A DNA stretch of 64,000 nucleotides, from contig OX337228.1 of assembly GCA_946965045.2 (NCBI GenBank), positions 5,084,001 through 5,148,000 on the forward strand, written 5' to 3'. Source of the DNA: Epithemia pelagica. Lineage: Eukaryota > Protista > Bacillariophyta. Of the stretch, positions 1-64,000 are shown piece after piece; position 1 is the first letter of the stretch; each line of letters begins with the position of its first letter. Made by a program: the position numbers and the translations under genes. Under the pieces are notes generated by a model, which did no database searches, was not told where the DNA came from, and worked only from the letters and a program-made list of their open reading frames with translations.

Positions 1-561
1 AAGGCAAAGAAAGAGCAAAAAGACACGAACGGTCGTGCAATGTTTTACGGACACTCCAAAATGTGAAGATGTGGTCCAACCAGTCGTTGTTGGCATGAGC
101 TTGTGTTGGCGTCTTGTAGAGCTCGTCAGTAGTTGCTGCTATACGAGAAACCAGCCGACCCACCAAGTCGGTCCAAGAAGGAAACGGCAACGATACGAAC
201 TAAAGAGAATCAATGAGTACCGTCGTGATCCTATGGATCATACAACGTATCATAAAGCGACGAAAAGGGCACTCAGGAAATATGAACAAGATCGAAGGAA
301 TCCGAGCAGCCTTCTATATAGCGTACATGAGTACGTGTTCTGCAACGAAAAGTGCGTTTTGGTTTTTTGTTTTGGGGGCCGGATCTTTTTCCCGTTAGGC
401 GTCGGTCACACCGATTCCCGTTCCTGATTCCTGACTACCGACTACCGACTCCCATTTTCACTGGCGGCAGAGATTGCGCCCATGATCCTTGATACCGCGA
501 CTTTGCCATTGAAGATTGAAGGAGCGATTCTCTCCTACCCACATCTTCAAAGACTTTGACC

Positions 562-3500
562 ATGAAATTGTTGGATGTTCGCTTGCGTCCCTCGTCAGGG
601 GTGATACAATCATGTTTGGGATCCTTCTCGGCTCCTGGAAAAGAGGAGATTCTTCTCATCAAACCTGGAGGAACGATCGAGCTTCATGCCATCCTCACGA
701 CCGTGTCCAACAACAACGCCGAGGAAGAGGAGGATGAGGAGGGTCCCCGTACCTATTTGAAACTCGTCACGCGAACAGAAACAAGAAGTATCTTACGGTC
801 CTGTTCGGTCTTTCGATTTCAAGGCGAGCAACGTGACGTTGTTGTGGTAGGATGTGACAGTGGTGCCGTTTCGGTATTGGAATTCAAAGATGGTGTCTCG
901 GCTGTTCTGCACTGCACCGAGTTTGGCAAAACCGGATGCCGAAGAGCCACGCCAGGACAATATGTGGCGAGTGATCCCAAAGGTCGTGCCATTATGATTG
1001 CTGCCGTCGAAAAACGAAAGCTAGTTTACGTTCTTAATCGAGATGCGACCGGAAAACCGACAATTGCCAGTCCGTTGGAAGCCAATCGGGGTCGGGCCAT
1101 TACACTCACAACAGCGGGAATTGACAATGGCTTTGATAATCCAATCTTTGCCTCCTTAGAAATACAGTACGATGACGAACATGAAGATTCAACACGTCCT
1201 TCTGCCAACGATGATGCACCTGAAACACAATTGGCCTACTACGAACTCGATCTCGGTTTGAATCACGTGAGTCGAAGATGGGCTAGCACCACGTTGAGGG
1301 GAGCCTGCTGTCTTGCGGCCGTGCCGGGGGTGGCAGATGGAGGTCCCGGCGGAGTCCTTGTGGGAAGTGAGGACTGGCTCGAGTATCTCCATGATACTAT
1401 GGACATGGATACCATGCATGGAGGAATTGCTGGTAGAATTTGCTGTGCACTCCCGCGCCGACGATTGCACCCCAAAGAACGCTCCATCTTGATCACCAAC
1501 GTTACGGTACATCGACAGAAAAAGTCGCGCTTCTTTGCCCTGGCTCAAACCGAACTGGGCGATCTGTACAAGATTACTGTGCAACTCGATCCTGCAGCCG
1601 AAAGTCCAACCGTACTCGGTCTGGAAGCAGCACTTTTGGATACTCTCCCTCCCGTCTGTTCCATGAATGTGAGCAAGATGGGCTACCTGTTTGCGGCAGC
1701 CGAAACAGCCGATCATCACTTGTACCAGTTTTTGCGCTTTGATTTGCCCGATGCACCGACCTGTACCTCCAAGGACTGCAAAGAAGAACTGGGGAAACTG
1801 GACAATGGCGATTCGTCCTTGACGTCTCTTCGAACGGTGGCGTCCAAAGTTGCACCCACCTTTGATCCCACGGATCTGAAAAACTTGCGAACGGTTCACC
1901 GACTGGATAACTTTTCCCCATCCACCGGTGTCATGATTGGAGAGTTGGCGGGAGACGAAGTTAGTCCCCAAATCTATCTCATGTCAGGACGCGGACCAAC
2001 AAGCGCCATGCAAATTATTCGTCATGGTGTATCCGTAATCGAATTGGCTGTAAGTGATTTACCCGGTGTTCCTGGTGCAATCTATACCGTCACTGATAAC
2101 ACAAGGAGCGAGGACGGGGGAAATGGCACTGAAGACACAAGTGGACCAAGAAATGATCGTTTCATTGTCGTTAGCTTTGCTGACGCAACCTTGGTACTCA
2201 GTGTCGGTGAGAGCGTGGAAGAAGTGGGAAAGGACTCCGGCTTGGCGACCAATACTCCGACGTTGGCCTGCTCTGCCCTGGGTGACGACGGAGCGGTTTG
2301 TCAGGTGCACCCCTCTGGAATTCGGCATGCGGAAGTTGTGAACGGAATCCCGAAAAGTAAACAGTGGCACTGTCCTGGGCTCAAACGCATTGAATGCGGG
2401 AGTGCCAATCGATACCAAGTCCTGATTGCGCTAGCTGGTGGTGAAGTTATTTATTTTGAGTTTGACCCGGAAAGTGGAAATCTCATGGAAAAAACTAGCA
2501 TGGAACTGAGAGCCGACGTGTGTTCCTTGGATGTGGGGAAAATTCCAGAAGGACGAAGTCGAAGTATTTTTGGTGCTGTGGGGTGTAGAGACCAAACGGT
2601 TCGCATTGTCAGCCTCCAACGAGACAAGCTACTGGTACAACAGAGCAGTATTGCCTTGAAATCGCGTCCTCAGTCAGTATCTTTGGTCAATTGGTTCAGT
2701 GGTAATGACGGGACTGACGAAGAACTTGATCTAGTGGTCGGATTGGATGATGGGAGCTCCCTACGCGCTACCGTTGACAATGTCACTGGCGCTATCGGTA
2801 CCGGCGCTGCAGCACGGTTTCTTGGAACAAGACCAGTTGAAGTGTCGACGATTTCTCTAAGCTCCGACGTTGCCACCCTTCTTCTGTCCTCTCGGCCATG
2901 GATCGGTCGGCATGACGCAACATCAGGGAAATACATCATGTCTCCACTCTCATATGTGCCGCTTGACCATGGATGCTTGTTTCGCTCTGAAATGATTCGT
3001 GAAGGAATCGTTGCTACGGCAGGAAATACACTCCGTATCCTTTCGATTGATTCGGCCGCAATAGAATCAGGAGAAGATGAAGCCTTCAACTCGCAACGAA
3101 TCAAATTGAGGTACACTCCTCGGCAAATGACTCTGCTGTCGACAACTCCAGATGCGTCTTCTCAGAGCAGTAACGGGAAAGTCGTTATTGCTGTCGCCGA
3201 GAGTGACCACAACGAGTATGGCTTCGAAGCCAAAGAGGCGATGGGCATCGATGCGCAAGGAAAACGCAAAGTAGAGAAAAAAGACCAAGGCGACGCAATG
3301 GATATGGACGAAGACAGCGACAATGAAGGTGGAGATGCAAAGAAGGAAGACGAAGATGAGGAAGACGATGAAGAAGGTCTCGAGGAAAAGAAAACAGCCA
3401 TTCGTGGACCCATTCCCTCTGGCAAAGGCAACTGGGGATCCTGTGTGAGAATTCTAGATCCTGCGAATCAATGTGTCACTCTGGACTGTGTCGAGATGGG

Positions 3501-4494
3501 ACGAAACGAGGCCGCACTATGCTGTGCCTCCGTTCGATTTCACTCAAAAGGAAGGGAATCGTTCTTGGCAATTGGGGTTGTGGCTGGTATGACTTTGCAT
3601 CCGCTCAAACAATCAAGCAGTTACATCCTTCTTTATCGAATTCTTGCAGGCCGGCTGCAGCTTTTACATCGAACGACGGTCGATGATGGCCCTGTCTTAT
3701 CACTCGCTCACTTTGAAGGCAGACTGTTGGTAGGCATTGGCAGCACATTGCGGCTCTATGAGATGGGGAAACGGCAGCTTTTACGAAAATGTGAGCTTCG
3801 GGCTCTGTCAACTCACGTCAAGACGATTCAAACGGTTGGAGACCGTGCATTTGTCGGCGATATGATTCAATCCATTCGCATTGTACGATACCAGGCGTCA
3901 GCAAACAGACTTGTTCTAGTTGCAAGCGACCCTTGTCCGAGAACCATTGTATGTCAAGAGATGCTGGACTGGAACACAGTCGCCGTGGGGGACAAGTTTG
4001 GTTGTATTTCAATTCTTCGATTGCCTGAGTCGGCCGAGTTGAGCGTCATGGACCTTTCGAGCACAGGGTCCCTTTGGGACACGACAAAAGCGGACATGGT
4101 TCCTCGTTTGGAGCTCGTGGCCCAGTACTACGTTGGGGAAGTCGTTACGGGATTGACACGAGCGGCGCTCGTAGCTGGTGGATCAGATTCATTGATTTAT
4201 GTCACAGTGGCAGGAAAGGTCGCTGCCTTGGTGCCGTTGACGTCTCGAGACGATGTCGACTTTTATGAACAACTTGAGTCGGCAGTTCGAACCCATGCTC
4301 CTCGGCCGACTGGTAGAGATCCCAAGGCATATCGTTCCTTTTATGCTCCTGCGATGCACGTGGTTGATGGGGACCTGTGTGATGCATTCAATGGACTTTC
4401 TCACGATAGTCAGACTCAGATAGCAGACATGCTTGGACGAGAAACCGGGACGATAAAGAAAAAGCTTGAAGATACCCGTAACACGCTATTGTAA
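562..4494 (+). CDS. SF3B3: Splicing factor 3B subunit 3 (SAP130/Rse1), intronless
   Basis: About 1310-aa ORF; first ATG at 562. Contains FGKTGCRRATPGQYVASDPKGRAIMIAAVEK, YELDLGLNHV, VSDLPGVPGAIYTV, GRLQLLHRT, YEMGKRQLLRKCE, VGDKFG and C-terminal HVVDGDLCDAF, all characteristic of SF3B3. Confidence 0.97.
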   Translation: MKLLDVRLRPSSGVIQSCLGSFSAPGKEEILLIKPGGTIELHAILTTVSNNNAEEEEDEEGPRTYLKLVTRTETRSILRSCSVFRFQGEQRDVVVVGCDSGAVSVLEFKDGVSAVLHCTEFGKTGCRRATPGQYVASDPKGRAIMIAAVEKRKLVYVLNRDATGKPTIASPLEANRGRAITLTTAGIDNGFDNPIFASLEIQYDDEHEDSTRPSANDDAPETQLAYYELDLGLNHVSRRWASTTLRGACCLAAVPGVADGGPGGVLVGSEDWLEYLHDTMDMDTMHGGIAGRICCALPRRRLHPKERSILITNVTVHRQKKSRFFALAQTELGDLYKITVQLDPAAESPTVLGLEAALLDTLPPVCSMNVSKMGYLFAAAETADHHLYQFLRFDLPDAPTCTSKDCKEELGKLDNGDSSLTSLRTVASKVAPTFDPTDLKNLRTVHRLDNFSPSTGVMIGELAGDEVSPQIYLMSGRGPTSAMQIIRHGVSVIELAVSDLPGVPGAIYTVTDNTRSEDGGNGTEDTSGPRNDRFIVVSFADATLVLSVGESVEEVGKDSGLATNTPTLACSALGDDGAVCQVHPSGIRHAEVVNGIPKSKQWHCPGLKRIECGSANRYQVLIALAGGEVIYFEFDPESGNLMEKTSMELRADVCSLDVGKIPEGRSRSIFGAVGCRDQTVRIVSLQRDKLLVQQSSIALKSRPQSVSLVNWFSGNDGTDEELDLVVGLDDGSSLRATVDNVTGAIGTGAAARFLGTRPVEVSTISLSSDVATLLLSSRPWIGRHDATSGKYIMSPLSYVPLDHGCLFRSEMIREGIVATAGNTLRILSIDSAAIESGEDEAFNSQRIKLRYTPRQMTLLSTTPDASSQSSNGKVVIAVAESDHNEYGFEAKEAMGIDAQGKRKVEKKDQGDAMDMDEDSDNEGGDAKKEDEDEEDDEEGLEEKKTAIRGPIPSGKGNWGSCVRILDPANQCVTLDCVEMGRNEAALCCASVRFHSKGRESFLAIGVVAGMTLHPLKQSSSYILLYRILAGRLQLLHRTTVDDGPVLSLAHFEGRLLVGIGSTLRLYEMGKRQLLRKCELRALSTHVKTIQTVGDRAFVGDMIQSIRIVRYQASANRLVLVASDPCPRTIVCQEMLDWNTVAVGDKFGCISILRLPESAELSVMDLSSTGSLWDTTKADMVPRLELVAQYYVGEVVTGLTRAALVAGGSDSLIYVTVAGKVAALVPLTSRDDVDFYEQLESAVRTHAPRPTGRDPKAYRSFYAPAMHVVDGDLCDAFNGLSHDSQTQIADMLGRETGTIKKKLEDTRNTLL

Positions 4495-4743
4495 CAAGTT
4501 TTCAGCAATGCAAACCTTGAGATTAAGACTCACTTACTTTAGAAATTCTTTTTGGAATCGATACCATCTACCCATACTGATATTTCGGGGTTAAAGGCCA
4601 GCACAAGGAAGTTGCGCACATTGCTAACCTGTCCTTGGATGTAGAGTTTCCCCTAGCCCATAGCAGTGGGTAGCATCTGCAGCATTTCAAAAACACAATG
4701 GTGACTTTCACGCACCTCAGTTTGAATTGATTATTGTTATCGA

Positions 4744-5274
4744 ATGACCCGTACGATATTTGTTACCGTCGGCACTACATTGTTCGATAAACTCATTGAA
4801 AGTGTTTCATCGTTAGAAGCTCTTGGTTGGATGAATCGGAATGGGTACACAGAATTGATCGTACAGTACGGAAGGGGAAAGAAACCAGTTCTGGACGCGG
4901 TGATCCTTTCTAAGAAAAACATCACAGCTGAGGTGTATGATTTCAAGCCTAGTTTGGCAGATGATATGGCGAAATCCGACTTGGTCATTAGTCACGCCGG
5001 TGCTGGTACCGTAAGCGAAGTTCTGCAACTTAGAAAACCCCGACTTGTGGTCGTTGTGAACACTCTTCTCATGGACAACCACCAGCTGGAGCTTGCTCAT
5101 GCGATGAAGCGTCGGGGATATCTGTTTGTTGTTGATTCTCCTGAGAAACTCTCTGCCCTGACAGTGTGGGACGAATTCGAAAAATTCAGTCCGAGACCAC
5201 AAGACCCCACGGAGGGTGATAGCTTTTCGAGAATTCTGAATGGATTTCTTGGGCTTGACAGCTCCCAAACGTAA
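4744..5274 (+). CDS. ALG13: UDP-N-acetylglucosamine transferase catalytic subunit (GT28 C-terminal domain)
   Basis: 176 aa with IFVTVGTTLFDKL, LIVQYGRG, ISHAGAGT and LMDNHQLELA motifs. Confidence 0.93.
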   Translation: MTRTIFVTVGTTLFDKLIESVSSLEALGWMNRNGYTELIVQYGRGKKPVLDAVILSKKNITAEVYDFKPSLADDMAKSDLVISHAGAGTVSEVLQLRKPRLVVVVNTLLMDNHQLELAHAMKRRGYLFVVDSPEKLSALTVWDEFEKFSPRPQDPTEGDSFSRILNGFLGLDSSQT

Positions 5275-5471
5275 AATGTGAACAATCATTCAGCTATTGT
5301 ATGGGTGTAGAGGGCCTCGAAATGAGTAATGACAGTAGATCTATGATACTGAACAATGAATCCTAGAAATATCTTTAAACATGAGTGAGGACAACTACCG
5401 GTAGAGTCCCGAGATGAATTGACATTGCGGCAAAAATAATTCAGCATTTCAAATGTTGCGTAGAGATGGAA

Positions 5472-6000
5472 CTATTTGGCAGCTGCTCTTGCAGCCGCAC
5501 GCGCCTGCACTTTGGCCCACTTGTCCCTTCGTCGCTGACCCTCGGTTTTCTTTTCCACTCTAGGCGGTTCGATCATCTTTTCTAGTTTCTCCGTGATCTC
5601 GGTCATCCGAATCATGTCCTCGTCGTACTTCTCGTTGAATCGATCATATGCCTCTTTCCATTCTGGTTCCAAGTCGGCCGCTTCTTCTGGTGTAAAAAAT
5701 CGAACCTTAGTCCACTTTTCCTGAATGGCGAGAATTTGTTTTTGGTTATCAGTCATCTGATCCTCAGGTGTTGTACCTGATAAAATCAGACGGCTCTGCT
5801 TCTGGGGACGCAAAATCCCTGACGAAAATCAAGAGAGAGCATGTTAAGTATGCGTTGTTGATGGAGAAGTCACAACCACACATTGGCAAGCTTGTGCAGC
5901 AAAAGTCGTACGCATAATCAAATACACTCGATCCCAGTTACGTACCAAAAGCAGATGCCCCTGAAAGAAGCATGAGAAAAGAGAACGCAGTGCACTTCAT
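5472..6000 (-). CDS. Hypothetical plastid-targeted protein, 2 exons
   Basis: Exon 1 (6000-5947) encodes MKCTAFSFLMLLSGASAF, a signal peptide ending in ASAF. GT-AG intron 5946-5819 joins in frame to GILRPQKQ...AAARAAAK*. Confidence 0.75.
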
Positions 6001-6569
6001 CTTGTTTACGATATCTTCTTTCTTTCAATAGACTCTTCGCGGACGGCGATTGATGGTTGTGAATGTGATGGTGCGTTATTGCGTGTGTGATGTGAGTGAT
6101 GTAAGACAGACGCGAAAAAAAGTGTCAGAGTCAGAAGTCCGTCCTTCGACCGGACCCGATCATGCATATGCATTCGCCCCACGATGCACAGACTCGAATT
6201 CATCATGTCACGTACAAGTCAACAAATGCCAAATAAAACAATGTAGTCCTTCTTTTGTGTTTACTGTTTACAATTTCTCTGCTTGAAGGCGTAAGTGGGT
6301 ATCCCACTGTGGAACCCGATCTACAATACGTGGGACGTGAAAGATGATTTATGGCACGAGATATCTACTCTCTATTCTGTGATCCACTTCATCGTCCAAT
6401 CCCAGCTCACAGCCTTCCTGATATCCATTTGGATCGCACAAAATCTGTTTTGGCGCCACGGGACTCCTACACTAGTGGTATCGTCTGGAATTGCAAAAAG
6501 TAACAAAAATCAATATCGACTATCCCCATGCACAAGAAAACACCATCACTTTCTTGACTTGCACAAGAA

Positions 6570-9500
6570 ATGGATGAAAAATCACCGACAAAAGTAGGTC
6601 ATAATGACGACGAGGACGAGTCACAGTCTTGTGACTCGAATCAATCTCGAAATCTTTTGGAAGAGGGCAATAGCCGGACGAGTCCTGGCTCGGAACGGAA
6701 CAATGCTGCGAAGCGACTTGACGACCATGACTTTGACCAGGCCTCTCCTCCACCGTCCCAGACTTGTGAAGAAATACCGGTCCATGTTGGTTCGTCTTTT
6801 GTAGGAATGAGCCAACGGGAAGTCGAAGCGGTGACATGGTTAGCTCGAGCCAAAGGCCAAGACGATGCTCAACCCTCGAGAAACAGAGACGATGCAAAGC
6901 AGAACAAAAGCCCAAACTTGGTTGAGAGTCCGCCAAAGGATGAGAATGTACAGCCCAGCGTTGTTCCGGATTTTAGCTCTTCGCCGAGGGGAGCAATCTC
7001 ATCCACTCAGTCATCCCCAAAGATTGAGCAATCCCGCGCAGCAAATCGGTCTAGCATGGAGGCTGCCAAAGAATCCATTCGCGAACTGAACCCAAACGAC
7101 GTAGTTTTTAATAGCAGACAAGACATTCAGCGTAGTGGCAACCTTCAGGTAATTCCCACAAAATCAATGCGGCCGCAATTCCTTGGAGTATGGTCAACCG
7201 TGTCTCACAGATTCTTTTTCTTTTGCTGATGTGCAGTTTTATGAGTTGGTAAGGCAAGCCAGCAAAGACTACCGAAGTGCTAGCCCCGATGAGAAAACCA
7301 AGATTGCCTGTGACATTGTTCGTACGATGAGATCCATGACCCCCGCGGGACGTTTTGTAGCAAAACGCGAAAAAGAAGATGGTCTGTGGTACGACATTGG
7401 TGATACCAAGGCCTTTGCCAAGGCGACGAAATTACTCTTGAAGGGAAGTGAGCAAGTTCTCATGGCAGCATCAGCAGGCGGGGCGGGCGTTACAGAGTCT
7501 GGTACGTTGACAACAGTGCATGAACAGAAGAAAAGCACCACGAAGCAGGATCCCAAGGATTCTATGAAACTTTCCAAGCGGCCGTTCGTCGCCCCGGAAC
7601 GTGGTCCAATCATGTCCTTACTAGCAACGATCGATGACTATAAGGTTTACAAAGTACAAGTCATATCGGAAGGTACTTTGGGTCTCAAGGTAACACCAGG
7701 GGAAAGAGACACGTTCCCCGCCCCTTTGATCAATCGTTTTCGCAAAGACAATCCCTCAATGAACATTGCTTCATACGCAATGAGCCGTGTCGAAAGCGTA
7801 CAAAAAGGTTCTTTGGGGAAACAGGCAGGAATCATGGATGGTGATTGGTTTGTCGACCACAAAGAGGACGACGACAAGGTCATAATCCGGCCAATCTCGA
7901 GCCACGAGGTACGAAAACTTGCTTGTGACACACCAAGACCCATCCAGTTCACCATTGCGAGGCGTGTTCTGTCAGAGCCCAGGAAGAAACCGAAGAAAAA
8001 AGTCTTGCGGAAGGTACTTCCCCGGTCCTCGAAGAACGCCTCCCAACATGATCCTCCAATTGTTCCCTTTTGCCTCAAGTGTAGACGTGGGGATGACGTT
8101 GACAAGCTTCATCATCCTTGGTGTCCAAGAAATCCAGAGTTTGAAAACTCTGGAGCTGATGAGATTTTCGATCGCCTCGAATATGGATGTAAAATGCAAT
8201 GTGGACGATGCATATCCGAGTTCAAGTCTGGCCGACGGTGTGATGAGCTGGAGCACAACGATGCATGCCAGAAAAAAATTCGAGAAACGATAAAGCAAAA
8301 GAAGGCGAAGAAAAAGCCTCAGTCCCCCAAGAAAAAACAAAAACCATTGTCCAAGACCAACTGCAAAGAAGGTGTGGGACTTGAACGCAAGTTTGCTGAC
8401 TCGTCGATGGGGTATGTAGACGACGAAGTTGATGGCTCCGCGGTAGAATTGATGGATGTCGGAGACGAAGACGTAGAATTCCGAAATCTTGATTATTTGA
8501 TCACCGGCGACATAAAACACGGAGGAATTGAGCTTGTCCCCTGCGATAATCCATGGGGTCCAGAAGGATTTTGTGATGACGACGTTGTTCTGTATTCACC
8601 CCATGGGATTGTCGTAAATTCAGACGTGTTGTTCCCTTCGCCGCACTTTTTCACAGCGGAACCATTCCAGAACTCGTCGTCTTACAAAGAGACACACCAC
8701 ACCCCGTCGGAAGGACTTCAACAGCTTATCCTGACGAGAGACGTAATGTGTCGAAGCCCATGGGGTTTTTCTACTTTTCTCGATGAATCGGGAGGAGGAG
8801 CATGTCTAGTTGCTCATGTCGATAATTTAGGACCTGCAAGTGCAGCAGTAAGTTTTTGAATGCTGTTTAGTTTGCTTCGTGCTTTATATCCACTTACCTC
8901 ACCTTCTCCGTGATGCACAAATGAAAGGAATTTCTGGGAGCGTCGCCACTGAAATCGCCTCTGAGACCAAAAGATATGATTCTGGCTGTAAACGGGAAAC
9001 CAGTCAGTGACATGAACGAAGAAATGCTCGAAATCGAGCTTGGCTCTAGTGGACAAAGACTCTACGTACTTGTTTCGAGGTACAAATTTGAATCAGAAAC
9101 CATGGCAACGGAGGGGCAGAGGAAAATGCTTATTCTTCCAAGAGTGGAAGCCTCCATGAAAGTAGGACACAAGCCATATAGGAACCAGTCAGCAAGCAAC
9201 CTGGGAGAGCTTGAAGGAGGAGATCTCATCGAAACTCCCACCGAGGTCTCACAAGAAAAACTTGGGAATGAAGGTCCGAAGCATGGGGGCGGAAAGCTCT
9301 CAGTTCACAATGTTGGCAAGAATGTTTTATCTTACCAAGAGCCGAACAATGACTCAGGATCGGGGAGCGTAGCCAACCCATCTCCAACCAATTTGTCCAC
9401 TGTATCAACGCAGTCATCAAAAGGAGAGGACGAGGAAAGTAACAGCTCAATCGGAACGGAAGAAAGTGAGGATGACGGAGAGGCATGTATGGGTTGTGTT

Positions 9501-10010
9501 TGTGGCCAAATTCATCAAAAATTAAAGGTGTATTGGATTCAATGTGGTGGCTGTAAGTCGTGGTACAATGTGGCACCAAAATGCGTTGGATTTGACTGTC
9601 AAGCGGCGTCGAATCGGAGCTGGGAATGCCCTGCCTGTTGTGAGCAGAAAGGGTGTGCCTCCTCACATAGTTCACCTGAAGCCAATCCATCGCGTGAAAT
9701 AGTCGATTCATCCGACAGTGCAGAAACGAACGCGAAACACGTTCCAGACAAGGCATCCGAACTAGATGAACCAGGAGCATCCGAAAACGAGGAAGAGAAA
9801 GAACAAGAGAATAGTTTTGAGGAAGGAGCGACGGTTCACATTCGAGAACATGGATGGAGTGGAGTCAACAATCCCGAGGGTGGTGCTTGGGTGGAGAAAT
9901 CGTACAATGACGAGGACGGGGACTTGGTGTACGATGTCAAGTATATTGTAGGAGGATTTCGAAAAAAGGCCATTCTGGCCCGGTATGTACGGCCCTACTC
10001 GTTGGACTGA
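6570..10010 (+). CDS. Multidomain putative chromatin protein (DUF6824-like, PDZ-like, Cys/His cluster, PHD finger, C-terminal Tudor-like), 3 exons
   Basis: Phase-0 GT-AG introns 7149-7236 and 8848-8927 join three ORFs in frame. RSGNLQ|FYELV...GRFV...WYDIGD is DUF6824-like. CVCGQIH...WIQCGGCKSWYNVAPKC...WECPAC is PHD-like. The C-terminus is GWSGVNNPEGG...YDVKYIVGG. Confidence 0.75.
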
Positions 10011-10187
10011 AAGTTCTAGATACAAACTGGTGAACTCAGTTGATGAAAGAGTATCTCGTATGTCAAATAGCCTTTACTACCATGGACATGAGATTACATG
10101 GCATGAGTACTTAAGCAATCGTCTGATGGATGGTCTTATCAATACTAGCTTGTCCATTATATGGTTGATCCCTCAAACAAAAACAGA

Positions 10188-11145
10188 TTATCTGATTACT
10201 TTTGCCTCAGTTCGCAGCTTGGCGATCAAATCGTCAACGCTTTCCACCATGATACCATCTTTTCTAGGAGGAGGCTCCATAACTTCCAGAACCGTGTTTT
10301 GAGGTGCGAGGTCCACATCCATCTCCGTTGCGTCAATAGTGTCTACTGGCTTCTTTTTGGCCTTCATGATATTGGGTAGAGTAGCATAGCGGGGTTCATT
10401 GAGACGCAAGTCACAAGTCACAACAGCAGGCAAGGCCGCTTCAATAGTTTCAGACCCTGTATCAGTCTCCCTTTCCACCACCATCATATCGCCGTCATTG
10501 ATTTCCAATTTTGACACAAATGTGATCTGTGGCCAACCCATCAATCCCGCCAGAAGTGGACCCGTTTGACCTATCATTTCCGAAATGCACCTCACAATGA
10601 GCACCATATTTCACAGTGAAACAGAGACCGCGGCAGATACGCATGAGTCATTTCCATAAATAATTCGCATGATACGTACCACAATCGGAGTCAATACCTT
10701 GCTTTCCCAGCAACACCAAACTTGACTCCTCTTTCTCTGCAACTTTTTTCAAGAGCTGTGCAATCGCGAAAGGTTGCAAATCCATGTAATCGGTTCGCAA
10801 ATCACCAGTTTGGATATGAATACCTCGATCACAACCCATGGCCAACGCCGTTCGAATGGTTTCGGTGCATTGTTTTGGACCAATGCTCACAGCAACCACT
10901 TCCGACGCCTTTTTTGCTTCCTTCAGCCGAACTGCTTCTTCCACGGCAATCTGTGTTGTCCAGAAAAAGACACGATTTAGGGAACGAAAATCCAATTTCT
11001 CGACGCTATTAACCCGTTGCAGAAATCGTACCTCACAAAACGGATTCATGGAATGCTTGACATTGGCGAGATCAATGGTTCCCTTATTGACGCGAACCTT
11101 CACTGCATAGTCCACCACGCGTTTGATACCAACAAGAACTTTCAT
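10188..11145 (-). CDS. ETFB: Electron transfer flavoprotein beta subunit, 3 exons
   Basis: [26 protein letters not shown]|[22 protein letters not shown]|[25 protein letters not shown]. Introns 11031-10951 and 10679-10571. Confidence 0.95.
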
Positions 11146-11544
11146 CTTACGGGGGATCTTGGAGATGTACTTGAGGACTTTGGACGATCAATAGAGCGAG
11201 TCAAACACAATGCAGAAACCTTCTTCGGCCTTGTTCAGATTTCAGATGTCAAATGTCAATCTTGTGTTGGTCAATGTCAATGTCATCGACGCCCGAAGTT
11301 TTCTTTGGCTTTTCCAAAAAAAAGGATCTTTGATGTCTCCAGTCGCGACGAATTCTACGACACGACGCACAGACGGGTAACTACCTCCTCGCGATATAGA
11401 GGTAGTAGGTAGGAGGTACCTACTCCTACTCCTCTAGCTAGCTAGAGGTACTATCCAGGCAAAAGTTTGGGCAGGACAAACGAGAAGGGGAAACAAAATG
11501 CAACCTTTGAAATTGCTGGTTCTTAATATCAAAGGACCTAGTTC

Positions 11545-12084
11545 TCAACGATGATGGTATTTCGTGTTGGTGGCCCATCCCATTTTCTTGCTTCGCTTCA
11601 CCAATGTCTTATAATACGATTCAAAACTTCTCGGAGGCTTCGATGCATGCTTCTGATGATAGTATTCCTCAATTCGGTCATCCATTCCCTCCATTGCCTT
11701 TTCAATTTTCTGGGCCCTTTCCTCTCTGGTACGCTGGCTTTTCGTACCCTTGTTGGGGCGAATTCGGATTCGTCCTTGTCCTGCCGGTTTCAACATGGCC
11801 AATTGGATATCCCACGAACGCTCCCATCCTCTCAAAGTTTCCTTATTAAAGGTACCATACGATCCTTCTCGAATTGCAATTTTACGTAACTCCCTTGCCC
11901 TTCTTCGTGAGACGGGCGGTGACCTCCACACTCGTAGGCCGTCCTCCCTTTCAATCAGTAGTGGTCGCAAGGCTCTCATACCCATTTTCGACAGAAGAAT
12001 TCGTGCTTGTTTGTGGATAGTTCGAGCCGAACTTGTTGCTTGAGTCGCGAGCAACGACAATGGTAACATCCTATTCCAAAGCAT
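11545..12084 (-). CDS. Probable mitochondrial ribosomal protein, mL59-like
   Basis: Basic protein with a presequence-like N-terminus (MLWNRMLPLSLLATQ). WRSPPVSRRRARELRK and KGTKSQRTREERAQKIEKAMEGMDDRIEEY resemble mL59/MRP-L25 motifs as recalled. Start chosen at the first plausible ATG. Confidence 0.6.
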   Translation of the reverse strand: MLWNRMLPLSLLATQATSSARTIHKQARILLSKMGMRALRPLLIEREDGLRVWRSPPVSRRRARELRKIAIREGSYGTFNKETLRGWERSWDIQLAMLKPAGQGRIRIRPNKGTKSQRTREERAQKIEKAMEGMDDRIEEYYHQKHASKPPRSFESYYKTLVKRSKKMGWATNTKYHHR

Positions 12085-12425
12085 GGTGGCTTCGTGTCCT
12101 CGATCTCGACTCTCGACCTCACAATCACAACGGAGTTCTTTGATGGCGCGAGAAATCTTTTCTGTCGCGCCTGATGACAGCGTGTCTGTGTCCCCAGTCC
12201 CCACCCAATCACCAATCCCCAAGCCATAATAGTGATGACAAATAGAAGGGGGCGGAATATTCTTCAGGTCATTATGTTGGGGGGGGGACACTCCCACTAT
12301 TCCTGCTATGTAACATGCCTATTTCTGCAGTATTACGAGTACTCCTAGGCAATAGGCACGTGCAGTTTTTCATCGTTATGCTTATCTCTAGAAGTCCCAT
12401 ATGCAAAGCAGATCGTAGCAGCTGT

Positions 12426-13817
12426 CTATTTTAATCTTTCAGAGAGAACGAAGCCAAGGACGAGCCCAGTTCCAAGAGCGAGGGTAAGGTTCGTCCAATC
12501 AGAGACCGATCCGTCTTTGTACATCGTCCAATCCCCCACAGAAGAAAAGGATCGAAGTAATGATCGTCCTTTTTCTACCACGGGGCTTCCCAGAACAGAC
12601 TGGTTTCTACTTCGAAGGCTTTTCTCTCTTTTCTTCAATGATACCGCTGGCGCCGCGTGGCTCTGTACATCTTCTGCCCACTTGACGGCCTCTTCTGGGG
12701 TTTGGACGAAATGGACAATTTCTGCTGGATTTAGTTTCAGCAGCTGGTCCTTTGAAGCACGGAGAAGCATTTGGCGAAAAGGGTCATAGAAACCATTCAC
12801 GTTCACACATACGATGGGAAGTTTGGAAAGACCGATATTTCTAGCGCATGCCATTTCCCAGAGTTCATCCCATGTTCCAGGTCCTCCCGGCATGACAATC
12901 AAAGCATCGGCACCATTCACCAGGAGCCGCTTTCTTTCTTGTAGGTCCTTTCCTCCAGCAACAAGCATTTCTCTGATTGGTCCTGCATCCTTTGAACCAT
13001 TCAAGGATGGATGAGGCCCTCCATGTGACTGAGGAATCTCCGAACCTGCAGTTTGAGCTTCCATCGTTTCACTAGCCTTGGATTGAAAAACCGAATGTGC
13101 TCCTCCATCTCGAAGATTCTTTACACCCCATTCTTTTTCCAAGTCAGCTCCGTCGACAAGCCACATTTTATGAATGACACCCACGATATGCCCGTTGCCT
13201 GCTGCACACCCTTCATTGAGGGCTCCCATACAGCCAAAGGTTCCGGCACCATTGACGCAAGTGTGCCCACGAACTCCGAGCAAATAGCCCACCTCCGCGG
13301 CTGGCCTAAGATATAGCTCAGGTGTCTTGCTGCTGCTTGATCCATAACAGCAAATCCGAAGAGGCCTGGATGCTTTCTCCTTCGCAAAAGGTAGAGAAGG
13401 TACAGAAGAGTTAATAAGCATCTTGCACGAATCATTGACATTCTCTGTACCTGTCAAAGGACGCGAGTTTTTCTCTTTGGTCGCAGAGAGAGATTTGTCT
13501 GGCATTAATGCCACGTTGTTTGGCTTATCGAACTGTGCCAAAAACTTGGAAACACTTGCCCTTTCAGGAGTCTCAATGACAGCCTGTCCTCCCCTTTCTG
13601 CCTTCTCTTCCGCTCGTTTCTGCTGTTCAAGACCAGGAGATCTCGCCGCCAAGCTGTCCCCAGGCATAATAGCAATATTATCCGGTTTCTCGAACTGAGA
13701 CAAGAATTTTGAAACACTAGCCCGTTCAGTTGTGTCGACAGCTTCGTTCATGGTGTCATTCGCTTCTCCGCTTGTGTTTTCTGTTGTGACTGCGATTCCT
13801 TTCGTCAAGGTGGACAT
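12426..13817 (-). CDS. LOG/lysine-decarboxylase-like family nucleotide phosphoribohydrolase with a C-terminal hydrophobic anchor
   Basis: ICCYGSS, NGAGTFGCMGA, QERKRLL and ADALIVMPGGPGTWDELWE (the PGGxGTxE motif). C-terminal LTLALGTGLVLGFVL. Confidence 0.88.
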   Translation of the reverse strand: MSTLTKGIAVTTENTSGEANDTMNEAVDTTERASVSKFLSQFEKPDNIAIMPGDSLAARSPGLEQQKRAEEKAERGGQAVIETPERASVSKFLAQFDKPNNVALMPDKSLSATKEKNSRPLTGTENVNDSCKMLINSSVPSLPFAKEKASRPLRICCYGSSSSKTPELYLRPAAEVGYLLGVRGHTCVNGAGTFGCMGALNEGCAAGNGHIVGVIHKMWLVDGADLEKEWGVKNLRDGGAHSVFQSKASETMEAQTAGSEIPQSHGGPHPSLNGSKDAGPIREMLVAGGKDLQERKRLLVNGADALIVMPGGPGTWDELWEMACARNIGLSKLPIVCVNVNGFYDPFRQMLLRASKDQLLKLNPAEIVHFVQTPEEAVKWAEDVQSHAAPAVSLKKREKSLRSRNQSVLGSPVVEKGRSLLRSFSSVGDWTMYKDGSVSDWTNLTLALGTGLVLGFVLSERLK

Positions 13818-14043
13818 CTTTTATTATGAGAGTTTAGTTGAGATGTGGAAGACCTCTTGCCTCGTGCATGACATTCAAGTGCCAGAGAGCGAGAACCGGG
13901 GGGAAACATCAAGGAATCCGCATCAGTCGCTGATTGGTCATAATTTCCGGCAGAAAGGCTATGGAGAAGCCTATGATAGGATTCCCGCTTCGCAACTCGA
14001 GAACAATGACAACGAATGCTACAACGAAAAAGATTCGCACACC

Positions 14044-14924
14044 ATGACCAAACCTACAAAGAAGAATCAACCCACCAAAGTCACGTCAACGATGGGCTCA
14101 ACGACAAAGCCCGTTTCGACATCGGATAGCAAAGATCAGAATGCTCCTCAAAGCTCTCCTTCAGTGGATCGAGCTGGGCCGCTGTCAACAGAACGGGTTT
14201 TTTTGTTGGGAGCGTCGTTGTTGTTGGTAGGAACTCTTGGTTTCTATTATCTGCCTGGAATGATTGTTTTGGACGAGGAGAGTAAAAATGACCATTTGAG
14301 TCGAAGTCGGTTAGTGGATGCCTTCTATTGTGCTGCGATTACCTTAACGACGTAAGATATTGGATTCACTGAGTCGTCGCTGGTACAATAATGGGAATGA
14401 ACGTCTCATTCTGTTCTCCCTACCATAACAGCGTTGGATTTTGTGACATTTGTCCTGGTGAAACAAACTTGGCTGGGAAAGTGTTTCTGATCCTGTTTAG
14501 TTTGTGCGGTCTTGGTATCTTTTGCGGTCCAATCATGGATCTAGCGTCATCCTGGAGACATCAGATTCCTGGTGGATTGCCCACTCTGGCAAGCTTTACG
14601 ATTGGCATAGGGGTGATGGTGTTCACCACGTTTGAAGGTTTGGCTCAAACGGATGCAATTTATGCCAGTGTGATAACGGGTATGTCAAAATTTGCATTTG
14701 TTGGTACTATATCATTGAGACTAACAAGAAGCTCTTGACTTTGCAATCATGACTACGATGTAGGAACAACAATTGGGTATGGTGACCTCGCTCCATCCAG
14801 CAACCTTGGTAAAGTTGCTGTTGCGTTGTACGCGATAGCTTCCGTCAATGTCATGGCAATCCTATTGGAACCTGCACGTCGTTCCCTGGAGCTTCTATGT
14901 CGTTCAAAAGCCAAAATAGATTAA
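14044..14924 (+). CDS. Two-pore-domain (4TM/2P) potassium channel-like protein, 3 exons
   Basis: Introns 14352-14431 and 14680-14763. The spliced product has TM-pore-TM twice: DAFYCAAITLTT|VGFCD and DAIYASVITG|TTIGYGDLAP. Confidence 0.85.
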
Positions 14925-15132
14925 ATCGAACTCGCTCTAGAAGCATGACATGAATCCCCATATGGTATGCAAAATAAAGAAACTAAACTTGCTTGCAAGT
15001 TATTGGGAATGTAGCGGAGATACAGCAGCATGACCCACTTGTAGATCTACATTGTTTGTGACTTAGTCATGAGAGCACCAATTTTCTGGATGGAACTGTC
15101 ATTCGGAATTCGTTGAGAATATGGAGTCGAAC

Positions 15133-15821
15133 TTAGGTGTCCTTTTTCTCGTCGACGGCCATTTGATCCACAATATCTCCGGCGGCTTCGGACAATCCAG
15201 CTGCCGCATTTTTGGCGTCGTTCAAGGCAGCATCGATGCGAGATTCACTTTTTTTCAGTAGATCTTTGAGAAAGCTATCATAAAGGAATTTGGCACCCTT
15301 AGTTTGGGGAAGCATCGCCCACAACAAAAAAGCAAGCTTGAAGGCGTAGAAGAAGGGGATCCAGTAAAGCAAAAGATCAACGAAACTTTCAAGAATTGAA
15401 AAGAAGGCAAAAATAACCCAGTACACCAGCCACTGTACATCATCTCCTTTGGTTTTCGTTTCAACGGCCTGGAAACTCTTAAAGGCCGGATATACAAATC
15501 CAACAAGAGACGACAAAGACGCAATACCAATTCCAAACACCATTACCAAGGCGAACAACAATCCAGCACCAGCAACAACAATTTCCTTTGGTACTTTGAT
15601 GCTTTCCTGCAAATCGAGAAAGGATGCAGAGCATTAAGAAAGCAAGAAACGAGTCATGGCGGATGAGTCGTTGTACGACCACGCTGGGACCAAAGATACA
15701 AAAAGGATTCGATTCGATTCGATGCATGATTGTGATTCTATCTCACCTCTACTTGCTGCAGTTGAGGGTACTTGTCGAGCTTCTTACGAAGCGGAGCGAG
15801 TTTCTCTTGAATAGCTTCCAT
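15133..15821 (-). CDS. TB2/DP1/HVA22 (REEP/Yop1) family ER-shaping protein, 2 exons
   Basis: MEAIQEKL...LQQVE, GT-AG intron ending at 15607, then VGFVYPAFKSFQAVE...DDVQWLVYWVIFAFF...WIPFFYAFKLAFLLW...GAKFLY. Confidence 0.88.
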
Positions 15822-16328
15822 GGTTGATTTGAGGTTTGTTTCGCAATTCGACGATATGGCTTTGCGAACGAAGGATCTGGTCTCTCGCTTCTTTGTTTGT
15901 TCTCGTCTTCGTAGATCCTTAGCAATGAGAAAGAGACACGCCTGCGCCTGGGCTTTGGCGCTACCCGCGCGAAATGCTGGTTTCGAAATGGTCAGAGCTT
16001 TGCACGCGCGAACACAGCGAAGAAAATAGTCCACGTCACTCTCTGTTATCAAGCTGAAGATGCGCGCGTGGAATCAATCGCATTTACATTCACCACTCTC
16101 AACTCTCAATTGCGTTCGAGCAATGACACGAGTAGACGAGTCGGCCTTTTGACAAGGCTCTTTCACGCTCATTTTTCTCTTCTCTCTCATTTTCATTGCT
16201 CCCCGACATCTGATCATACAATACGAGTCCTGCTGGCAAACGTTGCATTCTGCTTTGTTGCTTCTATTCGAGCCATTTCGTTTTCGGATTAAAAGACGTC
16301 TAGTGTCGTCATTCCAATTTTCACAACC

Positions 16329-17336
16329 ATGCAGAATGAAAACGAAAGGAAAGCTCCTTCAGAACCATCGATTGTCTCTCGTGTGGCTTCAACAAGTTCG
16401 CACGACTTGGATCCATCCTTATTGGAGCCATTTGAATACATTAATTCGGTACCAGGGAAAAACGTGAGAGGGAAGATGATTGACTGCTTTCAGATCTGGT
16501 TCCAGGTTGAATCTCCTACTGTTTTGTCCACGATCAAGGAAATTGTGGGCGACCTACACAATGCTAGTCTCATGATTGATGACATTGAAGACAACAGTAA
16601 GCTGCGCCGCGGCATCCCTGTTACGCACTCTATATTTGGCGTACCAGCGACTATCAATACTGCCAACTATGTTTACTTCCTTGCTCTCGACAAAGTTCAC
16701 AATTCCCTTCACAACGAGCAAGCGACGAGAGTATTTGTAAATGAACTCTTGAATCTACATCGTGGACAGGGACACGACATTCAATGGCGTGACGCCATCA
16801 AGTGTCCAACAGAAGAAGAATATCTGGTCATGATATCTGACAAGACGGGTGGCCTGTTTCGTCTCGCTGTGGGCCTGTTGCAAGCATTCGCTACAAAACA
16901 TGTCGACACCGATTTTACCAATTTGGTCAACAATCTGGCAATGTATTTCCAGATTCGAGATGATTTCATCAACTTGGCGGACGAAGAGTACATGAAATCA
17001 AAAAGCTTTTGCGAAGACTTGACGGAAGGCAAGTTCAGTCTACCCGTGATTCATTGCGTGCGGTCCAATCCAGATGATACACGTCTCCTCAATATATTGA
17101 AGCAACGGACGAATGACACAGACGTCAAAAGATACGCGCAACGAATCCTCAAAGAAGCGGGGAGTTTGGAGTATACGAGACGCAAGTGTAGTGAACTCAA
17201 GCAGCAAATCATTCAAGAAATTGAAAGCTTGGGTGGAAATCCGCCATTGCTGCAAATTATTCAAATGCTGGATCTTCAGTTGGAAAACCTATTGGTTGAT
17301 CCACAGCCACGAAAGACAGATATCGACGAATGCTAA
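16329..17336 (+). CDS. GGPS1: Geranylgeranyl diphosphate synthase (GGPS1/BTS1 type)
   Basis: PGKNVRG, LHNASLMIDDIEDNSKLRRG (first Asp-rich motif), LHRGQG, KTGGLFRL, FQIRDDFINL, CEDLTEGKFSLP. Confidence 0.95.
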   Translation: MQNENERKAPSEPSIVSRVASTSSHDLDPSLLEPFEYINSVPGKNVRGKMIDCFQIWFQVESPTVLSTIKEIVGDLHNASLMIDDIEDNSKLRRGIPVTHSIFGVPATINTANYVYFLALDKVHNSLHNEQATRVFVNELLNLHRGQGHDIQWRDAIKCPTEEEYLVMISDKTGGLFRLAVGLLQAFATKHVDTDFTNLVNNLAMYFQIRDDFINLADEEYMKSKSFCEDLTEGKFSLPVIHCVRSNPDDTRLLNILKQRTNDTDVKRYAQRILKEAGSLEYTRRKCSELKQQIIQEIESLGGNPPLLQIIQMLDLQLENLLVDPQPRKTDIDEC

Positions 17337-17371
17337 GGAGCAACAGCTAGCCAAGTGAACACATAACCTTA

Positions 17372-18277
17372 TTAAACGGATTGGGTTGAGGTATGGATTC
17401 TCGTGGCCGAGACCTGGTTTTCTCCCAGACAGTAGTTGATGACAACGGCATCTGACTCCATTGTCTTGGGCGTCAAGATGAGACGGCCGTGAAGGTTCCG
17501 AGAGAAACCTGTTGATAAGGGTACAACATCCACAATCCAATCCGCCAGTTCTACCAGACTGCATTCCCATCCATGCTCAGTAGGGGGGACTGTGTCGCCG
17601 GATGGCTGGTCTTCCGCCCCGACCCATGACGATGCATCCATCTGATCCGACAGTTCATCTCCTGCAGTCGTAACGAGCAGGGACAGGGAGCCTTTTCCAC
17701 TGCTAGGACTGGACTGTCTCTTTTGCTGGAGAGCACACAACTGGAAAACAAGGGCATAGGACAGTCTCGAACCAACAAATCGAGCCAGGGCAGAAACATC
17801 TTCGAGGAAAATGTACGAGGGAATTTCGTCCGTCTCTTTGTACCATGATAGGATGCTTTTGTAGAGTTGTCGCACAAACACTTGTGGCGAAAATATCTCA
17901 TCCCTTCCTTCCTCTTTACAAGAATCGATAGTGTGGCGAATTTCCTGCACAATGGAACGAATGGTAATTTGCGACTTTTGCTCGTTTTCGGTTCGAGAAG
18001 CAGTCGCATGTGGATTTCTGGTGCCATTGCCAACCTTAGCGAGTCCATTCTCAATAAGCCTCTGGTTCTGACTTGCCGAACACGTCAACCACAGAATCCG
18101 CGATTTTCTTCCATGACGTGCTGTCAAATATAACAGAAATCTTCCACTGGTTTCCAGCGTGTCATGGATCAAGACTGTTGAGGGTGATTGGTCATCTAAT
18201 CTGTTGTTGTTGTTGCCTTGACTGATCCAAGGCAGAATATCTTGAAGCAAGACATTCGATGACCCTCCTGCCACCAT
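17372..18277 (-). CDS. ELP6: Elongator subunit 6-like (inactive RecA-type fold)
   Basis: VLIHDTLETSGRFLL near the N-terminus and LADWIVDVVPLSTGFSRNLHGRL near the C-terminus match the ELP6 pattern as recalled. First ATG at 18277. Confidence 0.6.
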   Translation of the reverse strand: MVAGGSSNVLLQDILPWISQGNNNNRLDDQSPSTVLIHDTLETSGRFLLYLTARHGRKSRILWLTCSASQNQRLIENGLAKVGNGTRNPHATASRTENEQKSQITIRSIVQEIRHTIDSCKEEGRDEIFSPQVFVRQLYKSILSWYKETDEIPSYIFLEDVSALARFVGSRLSYALVFQLCALQQKRQSSPSSGKGSLSLLVTTAGDELSDQMDASSWVGAEDQPSGDTVPPTEHGWECSLVELADWIVDVVPLSTGFSRNLHGRLILTPKTMESDAVVINYCLGENQVSATRIHTSTQSV

Positions 18278-18749
18278 CTGGACGTAACACCCCAAAGACC
18301 AGGTGTGCGTTTTTCGCTTCAGACTCTGTCAAAGGTTCAACAGCCCCGTGGTATCGATGATCGAAGTCGACGGGGTTCATTGTTCATCGTTGTCACGCCA
18401 CCAGAAAATATCACCGGGAGTGGTGGGGCGCGGCTGAGTTCAGTGCTAACAATCCACGTACAACTTCAATCTTGCACCCCTCCGCTCATATTGTCGGTAT
18501 TACTACTCCTAGAGTACATAGCATTTGCTATTCCTGACCAACGATTGCTCCTAAGGAGTAGGACTTGCTTTCAGCATTCAGCATAGATGCTCAATTCACC
18601 CATGAGAACATAAAGCACTGGTCAAGAAAGTCATCAAGAAGAAATAATGATCGTAATGAAGAAACAATTCTTTCCGGATCTAGGGAAAAGTGGAAAGCGT
18701 TCTCGGTCGCCAAGTAGTAGACGATTTTGGTTTGATTTGGTTGCTTCAA

Positions 18750-21700
18750 TCATCGTTCGACCGGCAATCCGCGTATGATCTCCGACACGATCATCTGTGC
18801 CAATCGTTCCGTTTGCTCAGAGGGGACGAATTCCGGGAAATCGACATTCTCTGAGGGTGCAGTCTTCGAATATACATTGACTTGCAAGGATGTAGATGTC
18901 GTGCCAGAAACAAGACCGATCGTTTCTTCCAGTGCCTTCGCTTCACTGTCCAAATCATCCCACCCAAAGAGTAGTCGCTGGTCTTCCCAACGCTTGTGGT
19001 GTAGTCCACGCCGGTAGTCATTGAGATCGTGCCGATCACGAAGAAGGTTTGACAGTCGTTTAAAATATCGAGAGGTGACCATAATGTACCTGTAAGCACT
19101 ACCATCAAACGTTTCTTGGTCAACTTGTGCCGACCTTGACAAACACCAATCAAGAATCCATCCTTTTCCATTTCTTTCAACGCGACGCGAAGGAAGGCAC
19201 ACGCAACTCCTCACACAAACAAGTGCTGTGTAAAGTGCCTCGACATGCAGTTTTGGTTCCGACAGGATCGACATAAGGGTTGTAGATAAGGACCTGAACA
19301 AGGCGCAGGTTACTTTCAAACCGTATTCGGTAGAAGATGAGTCGTTGACAGAGTTGTCAGAGTCGTCTTCCTCCAACATGTACCTGAGCAAATGTAAGGA
19401 AGCAAGCCTTTCAAGGCCTCGTAACCGCGGCCGTGAAAGTCTTCGAACTAAGATCTCTTCGAAAGTGTGACGCTTCAGCCCATCCAGTCCTTGTTTGATG
19501 CCGTTGCCGTGTGACAGTTTCTCAACGTCAATTAGCCTCATGTAGCTCTCCACAATTCTTGAAAAACTGGACCCCATGGACTCGTCCATTGGATCCTCGC
19601 GGTGTCCCGAAAGGGTGTGTGCGACGGAACGAGCAACATTGTCTTCGTGACATAAATTGACGAGAGCCTGGAACGACGACGATGATGACCGAAAAAATTC
19701 ACCCCGAGAAAACTCGATCGCACAGCAGAAAATAATTTGACGACATCGTCCAGTCATTATCAACGGAAGGTCGAGTACATCGTGAACTTGCTCGTACGTA
19801 GGGTCATTAGATTTGATGTCCAGCTTTCCATCGGTAAACGTGGTTGTAGCAAGCCGTCGAAGTACGCCATTTGGACAAGATCGAGAACAGCGCAAAAGAG
19901 AGCTCAAATAATGTTCATGCAAGGTCTTACGGAAACCTGGAGATGTAATTGGGTCAGTGGTAGCACGCAGAATGAACCAAGACGTAAAAGCTGCATAGAA
20001 AACTGAATAGCAGCGTAAAGTTTCTTTCAGCCTGTTCTCTCCCACGTTAACCATGTTGCCCAATGACTCGCAGAGGCACAGAAGCTCCCAAGAACTCTGG
20101 GAGAGGAGAATAGAAAGTCGATGGAAATCCTCCGGATTCCGAGTAGAACTAGTTTGGCAAATGACTCCACGAAGAAGACGAAGTCTGTCAAACATTGCAC
20201 CTTCCATTGACGGTCGGAGTGAAACAGGTTTCTTTGTCAGATCATTATCCAGCTCTTCCAAACAACGAGATTCATAAAGAGATGTGACCCCAGGTGAACT
20301 TTTAAGTTCTTGGAGCCGAAATAGCAGTCCTTGACAAACCTCACGATATTCGATGTATCTCTGTTGCAAGGCAGGTAGTTTCCCAGACGTAAATGCCTTC
20401 AACCGGAAATATTCATTGCATTGAGGTCCACGACCATTCATATCGAAAACACTGTTCAGTGCTAATGAAAGGGACGGAAGCTTCCTAATCAAACCGGTTT
20501 CTAGGCTCATCGAGATGACACCAAGAGCAATTGATTCCATGTGCTTTTCGAGGTGGACAAAAGAAAGGGGCCTGTTTCTACGAAGCAATTCCGAAAGGTA
20601 CACAAAACATGATTGTTCAAAGTACATCTTGTCTTCCGGTTTATGCCCTTGGATTTTCTGAACGTTTAGCTGCCCAAGAATGAGATCAGCAACAGCCTCA
20701 TCACAACAGAGCAAAGTAAGTTTTGCCAAAGACAAACAAACCAAAGAAGATTTCCTGGAAACTGCAACTCCACGAGCTGACGACATGCCTGAACCAATGT
20801 CGAATCTAGTCGATGGCTTGGAGTGCTCAAATGTTTCCCACAACAAATTTGCCAACGAAACGACATGAACCTGTGAAATTTTGGTTTCACATGAATCCAG
20901 GATCTGAACAAGGACAGAATCATCAAGCCCGAATTCCATACCGTCTTCGTTGCCTGTATCGGTCTTTGGTGGCGAGTTTTGAATCAAGGGCGGTGACGTG
21001 GTCGACCCAAGGGAGTCAGGCACAAGTCCGTATAAGATTGACAGAAGCAAAGAAATGGCGTGTTCCATACTAGAACTATGGTTTTCTGGACCAGTACTTC
21101 CAAAACAACGGCAAAATACTGGCAAGAATTTGTCCCAACAACATCTGAGAAACAAAGATGCCCCTTTAACTTGCCAATCTTCGGACTCTGTAGAATGTGC
21201 CAGTCGCTTGAGATACATCACAGTCGTTCCAAGGCACCCCGAAACGAAACAGATGGCTTCCCACGAATGGCTACAACAGTCGAGACACGTGACCAAAGCA
21301 ACTGCAAGGAAATCGAGGCTGCTCTCAAGCGATGAATGTTCGAGAAGTTGACCTCTCCCGAGGCGGCAAAAGGGGTCCATTGGATTGATTCCAGCAATGC
21401 AAAGGACTAAGAATGCGACAACCTTGGCGGCGGTTTGTACTAGAAAAGTATCCACTTTGCAATCGCACTGCTCGTTGCTCTTGCTCGACACAACATGGAA
21501 ATGTTCTCTCATACGACGATCGGAAAGAAGTCCCCAAATGTTCTTCGCTAGCTCTTTTCCTTGAGGTTTCGGCAACGCAAAATCGGTCCGCACCGCTATA
21601 CAAACAAAAGAAAGAACGTCAAAAAATGCCGCGAATTCAGAAAGCCTCGTTCTTGTCTTTGAAACTTCGTATCCAAGTGAAGGAGAGAACGCCTCTTGAA

Positions 21701-24700
21701 ATGAATCCTGTTCGCTCTTTGTTGCTCTCTCGTTGTTCAACCAAGCTTCGATTTCCTCCGTCCATTTAATCTTAGTCTTCTTCATGAAAGAGTTGATTCG
21801 AACTTTCTTCGGGGGCAAACGTCCAATCCACTCGCAAAACAGCGCAAGGCACTGGCGGTGAATTCCTGATGAAGGAAGAAGGAATGTGACTTCTACGGGG
21901 TGTTCCCCTGGTGGTATCATCAAACCACTTGCAACGTTTCCATTCATCCCCGTGATACCCGAGGCACTCGCCATCGAATCATCAAGAACAAACATCTTTT
22001 TTATCCGACCAGAAACCTTTTCGAAAGAACTGTTTATGCCATGTTGTACGACTTCGGGCAGTAAGGACATCTGTTGTTCAAGGTAGGTGCCAATGAGAGC
22101 ACATCGTTTGACAACGTTTGTCAAAAATGAATCTTTGTAACTAACGCCTTGTAATTTCGGTACGAGATCCGAAAGATGATTGATTTCCCATTGGCACTCT
22201 TGAACCTGCAATGGACTGGGGGGCATGTCACTGTCAGAATGGACGAGTGTCCCTCGGAGAAGAATATCTGCCAGCAACTGCCACATCGAAACTCCATTCG
22301 TTGAAGCTTTTTGTTCCGATGATACAACGAAAGCAAGAACACCCCATATAGCGTCGACTTCACATCGAGGTAGATTTTGCCCAATACAGGAATACCTTGT
22401 TGTCGTCGGCTTCAATACCTTGACGGTTGTCATGTCATCTAGGAAGGCTGACCATACAGCCGAGTCGACGCCAGAAAGATAAACATGGTCACCATCAGAC
22501 GCGACCCTCCATTGCTGTATTTGTAGTTCCTCCAGTATACATTGACAAGTCCGTTCAATCATATTTTCGTGTAACGAAAGAGCCGAAAGAAGGGTATTCA
22601 TATCTTTCATATGCTTTGCCCAGTCGGGGATTTCTCGTAGTCCCCACGCCGAAGGAAACAACAAAGAGAGAATAGCCTCGACAAACTGGTGAACAACCAT
22701 GCCAAGAAAAAACGCAGAGGCACATGGATTAAATATATTGCTGGCGCTTTTGTCTATCAAAGACTGAGATCGCTCTTTCACCTTCAACATCAAAGACAAG
22801 GTTGCCACAAGCAACTTAACATGAACACTAAGTTCATCCGTTTGCCCTTCAGCAAGCATTTCTTGAATAGTTTTTCTCCCCTTTTCGGAACGAAGTGATC
22901 CCAAGAGCGTCCGCCAGATAAGAATTCGATTTTGCGGTTCAATATCGGAATCAGAGTTGAGAGTGTCAATCAGTCTGTCTAGGGACGTGGAACAGTCAAG
23001 TTGCGTCTGGTAACCCTCTGCGATGTTTGCACAGATCGAAGATATGTTGTCATCCGAAAGAGGTGCTGTTCTGGACGTGGTCACAGATGCATCCCTACTC
23101 AACCGATCGCGATTTCGAAGCAGCGAGAACATCGTGGCTGATCGGGTCCTTGTACTCGCTTCTTGAACCGAAGAGAACTCGTTTTGTTTACTCCCGTGAA
23201 CGCTACGGGAACTTCTAACCTGGCCAGCGTTGGGTTGATGGGAGCTGCGTGAAAAGTTCACAGTACCACCACCCTGTGGTTCCTGTTCGGAGTTGATTCT
23301 CAAAAACTGTTCCATTGCAGCAATGGCTCTCGACTCGGTGTTGTTGCTTCTTTCAGTACTTCTCCTTTTAGTTGCCCTTTGATCTCGACTCGATGACCGC
23401 TCCTGATATGTACCATTTCCTCTACCAAAAGCAAAGTGGGGCATGGAGTTATCTTGGTTTTGTTCTGAAGGTCGTGATCTTGTGAGAGAGGCTCCACTTT
23501 CCAGCGGGTGAGTACTCGAACCGAGAATCGCAATATTGTTCTGACGGACGCTTTGTCGGTTTCGAGCAAAGGTTGCTTCGTTTGAATCACTACGGCGAAT
23601 GACAACAGAACTGCGGTTGTCCTGCCTTGTTTCTTTCTCCAGTTGAGTCATACTGGAATTTCCACCGTCATCACTACTTGGTCCATCAGCCTGATGAGCG
23701 TTGTCGCGTTCGTCATGTAACTCTTGACGCCCAGCATTCGATTGTTTGTTGCCGACAACCAGGCAGTATTCTTCACTACCATATCCCCCAGATCTGCGCC
23801 TCTTGCGTTTGTCCTTTCGAGTCTGCTTGGAAGCTTTCGTGCTTGAGTTGGAATCGACAACGATCGTACATCGCTTCGGTCTCTTGAACCGGGCATGTTG
23901 ATGTCGATCAAATGCCGACAATGTTCGAGGATCATCCAAAGAGCGTCGGTTTGGTGACATGGTCCTCAGAGCATGAATGGTACTGTCACTATCATTCTCT
24001 GGTATAGAATTGTTCGAAGAAAATTCATCCTCCTCAGGATTATCGACTGATCCGTGACGTTGATGGCGCATTTCCTCCTCGTCTTGGGCCTGGTCCTCTA
24101 ACAACCGAATGTGGTGACGAAATTCGGCCAGAATACTTTCTATAGTTCTGTCAAGTTCTTGAAACCGCATCTCTCGTGCTTCTAGTTTTGTGCCGCGAAA
24201 CTGAGAGAGTTGCGGCGCAGGCATCTCTGCCTTGTGTTTTCGGTACTCGTGTCGATTAGACAGCTTCCGAAGAACATTTTGACATTGATCCCTCCCATAT
24301 CTGACCAATTCTCCCAAAAGGCGATTGTAAGAGGCCTCCGCTTTCTCTATTTGGCGTAGGCTTGTTTCCGGTTGTATGCTTGCGGTCATGTTCGCCAATT
24401 CTTGACGGGCGCTAGGAATCGTCCTGGTTTCCATATCCTGAGCCAAACGATCGAAAAAGGCTGGTAACTCTAGAAAGGATATGCTTTTTGTTTGATCCAC
24501 AATATCTCTTGGCATTTCCTCGGCATCTCCTTCGGGTTGAATAAAGTCGTTCGCCTCATCGTCATGGTTCCCTTCGTACGGATATTCTTCATAGACCAAG
24601 TCGGCCTGAGATGGATTCAGTGGACTTTGTGACTCGCCAATGTGAGAGGGAAAACGTGCGCTTTGGTTGGACTCGGACCTATTTGGCTCGGAATCTTTGG

Positions 24701-25742
24701 TATCTCGTGAGGCAAAGGAGCATACCGAAGTTGGAGTTGCATCAACTGTAGAAAACGAAATTCGAGGTGTTTTTGCGTCCTTCCCTTGTTCCGAGGTTCG
24801 TTCGACATGTGCAGAGTGGGAAAGTGCAGAGGGTTGTTGGGGTGATCCAATCCTCTCTAGGATTGATGTGACGTGACCATGACTCACTCGTTTTCTCTTG
24901 CTTTGGTCTGTCAGAGTACTCGGATTGTGAATCGAAGGGACCACGAGTTGTTTCTGTGACGTAATCAATTCCTGCAAAAAATCGGAATCGTCGTCGTCGT
25001 CTTCGCCTTCCGATGACAACGAGCCATGTGGAGAGTCCGGGGACAAATCGTGAGATACTAAAACGTTCTCCCGGCTTCTAGTATGGTGATTTTCACCAGA
25101 GTCTCCAGCTCCGGCGATGTTCTCTACATTTTCGGTAGTAAAGTTACTCTTGTGGAGATGGTCATTGTCGTATACATCATTTCCTCCAAAGAGCAGTTGC
25201 TTTGCCTTCTTTTGTAGATTTCGGACCTTTGTTCGTTTTGGTTTGAACGCCTTTATTTCATCCAACATGGCATCAATGCTGTCTTCATCTTCGTCCTTTT
25301 CCTGCTCCACTCGTGGCGCCTCCTTCTCTGTGGTTGTCGAGGGAGGTGCTTGATGATGCGACGATCGATTCGATGCTTCTTGCACAGTATTTAGTGGGGT
25401 TGACCACATATCGCAAGAACCACAATCTCGTCGCAGCGATCCACAATTGGAACATCGTCCCAGGAGCATTCTTCGATCACGAAGACTTCGCGAAGAGGAT
25501 TGATTGTGAGCATGAACATAGGCCGTATCAATATTGCGCTCCAGTCGACCGTCTAAAACGTAACGAACCGAGACCTTCACCTCATGGCTTGGTCGCGCCC
25601 CTGTTTCAGATTTGCTATCATCGAAAGGCGGTGGCCTTGAATCCACCTGGACAATGTGGCCAACACCACCCGGTTGATTGATTCCAGGCCATGCACGGCG
25701 ATCCACCTGCACCAATTCACCAACAATGAAAGGCGACGTCAT
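18750..25742 (-). CDS. Very large hypothetical protein (about 2330 aa): N-terminal Tudor-like domain, CxxC cluster, long disordered region and long helical C-terminal half
   Basis: Uninterrupted 7-kb ORF. Likely start MTSPFIVGELVQVDRRAWPGINQPGG, followed by GRCSNCGSLRRDCGSCD. Confidence 0.8.
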   Translation of the reverse strand: MTSPFIVGELVQVDRRAWPGINQPGGVGHIVQVDSRPPPFDDSKSETGARPSHEVKVSVRYVLDGRLERNIDTAYVHAHNQSSSRSLRDRRMLLGRCSNCGSLRRDCGSCDMWSTPLNTVQEASNRSSHHQAPPSTTTEKEAPRVEQEKDEDEDSIDAMLDEIKAFKPKRTKVRNLQKKAKQLLFGGNDVYDNDHLHKSNFTTENVENIAGAGDSGENHHTRSRENVLVSHDLSPDSPHGSLSSEGEDDDDDSDFLQELITSQKQLVVPSIHNPSTLTDQSKRKRVSHGHVTSILERIGSPQQPSALSHSAHVERTSEQGKDAKTPRISFSTVDATPTSVCSFASRDTKDSEPNRSESNQSARFPSHIGESQSPLNPSQADLVYEEYPYEGNHDDEANDFIQPEGDAEEMPRDIVDQTKSISFLELPAFFDRLAQDMETRTIPSARQELANMTASIQPETSLRQIEKAEASYNRLLGELVRYGRDQCQNVLRKLSNRHEYRKHKAEMPAPQLSQFRGTKLEAREMRFQELDRTIESILAEFRHHIRLLEDQAQDEEEMRHQRHGSVDNPEEDEFSSNNSIPENDSDSTIHALRTMSPNRRSLDDPRTLSAFDRHQHARFKRPKRCTIVVDSNSSTKASKQTRKDKRKRRRSGGYGSEEYCLVVGNKQSNAGRQELHDERDNAHQADGPSSDDGGNSSMTQLEKETRQDNRSSVVIRRSDSNEATFARNRQSVRQNNIAILGSSTHPLESGASLTRSRPSEQNQDNSMPHFAFGRGNGTYQERSSSRDQRATKRRSTERSNNTESRAIAAMEQFLRINSEQEPQGGGTVNFSRSSHQPNAGQVRSSRSVHGSKQNEFSSVQEASTRTRSATMFSLLRNRDRLSRDASVTTSRTAPLSDDNISSICANIAEGYQTQLDCSTSLDRLIDTLNSDSDIEPQNRILIWRTLLGSLRSEKGRKTIQEMLAEGQTDELSVHVKLLVATLSLMLKVKERSQSLIDKSASNIFNPCASAFFLGMVVHQFVEAILSLLFPSAWGLREIPDWAKHMKDMNTLLSALSLHENMIERTCQCILEELQIQQWRVASDGDHVYLSGVDSAVWSAFLDDMTTVKVLKPTTTRYSCIGQNLPRCEVDAIWGVLAFVVSSEQKASTNGVSMWQLLADILLRGTLVHSDSDMPPSPLQVQECQWEINHLSDLVPKLQGVSYKDSFLTNVVKRCALIGTYLEQQMSLLPEVVQHGINSSFEKVSGRIKKMFVLDDSMASASGITGMNGNVASGLMIPPGEHPVEVTFLLPSSGIHRQCLALFCEWIGRLPPKKVRINSFMKKTKIKWTEEIEAWLNNERATKSEQDSFQEAFSPSLGYEVSKTRTRLSEFAAFFDVLSFVCIAVRTDFALPKPQGKELAKNIWGLLSDRRMREHFHVVSSKSNEQCDCKVDTFLVQTAAKVVAFLVLCIAGINPMDPFCRLGRGQLLEHSSLESSLDFLAVALVTCLDCCSHSWEAICFVSGCLGTTVMYLKRLAHSTESEDWQVKGASLFLRCCWDKFLPVFCRCFGSTGPENHSSSMEHAISLLLSILYGLVPDSLGSTTSPPLIQNSPPKTDTGNEDGMEFGLDDSVLVQILDSCETKISQVHVVSLANLLWETFEHSKPSTRFDIGSGMSSARGVAVSRKSSLVCLSLAKLTLLCCDEAVADLILGQLNVQKIQGHKPEDKMYFEQSCFVYLSELLRRNRPLSFVHLEKHMESIALGVISMSLETGLIRKLPSLSLALNSVFDMNGRGPQCNEYFRLKAFTSGKLPALQQRYIEYREVCQGLLFRLQELKSSPGVTSLYESRCLEELDNDLTKKPVSLRPSMEGAMFDRLRLLRGVICQTSSTRNPEDFHRLSILLSQSSWELLCLCESLGNMVNVGENRLKETLRCYSVFYAAFTSWFILRATTDPITSPGFRKTLHEHYLSSLLRCSRSCPNGVLRRLATTTFTDGKLDIKSNDPTYEQVHDVLDLPLIMTGRCRQIIFCCAIEFSRGEFFRSSSSSFQALVNLCHEDNVARSVAHTLSGHREDPMDESMGSSFSRIVESYMRLIDVEKLSHGNGIKQGLDGLKRHTFEEILVRRLSRPRLRGLERLASLHLLRYMLEEDDSDNSVNDSSSTEYGLKVTCALFRSLSTTLMSILSEPKLHVEALYTALVCVRSCVCLPSRRVERNGKGWILDWCLSRSAQVDQETFDGSAYRYIMVTSRYFKRLSNLLRDRHDLNDYRRGLHHKRWEDQRLLFGWDDLDSEAKALEETIGLVSGTTSTSLQVNVYSKTAPSENVDFPEFVPSEQTERLAQMIVSEIIRGLPVER

Positions 25743-26119
25743 ATCGGGAGAAACAATCGTTGTTGCAATGGAGAAGAGCGCTGCTTCAAGTGATCCAAGC
25801 CATTTTCTATTTTCTTGGGACTCGAACAACGATTGCGCTTTGATGTGGAGGGTGGAGGTGCACCAGTCGAAATGGGACCAATGATGGTGCTCGTGCGCGG
25901 GCGCCTGGTCGCCATGCGCGTTAAATAGACGCCAGCCGACACATGATTCATCTCCGAACACAAATCGCAAACCACAAACCCTGTTCCCTACGCCGAAAGC
26001 AACAACCACCCTCATGTACTGTAATATCTATTGTACTTTCCATGCCGAGAGCATCACATATTCTCATGTACCTTGAAAGGTTCATGCCTCCGTCTTACTG
26101 CGCTTTTCCCGCTTCTTCC

Positions 26120-26795
26120 TTACTGGACTTTGTATTGAGATTGGCTGAGATCGACCACTTTGCCCAAGTTCTCACTATTGTTGTTATCAAATGCCGTGGT
26201 CCCTGTACCTTGAATCCCAATACCGCTCCCCAACCACCCAGGACCGAGGATCACATTCATAGCAAAAAAGAAGGCAATGGCTGCGGCAAGTATATAAGTG
26301 AAAATATTGATGCCCAAGAGCTGTGTGGAGTGTTGGAGTCGTTCGGGAAAGTACATGATTCATGTTCACCGTTGTCAGAAAAACAGATCAGAGTAAGTCG
26401 TCTTTCTTTCAATTACATGATAGCGCCACAAACATGACGAAACAGAACGTAAAAGAAGCGCGTACCTCTTTCATCACCATCCATTCAGGGGGCCGTCGAG
26501 ACTGGATTTCTTCCATCAAACCTTCTGGCAGGTCATCTTCCCCAAGAAACACAATGTCTTTCTCGTCCATCCTTGACATTATGTCCTCCTTGTCGTCGTT
26601 GTTGTTCATCGCTCCAGCTAGGCGAACCGGCCCATTTCTCCGTTCATCATGAGATAACTCCAGAAATCCATGCCGTATGTTCTTAATTTCACCGACTGCG
26701 TAATTCGGCCGTAATAATTTGGAATTCGTTCCATGGGGCAGTGGAAAGGACTGAGAGTGGTGAAGCATCAATGCCAGCAACAAAAAGAACCCCAT
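26120..26795 (-). CDS. Hypothetical plastid-targeted membrane protein, 2 exons
   Basis: Signal peptide MGFFLLLALMLHHSQSF. GT-AG intron 26465-26321 joins WMVMKE to LLGINIFTYILAAAIAFFFAMNVILGPGWLG (hydrophobic segment). Confidence 0.7.
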
Positions 26796-27015
26796 GCTTT
26801 TGTTTGTGTCGCCGTTACCTTATCTCTATCTTTGTCTTCTTCGTTGACAACGAAAAAGATACCGTCGTCGTCGCGCTTTTTCTGCGAAAAAATGAGACGC
26901 ATAACCGTCGCACAATTGTGTTCCACGTGTCGACGTGGGGAGGATGACGATCACTTTGCCAAACATCAAGACCCATACTCATCTTGTACATGGCTTGCTG
27001 ACAACCACTAGCATC

Positions 27016-27882
27016 ATGAAAATAATACTCATCTTGTTTGGACTCTCATTAGTATCTTTCCATGTGAACGCTCAGGAGGCCGAAGTACTCTCGGAGGCGG
27101 GGGTTGTTCCCGAGGCGGACCTAGACCAAGGGCTCGTCGATCAAGCCGAAGAAACTATTGATTTGGATTCTGCTGATTCCAGCAGCACAATGAATGAATC
27201 GCCGATGGCCCCAGATGATGGCTCGCAAACAACGGAAAAAGCGGGTATCTCTGATTCTAATACTGTGGCACCAATTCAAAGTGGACCTTTGATCGATTTG
27301 TTTGGACCCACCCTCCTATCACTGGAGTTCACCGATAGTACGACTGCCCAGTTCAAGGAACACTACACAAACGAGATACTACGAGATAAGAAGGTGATCG
27401 GTGTTTATTTCAGCGCAGATTGGTGTGGTCCTTGTAGAAAATTTACGCCAGACCTCATCAAATTCTACGAAAGGATCAATAATCGGAGAGGACGAAAGGA
27501 CGAGTTTCAGATTGTCTGGGTATCGCGCTGTCGTGATGTTCAGAGTTACGGCCAATTCTTTGCCCATATGCCTTGGATTGCCTTGCCACCGCAGGAGGCC
27601 ATGGGGGAGCGAGGTGAAAAGTTGAGCAAATTGTACGGCGTCAAAGGCATCCCAACTCTTGTTTTACTTGATGATTTTGGAGACGTAATCAACAAGGATG
27701 GTAGAAATATGATTCCCAAGGACAAGACTGGGATTGGTTTTCCTTGGCGCAACCCTGTAGCATCAATATACATGACCTTGGTTCCGAGAAGTTTGCGATT
27801 TTTGGTCAAACGGGAAATTGGTATGTTGAGGCAAAAGGCTTTGGGCAGGATAAAAGCAATCCTTGGCCTCGGCAAAGCATAG
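27016..27882 (+). CDS. Secretory-pathway nucleoredoxin/tryparedoxin-like thioredoxin-fold protein
   Basis: Signal peptide MKIILILFGLSLVSFHVNA. VYFSADWCGPCRKFTP active site and YGVKGIPTLVLL. Confidence 0.88.
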   Translation: MKIILILFGLSLVSFHVNAQEAEVLSEAGVVPEADLDQGLVDQAEETIDLDSADSSSTMNESPMAPDDGSQTTEKAGISDSNTVAPIQSGPLIDLFGPTLLSLEFTDSTTAQFKEHYTNEILRDKKVIGVYFSADWCGPCRKFTPDLIKFYERINNRRGRKDEFQIVWVSRCRDVQSYGQFFAHMPWIALPPQEAMGERGEKLSKLYGVKGIPTLVLLDDFGDVINKDGRNMIPKDKTGIGFPWRNPVASIYMTLVPRSLRFLVKREIGMLRQKALGRIKAILGLGKA

Positions 27883-28408
27883 CGTTTGCACCATTGACCT
27901 TGAGTATCACTTTGGTGCAAGACTGAATGAGACTGACTGGAGCGATGGTTGGTTGGGCAAGAACTTTTAGCTCCAACCAGATTATGTGAGAGACGTCTTG
28001 TTCTCTTTGAATTAATCGGAAAGAACCAGATTCATTGCAGCTTTAATTCTCATGGACTCTCGTTAGATCTAGGGCCCTCTCTCTAGGAACTAGTTGTAGG
28101 AGCATAGCCCGTTGGAAATAGACAATAGTTTCCCTATCTCCTCCAACATGATGTTTTACTCCCATAGCTACCCCGTCAAGAAGATCCTTGATATTTGCTT
28201 GATCTTGATCCCGCAAAAAGATACGCACACGCCGAAAGATTTATCATGTCTACACGTGGAATACATCAAGATTGTGTTGATTTTGATCTTCTTCGTCACC
28301 GTCATTCGTTTCAATGAACCGAGAGTGTCTTTAACCTTCGCTCTGGAGGAGTTCAAGACGACAAAAAGCACAAACTGCTTGTCACGATCTTAGGAGCATA
28401 CCGTACCG

Positions 28409-30337
28409 ATGAATCCCTCTGTCTGTATAACTGCGCTATTGGTCATCGCTTCGGTTGATGCGTTCACGTTGAAGAATGGCCCTTCGACATGTCGGATGAA
28501 AACTGCTCAACATGCCGTCGCCCCGCCATTGATTGTAGGGCCGATGATCAAGAAAATGAGGGAGGAGCAAGCCAAAAAGAAAATGCCCATGGCTGATTCG
28601 ACGGAGGCTGCGAACGAAGCCCCGGGGTTAAGGGTCGGAAAGAAATCTTGGCGCTGGCCACCGGTGTGGCCGTACGATCCTCAATTTTTTACTCCCAACA
28701 AGCGAGCCGATGAAATGGAACAGAACAACAACTTGAATCAGATGGCAAGCGCCCTGTCCGGTATTAGCCAGGCACAAGTGGGTGGTGAGACTGAGGATGG
28801 GGATGAGGAATTAGACTCTTTGAAGTTCTTTGCTGGTGAGGGTGCAGTGGAGACCGAGCTTGATCGAGAAGCGGCCGCGAAGCTGACAGAGCACTACCGA
28901 TTCTATCTCAGAGATGACATGTCGATTCTTGAGCTAGGGGCAGCAGAAGAATCATATCTTCCGTTCAAACCTCGTCGGCATGTTGGTGTAGGCGCAAGTA
29001 CGACGTTAATGGAGAAGAATCCCTCACTCACAGAACAAATGGTTGTTGACCTTAACAATGTCGAAGAAGGTCGGGATGTGGATAACGACGAGTTTCGTTT
29101 GCTGGCCAAGGAGCCCTTCGACGCTATCATCATGTCCAATACCGTCAGCTACTTGATTAATCCTCGTGAAGTCCTCCGTAGTGCTTGGTATTTGTTGAAA
29201 CCGGGTGGTATATTATTGGTATCTTTTGCAACGCAAGGAGCGATGAAAGATGACTACAAAGACTTGCAAACGCGAATGTGGACACGGTACAATGACGATC
29301 AACACATGTGGATGACTGGATCTTTTTTCCAGTTTTCCGCTGGGGAAGGTTGGGAAAATCTGCTGGGGTTTGATATTTCGCCCGATTCGGCCAAAGACAT
29401 GACAAGCACTGGTCCAATGGCCGTTCTGGATCGCGGGAAAAGTAATAATATGTTTGTTGTGCAAGCCACCAAGGGCTACCAGGACGACAAAGTAAATCCA
29501 GAGGACCCAGAACCGTCCATTCGAAGTCTCTGTTGGATGTTGCCAACCCTAGAAGGACGCGACAAGAACTTGGTGGTTCCTCGCCTAGCCAGAGTCTATG
29601 AAACTACAGATCAGGCGGAGGTTCGAACGGCAATCGAGGACCACATCTCGTTACTTCCTAGAGTATACGAAGAGCTGGTTCGCATGGATGCTTTCGCCTT
29701 CACGTTTAGTATGCAGGCTCAATTGGCGACAGATTTGCTGTGCAATCCTAGATTCACAGCATCGGACGAGCAAATGACTGCTTTGAAAGAAGGGTTGGGT
29801 CTTCGTAAACCAGGTCCCGATTTCTGGGGTCCTGTAGGTCAAAACACTGCCGCCATTCCTGTCGAAGAAAAAATCAGTCTGTTGGGTTACCTCGTCCCGT
29901 GCTTTGGCTCTGGAGACCCGGCACTAGAAGAAGCGCTGGAGTCATATGTGTCTGGTCTGCTTCCCACGTACGAGGTTATCAAGTCGAAGTGTCCGGGTCT
30001 CCCTGAAGAAGACGTGCAGCTCATGGGAGCGGAGGTTCTGGCTTATGAATTGCTGACACCAGGTAAAACGAGCCGGGAAGAGTTTGCTCGCTGGTTGGGT
30101 GCCTTGTCGAAAGAAGAGATATTGAATCTCCTCGACGTTCGAAAGTCTTATCGGCGAACGGCCGCGACATCGCTGAAAGAGTACTTGGAAGCCGAAAAGG
30201 CAAAGGAAGCAAGGTTGGAAGAGTTGCGAGCAAAGATGGAACAACAGAAGGAAACTGCGAGATTGGAACGGTCCATGATCTTTAATCCACGAACAGAGAA
30301 ATTCGAGAAATTCGACAATCCAAATAAGTCAAAATGA
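28409..30337 (+). CDS. Plastid-targeted class I SAM-dependent methyltransferase-like protein with a long C-terminal extension
   Basis: Signal ending ASVDAF. LTEHYRFYL...ILELG...NPSLTEQMVVDLN...FDAII...VSYLINPREVL...LLKPGG...GSFFQF resembles the cyanobacterial/plant Methyltransf_11 family. Confidence 0.82.
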   Translation: MNPSVCITALLVIASVDAFTLKNGPSTCRMKTAQHAVAPPLIVGPMIKKMREEQAKKKMPMADSTEAANEAPGLRVGKKSWRWPPVWPYDPQFFTPNKRADEMEQNNNLNQMASALSGISQAQVGGETEDGDEELDSLKFFAGEGAVETELDREAAAKLTEHYRFYLRDDMSILELGAAEESYLPFKPRRHVGVGASTTLMEKNPSLTEQMVVDLNNVEEGRDVDNDEFRLLAKEPFDAIIMSNTVSYLINPREVLRSAWYLLKPGGILLVSFATQGAMKDDYKDLQTRMWTRYNDDQHMWMTGSFFQFSAGEGWENLLGFDISPDSAKDMTSTGPMAVLDRGKSNNMFVVQATKGYQDDKVNPEDPEPSIRSLCWMLPTLEGRDKNLVVPRLARVYETTDQAEVRTAIEDHISLLPRVYEELVRMDAFAFTFSMQAQLATDLLCNPRFTASDEQMTALKEGLGLRKPGPDFWGPVGQNTAAIPVEEKISLLGYLVPCFGSGDPALEEALESYVSGLLPTYEVIKSKCPGLPEEDVQLMGAEVLAYELLTPGKTSREEFARWLGALSKEEILNLLDVRKSYRRTAATSLKEYLEAEKAKEARLEELRAKMEQQKETARLERSMIFNPRTEKFEKFDNPNKSK

Positions 30338-30381
30338 TAGAAGTAGGAAAACCGAAATAAGATATCTTGTTCTAAATTGTT

Positions 30382-31467
30382 TTATTCGAAAGGGAGCTTC
30401 GGCGCCTTGGTATTCGTTCTAATGTCATTCGAAGGCTTTGAGAAAAAGCCATGAGGATTCTTTACATTGGCTCGGAATTCCACCCAACAATCCGCACCAG
30501 CTGCCTGCGAATCAATCATTTTACGGCCACCATGGAGAACTCGGCCAGATTGTAGCTCTGGAAGTGATGCAGCCATGAGCGATTCTTGTGCCTCGGCGAA
30601 CATGCTTGAGTAGCTTGTACGATCACAAAGCCGAACATCGATTCCGAGGAAATCTGGATGCCGAATAACCAGCTGTCCAGCTTTAGCCCCAGTGTGACCT
30701 ATCTCCCTTTGTTGAAATGATGCATCATCGCTCAGACGCTCTGAACAACTCTGGACCGAATCGCAGTGAAATACAAATGAAGGAGGAGACAATCTCAAGT
30801 CCTCTGCAGCGGTTGGGAGCGGTCGTATACATAGACCACTGGAGTACTGGTATAGGCCTGCAACAGGCCTTTTCAGCTGAGATATCCTCAGTTCCTTCAT
30901 AAGAGCCATGCCTGGAAGACTGGAAGAGTCGGTGGGCAACGCAATTTCCTTCAGTGAATTGGTTGAAAAGCGGTGTACCGAATCGGGACGAGCAGTGCTT
31001 TCATCAAATCCCAATAGTGTCGATTTCCTCCGTCCAAGCAAGTCGGATGCACGAAGGGCATCCCCGAGCGTTGAACGTAACATTATTGGGAAATACCTCC
31101 AAAGGGACTGAATGTTTTCGGCTAGAGTGGTTTTACTCTCGTCAAGTGTGTTGCTCTCGATGATGCCAAGAACCTGCTGATGTTGAGAGGAGGGCAGCGG
31201 CGATAGACTCGTAGTCGGATGGACAGAAATCCAGTGTATCAACGCTCCCGTGTTGGGACATTCGAGAGCAATAGAATCCCATTTTGGTGCAAATGGACTG
31301 GTTTGTTCAAAAACTCTTTTCCATATGGTAGTGTCGTGTTCGTTGTTGTTATGTGTTTCTTCTTTAAAGCGCCATCCACAGATCACTGCAAGCCGCTCCC
31401 GACATTGTCTTGATGCTTGCGGAGAGGGAGAAAGAAGATGAACGACGGGAACCAAGCTTTTTTTCAT
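30382..31467 (-). CDS. Hypothetical protein
   Basis: 361-aa uninterrupted ORF with an ATG and globular-looking composition. No family recognised. Confidence 0.7.
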   Translation of the reverse strand: MKKSLVPVVHLLSPSPQASRQCRERLAVICGWRFKEETHNNNEHDTTIWKRVFEQTSPFAPKWDSIALECPNTGALIHWISVHPTTSLSPLPSSQHQQVLGIIESNTLDESKTTLAENIQSLWRYFPIMLRSTLGDALRASDLLGRRKSTLLGFDESTARPDSVHRFSTNSLKEIALPTDSSSLPGMALMKELRISQLKRPVAGLYQYSSGLCIRPLPTAAEDLRLSPPSFVFHCDSVQSCSERLSDDASFQQREIGHTGAKAGQLVIRHPDFLGIDVRLCDRTSYSSMFAEAQESLMAASLPELQSGRVLHGGRKMIDSQAAGADCWVEFRANVKNPHGFFSKPSNDIRTNTKAPKLPFE

Positions 31468-31553
31468 GGGGACAAAGCTAGTTCAGCGGTAGAACGGAAG
31501 TCTTTCGTCATTTTTCCAATCGAAAAGCGACATCGACACATTCTACATTCTAT

Positions 31554-31574
31554 TAGGAGTACTCGCTACTCCTA
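31554..31574. promoter_or_regulatory. Inverted pair of the recurrent TAGGAGTA/TACTCCTA motif
   Basis: TAGGAGTA-ctcgc-TACTCCTA is a perfect 8-bp inverted repeat, 87 bp upstream of the 31467 ATG and 20 bp from the transposon insertion site. Confidence 0.45.
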
Positions 31575-31595
31575 CAATACTTCTCCTTTAGGGTA

Positions 31596-31629
31596 CAAGC
31601 TGAGTTCAGACAGAATGTTCCTGACGTAG
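31596..31629 (+). repeat. Left terminal inverted repeat (34 bp)
   Basis: caagctgagttcagacagaatgttcctgacgtag, preceded by TA. Confidence 0.93.
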
Positions 31630-32223
31630 CGCTCCAGTAGGAAATCTACGTAATCCGCGCGAGCCATCCCCTTAATATAGCCCTTCTATTTATGCCTCTA
31701 CCGTTCTACCAAAAATTGACCATGGTGAACGGTCCTTTTGACCGATCTCTTGCCAAATAGGAGACGGCTCCATGATCCCATGCTCTGAACCTCTTCTCCA
31801 TTCATGGGTTGAGCATGGAGAACGATGTCGGCGCTGCATTCGTTTTGTAGGTGTCGTTTTATCTAGTTGAAGGTGGTCGCCGCGCGATTTACTACGGCGA
31901 CTCACGGCAAAACTTGGTGCAACCAATGCACCTCTATTGTAGAATCGAATGATAGAAGATAGAACAAAGACTATGAACACTTGTAGCGTTGTTCACGTCA
32001 AAAATTGATATTCTTCTCGTTAGATATATGGAACTTAGACTAGAAGTTGCGTCGTTCACAACAAAGATTGATGTTCTTTTCTTTGTTGTGACTCACACAG
32101 CCGTACCTGAACGCAATGTATTGTACGGTAAACGTAACACAACTATAGAATTAGATCGTATTCATAGAGAATGAAGATCCTACTCAAATGATAATCATAA
32201 AACGCTGCTACATTGTTCACTAT

Positions 32224-32796
32224 CTAGGCTTGTTGATGATTAAAGAAGAGATTTTGAAGCGGGTGCTTGAGCATCATCGCACCAAGCGAAATGTTGAAGC
32301 GATCCATATCCTTGCTGCCCATGTAGATTGTAACGACCTGGGGTTCCATGCAGGCTTTAGGGTTGATGGAGCAGCGTGTGTAGAGGCGGATGCGTCCCAT
32401 GGGAGGTCCGTTCTTGCTCGTCTTTCCAGAGACCTGGTCCAGGTGCGACAGAGCAATGAACCCAACTGGAACAACCAACGCTGGTTCCTCATGCTCGCTT
32501 GTTGCATCCCGGTCAAAGACTGCAATCCGTAGGTAGTCGGTCGCAAGCTCCCGCTGCACAAGCAGATGGCCACGGTCGACGATGTTGTGGCCAGTGTCCT
32601 TGTTTCTCGACATGGGCCCGATGAGCGCGCAAACATCGCTGGCATAAAAGCACGACTTGAACGGGAGACCAGCACCACCCTCACGGCCATCCTCTTCGTT
32701 GAACTCGAACTTCGTCCTCATGTTGGTCATCTTGTTTCTTCTTCCTTGCCTCTTCCTGTCGTCTCTGTTTGATTGTTCCATTGCACGGCGGGTCAT
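32224..32796 (-). CDS. Transposon cargo ORF A, hypothetical (190 aa)
   Basis: ATG-started ORF divergent from cargo ORF B. Basic N-terminus followed by a globular-looking region. No family recognised. Confidence 0.5.
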   Translation of the reverse strand: MTRRAMEQSNRDDRKRQGRRNKMTNMRTKFEFNEEDGREGGAGLPFKSCFYASDVCALIGPMSRNKDTGHNIVDRGHLLVQRELATDYLRIAVFDRDATSEHEEPALVVPVGFIALSHLDQVSGKTSKNGPPMGRIRLYTRCSINPKACMEPQVVTIYMGSKDMDRFNISLGAMMLKHPLQNLFFNHQQA

Positions 32797-32967
32797 TCGG
32801 AAGTTGCTTCATGCTGCAAGTTGATTTTGTGGCGCGCGCCGATATTGTTCACGAATGAGCGCGGGGGGATTCCCTAGATGACACAAGAACGGAGAGCGGG
32901 CAACAATCAAACAAACAAACACAACAATCAAACGAACGAATCCCTATTGTGTTCTCACTTTCCAACG

Positions 32968-33874
32968 ATGCGCCAGACGCGTAGTGCTACCAAACGAGCT
33001 GAGTCTGCGAAGAAGGAGCAGGAGGACTCCGCCGCAGCTCCCTCCACAACCGCATTTCCCTCCGACAAGGGAAACAAGGGAAACAAGGCAAACAAGAAAA
33101 TGAAGACAAAGACGGCCGTGGACAACAAAACGTCGAAGAAGAAGAAGACGACGACGACGAAGTGTCCCGCTTCGACAAAGAAGCATGTGACCTTCAACCT
33201 TGAGGGTCCTTCGTCGTGGCACGAGCGCGCAAAACAGTGGCAACTCACCATTGGGGATGAAGATGGTATCCCAGTGTTCTTCGTCAGCAACAAGGACGTC
33301 GAATGCGCTAACCTGTCGGATATCGCGGCAGAGCTCCTTGCGATCGAGGCTGTCGGCAAAGAAGGTAAGTTTGATTGTTCATTGTTGGTTTTGAGTCTCC
33401 CTTTCTCACGACGCGCCCTCTGCTGCCACAGACACCAAACCCAACAGCAAGCCCGACAACAAGCCCGACAGCAAGCCCGAGAAGGAGATCAAGAAGGAGG
33501 ACGACGTCGAGAACAAGACTCCAGAGTCTTATGTGACCCCGAAGAAAGTAACTTCTTCCCCGAAGGTGGCGTCTCGAGCTTTCGCACTGACCCCCTCCCA
33601 GAAGCATGCTTTCCAGCGTCGGATTGCTGAGGAACAGGTGAAGGAAAGTGGAGCGACAGACCCTCGCCAGACTTTGAATGAGTCGCTGGCATTGGGAGAA
33701 AACATCCCGTCGTCTCCTCCTTTGTTCTTTAGCAATCCTTCCCGTGCATACCGGACATCCATTGATTCGTATGCCGATGATGGATTTCTCGAGACCCAAG
33801 AAGACTTCATCGGTACGCAGCAAAACGGGCTTTTTGGTCCCGATTACTTGGATCATGAGGACGAGGCGTACTAG
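32968..33874 (+). CDS. Transposon cargo ORF B, hypothetical with Lys-rich N-terminus and acidic C-terminus, 2 exons
   Basis: MRQTRSATKR...AVGKE, then a GTAAGT...CAG intron at 33365-33431 joins in frame to DTKPNSKPDNKPDSKPE...DYLDHEDEAY*. Confidence 0.65.
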
Positions 33875-33924
33875 ATATCTACTGATGGACGTTTTAGGTA
33901 TCCTTAATCACTAAATATGAATCG

Positions 33925-34145
33925 ATTTGTCATCATGGTACTTGTAGTGCTTCTACAGTCGTTCTTGTTGTGATTATCATTATTGTCGTCGTCCAAGTCC
34001 TCGTCATTGTCGTGGCTATCATTGTCGTCGTTGTATTGTAGTCGTCCTTGTTGTAGCTATCATCGCTCATCCCGTTTGTCCTCTTCATCATCGTTATGGT
34101 CGTGATTGTCATGGTCATCATCATCGTCATCGTCGTCATCCAGCT
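33925..34145 (-). repeat. Degenerate GAY/AAY trinucleotide low-complexity tract (Asp/Asn-rich coding remnant)
   Basis: The minus strand reads [20 protein letters not shown]..., interrupted by stops and a frame change. Confidence 0.5.
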
Positions 34146-34400
34146 TCCCAGTGTCGGCAGTTGGGTCCCGGTTTGCGGGCGCGTCTCGTATGGATGTACG
34201 AGGGAGTTCGTGATTGGTCCCAGACGAGCTATGATTCTTATCTCATATTTTGCGTTTTCGACACTTCATGGAAACAAACACGACAATGTACTAAAGTATA
34301 ATATGAAGGAATAAACTAATAAATCTTAATGTCATACTGCAACTCAACGTACCATGGTATTCTTTTTCAACAATAACACACTTTCACCACGAGGAAAGAT

Positions 34401-37250
34401 CTAAGTTTGATCGGCTTCTTTGCTCGCGATCTTCTTACCAGGTTTATAATTCGCGGCCACAAGCACCTTACGAGGATTGTCACTTAGGACGCAAACACGC
34501 TTGTCCCCGACCCAAAGCTTAACCCCAACGAGCCCACTTCGGCGAACACCAGGGATGTCTTTGTCATGGAAGTAGTAGTCGGAAAGCCTGCTTTCTCCAG
34601 AAGGAAGGTTGTAGGTGTTCTTTGGCATGGGATCGTGAACGGTCCCATCTTTTCCTTGGTACACGTAGAAATGTGCACGTGGATTCCCCATCTCCCCAGT
34701 CTTAAAGCCACCAGCATGGACAGTATCTCCTCGAACGAGGAGAAACGTGCCATATGGGATATGTACCACTTTACCCAGCTCGTTCATATAATCCTTGTGC
34801 TTCTCACCGCGGAAACTCCACAATTCAACGGACATACCCTCCTCCGCCAGGGGCATGAAAACAATAAAAGGCATGCGTTCCCGGAGTGGCAGATCTGCAT
34901 TCGCTCTCCGAGTCTTTTTGATTGGTTGCTTCCCGGAGGGCGTTTTGGGACCTTCGGACATGTTCCCTGTTACGCTCTGGAACAAGAAGTCGATGTGAGG
35001 TTCTTGAACTTTTGCCTCTGTGGTCTTCATGAACGAAAGGTGAATGTTGATTTGGTCCGCAAATGAATCATCTTTTGCGTAGTTCATCCCATAGAGAGCT
35101 GAGGCAAGCAGCTGCTTGAAATTGGCCGTGACCTTTGCAGCATGTTCGGGGTTAACGTGGCCGAAGTACCGAATGTTGGACACCATTCCCTCATGTTCCA
35201 TCATTGCCATCAACAAATTTGGTGTGTAGTCTTGAACAGATTTGAAAAATTTGCCCTTTCCTTTCTGGTCCAAGCCTGTGCTGTGCCACGCATTCTCCAA
35301 CATTTCGAGGAGATCTGGCGGAGTTGTCAAAAAATATCCTCGATACATTTTGTTTTCAATATCGTACAGCCATTTGAAATACTTCGAGCGCAATTCTCTA
35401 TGTAACAACTTCATTTTCTCGAAACGCTCATTCTCCTTCGCTTTCGCATCGATCGCTTCCATCTCCTCAAAAATACTATCCGTGTCATCTTCTGCCATTA
35501 CCACTGGTACGAACATTCCAGTACTAGGGCTGGGATTGGCTTGAGTGGCGGGTTGAGCTTGTGCTGCAGGTAGGACGGGACTGCTGGGAAGGAGCACGGG
35601 TTGAGCTTGTGCTGCAGGTGGGATGGGATTGCTCGGAAGGAGGTGGGGTGAGCCTTCGACCGGCTGGGTCGTGCGTTGTTGTTGCTGCTGATGATGGAGC
35701 GATGAAGGTAGAGTCCCCCCGTAACCTCCATAGTTGGGTTGATTGTAGGACGGAGGATGTCCATGGTACTGCGGCGGAGGATGACTCGTCGGAGGATGAG
35801 GATAATGCGGCGGAGGATAAGGATAATGCGGCGGAGGATGATGATTGTACTGCGGCGGAGGGTAATTGTACTGCGGCGGAGGATAATTGTACTGCGGCGG
35901 AGGATGGTGATAATATTGCGGAGGATAATGCGGCGGCAGCTGAGGGGGCGAATTGTAGTGCTCAGAAACGTATTGCGGAGGAGGCGGAGAAGGAGGACGA
36001 GCAACAGTAGCAACTGGACGGAAAACAGTAGAAGGAGAAGTTAAGACAGGCTTCTTTGTTTTTTTCCCGTCGTCTTCATTTTCATCACTGGGTCGACCGC
36101 GTTTCTTTCCCTCGTCTTCGTCGTCGTCACCTTTCGTCGACGGTCGGATAACCTGTTCGGAGGACGTCGGCGATTCGTCCGTAAGGTTATAAAACAAAGA
36201 CAGCTCGTCGCCCGGCTCAATATTTTTGATTGCCTTAACTAGAAGATTCGGCATGATTCTCACGTTGTAACCGTCGTCCGATTCATCCGGTGGATTGTCT
36301 GTACCGTACAGATGGTGTTGGTGGTCGTTGATTAAGTGCAGCCCCATGCCGAAGTGATCGTCGTTGTCTGCTTGAAGCCTTCGATTGTCACGTCCGAACT
36401 GAATCGCGTACTCGTTGGGTACAACTGTCCGAGACGTGACGTCGTTTCCCGTGTACGCACCAATCACTTCACCATCTTTGATTGTCCGAACTGCAAAAAC
36501 GCCAAACCCGGCGCCTGGGAGTTTTGACTCCTTCACCTCAAACAGAAGCATTTTTCCAAGGTAGATCTTGACTACCGGATTGTTCGCAAATGTGTAACCG
36601 ACATGCTTGCCGATCGGGAAGGTATGTTTTCTGTTCTTCTTGACAGGGAGACCCATTCCACTCGAAAGTGGCACAATCTTCCCCTTTAGCAAGCCAGAAC
36701 CGGGCTTCCGAATTGGAGCTTCTTGGACCGAAAAAGTGGCCGAAATCTTCCGTGAGACATACTCTCCCATAGCACAGGCAAGTACAGCACTGTCTTTGAT
36801 CTTGGAGAGCGTCTTGAGGCCTTCGGTGAAAGTCCTGATTGGATCCCGTCCAGAACGAGAAGGGAGTTTCTCCACTTCCTCGATGCCTTTCTTGTAGTCC
36901 TCTGTGCGCGTATCGATGAGGAGCTGCCGCATTTGAGTTTCCGAATACTGTTTGCTGTGGTCCTTCTCTGGATGGCCACGCCGAACATCTGCAAGCTTTT
37001 TATCCTTCACTTCGGCAAAGTCTTGATCCGAAAGAAACCGATGGTGCTTTGTTGTTGTCGCTTCGTCTGTTGCTGCTGCTTCGGGTGCTGCGGCTGCTGC
37101 TGCTTCGGGCGCCGCTGCTGCTTTGGCTGACTGCTCTTCCGCTGCATCTATTGCAAGTATAAGAGCGTCAAGATTTCCTTTGTCACTCATGCTGTCTCGT
37201 TTTTGAGCGCCTGCTTTTGAATACTGTTTCTTAGGGCTTGGTTTCCCCAT
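34401..37250 (-). CDS. Transposon cargo: SET domain plus Pro/Tyr-rich linker plus 2OG-Fe(II) dioxygenase-like domain (949 aa)
   Basis: SET part: VKESKLPGAGFGVFAVRTIKDGEVIGAYTG...HLINDH...VKAIKNIEPGDELSLFYN. Dioxygenase part: QEPHIDF (HxD)...PFIVFMPL...VHIPYGTFLLVRGDTVHAGG (distal His)...NPRAHFY (candidate 2OG-binding Arg). Confidence 0.88.
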   Translation of the reverse strand: MGKPSPKKQYSKAGAQKRDSMSDKGNLDALILAIDAAEEQSAKAAAAPEAAAAAAPEAAATDEATTTKHHRFLSDQDFAEVKDKKLADVRRGHPEKDHSKQYSETQMRQLLIDTRTEDYKKGIEEVEKLPSRSGRDPIRTFTEGLKTLSKIKDSAVLACAMGEYVSRKISATFSVQEAPIRKPGSGLLKGKIVPLSSGMGLPVKKNRKHTFPIGKHVGYTFANNPVVKIYLGKMLLFEVKESKLPGAGFGVFAVRTIKDGEVIGAYTGNDVTSRTVVPNEYAIQFGRDNRRLQADNDDHFGMGLHLINDHQHHLYGTDNPPDESDDGYNVRIMPNLLVKAIKNIEPGDELSLFYNLTDESPTSSEQVIRPSTKGDDDEDEGKKRGRPSDENEDDGKKTKKPVLTSPSTVFRPVATVARPPSPPPPQYVSEHYNSPPQLPPHYPPQYYHHPPPQYNYPPPQYNYPPPQYNHHPPPHYPYPPPHYPHPPTSHPPPQYHGHPPSYNQPNYGGYGGTLPSSLHHQQQQQRTTQPVEGSPHLLPSNPIPPAAQAQPVLLPSSPVLPAAQAQPATQANPSPSTGMFVPVVMAEDDTDSIFEEMEAIDAKAKENERFEKMKLLHRELRSKYFKWLYDIENKMYRGYFLTTPPDLLEMLENAWHSTGLDQKGKGKFFKSVQDYTPNLLMAMMEHEGMVSNIRYFGHVNPEHAAKVTANFKQLLASALYGMNYAKDDSFADQINIHLSFMKTTEAKVQEPHIDFLFQSVTGNMSEGPKTPSGKQPIKKTRRANADLPLRERMPFIVFMPLAEEGMSVELWSFRGEKHKDYMNELGKVVHIPYGTFLLVRGDTVHAGGFKTGEMGNPRAHFYVYQGKDGTVHDPMPKNTYNLPSGESRLSDYYFHDKDIPGVRRSGLVGVKLWVGDKRVCVLSDNPRKVLVAANYKPGKKIASKEADQT
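35745..35960 (-). repeat. Tandem 18-21-bp repeats encoding PPPQYNY/PPPHYPH units
   Basis: The plus strand has repeated tactgcggcggagg/aatgcggcggagg units, in frame within the SET-dioxygenase ORF. Confidence 0.85.
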
Positions 37251-37662
37251 GGTCGAAACGCAAAAACTCGAAACACGAAACACAAGAAACACGAAACGCA
37301 GCATTCTCCTCAGCCCTCAGCCCACATTCCAAAAAAAAAATCTTGAGCTCACATACTAAAAAACGGTGAAGTTTTGGTATGTGGGCTGAGTTACTTAAGG
37401 ATTTGCGTGCCAGTTTTGCGATGCGTGCGCGTTTTCGGAGAGGGAGGCGTGTTTCGCGCGAGGTCTGCTCCGAAAATCGTCCATTTTCTCGCTCTCTCAC
37501 ATTTTCGAGGTACTTACAAACTGATAATCCAACACGCAACACGAGCACGCAACACGGAAGTGATCATTGATACCAATAACTGACAAGAAATACATTCAAT
37601 AAAATGGATTGCTGTTATAAATAGTTAAGTTACATGCATTTTGATGATAAATGGAGATTAGA

Positions 37663-40600
37663 TCAGGTTTCTACTGCACCAGATCCTTGCGTTTCTCTCC
37701 AGAGACGTGAGATGAAGCCATGATCTTGGTCGAAGGCGGATCGGTGACACTTGATTGCTTTTGACATCTTTTCAATTTCGGCATACGAGAGGCCCGCAGC
37801 TGCATAGTCGCTGTTGTTGGAATTTTGATCGTATAACAAGTACGCGAGCATATAGCGACGTGCCTTTGCTGACATTTTCCGCATGATTTCGGGTGTTGTT
37901 TTCTTCAGGCTCGCTGTCAAACATCGTAAAAAGGCAGCTTTGTCTTTCTTCTCATTCAGTGAGAAAGCACGAAAGACTTTTTTTGAGTAACCCCAGCCAT
38001 ACTCGATCCCCTCACCGGCCATTTCACAGTGATACTTGGTCGATACGAGAATCTCGATCCTGCAACGATGTCGTTCAGACAAGTCTTCCGCCAGCTTCTC
38101 CATTGCAGATTTTTCGTTCTTGAAATCGGAGCATTCGCTCATCAGATGAACCATAGAGTACTTTTTGTAGTCCGCCTGATAGGCTTCTTTCACAGTCTTC
38201 TTATCCGCTTCCAACCATGCATCTCTGGTTGTCTTGACGTACTTGATCATGTTGTTAGGGTCTATCCACCCCCGCTCCCATAACACTTGAAAGAGCCCTT
38301 TTGCATTATTCATCCAGCCTTCCTCGATCACATCATCTTCAATCACCGTTGCAATGTTGGAGCGTTTACAAAGGTCCTGTAGTTCACCAGCATTTTTCGA
38401 TTGAAATGAACGTTGCATTCCAGGTCCCATGACCCGGACAAGTTTTGCCATGAGCTCCTTCTTTGTGAGGTTGCGCTTTTTCTTTCTACCAGTTCGGTGT
38501 GTATTCTTCGATGCGACACGCTGCGCGTCATTGAGACGATGGCCTTTTTTAGCAACTGGACCACGATCGTTCTCCTGATAGACGAGGTGTTGTACGTCAC
38601 CAACTCGTAGTTTGTCGTCATGGTTGTACGGGCCAAGGCAAGCTTGATCAATAATTTGTGTGTCCCGCATGCTGGGAACAGCTCCTCCCCAGTCGTTATT
38701 CATGTTCAGAGCATTTAACCCATCGGATTGTTGTTTTCCATGACCACTGCTTTGGTCGAACAAAAAGACAAAGTCATGGGCGGGGAACATGACCACGAGG
38801 CAATCGACAATATCCTCCAACTGCAAGGCCATGTATTCATAATTCCAATATCCCTCTTTATCTGCTCCGTATTCAAAAAAGCGAGTGAACGGTTGGGCAT
38901 TGGTAATTGGAGTCTTGGCAGTGTGACCATTGAGGTTCACTGCAGCCTCGGTAGAGACGTATTTGTTGTGTGTCGCATGTAGACGGAGTTCATTAATCCG
39001 AAATAGACTCGCAGCAAGCAACGGGTTTCCGTTCATAAGGAAGCCCCATGATCGGCTTACAAAAGCGCTGATCATCATCCCATGTCCATCATCCTTTGGC
39101 AGCATTTTAGTTGCGCCATCTTTAGTGTACCATGCCTTAGACGAGAAGGAAAACTGCTTGTAGATCGATTCGTCCTGGCCGATGAGGATGACAGGTTTGC
39201 GGTCGGAGGGAAACCTGTGTGACAAGTTTCCATTGTGAATTGTGTTTTCTGGTTTGATGTACCGTTCAAATTCGCTTGGGAAGGCATCAACATGGTACTC
39301 CCGCATCTGCTTGCCTGTTGTTACATCAGTGTACTCAAATACAAAGCTGTTTGGCAAGAGCTTCTCCTTGCCCGCATTCCCTTCGTTTTCAAGTTTGATT
39401 GCATCCTCGGTAGGGAGCTGCACCCACCGATACGACAGCTCTTCCCACTTAAAGTACTTCTTGACAAAAGCAGCTCTGTGGGCAACATTCTCAGCATTTT
39501 CGTGTCGATCAGTGAAGTATGTTTTCGTGTGTTCCTTGAACACGAGCCCTGCAGCAGCAATACATCGCCACGCTGTGCTTTGCGAAATGGTGGAAAGCTT
39601 CATCGATGCCAAGAAGGCCTCGTACGATACTGGCGTTGCATTCGTATCCATGCACTCTTGTACGATCATGGTATGCATATCCGGAAGCAATGTTGTCCTC
39701 AGGTACATTAGAGCAGACTCTGTTGTAAGAGTGCTCAGGTTTTCCTTTGCCCAGCATTCAAACTTTACCTTTGCTTCAGGTATGTGAACGAATAAGACGG
39801 GCGATGGCTCTTTCCCAATATGAACGTGGTAGTTGGGATGAGGGAAACTGTCGTTTTCCCGAAAGTACCTGTGAAAACGAGCAATGGTCTTGGGATGTTT
39901 TTTTACTTTTTCACCATAAATCTGTTCCATTTTGCTTATGGCTTCGCTTATGCAGTTCAGCCATGTACGACCGTGTGGCATATCAAGCAACGCTATCTTA
40001 TAAGAAAGTTGTAAATACGTTGCCTTGAGCAGTACCCTCTGTTGCTGTTCCTGGTTGGGGGGGAAGATGTCTCCCTTGTTAACCACATTCGGAAGTGCCT
40101 CCACGTTGGAAATGGCCCTTTCAAGGGTTTCTATCCATCGCTCAAGATTTCGTTTTGACGATCCTGGAGAATCGCATTTGCCGGCAAAGAGCCTACGGTT
40201 CCTTGGCTCATCAAAACAGGCGCTTTCCATTTGTTGCGATAGACCTTGGATCATCTCACTCTCGAAAACTGAAAAACCAATCGGCAAACTCTGTGGATGG
40301 TCATGGCCGATTTCGTCTGTGGCCAATTCAGGATGTTGGATTGCTCCAACAAGCACCTGATTTGTGTTGTCGTGAGGTGGTGACGTTTGCATTTCGGTAG
40401 GGCTGTCTCCAATTTGTGGCGGTTGACCATGTTGCTGCGTTGCAGTGCTCTTCATTGCTGGTGGTGTTGTAGTGTTTCTTGCTTGCTTGGATACAGTTGC
40501 CGTGCCTTCATGTACCCCTGGTGAGTCTTCGTTCCTTCGCTTCGTTGGCTTCTCTCGTCCCGACCGCCGAATCACATTCTCGGCTGCAGCCTCCAGCCAT

Positions 40601-40929
40601 TCTTGGTGATCGTTCAACATCACTGGCAGTTTTGTTGTGTCGGAGCTTATATACAAGAATGTGTATCTTTGTTTATTGATTGTGATTTTGTGGCGGTACC
40701 AGCCAAACTTGTTTGGTTCCGACACCTCATTTTCGAAAATGGGTTTAAGGACAATGTCTCTAGAGAAAAGAGAATTCAATCTGATTGTCGACAGTCCTGG
40801 CAACCAAGTTCTCAGGTATCCTACAATCTCGGTGTCTTGGATCCACTTGTTGCAGAATCCAAACGAGGATCGGGTGCATCGCGTCTTAAAGACGTCAAGA
40901 ATATCTTTCCCAGAAAAATTTCGTTCCAT
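37663..40929 (-). CDS. DDE transposase, IS630-Tc1-mariner-like, long-insertion type (1088 aa, uninterrupted)
   Basis: ISQSTAWRCI...GLVFK (HTH end); YFTDRHE; ILIGQDES (D1); GHGMMISAFV; EGYW; FLFDQSSGH (D2); KGLFQVLWERG; STKYHCEMAGEGIEYGWGYSK (E motif, equivalent to PxxSPDLNPIExxW). Confidence 0.93.
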   Translation of the reverse strand: MERNFSGKDILDVFKTRCTRSSFGFCNKWIQDTEIVGYLRTWLPGLSTIRLNSLFSRDIVLKPIFENEVSEPNKFGWYRHKITINKQRYTFLYISSDTTKLPVMLNDHQEWLEAAAENVIRRSGREKPTKRRNEDSPGVHEGTATVSKQARNTTTPPAMKSTATQQHGQPPQIGDSPTEMQTSPPHDNTNQVLVGAIQHPELATDEIGHDHPQSLPIGFSVFESEMIQGLSQQMESACFDEPRNRRLFAGKCDSPGSSKRNLERWIETLERAISNVEALPNVVNKGDIFPPNQEQQQRVLLKATYLQLSYKIALLDMPHGRTWLNCISEAISKMEQIYGEKVKKHPKTIARFHRYFRENDSFPHPNYHVHIGKEPSPVLFVHIPEAKVKFECWAKENLSTLTTESALMYLRTTLLPDMHTMIVQECMDTNATPVSYEAFLASMKLSTISQSTAWRCIAAAGLVFKEHTKTYFTDRHENAENVAHRAAFVKKYFKWEELSYRWVQLPTEDAIKLENEGNAGKEKLLPNSFVFEYTDVTTGKQMREYHVDAFPSEFERYIKPENTIHNGNLSHRFPSDRKPVILIGQDESIYKQFSFSSKAWYTKDGATKMLPKDDGHGMMISAFVSRSWGFLMNGNPLLAASLFRINELRLHATHNKYVSTEAAVNLNGHTAKTPITNAQPFTRFFEYGADKEGYWNYEYMALQLEDIVDCLVVMFPAHDFVFLFDQSSGHGKQQSDGLNALNMNNDWGGAVPSMRDTQIIDQACLGPYNHDDKLRVGDVQHLVYQENDRGPVAKKGHRLNDAQRVASKNTHRTGRKKKRNLTKKELMAKLVRVMGPGMQRSFQSKNAGELQDLCKRSNIATVIEDDVIEEGWMNNAKGLFQVLWERGWIDPNNMIKYVKTTRDAWLEADKKTVKEAYQADYKKYSMVHLMSECSDFKNEKSAMEKLAEDLSERHRCRIEILVSTKYHCEMAGEGIEYGWGYSKKVFRAFSLNEKKDKAAFLRCLTASLKKTTPEIMRKMSAKARRYMLAYLLYDQNSNNSDYAAAGLSYAEIEKMSKAIKCHRSAFDQDHGFISRLWRETQGSGAVET

Positions 40930-41285
40930 CCTGTTGTAGACCGTGTTGCGTGGGATGAGTTGGATGATCGAATTATTGAGGATGATGCCAACCGTTTGAG
41001 ATGTTGCCCCATTTGGGGTGGTTCAAGTAAACCCTAAAGCATCCGGATGCAGCTCGGCAACATCTCGAACGGTTGGGATGGCCCTCCACCATGGTCGTTA
41101 GACAACAACCGTTTTTTCATCATTTTCGACGGAATTCTAGCGTTCGGAAGCTGTCACACATCACGGTACGAAACAAAAAATTTATTATTCAGACACTGGG
41201 TTGTCACGAGTCGGACACTTTCATTCACTAGTCAGGCCAAACGCTATTGAGGATTATATTTTATGGTACTAAATCTACGAGGGGT

Positions 41286-41319
41286 CTACGTCAGGAACAT
41301 ACTCCCTGAACTCAGCTTG
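41286..41319 (-). repeat. Right terminal inverted repeat (34 bp)
   Basis: ctacgtcaggaacatactccctgaactcagcttg, followed by TA. Confidence 0.93.
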
Positions 41320-41831
41320 TACAGGTATAGGTAGCCCGACGCCCGACCCACAATAAATGCGACCAGATTACGATGGATAAGGATAAGGATAAGGTAATCC
41401 TCGAATTATCGTACCGCTAAAATGACGTTATTGGTAAGAAACGGACGGTGGGTATTTGGCATTGTGTGTATGCAATGTCTATGTGCATCGTGTATCGTGC
41501 ATATGGGGCGTACGAGGTACGAGTACACGAGTAGTCGTAGTTCCTCTATGCATTTTTCTTTCTTTTTCTGCCGGGTTTCGATTTTGGATCGGATAAAATC
41601 CATTGATGTTAGCCTTTTGGAAAGAAAAAGGAAAAAATGAGTTCAGAAAAGAAGTCGTGGTAGAATGAATCACGAACGGACACACCCCTTGCCCTTCGCT
41701 TTCTATCGTTCAGAGTGTACGCGAGGAACAAGGTGTCCGGAACATCTGTTTTCGCGGCCACGTTCCATCCAACAAAGGACACAAATCAAACGAAAACAGA
41801 ATTTCACGACATCTATACTATCGCTATCGCA

Positions 41832-42827
41832 ATGGAGCTCATTCCATCCTCATCATCAGATGACATGGCGTCTATGAAGCGCTCTTTATTATCCGATCCA
41901 GACGAAGCGGCCTTGGGCGGTATTGTCTGCGTAGATGACCCACAGCTCGTGGTAAACCCAAATGACTTCCGAGACGTACATGAGAACGACGTAGAAGCTG
42001 ACAATTCGAGACATCAGTCAAGCCCAGATGAATACTTCGGTGATGTAGAGGGTGACGAAAATGATATTCCTTTTGCCGTGGCATGCATAGAACCACTTCT
42101 ACCAAATACTGGAGAAGAAAGCAGAGAGGAAACTCGTGAATGTGAGGAAGGCATTGCTGCCCAACCAGTGGTAGACTTTCGCCATAGTCAGTCATCAATC
42201 ATGAGACCTGAATTCCTCTTGGCCACTGCTATTAAACCAAGCCTAGACAGTCCAATTGGATTGACATTCAAGAAGAAGAATGGAGGAGTTTACCTATCTC
42301 GTGTGAGTAAGGATGGTCTCTTTCACAAGTCCGGATTTCAATGTGGTGATAGGGTTGTTGCGGTGAACAATGTTAGCTGCATCGAAGCACCTCTACGTAT
42401 GATAAGGGACATGATTGAGAAGTCTGAGAGTGATATTTCTATATGTGTTCGAAATAAGTACGGTGACCCACATTCGGTGCTCACAAGCGTCCAGAAACCA
42501 AGCAGAGACTCCAAACTTGGGATATGCTTCCAGGTGCGCCGCGGAGCCCTTACAGTATCCAGAGTTCGACCAAACAGCCTGTTCGCCAACAGTTTGTTGA
42601 TGCCCGATCACCGATGTATGATGATTAACGGCCAAGCCTGTGAAAGCATGGGTTCGCATGAAGCCGCCGCCCTTACAGCGGACGCTGAGCGCGTCACGAT
42701 TGTTAGCCGAGCACGCGGTGATCTGGCCATCGTCCTCGCCGTTGGAGAAGTTCGACGTTGGTCCGCCGTCGCTCTTGGTGCTGGTGTTGCGGCTGCAGCC
42801 CTCAGCGCATTCGGGTCGGTGAGTTAG
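41832..42827 (+). CDS. Tandem PDZ-domain protein with a C-terminal hydrophobic tail
   Basis: KPSLDSPIGLTF...VSKDGLF...GDRVVAVN and KPSRDSKLGICF...VRPNSLF...MING. Ends VALGAGVAAAALSAFG. Confidence 0.8.
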   Translation: MELIPSSSSDDMASMKRSLLSDPDEAALGGIVCVDDPQLVVNPNDFRDVHENDVEADNSRHQSSPDEYFGDVEGDENDIPFAVACIEPLLPNTGEESREETRECEEGIAAQPVVDFRHSQSSIMRPEFLLATAIKPSLDSPIGLTFKKKNGGVYLSRVSKDGLFHKSGFQCGDRVVAVNNVSCIEAPLRMIRDMIEKSESDISICVRNKYGDPHSVLTSVQKPSRDSKLGICFQVRRGALTVSRVRPNSLFANSLLMPDHRCMMINGQACESMGSHEAAALTADAERVTIVSRARGDLAIVLAVGEVRRWSAVALGAGVAAAALSAFGSVS

Positions 42828-43180
42828 GGAAACAACACTGACCATCGATCGGTCCGTTATTCAATACGCTGAGATATGATCACGAACGTTCGTGATTGGT
42901 ATCGAGCACTAACGTAAGAATCTATATATGGCCATCGTCATGATAGAAACTTTAAACAGAGAGAAATCTATGATTATTCGCCTTTCTACGGATATCTTGT
43001 TCCAGCCACGCCTTCTAGCCAGCCTACCTAGGTAGGAGTAGGTAGGTAGGCTAACTTCGACTAGCCGATGCTACTCACACACCTCAACACATACTCCTAG
43101 TGGGAGTCTTGGAGGGACACAAAACCATAACCACCGATCCTCGCATTGTTCTTAACCATCGAATCCAAAGAATCAACATC

Positions 43181-43708
43181 ATGTCATCTACTCTGTTATT
43201 TGTCATCGTCGGTCGAAATGAACCCTTGTATGAAGCAGAATTCCATAAACGCGGGGGAACAGGGGCAAGCTCAGACGCCGCCACACGACAAAACTATTTT
43301 GTTCTCCATTCAGCTTTGGATCTGGTAGAGAAGGCGGCTTGGGCAACGAGTGGAATGTATCTGAAAGTGGTGGATAAGGCAAGTTATCTGTTGAGTCCGT
43401 AGCAATTTGATGGTGGCTTTCTCAGTGTTTTCTAAATCCATTTACTCCACTGTGCTTTGAATGAACCGTCACTTCATCAGGTCAATAATCAGCATGTATC
43501 CACATTCCTTACGGCTGGTAACGTCAAGTTGTTGCTGCTTCACAGTGGAAGAAGCGAAGATAGTATTCGACATTTCTTTCAAGATGTATATGAACTTTAT
43601 GTCAAGTTATTCATGAATCCATTCTATCGCTATGATACACCAATCAAATCTAGTGAGTTCGACACGCGCGTAAGGGCTGTGGCAAGAAGATATCTTCTTC
43701 AGTCATAA
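43181..43708 (+). CDS. TRAPPC2: TRAPP complex subunit 2 (sedlin/Trs20), 2 exons with a GC-AG intron
   Basis: FVIVGRNEPLYE, FVLHSALDLVE, MYLKVVDK|VNNQHVSTFLTAGNVKLLLLH, FFQDVYELYVKLFMNPFY. Intron 43379-43480. Confidence 0.93.
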
Positions 43709-43863
43709 ATTTTCATTGTTGGACGGAGCATCAAAGCTGCTACGGTAGTCATTACAATTGTCACTTGTTGGTGGAGCGTCAAAGTTGCCAGGGATGATTG
43801 TCGTCCATGCCAAGAACTCAATAGAGGCGGGTAGGAGTAGAGAGACATACCGTAGGTAATCAA

Positions 43864-45519
43864 CTAGTTCCACGTAATGACAAGATCAAATGAAACCCAG
43901 TCCGCTTCATTGTCCCCCTTGGTCACTTTTTGGATAAGTGATGATTCCCATGAACCGTTGCCTGTTTCCAGCTGAAGCGTCAGCGGTACCGCCACTGCAT
44001 GGTTCTCTTTAGTGGCTGGTCCAGCAGCGTTGGCCAAGGCCAACTCAAAGTAAGCCGTAGAGGCACTAGAGGCCACCAGCCGCATTTCGGATTCCATGGA
44101 ACCTTCGCTGCTTTTGGTCGTATCAAAATCACCTAGTTCCCAGTTCTTAACTCGGTCGGGGACTTCAGTGGACTTTCCGCCGAGCTCGATAAAACTATCC
44201 TCTGCTGACTGAAGCTCGACCGATTCCGTCTGTCTCATTTTCGTAGAAAGTTCTGTTCTTAGTTCCAAGTTCATGTGCACCTGAAAAATATCGTCGACAA
44301 GCAGATCCGATATCAAGAAATTTCGTTTTGTGTTGTCCTCCCAGTCCTTTTCTCCTTGATAGGATGATGTGGCGAATCGAAGACGCACAGGGCCTAGGGT
44401 TGGATTGGTCACTTTTATCAGAAACACTCGGTAACTGGATTTTGTCCCGTGTTTCAAAACCCCTATACGAGGCATTACATGAATGGCGCTGGAGTCCTTT
44501 AAAATGAGGAAAAGCGGAACCGTCAGAATAGCGATTAACAGAAACAATGGTTTTCTTGGAAACAAGCCATTTTATCGTACCTTCTTCCACCACTGACCGT
44601 GTCCTGTTCTTTGGAACAGACTGCTATCACCTTCCAAAGGATTAAGCTTAGGTTTCAGAAGGATACCCGGTCGGCCCTCTTCGAGTTCCGCTCGACATCT
44701 TCTGCTCAAACGGGCGCGGAGGGGCATTGGAAGCGGAATCAAGTCATTTTTCGAAGCACGTTTGTTTTCTGAAGCAAGCACTGAATTCAAAGATTGCAGT
44801 TCAAGAGCCAGCTGAGACGTATCCTTGAGGGATTCATCAGGCGTGGCAACATGGCTGTCTAACGGCGTGTGTTCGACATTGATATCGACTATTGCCGAGA
44901 CCTGATTGTGAGATTTGATTATATTTTTCCTTTCTTGCAAGGAAGCCTCCAATGTTTCGACGGACCATCCCTCTGGACCGTCATTTCGTCGTGTCGTCGA
45001 TGCAAACAAGCTTTCTTGTTTAACCCTCTTCTGCCATCCAAGCGTGAAAGATTTCGCTAGCTCATCGAGCGAAGACCGTGACGTCTCCCTTCGAGACATG
45101 AGTTGACTACCAAGTTCCTCCAAGGCCCTGGAAAGTTCCAGGCGACTAAGGCTACCATCGTCAAGTTGATTCACCGTTTGGGTAAGACCACATCCACGAG
45201 AGTCCCAAGAACAGAATCCACAATTGTAGAAACAGAGACTCCCTTCCACATTTAATGTAAGAGAGCTGAGACACATTGGACATCTCTGGCAAGACGCCTT
45301 TGGACAGAAACCCAACCGTGCTGCTGTATCCGCATCATATGGAGTCAAACAGTGCCCACAAAAAGCCGAATCTATTTCGGTCGAAGTCGAAGGCGGAAAT
45401 CGTTCAACAGATGATGACAGTCTCCTCGCTCCAGTGGCATGATAACACGAAGATAACGGAGATGGATGTCCTTGGTGATCGACGTACAAAACGTAGACCT
45501 TTGACGGCGTAAGCAACAT
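43864..45519 (-). CDS. DCTN4: Dynactin p62 subunit-like, 2 exons
   Basis: N-terminal Cys pairs (FCGHCL, CQRCPMC, CGFCSW), LIPLPMPLRARLSRRC, LLKPKLNP, and intron 44580-44497 followed by SAIHVMPRI...KVTNP. Confidence 0.75.
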
Positions 45520-45740
45520 GGCAAGGGCGATATGAGCAAAAGGAACAGCAACTGTCCTATGGGAGCGTGATATATCATTATTTTATCACGATTTTGCGCA
45601 CGTGGTCTGACGTGGCACAAAATTTTCGTGATGAAATGAAAAATGAATATCATGTGCAGCATGATATTCTAATTCACCTTGGCGGCCACAAAACAACAAC
45701 AACACAAAAGAACACAACCGCCGATCCGAACAAGTCCACC

Positions 45741-47223
45741 ATGGAGCTTCCTGTAGCTGCAGTTCCAGAGGAGGAAATTGGTACTGTTCAGGGTAGTGAT
45801 GTTGCAACAACCTCTGAGGTTGCCGGAATAGCAACGTTGCGTCTGTCGAATGGACAGCCGCAGCTCAAGTTGATTGAGACAACAACTGCGCTCGCAAGCA
45901 ATGTTGTTGTGCTTAACAATGTTTACGGGGAATGGACTCCACCGTCATCTCTCGAGATATTTGATACAGACGGCGATGCCGTTATTGCAGAAACTTTTTC
46001 GGGAATTGGTATAGGTTATTTCATTCGTTACGACGGGAAAAGGTTTCAGTGCACAGAGTCACTTCCGCCCGTCCTGCAAGAGCAACCGCGCGTTGTAACC
46101 CGGCCTCCTGTTCAGCCTCCACACCTGGAGAAGGTAGCGGAGCAGCAAAAGGTGCGTTTTTTATTGTAACCATTTAGTCTTCTCGTGTCCCATCCACCGC
46201 ACGCCGCTCACACTAGCCCTGGAGCAGCCGCAGCAACATCAACAGCAGCTTAATGACGCGGCCGTGGGAGCTGTGAAGCGAGAAGCTGATTCTTTTCTAC
46301 AGAAATATGAACCCCTGCTTGAACTTGCAAAACAAGAACTGGAATCAAAAACGGAACACAAGGCCATGTCGGAAGCTTCCTATGAATTTGCCCGGACTCT
46401 TCTGAGCGATCGGAACATCCTTGTGAAAATAGAGCCTGTCAACATGGAGGAAGGACACACCCCGGACCCTCTCCTCTACCGATGGACTGTAGACACAAAG
46501 GACAATGTCACCTTGAAGAAAGGAGAGCACCAAGGGACTCCTGGTGCGAAAGACTGGTTCACTCATAATTTCCTTCAAGGAGAGGACAAGTCAGGGTTTG
46601 GTCTTCGGGTCGTAACTGGCCAATTCCTTCCAACCATCAAAGGAGATCGGAAAAGCGTTCGTGGGAAGGGTGATCTTGTAATTGGAAAAACCGCGGAATT
46701 GATGATCGCGGGCTCACCGTATGATCACGCCTATGGTTTGGTAGAACTCCAAACAAACGAATATCCTCTCAAACTAGGGCAGAATGTACTAGAACTCACG
46801 GCCCTTTTCATCATTAGCCGGTTTGGACAAAACGTGGCTCTGCTCGCCACCGATTGCAACTGCAAATGGGAATTATACTTTTTTTTTGATGCGAGAACAA
46901 TTCATCGAAGGGCCTACAAGCATGGTCGCAAGTGTTGGGAAGATTTCAAGCACTTGCTTGACAGTATCGAAACCAGGAATATCCAAGAACCACCCCGGAA
47001 AAGGGGCAAGCAGACCCTGCCATCCACCGCGGAAGTTCAGGAGAGCGAACAAGACTTAGCTGGGTTTGAAGGCGATCATGAAGAGGATGGGAAGACGAAA
47101 GCTCTTGAGCGGCATGCCATGCTTCAAAACTTGGCAAATCACCTCGAGGGCATCTATGGAGAACGTCCTTCGATTCCTTTCTGGGCACGAGCGGAAGCAA
47201 CATGTCCCGATTACTATCTGTGA
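45741..47223 (+). CDS. Hypothetical protein with a C-terminal PD-(D/E)xK restriction-endonuclease-like domain (Crinkler-type architecture suspected); probably 2 exons
   Basis: Two adjacent ORFs. Donor GT at 46152; an in-frame join needs the CAG acceptor at 46227. The C-terminal part has RGKGDLVI...GLVELQT...QNVLEL...LLATDCNCKWELYFF. Confidence 0.55.
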
Positions 47224-49665
47224 GACATAATCAAATCGTGGTATGTGGCATCACGGTCGATCGCAAGTCATGCAGAATGACAGTGACTAACGCAAATGGT
47301 GCAGCAAAAGACTTCCAAGTTTAGCCAGTCCAAATGAAACCAACTGGCCCAATCTAGACAAGAACAAGCTATTCTCCGATATCAACAAATTGCGCCCTTA
47401 TCGCAAGGATTTCAACTGTAATCTCCGCCGTTGCCGAGGCGTGCGTTGTCGCTGCGACTGTCTCGACGGAACCATCCGCGACGATTCCAGTCTTCGTGGG
47501 AGAGTCCGAAGGTTTGGCACCTTGGATCTTCGTCGTTTCTGATAAAGAAACAGACGTCTCTGTCCTGAACCTTGCTCTGTCCACATTGACAATCTTCAAA
47601 TATAGTGTTCCGATCAATCTGTTGGCTTCTTTCTTAGATGGATCAAATGCATCAAGTTTCTCTCCATTTATTTCTCCTACAATGAACGTTGTTACCAAAT
47701 CTGTCGTCAAGACGGTCGGTGCGTCCAAAAGGGTAGTTCATGCCGTGCATGACTTTGTTACGACATCGACAACAGACGACGATGCTTCGTTAGAGAAACG
47801 ATGGAAATAACTAAACCTTGGAACGAAAACGACGTGCAATATTGAAACGCGTGGTTCTATCGTGTCTGCCGACATAATCAAGATATTTTTGCGGAGCTAT
47901 CCGAGCTCGTCTCGCAACTGAAAATAGACTAAAGGACCATCATCACCTGGCACAACAGCAATCAACCTGATGGTTGTCGCTTCTTCAAAGCTGGATGCTT
48001 TCTCTTTCCCATCAAGGATAATCTGCTGATCCTCCCAGTGATATTGGATCGCGACACTGCTGGTTCCCATGAACACCCCATAAACCCGTCACTAGTCGTT
48101 ATTCTCCAATGGCTGTGTAATATGTTGTTTGTTGATGGGTGTAGGTAGTTGTCGGATTGTTGTCGTGTGTTGTTATAGCTCCTGTTGCCGTTGTTGCCGT
48201 TGTTGTTTTTCATTGGATCATCAATCTGTTTAATTGTCGTTTGTTCTCATCCTTCATGGATCAGCACCACGATTTGGCCTTGCTGTTGGGGTGTGTCGTT
48301 GTGGTTATCACCATTGTCACCCTGCGTAAATCCGCACCATTGACTGTTGTGTCATTGCTGTCATGATCATCCACATTGTTGGTTGATGCAGCAAACTGTG
48401 ACTGATTGTTGTGTCGGATGTGTCGTTGCCATCTTCGTCACCATTGATGTGGCAAACTGTGGCTTTCAACTCCATGCTATCGACAATCGACATCGGTCGA
48501 TTCGGACGTCGAGAGGATGAACTTGCACAGAAGTGGGTCACATAGTATGTCTGTGAATGAAAGCTTAACTGAACGTTGCAAAAAAGAATCGTTTTTTTCG
48601 TCTATAGTCGATTAAGGCGATTGTTGGTCTGAAGTGTGACTGCGAAAATTTGTGAGCAGTAAGGTTCCATCAGTACTGGTGCTGTCTCTTGATCTATTGT
48701 CTCTTACTCAATCTATTGCCAGCAGAGTAAAAGAGGGACTGTGGCTGGAAACAGAAACAGTAAGACTTTCAATGAGAGAGGATATCCCTCTCTCGAATGC
48801 AGTCCTCATTGGGATGGAAAATGGAACCCGTCGATCGATGTCGATGTAGAAATGATGTGTGAATGAACAGGATTCGAGAAATGAGAAAAACTGCATCCAA
48901 CGGGTCATTGTGGTTCTACTAAAACTACGTCGCCATGAAAAATTCTAGCTGGAGACATATCAGTAATGTCGAAAGCAATGTCATAGGGGTATCAATATTT
49001 ACTTTTCAGTAGAGATATCAGTGTCTTACACATGTCGACAAAGACAGATTATATGCGGTCCAAAGCGCTCGAGAGTCATGCTTGGTGACTACAAGTGTGT
49101 TTCAGTCTGTTTGAGTTTGACTCTACTGTGACTGGAAGGACGAATGAATAATGCCTTACGTTTAAGCCCAATCGTCATGGTTACGCAGCCCAGTAGACAA
49201 TCCTAACTCTATGACCCAATACCCATTGTTTCTGGCGAAAGATGGACGAGCTTCACGAATCAAGAACCCGCTATCTCTACCGATGCGTAATAGTTACTCC
49301 TAGTAGGATAGGACTAAGAATAACAAGAGTCCGAGCTCGCAATATCGGAACTGATAGAAGAGTACTACGTCGTCTCAAACGTCTATACGCTGAATTGTTC
49401 TAGGAGTATTTTCACTGGGCTCCTGCTCTGACCAACGACCAAAGAACATCGAACCCCACCCTTTTGTCCAACCGTAGTACACTTTCTTCAGTTTCATTGA
49501 AGACTAAGGAAAAGCAGCACTGCTCTCTGTCGAGTTGTGGACAAACGACACACTTTATAACTTTTCTTATTTGTTGGCAAAGTAAGGTCTCATAAAAATA
49601 GAGCCTCGCGAGTCCGACATACCGATATTGTTACGTTGTATTCATTCAAAAGAGACCTTGAGACA

Positions 49666-50596
49666 ATGGTTGATCGCGGCTCCTTTAGCAAGATGAATCA
49701 GGACCTCAGCTTTGTCGATGAAAAGCTACTCACGTTCATTCCGGTAAACAAAACCAGACTACCAGTGGACTTTCAACCCAATGAATGGACAGTGATTTGT
49801 GGGCGGGGCAAATCCTCATTCAATCATGGTATGTATACACGCACCTTGGCAACACAAACGCCATGAAATACTGCAAAGTCCCTCAGCTCACACCATCAAT
49901 CTCATTCTCCCCAACATTGTTCTTTCTCATTCCCAGTTGGCAATAGAAGATTTCGTATACTCTGCGAAATCAACGGCGATACATACGAGCGAGCTTCCAC
50001 CAAAACGGAAAAGTCATTGATCGTAATGAATATGGTTGATACCGTACGGGAAGCGAGTCGAATGGGTGGATTCGCCAAACAGGTACGTAGTCCGGCATGT
50101 GGATTATGAAAGGATAGCTCCTGTGAGCCGATTCGTCTCAACGTTCCTCTTGTGTTCTCTCCCTCACACACAACAGGACCCCCAAACCAAGGAATGGTTT
50201 GAAGTCAGCGACAATGTCGCTCGAGAAAAAGTAGGTCAGCAACTCCGAGAGAATCTTGCCAAGAAGAATGGTTTTAGGCAATGCCGGTCCAATAGTTTGA
50301 AATCATTGAAGCGCCACTCAGCTTCGTCTCTGTCGTCGTCAGCCACGTCACTGAGACGAGAATCCATGGCCTCGCATGCCAGCGGTTTCACTTCCTGTAG
50401 TTCTTCTTGTGCTTCCGAAGAAGATGAGTTTCCTCCCGTTACATTACTACCCGATTCTTCTGCTCCGTGTGCCACCGATTTACATGCATCCATTCTCATG
50501 GAATGTGGTGTCGATGATGAAGAATTGAGCATGGCAATGGAAGATCCCAATGAGTTCTTTACTGCCACCATGACCACTGCTACTGCTACCATGTAA
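49666..50596 (+). CDS. DUF6824-domain putative transcription regulator, 3 exons
   Basis: Introns 49829-49936 and 50083-50176. Spliced VICGRGKSSFNH|VGNRRFR...KTEKSLIV...GGFAKQ|DPQTKEWFEVSDNVAREKVGQQLRE. Confidence 0.9.
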
Positions 50597-51549
50597 TCCG
50601 TTGTTGGGTACAAAGTCTGGTGTGGCAAAACAAGCGGTCCACCCCCACAAGTCCCATTCTGAACGAGTTCCTTTTTTTGTCGATTTTTTTTTGCGCTCAA
50701 GTTTGCTTTTTCGTCTCACATTCACGAGAACGAGGAAAAGCCTTCCACAAAATTTTTTCCATTCGTAATTTAGTTTTTGAATCCTTTACAGTTGTGCTTT
50801 CGCTCCTGGGAGAAACTGTTGGTTCCGTCACTGGCATTCCTCCAAGTCGCAAGGATATGCCCGATCTGTAAGCCCCATGGAATACACATGTCATATAATC
50901 TTGACTTCATCTCTTTGATATCTCCCACCCTGTATTTAGATCCTGTATATGCACCCCTCTTTGGGGGACGGTCTTTAGAAAAAGTCATGATTCAACTGGA
51001 CCTTTTGATCTTTGATATCGTTCCTCCATCTTTGTAAGCTCCCATCATGCGTCCATGATCCTGAATATCCGTTCCCAATGACGCTCGTCTTTCAATAGAG
51101 CACGTTGTCCGATCGCATGGAAATGACAGGATGTCTCATATCTTTGATGCATTAGTAGATTTGGAGTGGTTGAGGCGAGCTTTTCCTTTCCCAAAGCTGT
51201 CGCTGTCATGAGCCGCAGAATGGCCGAAATGGCGAAAAGTGAGAGGGAACGAGAAGTGTGTCCGAACCGGAGGAGTCGCCACGCGCACCCGGCTCAGACA
51301 CAGTTCTACTGTCATCGAAATAGTAGGGAGTCGCCGCACAACCACGAATCAGTGCGATCTCCGATCCCTGCGAATCCCATGTCTCAGTCCCATGTCGCAT
51401 GTCGCATCTCGAGGGTCGACAACCGAAGATGGACAGACGAACATCCTCAGCCATCAAAGATCAAGGTAGATCAAGGTATCTTTTCTCGTTTTTCTTGCGG
51501 AAACCCGTTGTTGTTACAGTCGTCGTCGTCGTCGTCATCATCATCGTCC

Positions 51550-53454
51550 ATGTCGTCGTCGTTGAGCCAACAAAATGTGGTGGCATGTGTGGGAGGTGGT
51601 CAATTGGGCCGTATGATGGCGTTGGAGGCCCCTCGGTTGGGGATTTCCATGTATTTTCTCGATGCTCAAGCAAGTGCGTCTCCGGCTGGACAAACGGTGC
51701 CATCGAATCGCGTGGTGAAGGGGCACATTAAGGATGCCGAGGCCATTCAACAATTGTGGACGACGGCATCACAAGGAGATTTGAGTGGTGCTGAATCGTC
51801 GTCGTCGTCGGTTGCCACCAAGAGCCCAACCCGAAATTTGGTCGTGACGGTGGAAATTGAACACATTAATGTCCAAGCCATGGCGGCCTTGGAAGCCCAA
51901 GGTGTCAATGTCCAGCCGAGTTCTCGTGTGTTGCAAATCATCCAAGACAAGTTGGTGCAAAAACAACATTTCCAAGAGCATAGAATTCGCGTCCCCACCT
52001 TTTGTGCCACACCATCCGTGGCCGCCATTCAACAAGCTGCTCAGCAGTTGGGTCTCCCATTAATGCTCAAAACACGACGCGGAGGCTACGATGGAAAAGG
52101 AAACGCCGTTCTTCGTTCCAATTCCGCTCAAGATATTCAACAAGCCCTCCACGAACTGGGTGTAAAAGCGGAAGCGATGGACGACCAACAACAACAAACC
52201 GAATTGGATCTTTACGCCGAAGGGTGGATTGACTTTGCATGCGAAATTGCCGTCATGGTAGTACGATCGGCAAAGCAACCAGATTCGGCAGATCAACAGC
52301 CCGAAACAGCTTGTTACCCCGCCGTTAGTGCCATTCAACAAAACTCGATTTGTCGTGTCGTTCTCGCACCGGCCCAACACGTCTCGGAATCGATCCGTGC
52401 CCAAGCGCAACAGTTGGCCGTCCAGGCGGTAGAGTCCTTGGGAGAGGGTGCAAGTGGCATGTTTGGTGTGGAACTCTTTGTCACCAAACCCACGGACCAG
52501 GACCCAACACCACGTGTCTTGGTCAACGAAATTGCCCCCCGACCTCATAATACGGGTCATTACACACAAGATGCTTGTGCGGTCAGCCAATTTGAAAATC
52601 ATTTGCGTGCCATTTGTGGATTGCCATTGGGTAATACCCAAATGGTTGTGGAAGCAGCCGCCATGGTCAATGTTTTGGGGGCCGCCACTGGGTCCATGGA
52701 AGATACGCTGAAGTCGTCGCAGGCCGCCATGTCCATGAAAGGTGCTACAGTTCACTGGTATGGCAAGGAGAGTTGTCGACCTGGTAGGAAAATGGGTCAT
52801 GTCAATCTCACGGGACAATCCTATGCCGAACTCAATGAGAATCTCTCGCAATTGTTGGCACTCGAGGCAATCCCCGTCTCGTTGTTACCGGCAGGAGGAA
52901 AGCTCCTGGGTTCCAGTCCCTTGGTGGGCGTCGTTATGGGTTCCCAAAGTGATTTGCCCACCATGGATGCGGCGATACAAATTTTAAAAAAGTTTGGTGT
53001 ATCCTACGAAGTTGACATTGTATCGGCGCATCGGACTCCCGACAAACTCATGGACTACAGTCGATCCGCCGCCGGACGAGGGCTACGAGTCATTGTCGCG
53101 GGAGCCGGGGGAGCAGCTCATTTGCCTGGAATGATTGCCTCCATGACACCCTTGCCAGTGATTGGAGTTCCAGTCAAGACATCGACCCTCAGTGGTGTCG
53201 ATTCCTTGTACTCCATTGTCCAAATGCCACGAGGAGTTCCGGTGGCGACAGTGGCCATTGGCAATGCCATGAATGCGGGATTGTTGGCCGTCCGAATGTT
53301 GGCCACAAACCGACCAGAATTGCGACAAAAAATGGCGGCGTATCAAATGGATATGAAGTCCACGGTGGATCAATCGTCGGAACGACTGTTGGAGTTGGGA
53401 AGTGATGCCTTTTTGCAACAAATGGAAACAAAAAGCACGTCGGTCAATATTTAA
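51550..53454 (+). CDS. ADE2: Phosphoribosylaminoimidazole carboxylase, PurK-PurE fusion
   Basis: [51 protein letters not shown], then [42 protein letters not shown]. The start is uncertain because the ORF is open to 51166. Confidence 0.96.
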
Positions 53455-53613
53455 CTGTGGGGAAAAGCAGTAAAACACCAGTCACACTCGGTCCAATCAA
53501 GAGAAATAATCGCGTTTCCGCTTGTGTCGGTACATGAATCTAGAATTAATGGTACAGATTCATCGTATCAGTTAGCTCTGCACATTGAATTGTCTGAGAT
53601 CCAGTCGATTACT

Positions 53614-56600
53614 TTAGAAGGCGTCCATCAACGCCTGTGCGGTTTTGCGCAAAAAGAACTCTCCATGTGGATAGCGAGCAACGGGTCGCAGCAATGCCTT
53701 GGCCTTGGCTTCGAGTTTGGCCCGAACCTGATCTTCCTCATCATGATAGTTGGCCAGTCGCCAACATATTTCACCAATCAATGTGTGGGCCTTCTTTTCC
53801 AGAGCATCCGGATAATCACTCGCAGTTTGTGCCAAGGCCCATGTTTCCATCTCCTGAATTGCCTCGTCGTCAAAGACATCGGATTCTACGAACGAAACAA
53901 ATTTAGAGGAATGGTCATTTGTTATTGATCCTCAGGTCACTCCTACACAGGAAGCAAGACTTACCTTCCATCATGATTAACTCAATGACATATGCAAGAG
54001 GGTTAAACAGTGGAACCCAGAAGTGAGAGTTGGATCCATGGTCATGAGACGGGTTAATGACGAACCGCTTCAAGAGCCAATCGGCGTCGTCAGCGCGATT
54101 GGTCAGGCGGAACACTTGAACAATGGGCAAGATGACGTTCATGCATGCATCGACATCCTGAGGATCCACAAGGGGCAGGTATTTCTCAATGACTGAATCG
54201 GCTTCAGCCTCGGCCCGTTCATGTTCCTCTAACAAGTAGTACCATTGTACACTTTCTGCTCGAGCCTCAATCACATAGTCTCGACCGTACTCTTGTGTCA
54301 TGTCCTTGGACCACTTCTCAATGTTATACACACTACGAACCTTCTCAATCACCGCACAGGCTCGATCAAGTTCTCCATGCCGAGAATAGAACACTGCTTG
54401 CATGCACATGGAACGACCAATATGGACCGTATTCTTACTGTTCATTGCTTCAGCGACAAACTTGTCGAGAAGCTTTTCTTGTTTTGACCTTGTCTTTGCG
54501 TCAAGTGCATGCTGACCCATGTAAAGCACGCCGAGGGATGAAATGATTGGAATCATCAAGCCTTTGCTTGCACTTGGAATTTTTGAAGCAGTTTGAATAA
54601 TACGATACGCATCCTCAAATGTCGTGATACCTTCTTTGTCGTCGCCAAGCTTCTTATGACAAAGACCCACTCGAACATGGAGTCGCAGGATCAAATCAAG
54701 GACAGACGGCTTAGCAGATACTTGTACCCACTCTTTTTCCGTCTCTTCCGACACGTTGACACTGTCAAACGACATTTCCAAGGCATCTTCGTAGAGTTCA
54801 AGACTTTGTGCGCACAAATCCCACTCCTCCAATCGAGAACCAACGGTAAGAGCTAGTGGTGCTGATTTGGAAAAGTCGCCACAAGATTTCCAGTGATCGA
54901 ACAGAGTCAACAAGCGGGAGATATCAGAGTCTTCGAGAATTGCCATCTGGTTCTTCTCCATGCTTTCGGCAATGATCCGGTGGAGCTCGATTTTTCTCTC
55001 GTTGAGCATCGTTCTCAACACGTTGTTCCTCCACATCGAGTGGCTGAACTGGAAGAATCGATCGGATACGGTCCGGAAGCCACCGTCAGAACCTCTGCTC
55101 CGATCAATTGTGTGTGTCTGGGTTTCGGAAGACTCGGACTTTGCTTCTGTCGAACCGGATTTGGTCGACATGGCATCTTCGTCGCTGCCATCTTCCTCGT
55201 CCTCTATTTGCTCAATCAGGATCAGTTCATCCACGGCCGTGTCGAGGGCACTTTCGATTTGTAGCTCCTCCATCTCAGGATGTACTTGAATGACATCCGA
55301 AAGTGCAAAGGACGATCCAAGGACGGCGCAGCTCTGTAAAACTTTTCGCACCCGAACATCCAAACCATCAAATCTGCATTCACCATTCCAATGTGAGAAT
55401 TCCGATGGGGAATCCTCAATCTTTCCAAGTATCTAGTATCACGTACCTGCTCAGGAAAGTCTCCTCCATAACAGCTCCCGTTTTGTTTGTTGAGGCAGCT
55501 CTCTGTTGATGTAGAGTATATGTTAGTACGGGAATACAAGGAATTGATTCTTTCGAGTAGCATCATTGCTCACCTTGTCTTTAAGCCCTGCTGCAGTCCA
55601 CTTAAGCATACCATCTTCGCCCAATTCGACAGTTTTCTTCCGTTTCATGTTCTCTAGCATTTGAACAACATAGACCGGGAGACCACCCGTTCGCTGGAAG
55701 ACTTCTGTACACATTGACTCGGGAATGGCCTTCTCCGAAAATCCTAAGACGACTGCCATCAGCAATTGAATTTCTGAAAAATCAAGCGGTAACACGGAAA
55801 TTTCAATCATTTGGTTTTGAATCTCGCCATGGCCATTTGCAGCAGTTGACAGGCGGCGTAGGGCCTGCTTGTCATGCGACCGCATGGCGCACAACATGAG
55901 CATTTTCTTGCTTCGTTTACAAAGAACACGGAAGATCTTCCAGCTGAATGAGTCCACCCACTGGAAATCGTCGATGAATAGTACAATCATGTCAGCAAAA
56001 TCAGCCAGGCAGATAAACCCAAGGGCGAGAAATTCAACCAATTCGTCCATTGTCGGAATGTGGCCATCAACATGCGTCACGGTACTTGCTCCTTCGAGGC
56101 CGAGAAATTGGGACCCGACAATGTCCGCATACTCATATGGGTAGTCAAGCTGCTCGCAAACCCAGCACAGCTTTTCAAAGTATGGAACCATTTTGCCTCC
56201 GTGTGAACGTGTGTCAAAGCTTTCTGTACTGGCATCGTCTGCTCGAAGCGCAGATGGTCTTGAACGCATTGCGTGAAGGGACGCGCCTAGGCGTGGAGTC
56301 CTATTAGAACGTTCTCTACCCATGCTGGGCCGGTGACTTGACTTCGACATGGGGCCCATCGAAGTGTCGACTTTGTTCCTTCGCTTGCCCATGAGATCCC
56401 CATGCATGGACATGCTATTGAGCGACATTGGCAACTGATCTCGAGACTGGCCTTTCGTATGTTGTGTGGACAAACCAGCAAGGTCCGCCGATATTTCACG
56501 CAAAGATTTACTAAAAGTGTCCAGATTTTCGCCCTTCTCTGCATTCTCCGCCGTCTCCGGTTGCATGGCGTTTTCGATTTGTTCGCGTTCTTCTTCCGAG

Positions 56601-59600
56601 AGTGCCTTCAGTCCTTTCGTTCTGCTCAATCCCGGTCGACTTTCGCTCGCAACAGATTCCATACCAGGCGACTCAGGAGGGATAGGATGTGTACGAGTTT
56701 GTCTGGATGAAAAGAACCGACTGGATCCTCTAGATCCAAAACTTTTGCTCCCGAAACTGGCAACGCTCGTATGGTCCCACATATTGTTTTCGTCTTGTTC
56801 ACAGAGGCTCCGAACGATGCTCACAAAGATTTTCCGATAAGAACTGTGACTGTATTAGAAAAGTTTTGTTCTCACAAGGGACTTGCACAATGGTGCTTAC
56901 CTGAGAGGAATGCGCTGCTCTGTCTCCGTGCTAGTGGACCGGGCAGTGACAATCACTTTAGTTTTTCCAATTGGGAGCTTTTTAATGTCACTACAAGCGC
57001 TGTTTGCAAGAGCGCTCTTGCCCATTCCACTCTCTCCCATAAGAAAAACCATGGAGCTTTGTGCCCCAGCGGGTTTCTCCAAAATTGCGTTCGCTGCTGC
57101 AAGAATCGCCTTCTTTTCCTCTTTTCTCCCGGTGAAGGGAAAAGATGATTTCTTCTTCTTTGTCACAGCTACTGCATCCGATGGCTCCAGAATCGGAACT
57201 GGTTTATCGTATCCTTTTGCTTTCACAGGAGGTAGACTCTTGAAGACGAACCGCCCATCGGCTTGCGACCTTACTGCTTCGTCAACGAGAATTCCATTGT
57301 TACCTGCTCATCGATATCAAGGGCAAAGCTTTAGAATCAACCGAAGGTATGACGGAGTCCTGGTGGTATCCCGCAAAATGTTTTGGATAAACCAAGGCGG
57401 GAAGATGCTGTTTACTTACCTTTTGAACCCATTAATCTAGCAGCAAGATTAACGGGAGCACCCATCACAGCAAATTCATGTCGGTGAATCCCACCAACCA
57501 CTCCACAATAAGCTTTCCCAAATGTAGCACCAATTCGATTTTCGATCCCGACTTCATTTTTGAGAGCACGGTGAATGGCAAAGGTCGCAGGAAGCGCATT
57601 ATTTGACACCATATTGGGGAATGTAGAACCCCTGAGCCCAAACGTCGCAATAAGTACAACACCTTTGTCATCGACAATGAATTGACGAAGGTGACCGCTG
57701 TATCTGTCCAACTCCCTTGACGTTACATGCATCGTGTCCGCCAACTTTTGATACAGTTCGGCGTCCACTTCTGGAATACCAGTAACTTTGGGAGACATGA
57801 TGGCTTTGACGAATATTGTGAAAACAGACCGCAACTCGGCCTCTGCCCTGTGTCTCCCCTCGACTGTTTCTGTCGGTTGGGAGATTTCACCGGCTTGAAT
57901 GGCTGCTGATAATGCGAGCTCTGTTGAACGGATGACCGGGTGTACATAGAGAGCCATTTGAAGATGCAAACGTGCCAAGGCACTTTCGTTCAATGACCTA
58001 CAGTGCATGCGTAATGATTCGTACGGCTGCATTGAGATTTCTTTCTCTGTTTGAAGAATGGCCTCGACCATGGGATCGAACTTAAGGTAGTTTGTTTGTT
58101 TGTTTGCGATGCAAACCGGCTGCGAATGATTTTTGAACATCATGTCACAGCAATATGTAAGTGACTGCATCGCTTCTGGAGATACCATTACTTGTCCGGG
58201 ACTGGCCACATCGGTAGCTCTAGCAACCTGACGGAATAGAGACGCTCCAATTAGATGGTTTTTTATTGACAGCATACTTGACATGGTACGTGACAATGGC
58301 TTACCTGGTCAATGGGCTCTCCAAGTATCAGGAATTCACGTCTAAGCTCCACCGCCTCTTCTTCTTGGTCTTCTTTGTAGTCGCCAACATGAAGACCAAC
58401 AATATGGCCCATCCCAATACCACAATGCACATTGAGCATTGCGTCGCTCGCATTTCCCGATGTCATGACGTTGTAGTCGCTGAATTTCTCTACAATGGAA
58501 ATTGCACATTTTGAGGCACTGAGGACACATCTCGAAAGAGGTGGAATCTCATCCGTGTCCCATCCATCCGGATCATTAGGACTCATGGAAACGAGGGAGG
58601 CGTTGAGATCGGATAAGGGAGTTTTGGCCTTTCCATGGTCTGGACGAGTTTCGTTGGCAACTTTCCATTCGGCAAAAAAAGCATCACCCGCAAACTTGAG
58701 AATATCACCACCGAACTGTAAGACCTCACTGACAATCATATCAAAGTAGGAGTTGATGACTTTGGAGAGTGATTCAACGTCAAGCATGGTTGAAAGCTTG
58801 GTAAATCCAGACATGTCAACAAACAAAAGAGCACATTGGCGTTCTACGTCCTTTGGCAAGTTGATCATGGGGTTTGATATATTTCTTCTTTGGATGCGCA
58901 TCATATTTTCCGAGAAGTTTGTCCCGTAGTTGTCTTGTTCAGAGAAGTTTGTCTCGTAGTTGTCGTGTTCGGTTCCTCCTCCATCATCCGAGAGTGAGCT
59001 CAAACTCCCATCGTCGTCTTCTGGCTCGGAATCCATGTCGGGCAAGAGTCCTTTGGATGTCATTTTCAGCTTTTTTCGAGAATGATGCGATCGCCCTTCC
59101 ATATTTTCCAATCTCCACAAATCAATCTCGTGCGAAATTAGATCCTCAAGCACAGTTCTTGGTGTGTGAAAGGAAAACCACACAAGACTTTCCACCATTT
59201 GTTCGTTTTTGGGAGAAATTCTCTTTTGGTCCGCCTCACTACCAGGAACCACACTGGCGGATGGCAAAGACTTGTTTGATCTTTGTCCTTCTTCGCCTTT
59301 GGCTGTTGCCATTGAGGGCCGTCGCTGAGGCTTGTACAGTTCCTTTTCAAGCTCGTCAACATCCATAGAGTGGGTGGATGCCTCCGCTCTGGAACCCACA
59401 GACACGGTCGAATGCATCGATTCCACCGTGTAGCTACTGCTAATGGATGAAATGGAAGATCGCCGTTGAACTCTTCCGGGTTTTGGTTTGAGATTTTTCT
59501 TCTTGGTAGCAAAACTGTCCTTGAGTTCGACAAGTGTCACTTTCATGCCAGCATTTGTTTCATCGTACTGGTGTACCTTGGCCAGTTGTTCGTTGAGTTG

Positions 59601-60293
59601 TTTGATACTTTCCGCCTTGGAGACGGTGCGACGAAGGGTACCTCGACGAGGACTTCCGGTGGAAGCCTCATCGCTATACCCCTCATAGCTTGTACTCAAT
59701 GGTCGATCTTCCCCACCTCGGCCATTACCCTCGACTGCTCCGTAGCCATAGAGTTCCGTTGGCTTGTATCCAGAAGAATGAACCCGCTGCGGAGCTCGCT
59801 TTAAATAGTTTAGTTGTTCCTCTGCCATTGACGCCTCCGATACATAGCTTGTACCACTTCTGCCAGAATCATCGGACGAAGGCAAGGCTGTCCTACCTGT
59901 TCGATCATCTCCGCTACTGGAATACGATGGAACAAAGGACGTTGATGCGCGTCGGGATACTCGTTTAAGCACCTTCCCTCTGCCAGGGCTTCCCATTGAG
60001 CCGTCCGAAGGGTTACTTGGGCTGCTCGGATACTGTTCAAGGACTTTGGATACACTCCCTACATTGTCTCCTGTTGCATGGCTGTTTGCATCGAGAGGAG
60101 GAACGTAGTTGGTCATGGATGCTCGTCGTGGCACTTTTCGGACACCAATTCGGATTCGTTCTTGACTGCCACTGTTGTTCGACCGTTCCGTACGAGCACT
60201 GCCTCGGTTGCTCGCCTTGGAACGATTAGATCCATCTGCGTCTCCTCTAGGGACGAAATCGGCAAGCGAATCAATCGATATCGTCGTTGCCAT
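53614..60293 (-). CDS. Soluble adenylyl cyclase-like protein (two class III cyclase domains, STAND/AAA NTPase, helical C-terminus), multi-exon
   Basis: C1: LLFVDMSGFTKLS and ILKFAGDAF. C2: FIVDDKG, GATFGKAYCG, VMGAPVNLAARLM. Then FTGRKEEK, Walker A GESGMGKS, Walker B LFIDDFQWVD, and RTGGLPVYV. Spread over ORFs 58263-60431, 57412-58296, 56897-57226, 55523-56824, 53915-55363 and 53614-53850. Confidence 0.9.
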
Positions 60294-60755
60294 GGTTGCT
60301 TGCACATTCGGTCTTCCCGCCCGAGGGGAAATGCACACCGGAAATACCAACGCCCAACAACTTTTCTTTAGTTTGTGATGGTTGGGCTTTCCGCACAAAG
60401 GATAAGGGATTGGTTGGGGAATGATGGACACTTTGAAGGCAATACAGAAAACAATCTTACAGGAACATTTAACCGCCGGCGGACATCTCCTGGTACACGA
60501 TTATGGGCGTCTTCGATCGGAGCCGTTGGGCTTTTTCGATTTGTGACGGTCATTTATCGAAGGGCTTAAGCAAAGTTTTCGGTGTTTCTTCAAGCTTAGA
60601 ATTTACTTCTACCAGGTTTTCCTCTAGTTACGAGTACGAGTACCTAGCTATGTAGTCATGTTCTGGAGATGCACCTGGATCGTTGGTGGGGTTGTGCGGA
60701 TGAGCAACACCACCGGATATCGCAAAAAGATTTTCGTGAACGAGTCGGTGTGACC

Positions 60756-61961
60756 ATGTGGGCAGGATCAGCTGGAATGCCTCTCCCTGGGGCCGGTGGT
60801 GGCGCCGCTGCCTATCGCGGCCCTGGTGCGACGATGCACTCTCAATCTGCAGCAGCAGGTGCTAGCGGAGGTGGGACAAATCCCAAAAATGATATTTTTG
60901 TGGGAAACTTGGCCTTCAACACGACCGAAGAACAACTCTTGCAAGCCTTTTCTGAAATTGGACGTGTCTTAAATGTTCGACTGGTGACGGACATTGAAAC
61001 AGGCAAGCCGCGAGGATTTGCATTTGTTGAGTTTGAAGATCCTCAGGCGGCACTGTCGGCAATCCGCAACATGAACGACTACGAATTGAATGGACGTCGC
61101 TTACGGGTCAATTTCAGCAATTCATCTCATCTTGAAGTGTTGGCGGGAAAACTCGGAATGGATCTGTCGCATCAAACTCAACGGTCTACCAATAAAGGGG
61201 GTTCTTCTGCTGCTGGTCCGGGAGCAAGCGGTGCAGGGACATCCGTGGTCGCAGATGCTTTGAAAGGCTTCTCGAAAGGCGAGGCCTACGATGTGATTGC
61301 CAAATTAAAGGAAACCTTGGATCGTGATCCTGATGAAGCGCGGCGTCTCATATCGGGTCATCCGCAACTACCCGAAGCACTCTTATTTCTTATGAGCAAC
61401 AAACTCGACATGGTCAAAACTCCCATTCCTTCTTCTGATGCCGTCTTGCCTGCCATGGCAACCACCACGGCGGCGACACCGACCAACAACGCCGCATTGG
61501 CTGCAACCTCTGCTGTAACGACGGGTCGTGCGGCCGATCCTCGGGCACGAGCGGACCCTCGAATGGCAGCCGTGTCCACAGGTGTTGCACCCACGGCAGC
61601 TGCCCCTTCTTCCGCCGTCCCTCCGGTTGCCGCTCCACCTCCACCCCGGGTGGATCCTCGCCAACGATTGGACCCTCGGATCAAACAAGAAACACAATCG
61701 CAGCAACAACCCTATGCTCCTCCGCCCATAACACAACCGCGACAGCCACAACAACAACCACCTCCCCCTCCACCACCCATGGGGCACATGGGACAACAGC
61801 AACAACAACAATCTTACGGTAATGCTCCTCCACATTTAGATGCTACACTGGTTCAACAGGTCATGTCTTTGACCCCACTACAAATTCAGCAGCTGCCGCC
61901 TGACAAACAGCAGAGTATTCTCCAATTGCGACAGCAAATTACAGGAGGGCACGGGATGTAA
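60756..61961 (+). CDS. CSTF2: Cleavage stimulation factor 64-kDa subunit (Rna15)
   Basis: RRM (IFVGNLAFNTTEEQL...KPRGFAFVEF...SAIRNMNDYELNGRRLRVNF), hinge (EARRLISGHPQL), and C-terminal QQVMSLTPLQIQQLPPDKQQSILQLRQQI. Confidence 0.88.
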   Translation: MWAGSAGMPLPGAGGGAAAYRGPGATMHSQSAAAGASGGGTNPKNDIFVGNLAFNTTEEQLLQAFSEIGRVLNVRLVTDIETGKPRGFAFVEFEDPQAALSAIRNMNDYELNGRRLRVNFSNSSHLEVLAGKLGMDLSHQTQRSTNKGGSSAAGPGASGAGTSVVADALKGFSKGEAYDVIAKLKETLDRDPDEARRLISGHPQLPEALLFLMSNKLDMVKTPIPSSDAVLPAMATTTAATPTNNAALAATSAVTTGRAADPRARADPRMAAVSTGVAPTAAAPSSAVPPVAAPPPPRVDPRQRLDPRIKQETQSQQQPYAPPPITQPRQPQQQPPPPPPPMGHMGQQQQQQSYGNAPPHLDATLVQQVMSLTPLQIQQLPPDKQQSILQLRQQITGGHGM

Positions 61962-62262
61962 ATTCTACCATGTCGGGAAACCTATATGCTCTCAAGCTAG
62001 TTTACTTCAATAAACGTTTTCTCCGATTAAAGTCAAAGATATTTCACTACTCCTAAGAACAATTGAAAAATTCATCCTAGGTCTACTGAAAAGGTCTGGC
62101 TCCGAGTAGCATATCACATTTGAGAGCTCGCTCTTTGAAATGAAAGGACTTGGTACGGCTCTTCAAAGATCTAATCATTTGTACAGCCAGCCATGCGACA
62201 GTACAACGTTCTATGCACATAACCAACGATAGACCATGTCTGCTGGTGAACATGCCAATATT

Positions 62263-62739
62263 TTACTTTTCAAGCATTTCTTGAAGGGCTCCACTTCTTG
62301 CAGCGGCTTGAAGCTTGTCATTACCGCCGACGTGTTCACCATTGATAAAGACATTGGGGACCGTTCTTTGACCAGACATGTCAAGGAGAGCGGCTTGAAG
62401 GGACGACCCATTGTCCATTTGATCAAGTTCGTGAAGGGTATATTCCACGTTCATGTCCGTCAACAAGGACTTTGTCGCTGAGCAAAAGGGACAATAAGAC
62501 TTGGAAAACACGACAACCTTGTTGCTGTCGATTTCCGCTTGCGCAAAGTCAAGTTCACTCGACGTTGAAGGCAATGGAGAGGACGACATCATGCGAGCAG
62601 TATTGAAGGCAGGACGGGCAGAAGCAGCACCAAGGACTTGAACAAAAGTGGGTCTTGCCAAACCACGAGAGACAACGCCAAAAGCCATTGATGGAGAAGA
62701 AATGGCCGCAAAAGAGAAGAGGCTAAAAAAGGTTTTCAT
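62263..62739 (-). CDS. Dithiol glutaredoxin with a bipartite plastid-type presequence
   Basis: Signal ending SMAF. VVVFSKSYCPFC, QRTVPNVFING, GGND. Confidence 0.93.
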   Translation of the reverse strand: MKTFFSLFSFAAISSPSMAFGVVSRGLARPTFVQVLGAASARPAFNTARMMSSSPLPSTSSELDFAQAEIDSNKVVVFSKSYCPFCSATKSLLTDMNVEYTLHELDQMDNGSSLQAALLDMSGQRTVPNVFINGEHVGGNDKLQAAARSGALQEMLEK

Positions 62740-63029
62740 TGTGGGTCAGACAACTTTGTTTCTTATGGAAGGAGAGTAGTGAAAGTCATACATCAAAAAT
62801 CGAAACGTATGGCACTGTTGGTTGTTGGTCGATACGTGGTTCGGAATTCGCGTGTTCTCAAGTTCGAAGGCGCAAGAATCCGTCAGTGCAGCGCCCGTAT
62901 GACGTATGAGGGTATCAGTCGGACACAAAAAAATGAAGACTGCAAGACGGGCCATGTCCCGAGTCCCGAACCAACAAAGGTACCTACCCTTATACAGGAG
63001 TCAAAACACCACACCTAATATCCTAGAGA

Positions 63030-63326
63030 GGAGTACAAAAAAAGTGCTGCAACTTTGTCCAGAAGCAATGATGGTTTGAGAAATTGCGAGCTTATCACTA
63101 ACACCTACGCTTGTAGTGAATTGACATTGGCCTTTTCAGTTTTGAAGTCGCTAGCCTTTGTGGCTGCTAGGGAGATATTAGGAAGTACAAACAGTGCTGC
63201 AACTTAGTCCAGAACGATGGCATGAGAAATTGCGAGCTTGTTCGTACCACCTCTACTCTTTGGTCTGTTCAGTTTTGAAGTCTCGATGACAAATCGCAAT
63301 CATATTGCCTCTAGCCTTTGTGGCTG
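63030..63326 (+). repeat. Imperfect tandem direct repeat of about 140 bp
   Basis: Copies at about 63030-63166 and 63181-63326 share agtacaaa-agtgctgcaact-gtccagaa, tgagaaattgcgagctt, ttcagttttgaagtc and ctagcctttgtggctg in the same order. Confidence 0.85.
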
Positions 63327-63386
63327 TGCAGTCTCGAGGATCATTAGACAGTGAACTCCATTCATATTTTTGCTGTATTCTTATCT

Positions 63387-64000
63387 CTATTTTTTCTTGA
63401 GCATTGAAGAAAAGAAACCAAGCGAACTACTCAAACCTAGTCCACCACTAGATTCTTGGCGTTGTTCCTCTTCTTCTTTTTCTTTCTTGAATGCCCCCTT
63501 CATCTGAAGATCGGCCAGAGTACGATCTGCCTGGATCGGAAGAAGCGCAAATCGGCGTGTGGAAGAAAGAGGGGTGTAACAGAAGGGCTGTTGCTGTCCC
63601 GAGGATGCGCTCATACCACCCATGTCGAGTTCTCCAGCTTGGGAGACTGAGGAAACACTGGATCGGGCTCCAAACAAAGAGGATAAAAAAAGATCACAGG
63701 ACTCGTCCACTGAACGATTCTTCTCGGAAACTATGTTTGGAAGCGACATCAATGTTGATCGACTCACGCTCTTTGAAAGAACTGCATGTACCTTCCTAGA
63801 GAGCCCGTCTATGTCTTCCAGCGCCGCGTTGTCAACACGAGCCTCCCTGTTTGCGTTTCTCTCAACAAAACAGTGCTTCACAAAAGCTACGTCAACATAG
63901 CACTGCATCTTCGCCGCGCCATTGACCTTGTCCATTGCACTGTTCGACAAGGAATCTCCCCATACCATGCATATGGATGACAAGGATCGACGAAGCAATG
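63387..64000 (-). CDS. 3' end of a gene running off the window; possibly COG1 (conserved oligomeric Golgi subunit 1)
   Basis: Open frame from the window edge. MQCYVDVAFV resembles the QLLFDxxFL motif and TRRFALLPI resembles the COG1 C-terminal RFxxLPI motif as recalled. Confidence 0.5.
   Translation of the reverse strand, partial: LLRRSLSSICMVWGDSLSNSAMDKVNGAAKMQCYVDVAFVKHCFVERNANREARVDNAALEDIDGLSRKVHAVLSKSVSRSTLMSLPNIVSEKNRSVDESCDLFLSSLFGARSSVSSVSQAGELDMGGMSASSGQQQPFCYTPLSSTRRFALLPIQADRTLADLQMKGAFKKEKEEEEQRQESSGGLGLSSSLGFFSSMLKKK

Follow-up and report, generated by a model that had tools for sequence, protein, structure and literature searches.

A very recently moved 9.7-kb Tc1/mariner-type transposon in a diatom genome, with apparently long-kept accessory genes

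Can a 9.7-kb stretch of DNA holding several genes be a single Tc1/mariner-type jumping element, and if so, what are the additional genes doing in it? Tc1/mariner is the textbook minimal transposon, consisting of one gene and two short repeats. The locus that raises the question runs from TA to TA over 9,728 bp (31594-41321) of the window, by which we mean the whole 64-kb stretch of Epithemia pelagica DNA that we analysed. The original prediction was of a recent, intact and mobile unit that carries its cargo with it. Taking all lines of evidence together, we consider it highly probable that this is an intact, probably autonomous cut-and-paste element of the IS630/Tc1/mariner class, which moved very recently and possesses long-kept accessory genes. 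Its features are collected in Table 1.

The predicted ends were reproduced in both coordinates and identity: the 34-bp terminal inverted repeats (TIRs) are identical at 31 of 34 positions, TA lies outside each of them, and the inverted repeat reaches 48 nt at 83%. When the three variable positions are left open, the TIR pattern occurs at only two sites in the window, against a chance expectation of 0. The left TIR shares the terminal motif CAAGCTG with two diverged lineages (L007 and L009) that are likewise flanked by TA. Both a 4-bp GTAC duplication and a TATA duplication were ruled out because the bases beyond the TA vary among copies.

Table 1. Features of the element, in window coordinates
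Feature	Position	Strand	Remarks
TA target-site duplication, left copy	31594..31595	.	TA in 8/8 copies, unrelated DNA beyond; single TA in empty allele
Left TIR, 34 bp	31596..31629	+	Weaker similarity continues to 31640
ORF190, conserved accessory protein	32224..32796	-	
ORF250 (32878-33630) and ORF113 (33533-33874)	32878..33874	+	Uncertain third gene, possibly spliced
SET-oxygenase fusion gene (oxygenase part probable)	34401..37250	-	949 aa from Met19; open frame to 37304 = 967 aa
Probable 2OG-Fe(II) oxygenase-like domain	34590..35387	-	H770, D772, H863, R876
Low-complexity linker	35475..36107	-	Acidic, then Pro/Gln/Tyr-rich, tandem repeats
SET domain	36186..36509	-	Residues 266-373 of 967-aa frame; Pfam SET
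Conserved hairpin, 19-nt stem	37316..37390	.	Between transposase stop and SET start; motif pair also in L007 and all close copies
Transposase, 1088 aa	37663..40929	-	Uninterrupted ORF; triad D586/D725/E976 (DD250E)
Hairpin, 31-nt arms	40978..41086	.	Between right TIR and transposase ATG; L007 has a hairpin at the equivalent position
Right TIR	41286..41319	-	
TA target-site duplication, right copy	41320..41321	.	

Further copies with TA flanks had been anticipated, and seven were found (L002-L006, L017 and L018, all in one assembly, ERZ21939226), each of them 99.94-100% identical to the window over precisely this 9,728-bp interval. In all eight copies the flanking DNA is unrelated, TA is present at every junction and homology ends at the identical base on both sides. 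The anticipated empty site, tttagggTAcaggtatagg, is also present: one 8,538-nt contig of run X2 joins window positions 31000-31597 contiguously to 41319-42800. This empty allele is precise and has a single TA, corresponding to an insertion duplication of 2 bp, and may have originated either from a new insertion here or from an excision. Searching for the empty haplotig by exact match to the protein of the left flanking ORF returned no record; the empty site was seen in the read contigs. That the copies stem from segmental duplication or assembly artefact and that the TIRs are coincidental might be argued from the single assembly behind every extra copy, but this reading is already refuted by the shared exact ends, the unrelated flanks and the precise empty site, is opposed as well by the junctional TAs, the independent short-read contigs at this locus (~20-fold depth) and the chance expectation for the TIR pattern, and has practically no probability left. 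The element is intact and really mobile, and it moved very recently.

The uninterrupted 1088-aa transposase was borne out as predicted. Its D1-D2 spacing is 138 residues and its D2-E spacing is 250, with a D2-E range of 191-268 across the family. In the predicted model the protein has a winged-helix-like extension at its N-terminus, an RNase H-like core and, separating the second D from the E, an insertion of ~240 residues. Solved catalytic domains of mariner/Tc1 enzymes overlay the predicted core at 2.8-3.6 A across 192-203 residues, the transposase domain of Metnase being the best structural match; residues 6-345 of full-length Mos1 also align to model residues 296-1054, but at an rmsd of 12.8 A. 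The DDE triad is invariant and is placed by the predicted fold on a mariner/Tc1-type catalytic domain, and the motif logic is that of mariner/Tc1, in that a hydrophobic strand precedes the second D and the catalytic helix carries IE-x-x-W. The sequence around the catalytic E is HCE[ML]AGEGIE. Pfam matched no family on the transposase or 29 homologs (DDE_3, DDE_1, Transposase_1 and HTH_Tnp_Tc3 included), and a PDB search with the single transposase sequence and with the profile found no match; DDE_3 is carried only by language-model and fold neighbours of the transposase. Because these profiles all fail, family membership rests on predicted fold, motifs and the TA target, which agree with the Tc1/mariner assignment originally made and support placing the enzyme in the IS630/Tc1/mariner structural class. 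A search of viral contigs found no relatives of the transposase. More distant relatives (30-35% identity) are without the cargo genes. One distant relative measures 3,570 bp (L012, L013).

Like Mos1, Hsmar1/Metnase and Sleeping Beauty, the solved examples from that class, the element has short TIRs, a duplicated TA target and an RNase H-like core that bears a DDE triad. In contrast to typical members, which are 1.3-2.5 kb with one gene and have a classical D-to-E spacer of 34-41 (PMC8533490), this one extends over 9.7 kb and has two to four genes, a transposase three times longer and a D2-E spacing of 250. Sailor (DD82E) has a spacer of 78-111, a TATA duplication, a transposase of <=676 aa and the motif HCELNPIEL; it occurs in stramenopiles and some members exceed 4 kb, with no accessory genes reported (PMC8533490). 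The two are alike in the enlarged spacer, stramenopile occurrence, HCE...IE around the catalytic E and the large size of some members, whereas the element described here duplicates TA rather than TATA, has a family spacer of 191-268 and carries conserved accessory genes. We regard relatedness to Sailor as a lead only. The spacer of ~250 residues lies outside every named family that we found.

The largest accessory gene had been predicted to encode a SET-dioxygenase. The start at 37250 is favoured since the gene callers' product is 949 aa and the MGK start is common to the L008 and L009 homologs. The SET part was confirmed by a Pfam score of 26.7 bits (gathering cut-off 22.4) and by a family profile that matches the PDB SET domains of EZH2 and PRDM (E 7e-5). 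Neither the GxG motif (AGFGVFA) nor the C-terminal Tyr372 varies. Conservation fails at the NH motif, where the dipeptide is replaced by YG, YH or YD in the manner of PR-type SET domains, and methyltransferase activity is uncertain because this canonical motif is absent. The dioxygenase part is less firm: the C-terminal domain is a probable 2OG-Fe(II) oxygenase, to judge from the HxD...H...R residues listed in Table 1 (invariant in four sequences with identity down to 41-45%) and from sub-threshold fold and sequence matches. Every one of these weak matches is a 2OG oxygenase (prolyl hydroxylase, PhyH/FtmOx1 and AlkB-type enzymes) and none is significant alone; the structure predicted from the 4-sequence alignment has a pLDDT of 39, so that its matches are weak, consistent hints. 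Pfam returned no hit to any family in this domain, no TET or JBP entry stood among the top fold matches, and no relatives of the domain were found in JGI metagenome contigs or viral contigs. Two ORFs (636 and 501 aa) downstream in L001 were considered as a diverged C-terminal domain and are unrelated to it; L001 seems to be cut short or interrupted beyond its SET domain.

"At least three more genes" had been predicted besides the transposase. The SET fusion and ORF190 are solid, while the plus-strand ORFs are partly supported only. ORF190 has homologs at the equivalent element end in L007 (60% identity), L008 (48%), L009 (43%) and L015 (45%), lies beside the TIR in all close copies and in three of four diverged lineages, and is conserved better than any other protein of the element (mean column identity 62%). 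Against L007 its dN/dS is 0.28 at a dS of 0.95. Neither Pfam nor PDB gave a match to ORF190, and no relatives were found in JGI metagenome contigs or viral contigs. ORF113 is 57% identical to its L007 counterpart (dN/dS 0.30) and has weak matches in L009 and L015; ORF250, with a dN/dS of 0.80, is not convincingly coding by these sequence comparisons. RNA runs were also searched, and none contained the element.

A recent passenger was implied by the original prediction, and this part did not hold. The reading frames of the SET fusion and ORF190 have stayed open in lineages that share no more than 38-53% transposase identity, and the cargo order is identical in three of four diverged lineages. 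The catalytic-type residues of both fusion domains are invariant across the homologs compared, and the same SET-oxygenase fusion is also kept in an unrelated transposon. By contrast, host fragments captured once in the style of Pack-MULEs or transduplication and amplified without function, as neutral passengers, could explain the dN/dS of the SET fusion (0.66 vs L007, 0.67 vs L001), its variant SET catalytic motif, the apparently non-coding ORF250, and the lack of matches to the cargo proteins beyond this genome when JGI metagenomes and viral contigs were searched. The fusion's ratios are, however, inflated by decay of the two copies used for comparison, L001 and L007, and both the low ratio of ORF190 and the retention just described argue against passengers, which we judge improbable. 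By these comparisons the SET-oxygenase fusion and ORF190 are no accidental passengers; this transposon lineage has long kept them as an accessory set, although one that is not essential to the whole transposase family, since the distant relatives manage without it. The fusion gene also behaves as a module swapped between transposon backbones.

How would such an element work? The transposase would bind the 34-bp TIRs, excise the element and integrate it at TA with duplication of the TA, and ORF190 may serve as a cofactor of transposition. The fusion protein would most likely act to the element's advantage by modifying, on the element or close to it, histones or some other protein of chromatin or of repair. 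The oxygenase-like domain being fused to SET points to a protein rather than a DNA substrate. As originally suggested, the cargo might alter chromatin and help the element to evade silencing.

The accessory proteins could instead serve transposition or repair, with SET methylating histones at the excision break or the transposase itself and ORF190 acting as a DNA-binding cofactor. SETMAR (Metnase), in which a primate SET gene is fused with the Hsmar1 mariner transposase, is a domesticated host protein that no longer transposes, and its SET domain has a proposed role in end joining; in Harbinger elements the second protein is Myb-like, and ORF190 may be likened to it as a possible DNA-binding cofactor. 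SET is linked to a mariner-fold transposase both in SETMAR and here, Metnase provides the best structural match, and the conservation of ORF190 and its place beside the TIR are as expected of a core cofactor. However, SETMAR is a host gene that captured a transposase and not the reverse, SET and transposase are separate genes of an active multi-copy element here, the substrate of the accessory proteins is purely hypothetical, and the cargo-free relatives show that such partners are dispensable for the enzyme family. We hold a role in transposition or repair to be a possibility, though not the likelier case. With similar reserve, we tentatively propose a joint reading in which the fusion is a transposon-borne writer and eraser of chromatin marks that would reprogram histone methylation on the element (for anti-silencing or self-marking), traded as a module between mariner-type and piggyBac-type transposons in diatoms, and in which the transposases with the D-to-E spacer of ~250 residues, a family that counts thousands, would form an undescribed branch of IS630/Tc1/mariner.

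Chromatin-related genes are carried by other transposons too. Phytophthora HarbingerS and MuDR families encode a SET histone methyltransferase (Kojima and Jurka 2014, Repbase Reports, cited in PMC12730594) and, as that citation describes them, are likewise stramenopile DNA transposons with their own SET gene between TIRs; their transposases are PIF/Harbinger and Mutator rather than mariner-type, and the citing text mentions no SET-oxygenase fusion. Fungal KDZ, Plavaka and other DNA transposons encode TET/JBP dioxygenases (PMC12730594). These are also cut-and-paste elements, of several unrelated lineages, with a 2OG-Fe(II) oxygenase-type gene suspected to act on epigenetic marks, whereas the oxygenase-like domain here is fused to SET and gave no TET/JBP match. 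The suggestion that such an element had not been described in diatoms agrees with our literature search, which found no paper on one; the published oomycete Harbinger/MuDR transposons with SET genes are the precedent.

Within this branch of oversized transposases, one sub-lineage has retained at least two additional genes across deep divergence and continues to move in a diatom-type genome. Since its copies are nearly identical and the insertion is polymorphic, transposition assays can draw on an active element, which might also serve as a genetic tool. That two transposon superfamilies have exchanged one and the same cargo gene suggests that the cargo itself is under selection. Diatom epigenetics is poorly known, and if the SET-oxygenase protein acts on chromatin, the element would provide a natural setting in which to study the manipulation of host silencing by transposons in this group.

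Genomic comparisons establish that the mariner-type element in the window is real and active and that it has moved recently, as a unit, into TA sites. Its terminal inverted repeats lie where the original prediction had placed them, with TA immediately outside each, and when extended the paired sequence reaches 48 nt, with 83% identity. A pattern in which the three variable repeat positions were left open matched only these two sites in the window and gave no match in 100 shuffles. Between the repeats we confirmed the uninterrupted transposase frame and found, besides the SET-oxygenase frame, several further shorter frames.

Features of the transposon, in window coordinates
Feature	Position	Strand	Remarks
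Left terminal inverted repeat, 34 bp	31596-31629		mismatches to right repeat at three positions
ORF190	32224-32796	-	190 aa
ORF250	32878-33630	+	
ORF113	33533-33874	+	
SET-oxygenase frame	34401-37304	-	967 aa; Pfam SET domain
Hairpin, 19-nt stem	37316-37390		between transposase stop and SET start
Transposase frame	37663-40929	-	1088 aa, uninterrupted
Hairpin, 31-nt arms	40978-41086		between right repeat and transposase ATG
Right terminal inverted repeat, 34 bp	41286-41319		mismatches to left repeat at three positions

Further copies were found at seven loci, each aligning with exactly 9,728 bp of the window (99.94-100% identity). Similarity stops at the same base on either side, the flanks are all different and TA bounds every copy. 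Six copies, including that of the window, are separated by no more than six single-base differences and a single 3-bp indel. Five contigs of a public assembly (ENA ERZ21939226) encode the exact 1088-aa protein, and two more of its contigs the exact 967-aa protein; at least six copies share an identical, intact transposase. In contigs from three read sets of this organism, read depth is about 140-150 in the flanks and climbs to about 2,400-4,000 within the element, a ratio that fits a copy number of around twenty, with summed contig depth serving as a rough guide only.

The insertion is also polymorphic. An 8,538-nt contig from X2, one of these read sets, joins window positions 31000-31597 directly to 41319-42800 with a five-letter overlap (GTACA), and the same empty junction is present in a 2,435-nt contig from X3 and in loose ends in X1 and X2. 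The empty allele therefore reads ...tttagggTAcaggtatagg..., in agreement with the empty site that had been predicted; it has one TA only and bears no footprint. This allele may never have been filled, or may have been emptied by excision and template repair; the window is the sole source of the filled junction at this locus. Close to the junction, the empty-site contigs also carry base changes relative to the window (A>G at 31552 and T>G at 42336), together with a deletion of 5 bp at 41407 and an insertion of 6 bp after 41479, and therefore at least one empty allele belongs to another haplotype.

The transposase and its homologs matched no Pfam model, and no PDB sequence match was obtained, including with a 29-sequence profile. 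Searching 1.84 billion representative proteins with a profile returned 14,691 relatives at E ≤0.001 and 1,943 at E ≤1e-30, among them named proteins of Fragilaria crotonensis; the family is large. An AlphaFold model built from the alignment was good (mean pLDDT 78), and its structural matches were the Metnase transposase domain (score 14.1, rmsd 2.8 Å, 192/201 residues), the Mos1 catalytic domain (13.7), full-length Mos1 (13.6) and the Sleeping Beauty catalytic domain (12.4), followed by retroviral integrases as the next class (9.0 or less) and Tn5 (8.1). Most AlphaFold DB clusters matched at E 1e-20 to 1e-10 have the name 'Tc1-like transposase DDE domain-containing protein', and language-model neighbours bear PF13358 (DDE_3). 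Residues D586 (GQDES), D725 (FLFDQSSGH) and E976 (HCEMAGEGIEYGW) are invariant at all covered alignment positions; in the model D586 lies on the first strand, D725 where a later strand ends and E976 where a helix begins, a predicted placement like that in RNase H-like transposases.

The triad spacing is D-138-D-250-E in the window and D(115-144)D(191-268)E in the family. IS630/Tc1/mariner (ITm) families are classified by the D-to-E spacer, which is 34-41 residues in classical families; Sailor, with the longest spacer described there (78-111 residues), duplicates TATA, has transposases no longer than 676 aa and shows the motif HCELNPIEL (PMC8533490). The HCE...IE motif of the window transposase resembles that of Sailor, but the TA duplication and the spacer length do not agree with Sailor. 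We therefore place the enzyme outside every named family and file it, by modelled fold, triad and target site, as mariner/Tc1-like. A relative 31% identical over residues 239-1073 lies on CAVQRK010000019.1 in a metagenome bin labelled Actinomycetota, more likely a eukaryotic contig in that bin than a bacterial gene.

The second large protein consists of a SET domain, an acidic stretch, a repetitive linker rich in Pro, Gln and Tyr and a domain of about 300 residues; we place its start at 37250 because homologs begin MGK and the gene callers' product is 949 aa. Of the predicted 'SET-dioxygenase', the SET part is secure: residues 266-373 score above the Pfam threshold, and a profile of transposon-borne SETs finds EZH2 and PRDM SET domains in the PDB (E 7e-5). 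The GxG motif and C-terminal tyrosine are invariant, and other residues stand in for the canonical NH dipeptide, a trait of PR-type SET domains, so that methyltransferase activity is no more than plausible.

The oxygenase part has sub-threshold matches only. In our searches, which took in JGI metagenome and viral contigs, the domain of about 300 residues was found only in transposons of this genome. H770, D772, H863 and R876, invariant in four sequences at identities down to 41-45%, fit the pattern of iron triad and 2OG-binding arginine seen in 2OG-Fe(II) oxygenases, with a spacing similar to that of human phytanoyl-CoA hydroxylase. Language-model neighbours belong to PhyH, HalD or '2OG-Fe(II) oxygenase' clusters, and an Atlas shape search found PhyH, 2OG-FeII_Oxy and JmjC clusters. 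The sole enzyme match of the profile in the PDB was FtmOx1 (E about 1), the VHAGG...PR block falling on its distal histidine and arginine, and Foldseek with a poor model (pLDDT 39) gave FtmOx1 or OkaE as its first 22 matches (E 8e-3). These weak signals all agree, but no single one reaches significance and they partly overlap as evidence; we regard an oxygenase fold as likely. No signal points to TET/JBP.

The same assembly contains four diverged lineages (L007, L008, L009 and L015), with transposases 53%, 44%, 38% and 38% identical to that of the window, and each carries a SET protein or remnant and an ORF190 homolog. The transposase is followed by the SET gene on the same strand, with ORF190 near the far end, in L007, L009 and L015; L008 has the reverse order, ORF190 before the SET gene. 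In L007 (9.8 kb) and L009 (7.0 kb) the inverted repeats are flanked by TA and start CTAGCTGG or CAAGCTGG, close to the CAAGCTGAG of the window element, and the L009 lineage is multi-copy (25 transposase sequences in a 90% cluster, ORF190 homolog on 14 contigs). No protein of the element is better conserved than ORF190 (40-69% identity across lineages, 62% mean column identity; dN/dS 0.28 at dS 0.95 against L007), for which neither Pfam nor the PDB gave a match. ORF113 is 57% identical to its L007 counterpart (dN/dS 0.30) and weakly conserved with L009 and L015, and ORF250 has a dN/dS of 0.80. Thus, of the two or more genes predicted beside the SET gene, ORF190 holds up whereas the plus-strand frames are less clear.

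Distant transposase relatives (30-35% identity), among them a Fragilaria locus and an element of 3,570 bp with a single gene, have none of the accessory genes, and therefore the set marks a sub-lineage and not the whole transposase family. This smaller element (L012:758-4327 and L013:422-3991), whose transposase P0017 is 32% identical, recurs without any difference in several metagenomes (100% identity); its flanks differ and its ends read (A)GTATGGCAGGTTTC. Both copies have G-TA at one side and TA-CT at the other, which leaves the target duplication ambiguous. Nearer to the window element, L001:9615-14746 is 97% identical for 5.1 kb and diverges just past the SET domain, with unrelated ORFs and a Copia-type RVT_2 gene downstream; truncation or interruption of this copy is probable.

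The cargo gene passes from one transposon backbone to another. Window and L007 DNA are 84-93% identical in the SET-oxygenase gene and 62-80% everywhere else, with synonymous divergence of 0.13-0.23 in that gene versus 0.93-0.95 in ORF190 and ORF113. Exchange of this gene between the lineages therefore came long after the separation of their backbones. A 921-aa protein of the same architecture, 46% identical to the window fusion over the N-terminal and SET part and 41% over the oxygenase-like part, is encoded in a ~14-kb element (L016:1890-16222). It lies inside 2-3-kb terminal inverted repeats, composed partly of ~190-bp tandem units, and adjoins fragments of a piggyBac-type transposase (PF13843, E 2e-9); at the element ends, CTAGTGCCGCGCC..., no TTAA or other duplication is recognisable.

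The hairpin between the two large genes, present in every close copy and with a 20-nt perfect stem in L007, could be a terminator or regulatory element. L007 also has a hairpin at the position equivalent to the one near the right end, to part of which a subterminal 30-nt stretch near the left end (31718-31747) is 70% complementary; both may be candidate subterminal binding sites.

We propose that the transposase would bind the terminal repeats and proceed by mariner-style cut-and-paste, that the hairpins near the transposase start and between the large genes may be regulatory, that ORF190 would be a transposition cofactor or partner of the fusion protein, and that the fusion would modify a chromatin or repair protein to the element's benefit. 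Anti-silencing or self-marking is a possible, tentatively held role for the fusion; break-repair support or transposase regulation, as discussed for SETMAR, is a more doubtful one. That the accessory genes are neutral passengers is quite unlikely; compared across the lineages they appear as a kept set and not an accident, retained across deep divergence.

SET genes inside DNA transposons have been published for the HarbingerS and MuDR families of Phytophthora, as cited in PMC12730594, and TET/JBP-carrying fungal transposons are reviewed there. In the literature covered, with Repbase Reports outside our scope, no paper came to light on diatom transposons that carry SET genes, on mariner-type elements with such cargo, on a transposon-borne SET-2OG oxygenase fusion or on an ITm family with a spacer of ~250 residues. 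Environmental metagenome runs X4-X13, from marine sediment, biofilm and marine samples, contain 5-21% of the element's words, and X4 holds transposase-gene pieces at ≥99% identity and depth 2-4; benthic marine samples therefore contain the organism or the element. The element is of interest to transposon and diatom biologists alike.

Follow-up and report, generated by a model that had tools for sequence, protein, structure and literature searches.

A SET domain and an Fe(II)/2OG oxygenase joined in one cargo gene of a Tc1/mariner-like transposon of the diatom Epithemia pelagica

The transposon and its genes

The window, a stretch of 64,000 nt from contig OX337228.1 of Epithemia pelagica, harbours a whole cut-and-paste transposon of 9,728 bp (positions 31594 to 41321, minus strand, the TA at each end included), whose limits were derived from a comparison of copies. 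Five further copies with exactly the same span, 99.95-100% identical, are found at other loci of the assembly and have unrelated flanks. TA is present at both boundaries in all six copies, and the flanks show no other duplication. The TIR arm on the side of ORF250 (31593 to 31640) comprises 48 nt and is 83% complementary to the arm on the transposase side (41275 to 41322), the latter being assigned from the TIR match and the flanks.

Upstream of the SET-oxygenase fusion gene, on the same strand, lies a gene for a putative transposase of 1088 aa (37663 to 40929, minus strand), whose cluster at 90% identity has 43 members. By its language-model features in the Atlas it is placed near DDE_3 (IS630/Tc1-mariner) clusters, with a score of 0.90 and 181 shared features; profile searches of the whole protein and of three pieces against Pfam, NCBIfam and PDB sequences gave no match. 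The opposite strand carries a Lys-rich ORF of 250 aa (ORF250; 32878 to 33630, plus strand), which is conserved in all copies and still 98.8% identical in a diverged copy of the element, L012. Assignment to the piggyBac class was rejected, as TTAA flanks none of the six insertions and TA is found instead. We conclude that the element is a multi-copy Tc1/mariner-like DNA transposon, recently active and, given six near-identical insertions, young. The 48-nt TIRs, TA flanks, six copies and putative transposase bear out the first-pass annotation, which had taken the fusion gene to be transposon-borne. Little is known of active DNA transposons or of chromatin enzymes in the host's algal group, and the element, if active, might serve as a genetic tool for diatoms.

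The fusion gene is a single ORF of 967 aa without internal stop (34401 to 37304, minus strand), open over all 967 codons in each of the six young copies. A second ATG (M19) at 37250, also used as start by gene callers, would give a protein of 949 aa; it is here that the first-pass annotation had let the gene begin. That annotation had seen SET and dioxygenase motifs in one ORF, separated by a Pro/Tyr/Gln linker, and both observations hold. The encoded protein consists of a basic N-terminus, the SET domain, an AT-hook-like motif, the linker and a complete oxygenase domain, in this order. In the SET half, the motifs are GAGFG (residues 264-268), GAYTG (282-286), IND (325-327) and ELSLFY (367-372), and in the oxygenase half HID (770-772), VHAGG (862-866) and NPRAH (874-878). 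The AT-hook-like KKRGRP (residues 400-405; 36090 to 36107, minus strand) was assigned by inspection of the translation, and its K400, K401, R402, R404 and P405 do not vary among 12 paralogues. The low-complexity linker of 165 residues (436-600; 35505 to 35999, minus strand), recognized by composition and motif count, contains 32% P, 12% Q and 10% Y as well as ten PPxY motifs, and its length differs from copy to copy.

The two domains of the fusion protein

The SET domain (residues 266-373; 36186 to 36509, minus strand) was identified by Pfam, by its translation, by the Atlas and by weak PDB matches. Its match to PF00856 is beyond chance (E 8e-6): it scores 26.7 bits, where the cut-off lies at 22.4, and covers profile positions 1-105 of 105. 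SET/PR families account for 96 of the 100 nearest Atlas clusters (top score 0.97). The weak PDB sequence matches to this region are exclusively to SET domains of PRDM, MLL, EZH2 and SETD7 proteins, the best ones being the PR domains of MECOM, PRDM16 and PRDM12. Designed Kelch proteins among the matches of the SET profile were discarded, their scores being sums over repeats with no single significant stretch. GAGFG, GAYTG and ELSLFY are invariant among the paralogues, and in an alignment with MLL1 Y372 stands opposite the final Tyr of ELTYDY. Around the IND of residues 325-327, as already noted from the sequence in the first pass, N-D-H stands where N-H-S/C is expected, and the domain has no post-SET region. 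Two word-index searches for SET homologues returned nothing beyond the protein's own cluster, and a pattern scan of metagenomes returned none. The AlphaFold model of this domain, computed from an alignment of only three sequences, has a pLDDT of 34 and a pTM of 0.31.

The Fe(II)/2OG oxygenase domain extends from about residue 632 to 922 (34539 to 35411, minus strand), as delimited by relatives, an alignment of 36 sequences (A1), AlphaFold, Foldseek and VIA. A search of 1.84 billion representatives yielded 241 relatives at E<=1e-3. H770, D772, H863, R876 and H878 are invariant throughout A1 (mean column identity 19%). A second set, A2, comprises 45 sequences; in it H770, D772 and H863 are again invariant, and R876 is at least 90% conserved. 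With 241 relatives and an invariant HxD...H...RxH pattern, the domain is beyond chance. We propose that H770-I-D772 (34989 to 34997, minus strand), on the grounds of its invariance in A1 and A2 and of the model, is the iron-binding HxD, and that the stretch VHAGG...NP-R876 (34677 to 34721, minus strand) provides the distal His863 and the 2OG-binding Arg. The latter assignment is based on invariance and on an alignment of the family profile with FtmOx1, in which the VHAGG...R stretch is placed on residues 181-218.

The AlphaFold model of the oxygenase domain has a pLDDT of 82 and a pTM of 0.81. H770 is located on a short strand with D772 just behind it, H863 lies on another short strand, and R876 opens the strand that follows. 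Foldseek gave 404 PDB matches at E<1e-3, every listed one an Fe/2OG oxygenase, and nearly every named match from the two AFDB libraries is a 2OG oxygenase. With VIA, Z scores of 12.6-11.3 over about 195 residues were obtained for AndA, OkaE, AsqJ, FtmOx1, PrhA and KanJ, at an identity of just 8-15%. The best structural neighbours are small-molecule PhyH-type oxygenases, together with prolyl hydroxylases. Pfam had no match to the C-terminal 365 aa even at E 10, PhyH (PF05721) included, and the JmjC (PF02373), TET/JBP and AlkB profiles matched nowhere in the fusion protein. JmjC structures are absent from the top 50 Foldseek and VIA matches and from the top 30 AFDB matches, and neither TET/JBP nor AlkB is among the structural matches listed by Foldseek, VIA or AFDB. 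Thymine-7-hydroxylase occurs among the Foldseek matches, but not among the best VIA matches. An R3H domain suggested by a weak profile match to PDB 1whr (E 0.027) was rejected: the stretch falls within a segment superposed on the N-terminal portion of PhyH-type structures, and neither the R nor the H of the motif is conserved.

On the strength of the predicted structure, the C-terminal domain is a genuine DSBH Fe(II)/2OG oxygenase with a PhyH-like fold, belonging to an undescribed algal family. The likeness to PhyH is that of the modelled structure and of Atlas features (score 0.93), not of a profile match. Both the DSBH-type HxD...H...R set recognized in the first pass and the fold that structure prediction was expected to reveal were recovered, and Foldseek and VIA agree with the earlier impression of an enzyme closer to PhyH-like proteins than to JmjC. 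As features of its own, the family has a conserved N-terminal extension and a Lys/Arg-rich insert past the HxD strand. The fusion protein could offer an approach to the function of this sizeable, unannotated Fe/2OG family of marine protists, which counts 241 relatives and has no Pfam model.

Occurrence, origin and selection

None of the best 150 of the 241 oxygenase relatives matched residues 1-600, and a Pfam SET domain is lacking in all 45 long relatives. The neighbourhoods of the oxygenase at 19 loci from other samples contain no SET domain, transposase or ORF250, and no relatives were found in viral contigs. The search for this architecture elsewhere, proposed on first inspection for stramenopile proteomes, gave no second SET-oxygenase fusion beyond the E. 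pelagica genome among the relatives and loci examined. Three runs contain the gene; they are contig sets with contigs of 0.4-0.5 Mb and most likely genomic. Short pieces mapping to the element in these runs were rejected as transcripts and reflect a collapsed repeat. None of the runs listed for the gene mentions "RNA-Seq" in the description of its library.

Three of the relatives (P0035, P0043 and P0047) sit among ordinary genes with no transposase nearby, and two others (P0033 and P0034) are MMETSP transcripts. The SET-linked oxygenases, those of the window, of L012 and of a decayed relic, L013, form one clade (support 100/99) nested within the family. Judged from the sequences, the oxygenase goes back to ordinary cellular genes that form a family in marine protists. 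In L013, which is 42-50% identical, the SET and oxygenase parts follow each other in the same order and frame as in the window gene; the existence of such an old, decayed SET-oxygenase relic shows that the two parts were joined before the present element arose. The module was also retained through exchange between subfamilies.

The young copies are identical and hence uninformative on selection. Compared with the diverged copy L012, the oxygenase core has a dN/dS of 0.41 (dS 0.35) and the N-terminus plus SET one of 0.59; against L013, the ratio is 0.18 for SET and 0.30 for the oxygenase. These values come from two comparisons, one with a broken copy as partner and the other with saturated dS. 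As far as these comparisons go, both domains evolved under purifying selection. The motif residues are kept in 12 of 12 paralogues. Among intact paralogues the SET domain varies more than the oxygenase, with 7-8 differences per 126 residues as compared to 0-2 per 318.

Proposed function and relation to known systems

Hints of a nuclear role come from the KKRGRP motif, from a Med26/TFIIS N-terminal domain on one oxygenase relative, and from C2H2 and PHD finger proteins among the structural neighbours in AFDB. Probably, the fusion protein provides the element with a putative means to tamper with host chromatin. As a whole, the best explanation in our view, to which we assign a probability of about 45%, is a chromatin-directed two-enzyme cargo protein that is kept because it alters chromatin around the copies of the element. 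According to this proposal, the protein would be nuclear and directed to chromatin, and both domains would be active enzymes, each with a substrate of its own. For the PR/SET-like domain this would be a lysine of a histone or of another nuclear protein, methylated with S-adenosylmethionine as donor; the oxygenase, using Fe(II), 2-oxoglutarate and O2, would act on a protein residue or a DNA base by hydroxylation or oxidative demethylation. The gene would be kept because chromatin at the copies of the element, or in their vicinity, is changed in state, the benefit being anti-silencing or a state that favours transcription or transposition. The proposal is modelled on published SET, TET/JBP and 2OG cargo genes, for which such action has been suggested. 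The fact that small-molecule oxygenases and prolyl hydroxylases come nearest among solved structures counts against a role on chromatin or DNA. A more far-reaching version, which we regard as improbable, would see here a new class of nuclear Fe/2OG oxygenase of stramenopile-type algae working on chromatin, its targets being histone residues, methylated or unmodified, or else modified DNA bases; coupled by the transposon to an active SET domain and the AT-hook, it would allow marks to be both written and removed or oxidised at the copies of the element. If this two-mark reading were true, it would be the first case of a transposon encoding a self-contained anti-silencing device with two enzymes.

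The SET domain might instead be a degenerate, PR-like binder of a histone tail or another lysine-bearing protein that delivers the oxygenase as the only enzyme. N-D-H in place of NHS, the I-N-D likewise read in L013, the missing post-SET region, the PR domains as best PDB matches and the far greater variability than in the oxygenase would fit such a role. Active SET enzymes without the His or the post-SET region exist, however, PRDM9, SET7/9 and viral SET proteins being examples. Furthermore, the GxG, YxG, Asn and the tyrosine of ELxxxY are present and invariant in the paralogues, and a dN/dS of 0.18 against L013 speaks for constraint on this domain. We consider a purely binding SET domain unlikely. 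It is less probable still that the cargo is a neutral passenger without benefit to the element, or that it represents two genes whose halves are expressed separately via an internal start or splicing. An intron or internal start could be hidden in the 165-residue linker, and the identical young copies say nothing about selection; yet the frame of 967 codons is open in six copies, order and frame are shared with L013, dN/dS is below 1 in each half, and the module survived exchange between subfamilies.

What the oxygenase acts on raises the question if it could erase what the SET domain writes. The first-pass annotation had spoken of a possible writer and eraser in one polypeptide, the oxygenase being then a lysine demethylase for the same or a neighbouring histone mark. 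A SET-JmjC fusion reported from Phaeodactylum tricornutum (PMC3145265) indicates that such pairings occur in diatoms, and the oxygenase retains its catalytic residues, but nothing ties lysine demethylation to this domain: the JmjC profile is unmatched even at E 10, PhyH-type and prolyl hydroxylase rather than JmjC structures lead the matches, and no other listed member of the family has a SET domain. We know of no PhyH-type lysine demethylase, and we hold an eraser of this kind to be very unlikely. A DNA base such as 5mC or 6mA as the substrate, with the AT-hook and the SET domain as chromatin tethers, appears quite unlikely as well; the oxygenase would then be functionally analogous to the TET/JBP cargo of fungal transposons. 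Transposons repeatedly carry TET/JBP genes as cargo (PMC12730594), and PAG3 of the Plavaka elements joins a DNA-binding domain to a 2OG oxygenase (bioRxiv 10.1101/2025.02.11.637652); the AT-hook-like motif and thymine-7-hydroxylase in the Foldseek list point in the same direction. Against this, the TET/JBP and AlkB profiles are unmatched, thymine-7-hydroxylase falls outside the best VIA matches, and the cellular members of the family have no DNA-modification context around them.

Few transposons are equipped with enzymes for altering epigenetic marks, and those that are reveal how mobile DNA counters silencing by its host. Already published are a diatom SET-JmjC fusion and transposons whose SET and 2OG cargo belongs to separate genes; new here is that two enzyme domains otherwise carried apart are joined in one transposon gene. 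As SET cargo, the HarbingerS and MuDR families of Phytophthora, as well as Helitron captures, are cited in PMC12730594 and bioRxiv 10.1101/2025.02.11.637652. Going by what these citations describe, and thus by description rather than by sequence, HarbingerS and MuDR share with the present element a SET domain beside a transposase inside a stramenopile cut-and-paste element, whereas the TA flanks, the putative DDE_3-like transposase and the fusion of SET to an oxygenase set the latter apart. In red-algal Plavaka elements, PAG2 combines an N6-adenine methylase with SET, and PAG3 a ParB-like domain with a 2OG oxygenase (bioRxiv 10.1101/2025.02.11.637652). Here too, SET and a 2OG oxygenase reside on one transposon, and for both a modifying action on the chromatin or DNA of the element itself is proposed; however, in these EnSpm/Plavaka elements of red algae they belong to separate genes with other partners, as opposed to a single polypeptide on a TA-flanked element of a diatom. 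Fungal DNA transposons carry TET/JBP dioxygenases, for which an anti-silencing role was proposed (PMC12730594). These are likewise Fe/2OG oxygenases with an HxD...H triad as transposon cargo, but the present domain matches no TET/JBP profile and is closest in fold to PhyH-type enzymes.

Two cellular fusions are comparable in architecture. For the P. tricornutum SET+JmjC protein (bd1647), PCR is said to confirm the transcript (data not shown there); the other is the JmjC-SET protein of Neurospora crassa, and the same paper already considered that opposing activities might be linked (PMC3145265). The P. tricornutum protein also unites SET and a 2OG-type oxygenase in one diatom polypeptide; both differ from the window gene in being cellular and in having JmjC, instead of being transposon cargo with a non-JmjC oxygenase. 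With AndA, AsqJ, OkaE, FtmOx1, PrhA and KanJ the oxygenase shares the DSBH core and, in the case of FtmOx1, also the distal His...Arg; unlike these enzymes, which act on small molecules, it has no PF05721 match and possesses an extension and an insert of its own. SETMAR is a domesticated host gene in which SET is fused to a mariner-type transposase. The association of SET with a mariner-type transposase, a putative one in this case, recurs in the present element; here, by contrast, the element is mobile, and SET belongs to a cargo gene distinct from that of the transposase and is joined to an oxygenase. SETMAR is also listed for a brown alga (PMC3145265).

A single reading frame joining SET and oxygenase domains

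A SET domain and a PhyH-like Fe(II)/2OG oxygenase are joined in one gene carried by a transposon. The gene occupies positions 34401..37304 on the minus strand and forms an uninterrupted open reading frame (ORF) of 967 codons, all in one frame as the first-pass annotation had read it. The end given there (37250) is the second ATG (M19), the start used by gene callers in sister copies, from which a 949-aa protein results. All motifs quoted in that annotation were verified: GAGFG (residues 264-268), GAYTG (282-286), I-N-D (325-327) and ELSLFY (367-372) of the SET domain, and HID (770-772), VHAGG (862-866) and NPRAH (874-878) of the oxygenase.

Residues 266-373 match the full Pfam SET profile (PF00856) with 26.7 bits (curated cut-off 22.4). 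By language-model features the domain resembles small SET proteins (0.97), and SET or SET+PR families make up 96 of the 100 nearest clusters. Solved structures match only weakly in sequence; spurious repeat matches aside, nearly all of these matches are SET/PR domains (MECOM, PRDM16, PRDM12, MLL1, EZH2, SETD7 and PRDM2). On sequence grounds, therefore, the region counts as a SET domain, putatively catalytic. Y372 is aligned to the last Tyr of MLL1 ELTYDY, the position of the NHS motif reads N-D-H, and a Cys-rich post-SET region is absent after the domain. The AlphaFold model of the SET domain, built from a 3-sequence alignment, has a pLDDT of 34.

The Pro/Tyr/Gln linker described earlier spans 165 residues between the domains (32% Pro, 12% Gln, 10% Tyr; positions 35505-35999, minus strand); composition and motif count define it as a low-complexity segment with ten PPxY motifs, the classical ligands of WW domains. 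The variants are PPQY, PPHY and PPSY, set in a degenerate PPPQYNY repeat. Also located between the domains is a stretch rich in acidic and basic residues; its KKRGRP (residues 400-405) resembles an AT-hook, an assignment made by inspection only.

Family and fold of the oxygenase domain

No Pfam model matched the last 365 residues, even at E 10. A search of 1.84 billion cluster representatives yielded 241 relatives at E<=1e-3; for 63 of these, E is 1e-10 or lower. A 36-member alignment, with a mean column identity of 19%, has invariant Q165, H168, D170, P210, P216, W227, H261, G263, R274 and H276 (C-terminal numbering); the key residues are Q767, H770, D772, H863, R876 and H878 of the full protein. 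In another set, made up of 45 longer members, the same Q, H, D and H do not vary and the Arg is kept at 90% or more.

The AlphaFold model built on the 36-member alignment is confident (pLDDT 82, pTM 0.81). In this prediction H770 and H863 lie on short strands, D772 just past H770, and R876 opens the strand next after that of H863. Foldseek gave 404 matches in the PDB at E<1e-3, and all matches listed are Fe/2OG oxygenases. Structural realignment yielded Z scores of 12.6-11.3 over ~195 residues to the PhyH-type enzymes AndA, OkaE, AsqJ, FtmOx1, PrhA and KanJ, with prolyl hydroxylases next; Swiss-Prot models gave the same picture. In the family profile, RGDxVHAGG...R aligns with FtmOx1 181-218, which includes the distal iron-binding His205 of that enzyme. 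JmjC, TET/JBP and AlkB entries were not among the structural matches listed, nor were profiles of these groups matched by the domain. The structural searches agree, and therefore the earlier call of a double-stranded beta-helix nearer to PhyH than to JmjC is right.

The two top AFDB matches of the model are A0A7S2IH65 and K0S6F9, one unnamed and the other called only "Fe2OG dioxygenase domain protein". Among the next structural neighbours are several proteins whose sole annotation is "C2H2-type zinc-finger", which suggests that unannotated 2OG oxygenase-zinc finger fusions may exist in another lineage.

The carrier transposon

The gene lies within a 9,728-bp element (31594-41321) with terminal inverted repeats of 48 nt, present at five further loci of the same assembly with 99.95-100% identity, exactly the same span and unrelated flanking DNA. 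Both ends carry TA, with no other flank duplication. These ends and copies are what duplication of a TA target site and very recent transposition would leave. The gene had been rightly described as transposon-borne. Assignment to piggyBac was rejected, since piggyBac duplicates TTAA. The sequence runs that contain the gene look genomic because contigs reach 0.5 Mb, and RNA-Seq was not among the run types listed.

Upstream of the fusion gene and on the same (minus) strand, a 1088-aa ORF (37663-40929) has no Pfam, NCBIfam or PDB sequence match, whole or in pieces; language-model features alone set it close to transposases of the DDE_3 (IS630/Tc1-mariner) type. The protein appears to be an ITm-type transposase of great divergence and unusual size, common to diatom-labelled clusters. 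In 90% clusters, this putative transposase is represented by 43 sequences and the fusion protein by 14 distinct sequences (19 gene calls). A conserved 250-aa ORF (32878-33630) is encoded on the plus strand, opposite to the fusion gene. Upstream of it, ORFs of 48, 98 and 68 aa were placed by gene callers on the plus strand of every copy (within 31594-34400); together they may make up the exons of a single additional accessory gene. Pfam gave no match for any of them.

Outside the element, the genes of the window are of ordinary eukaryotic kinds and encode a DDB1/CPSF1-type protein, a PurK-PurE fusion and a LOG-like protein. A 2421-aa ORF (18750-26015, minus strand) matched no Pfam model at E<=0.001.

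Known transposon cargo includes SET genes in Phytophthora HarbingerS and MuDR elements and TET/JBP genes in fungal DNA transposons (PMC12730594). In red-algal Plavaka elements a SET-containing gene stands beside a 2OG-oxygenase gene, and the same preprint cites Helitron captures of both kinds of gene (bioRxiv 10.1101/2025.02.11.637652). The Plavaka genes are separate, whereas here both domains form one polypeptide. A SET+JmjC fusion is reported for Phaeodactylum, and the writer/eraser idea was already raised for it (PMC3145265), but that gene is cellular, while ours is transposon-borne and its oxygenase PhyH-like rather than JmjC. What sets the present gene apart is the combination: one polypeptide unites SET with a PhyH-like oxygenase that is not JmjC and belongs to an unannotated protist family, and its carrier is a young element flanked by TA.

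Distribution, function and history

The 150 best relatives of the oxygenase all lack a match to residues 1-600 of the fusion protein, a Pfam SET domain was found in none of 45 long relatives, and none of 19 oxygenase loci from other samples had SET, the transposase or the 250-aa ORF; viral contigs yielded no relatives. Within these limited samples, the fusion was thus not found elsewhere.

The architecture is firm; our best reading, whose mechanism we infer, is that the protein would act as a chromatin-directed accessory enzyme benefiting the element. Weak hints of a nuclear role come from the AT-hook-like motif, from the Med26/TFIIS N-terminal domain of one relative, and from C2H2 or PHD fingers in some AFDB structural neighbours. 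From the first-pass interpretation, the transposon-borne gene, the SET domain and the PhyH-like oxygenase stand; "writer and eraser" is unsupported.

A diverged copy of the element (L012:3817-13539) is 91.8% identical overall and a mosaic: mostly 97-100%, it falls to 72-93% (mostly 76-84%) over element positions 1-900, at the end on the transposase side, and over 5100-6900, which cover linker and oxygenase. This patchiness suggests that two subfamilies exchanged modules through recombination or gene conversion. In this copy the fusion ORF is split into 698 + 270 aa. Just downstream lies a 1370-aa RVT_2 (Copia-type) retrotransposon ORF (L012:15920-20032).

An old relic in the same genome (L013, 9200-10690) keeps part of SET (50% identical) and a still open 240-aa oxygenase ORF (42% identical) in the order and frame of the fusion gene, about 370 nt apart with a much shorter spacer containing stops. 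Neither a transposase nor a matching TIR was found nearby; the relic may represent an older element that has decayed, or what is left of the cellular gene behind the captured cargo. Maximum-likelihood analysis groups the three oxygenases linked to SET (window, L012, L013) in one clade (100/99), nested within the family among members with the look of ordinary cellular genes. Of such members, P0035 has neighbouring genes that are conserved in four metagenome samples, the P0043 and P0047 loci have no transposase nearby, and P0033 and P0034 are MMETSP transcripts.

Between the window copy and L012, dN/dS is 0.41 for the oxygenase core (dS 0.35) and 0.59 for the N-terminus plus SET; against L013, where dS is saturated, it is 0.18 for SET and 0.30 for the oxygenase. 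In intact paralogues the oxygenase hardly varies (0-2 differences per 318 residues), and SET shows up to 8 differences per 126 residues, with motif residues untouched. Total length of the paralogues varies from 948 to 970 aa.
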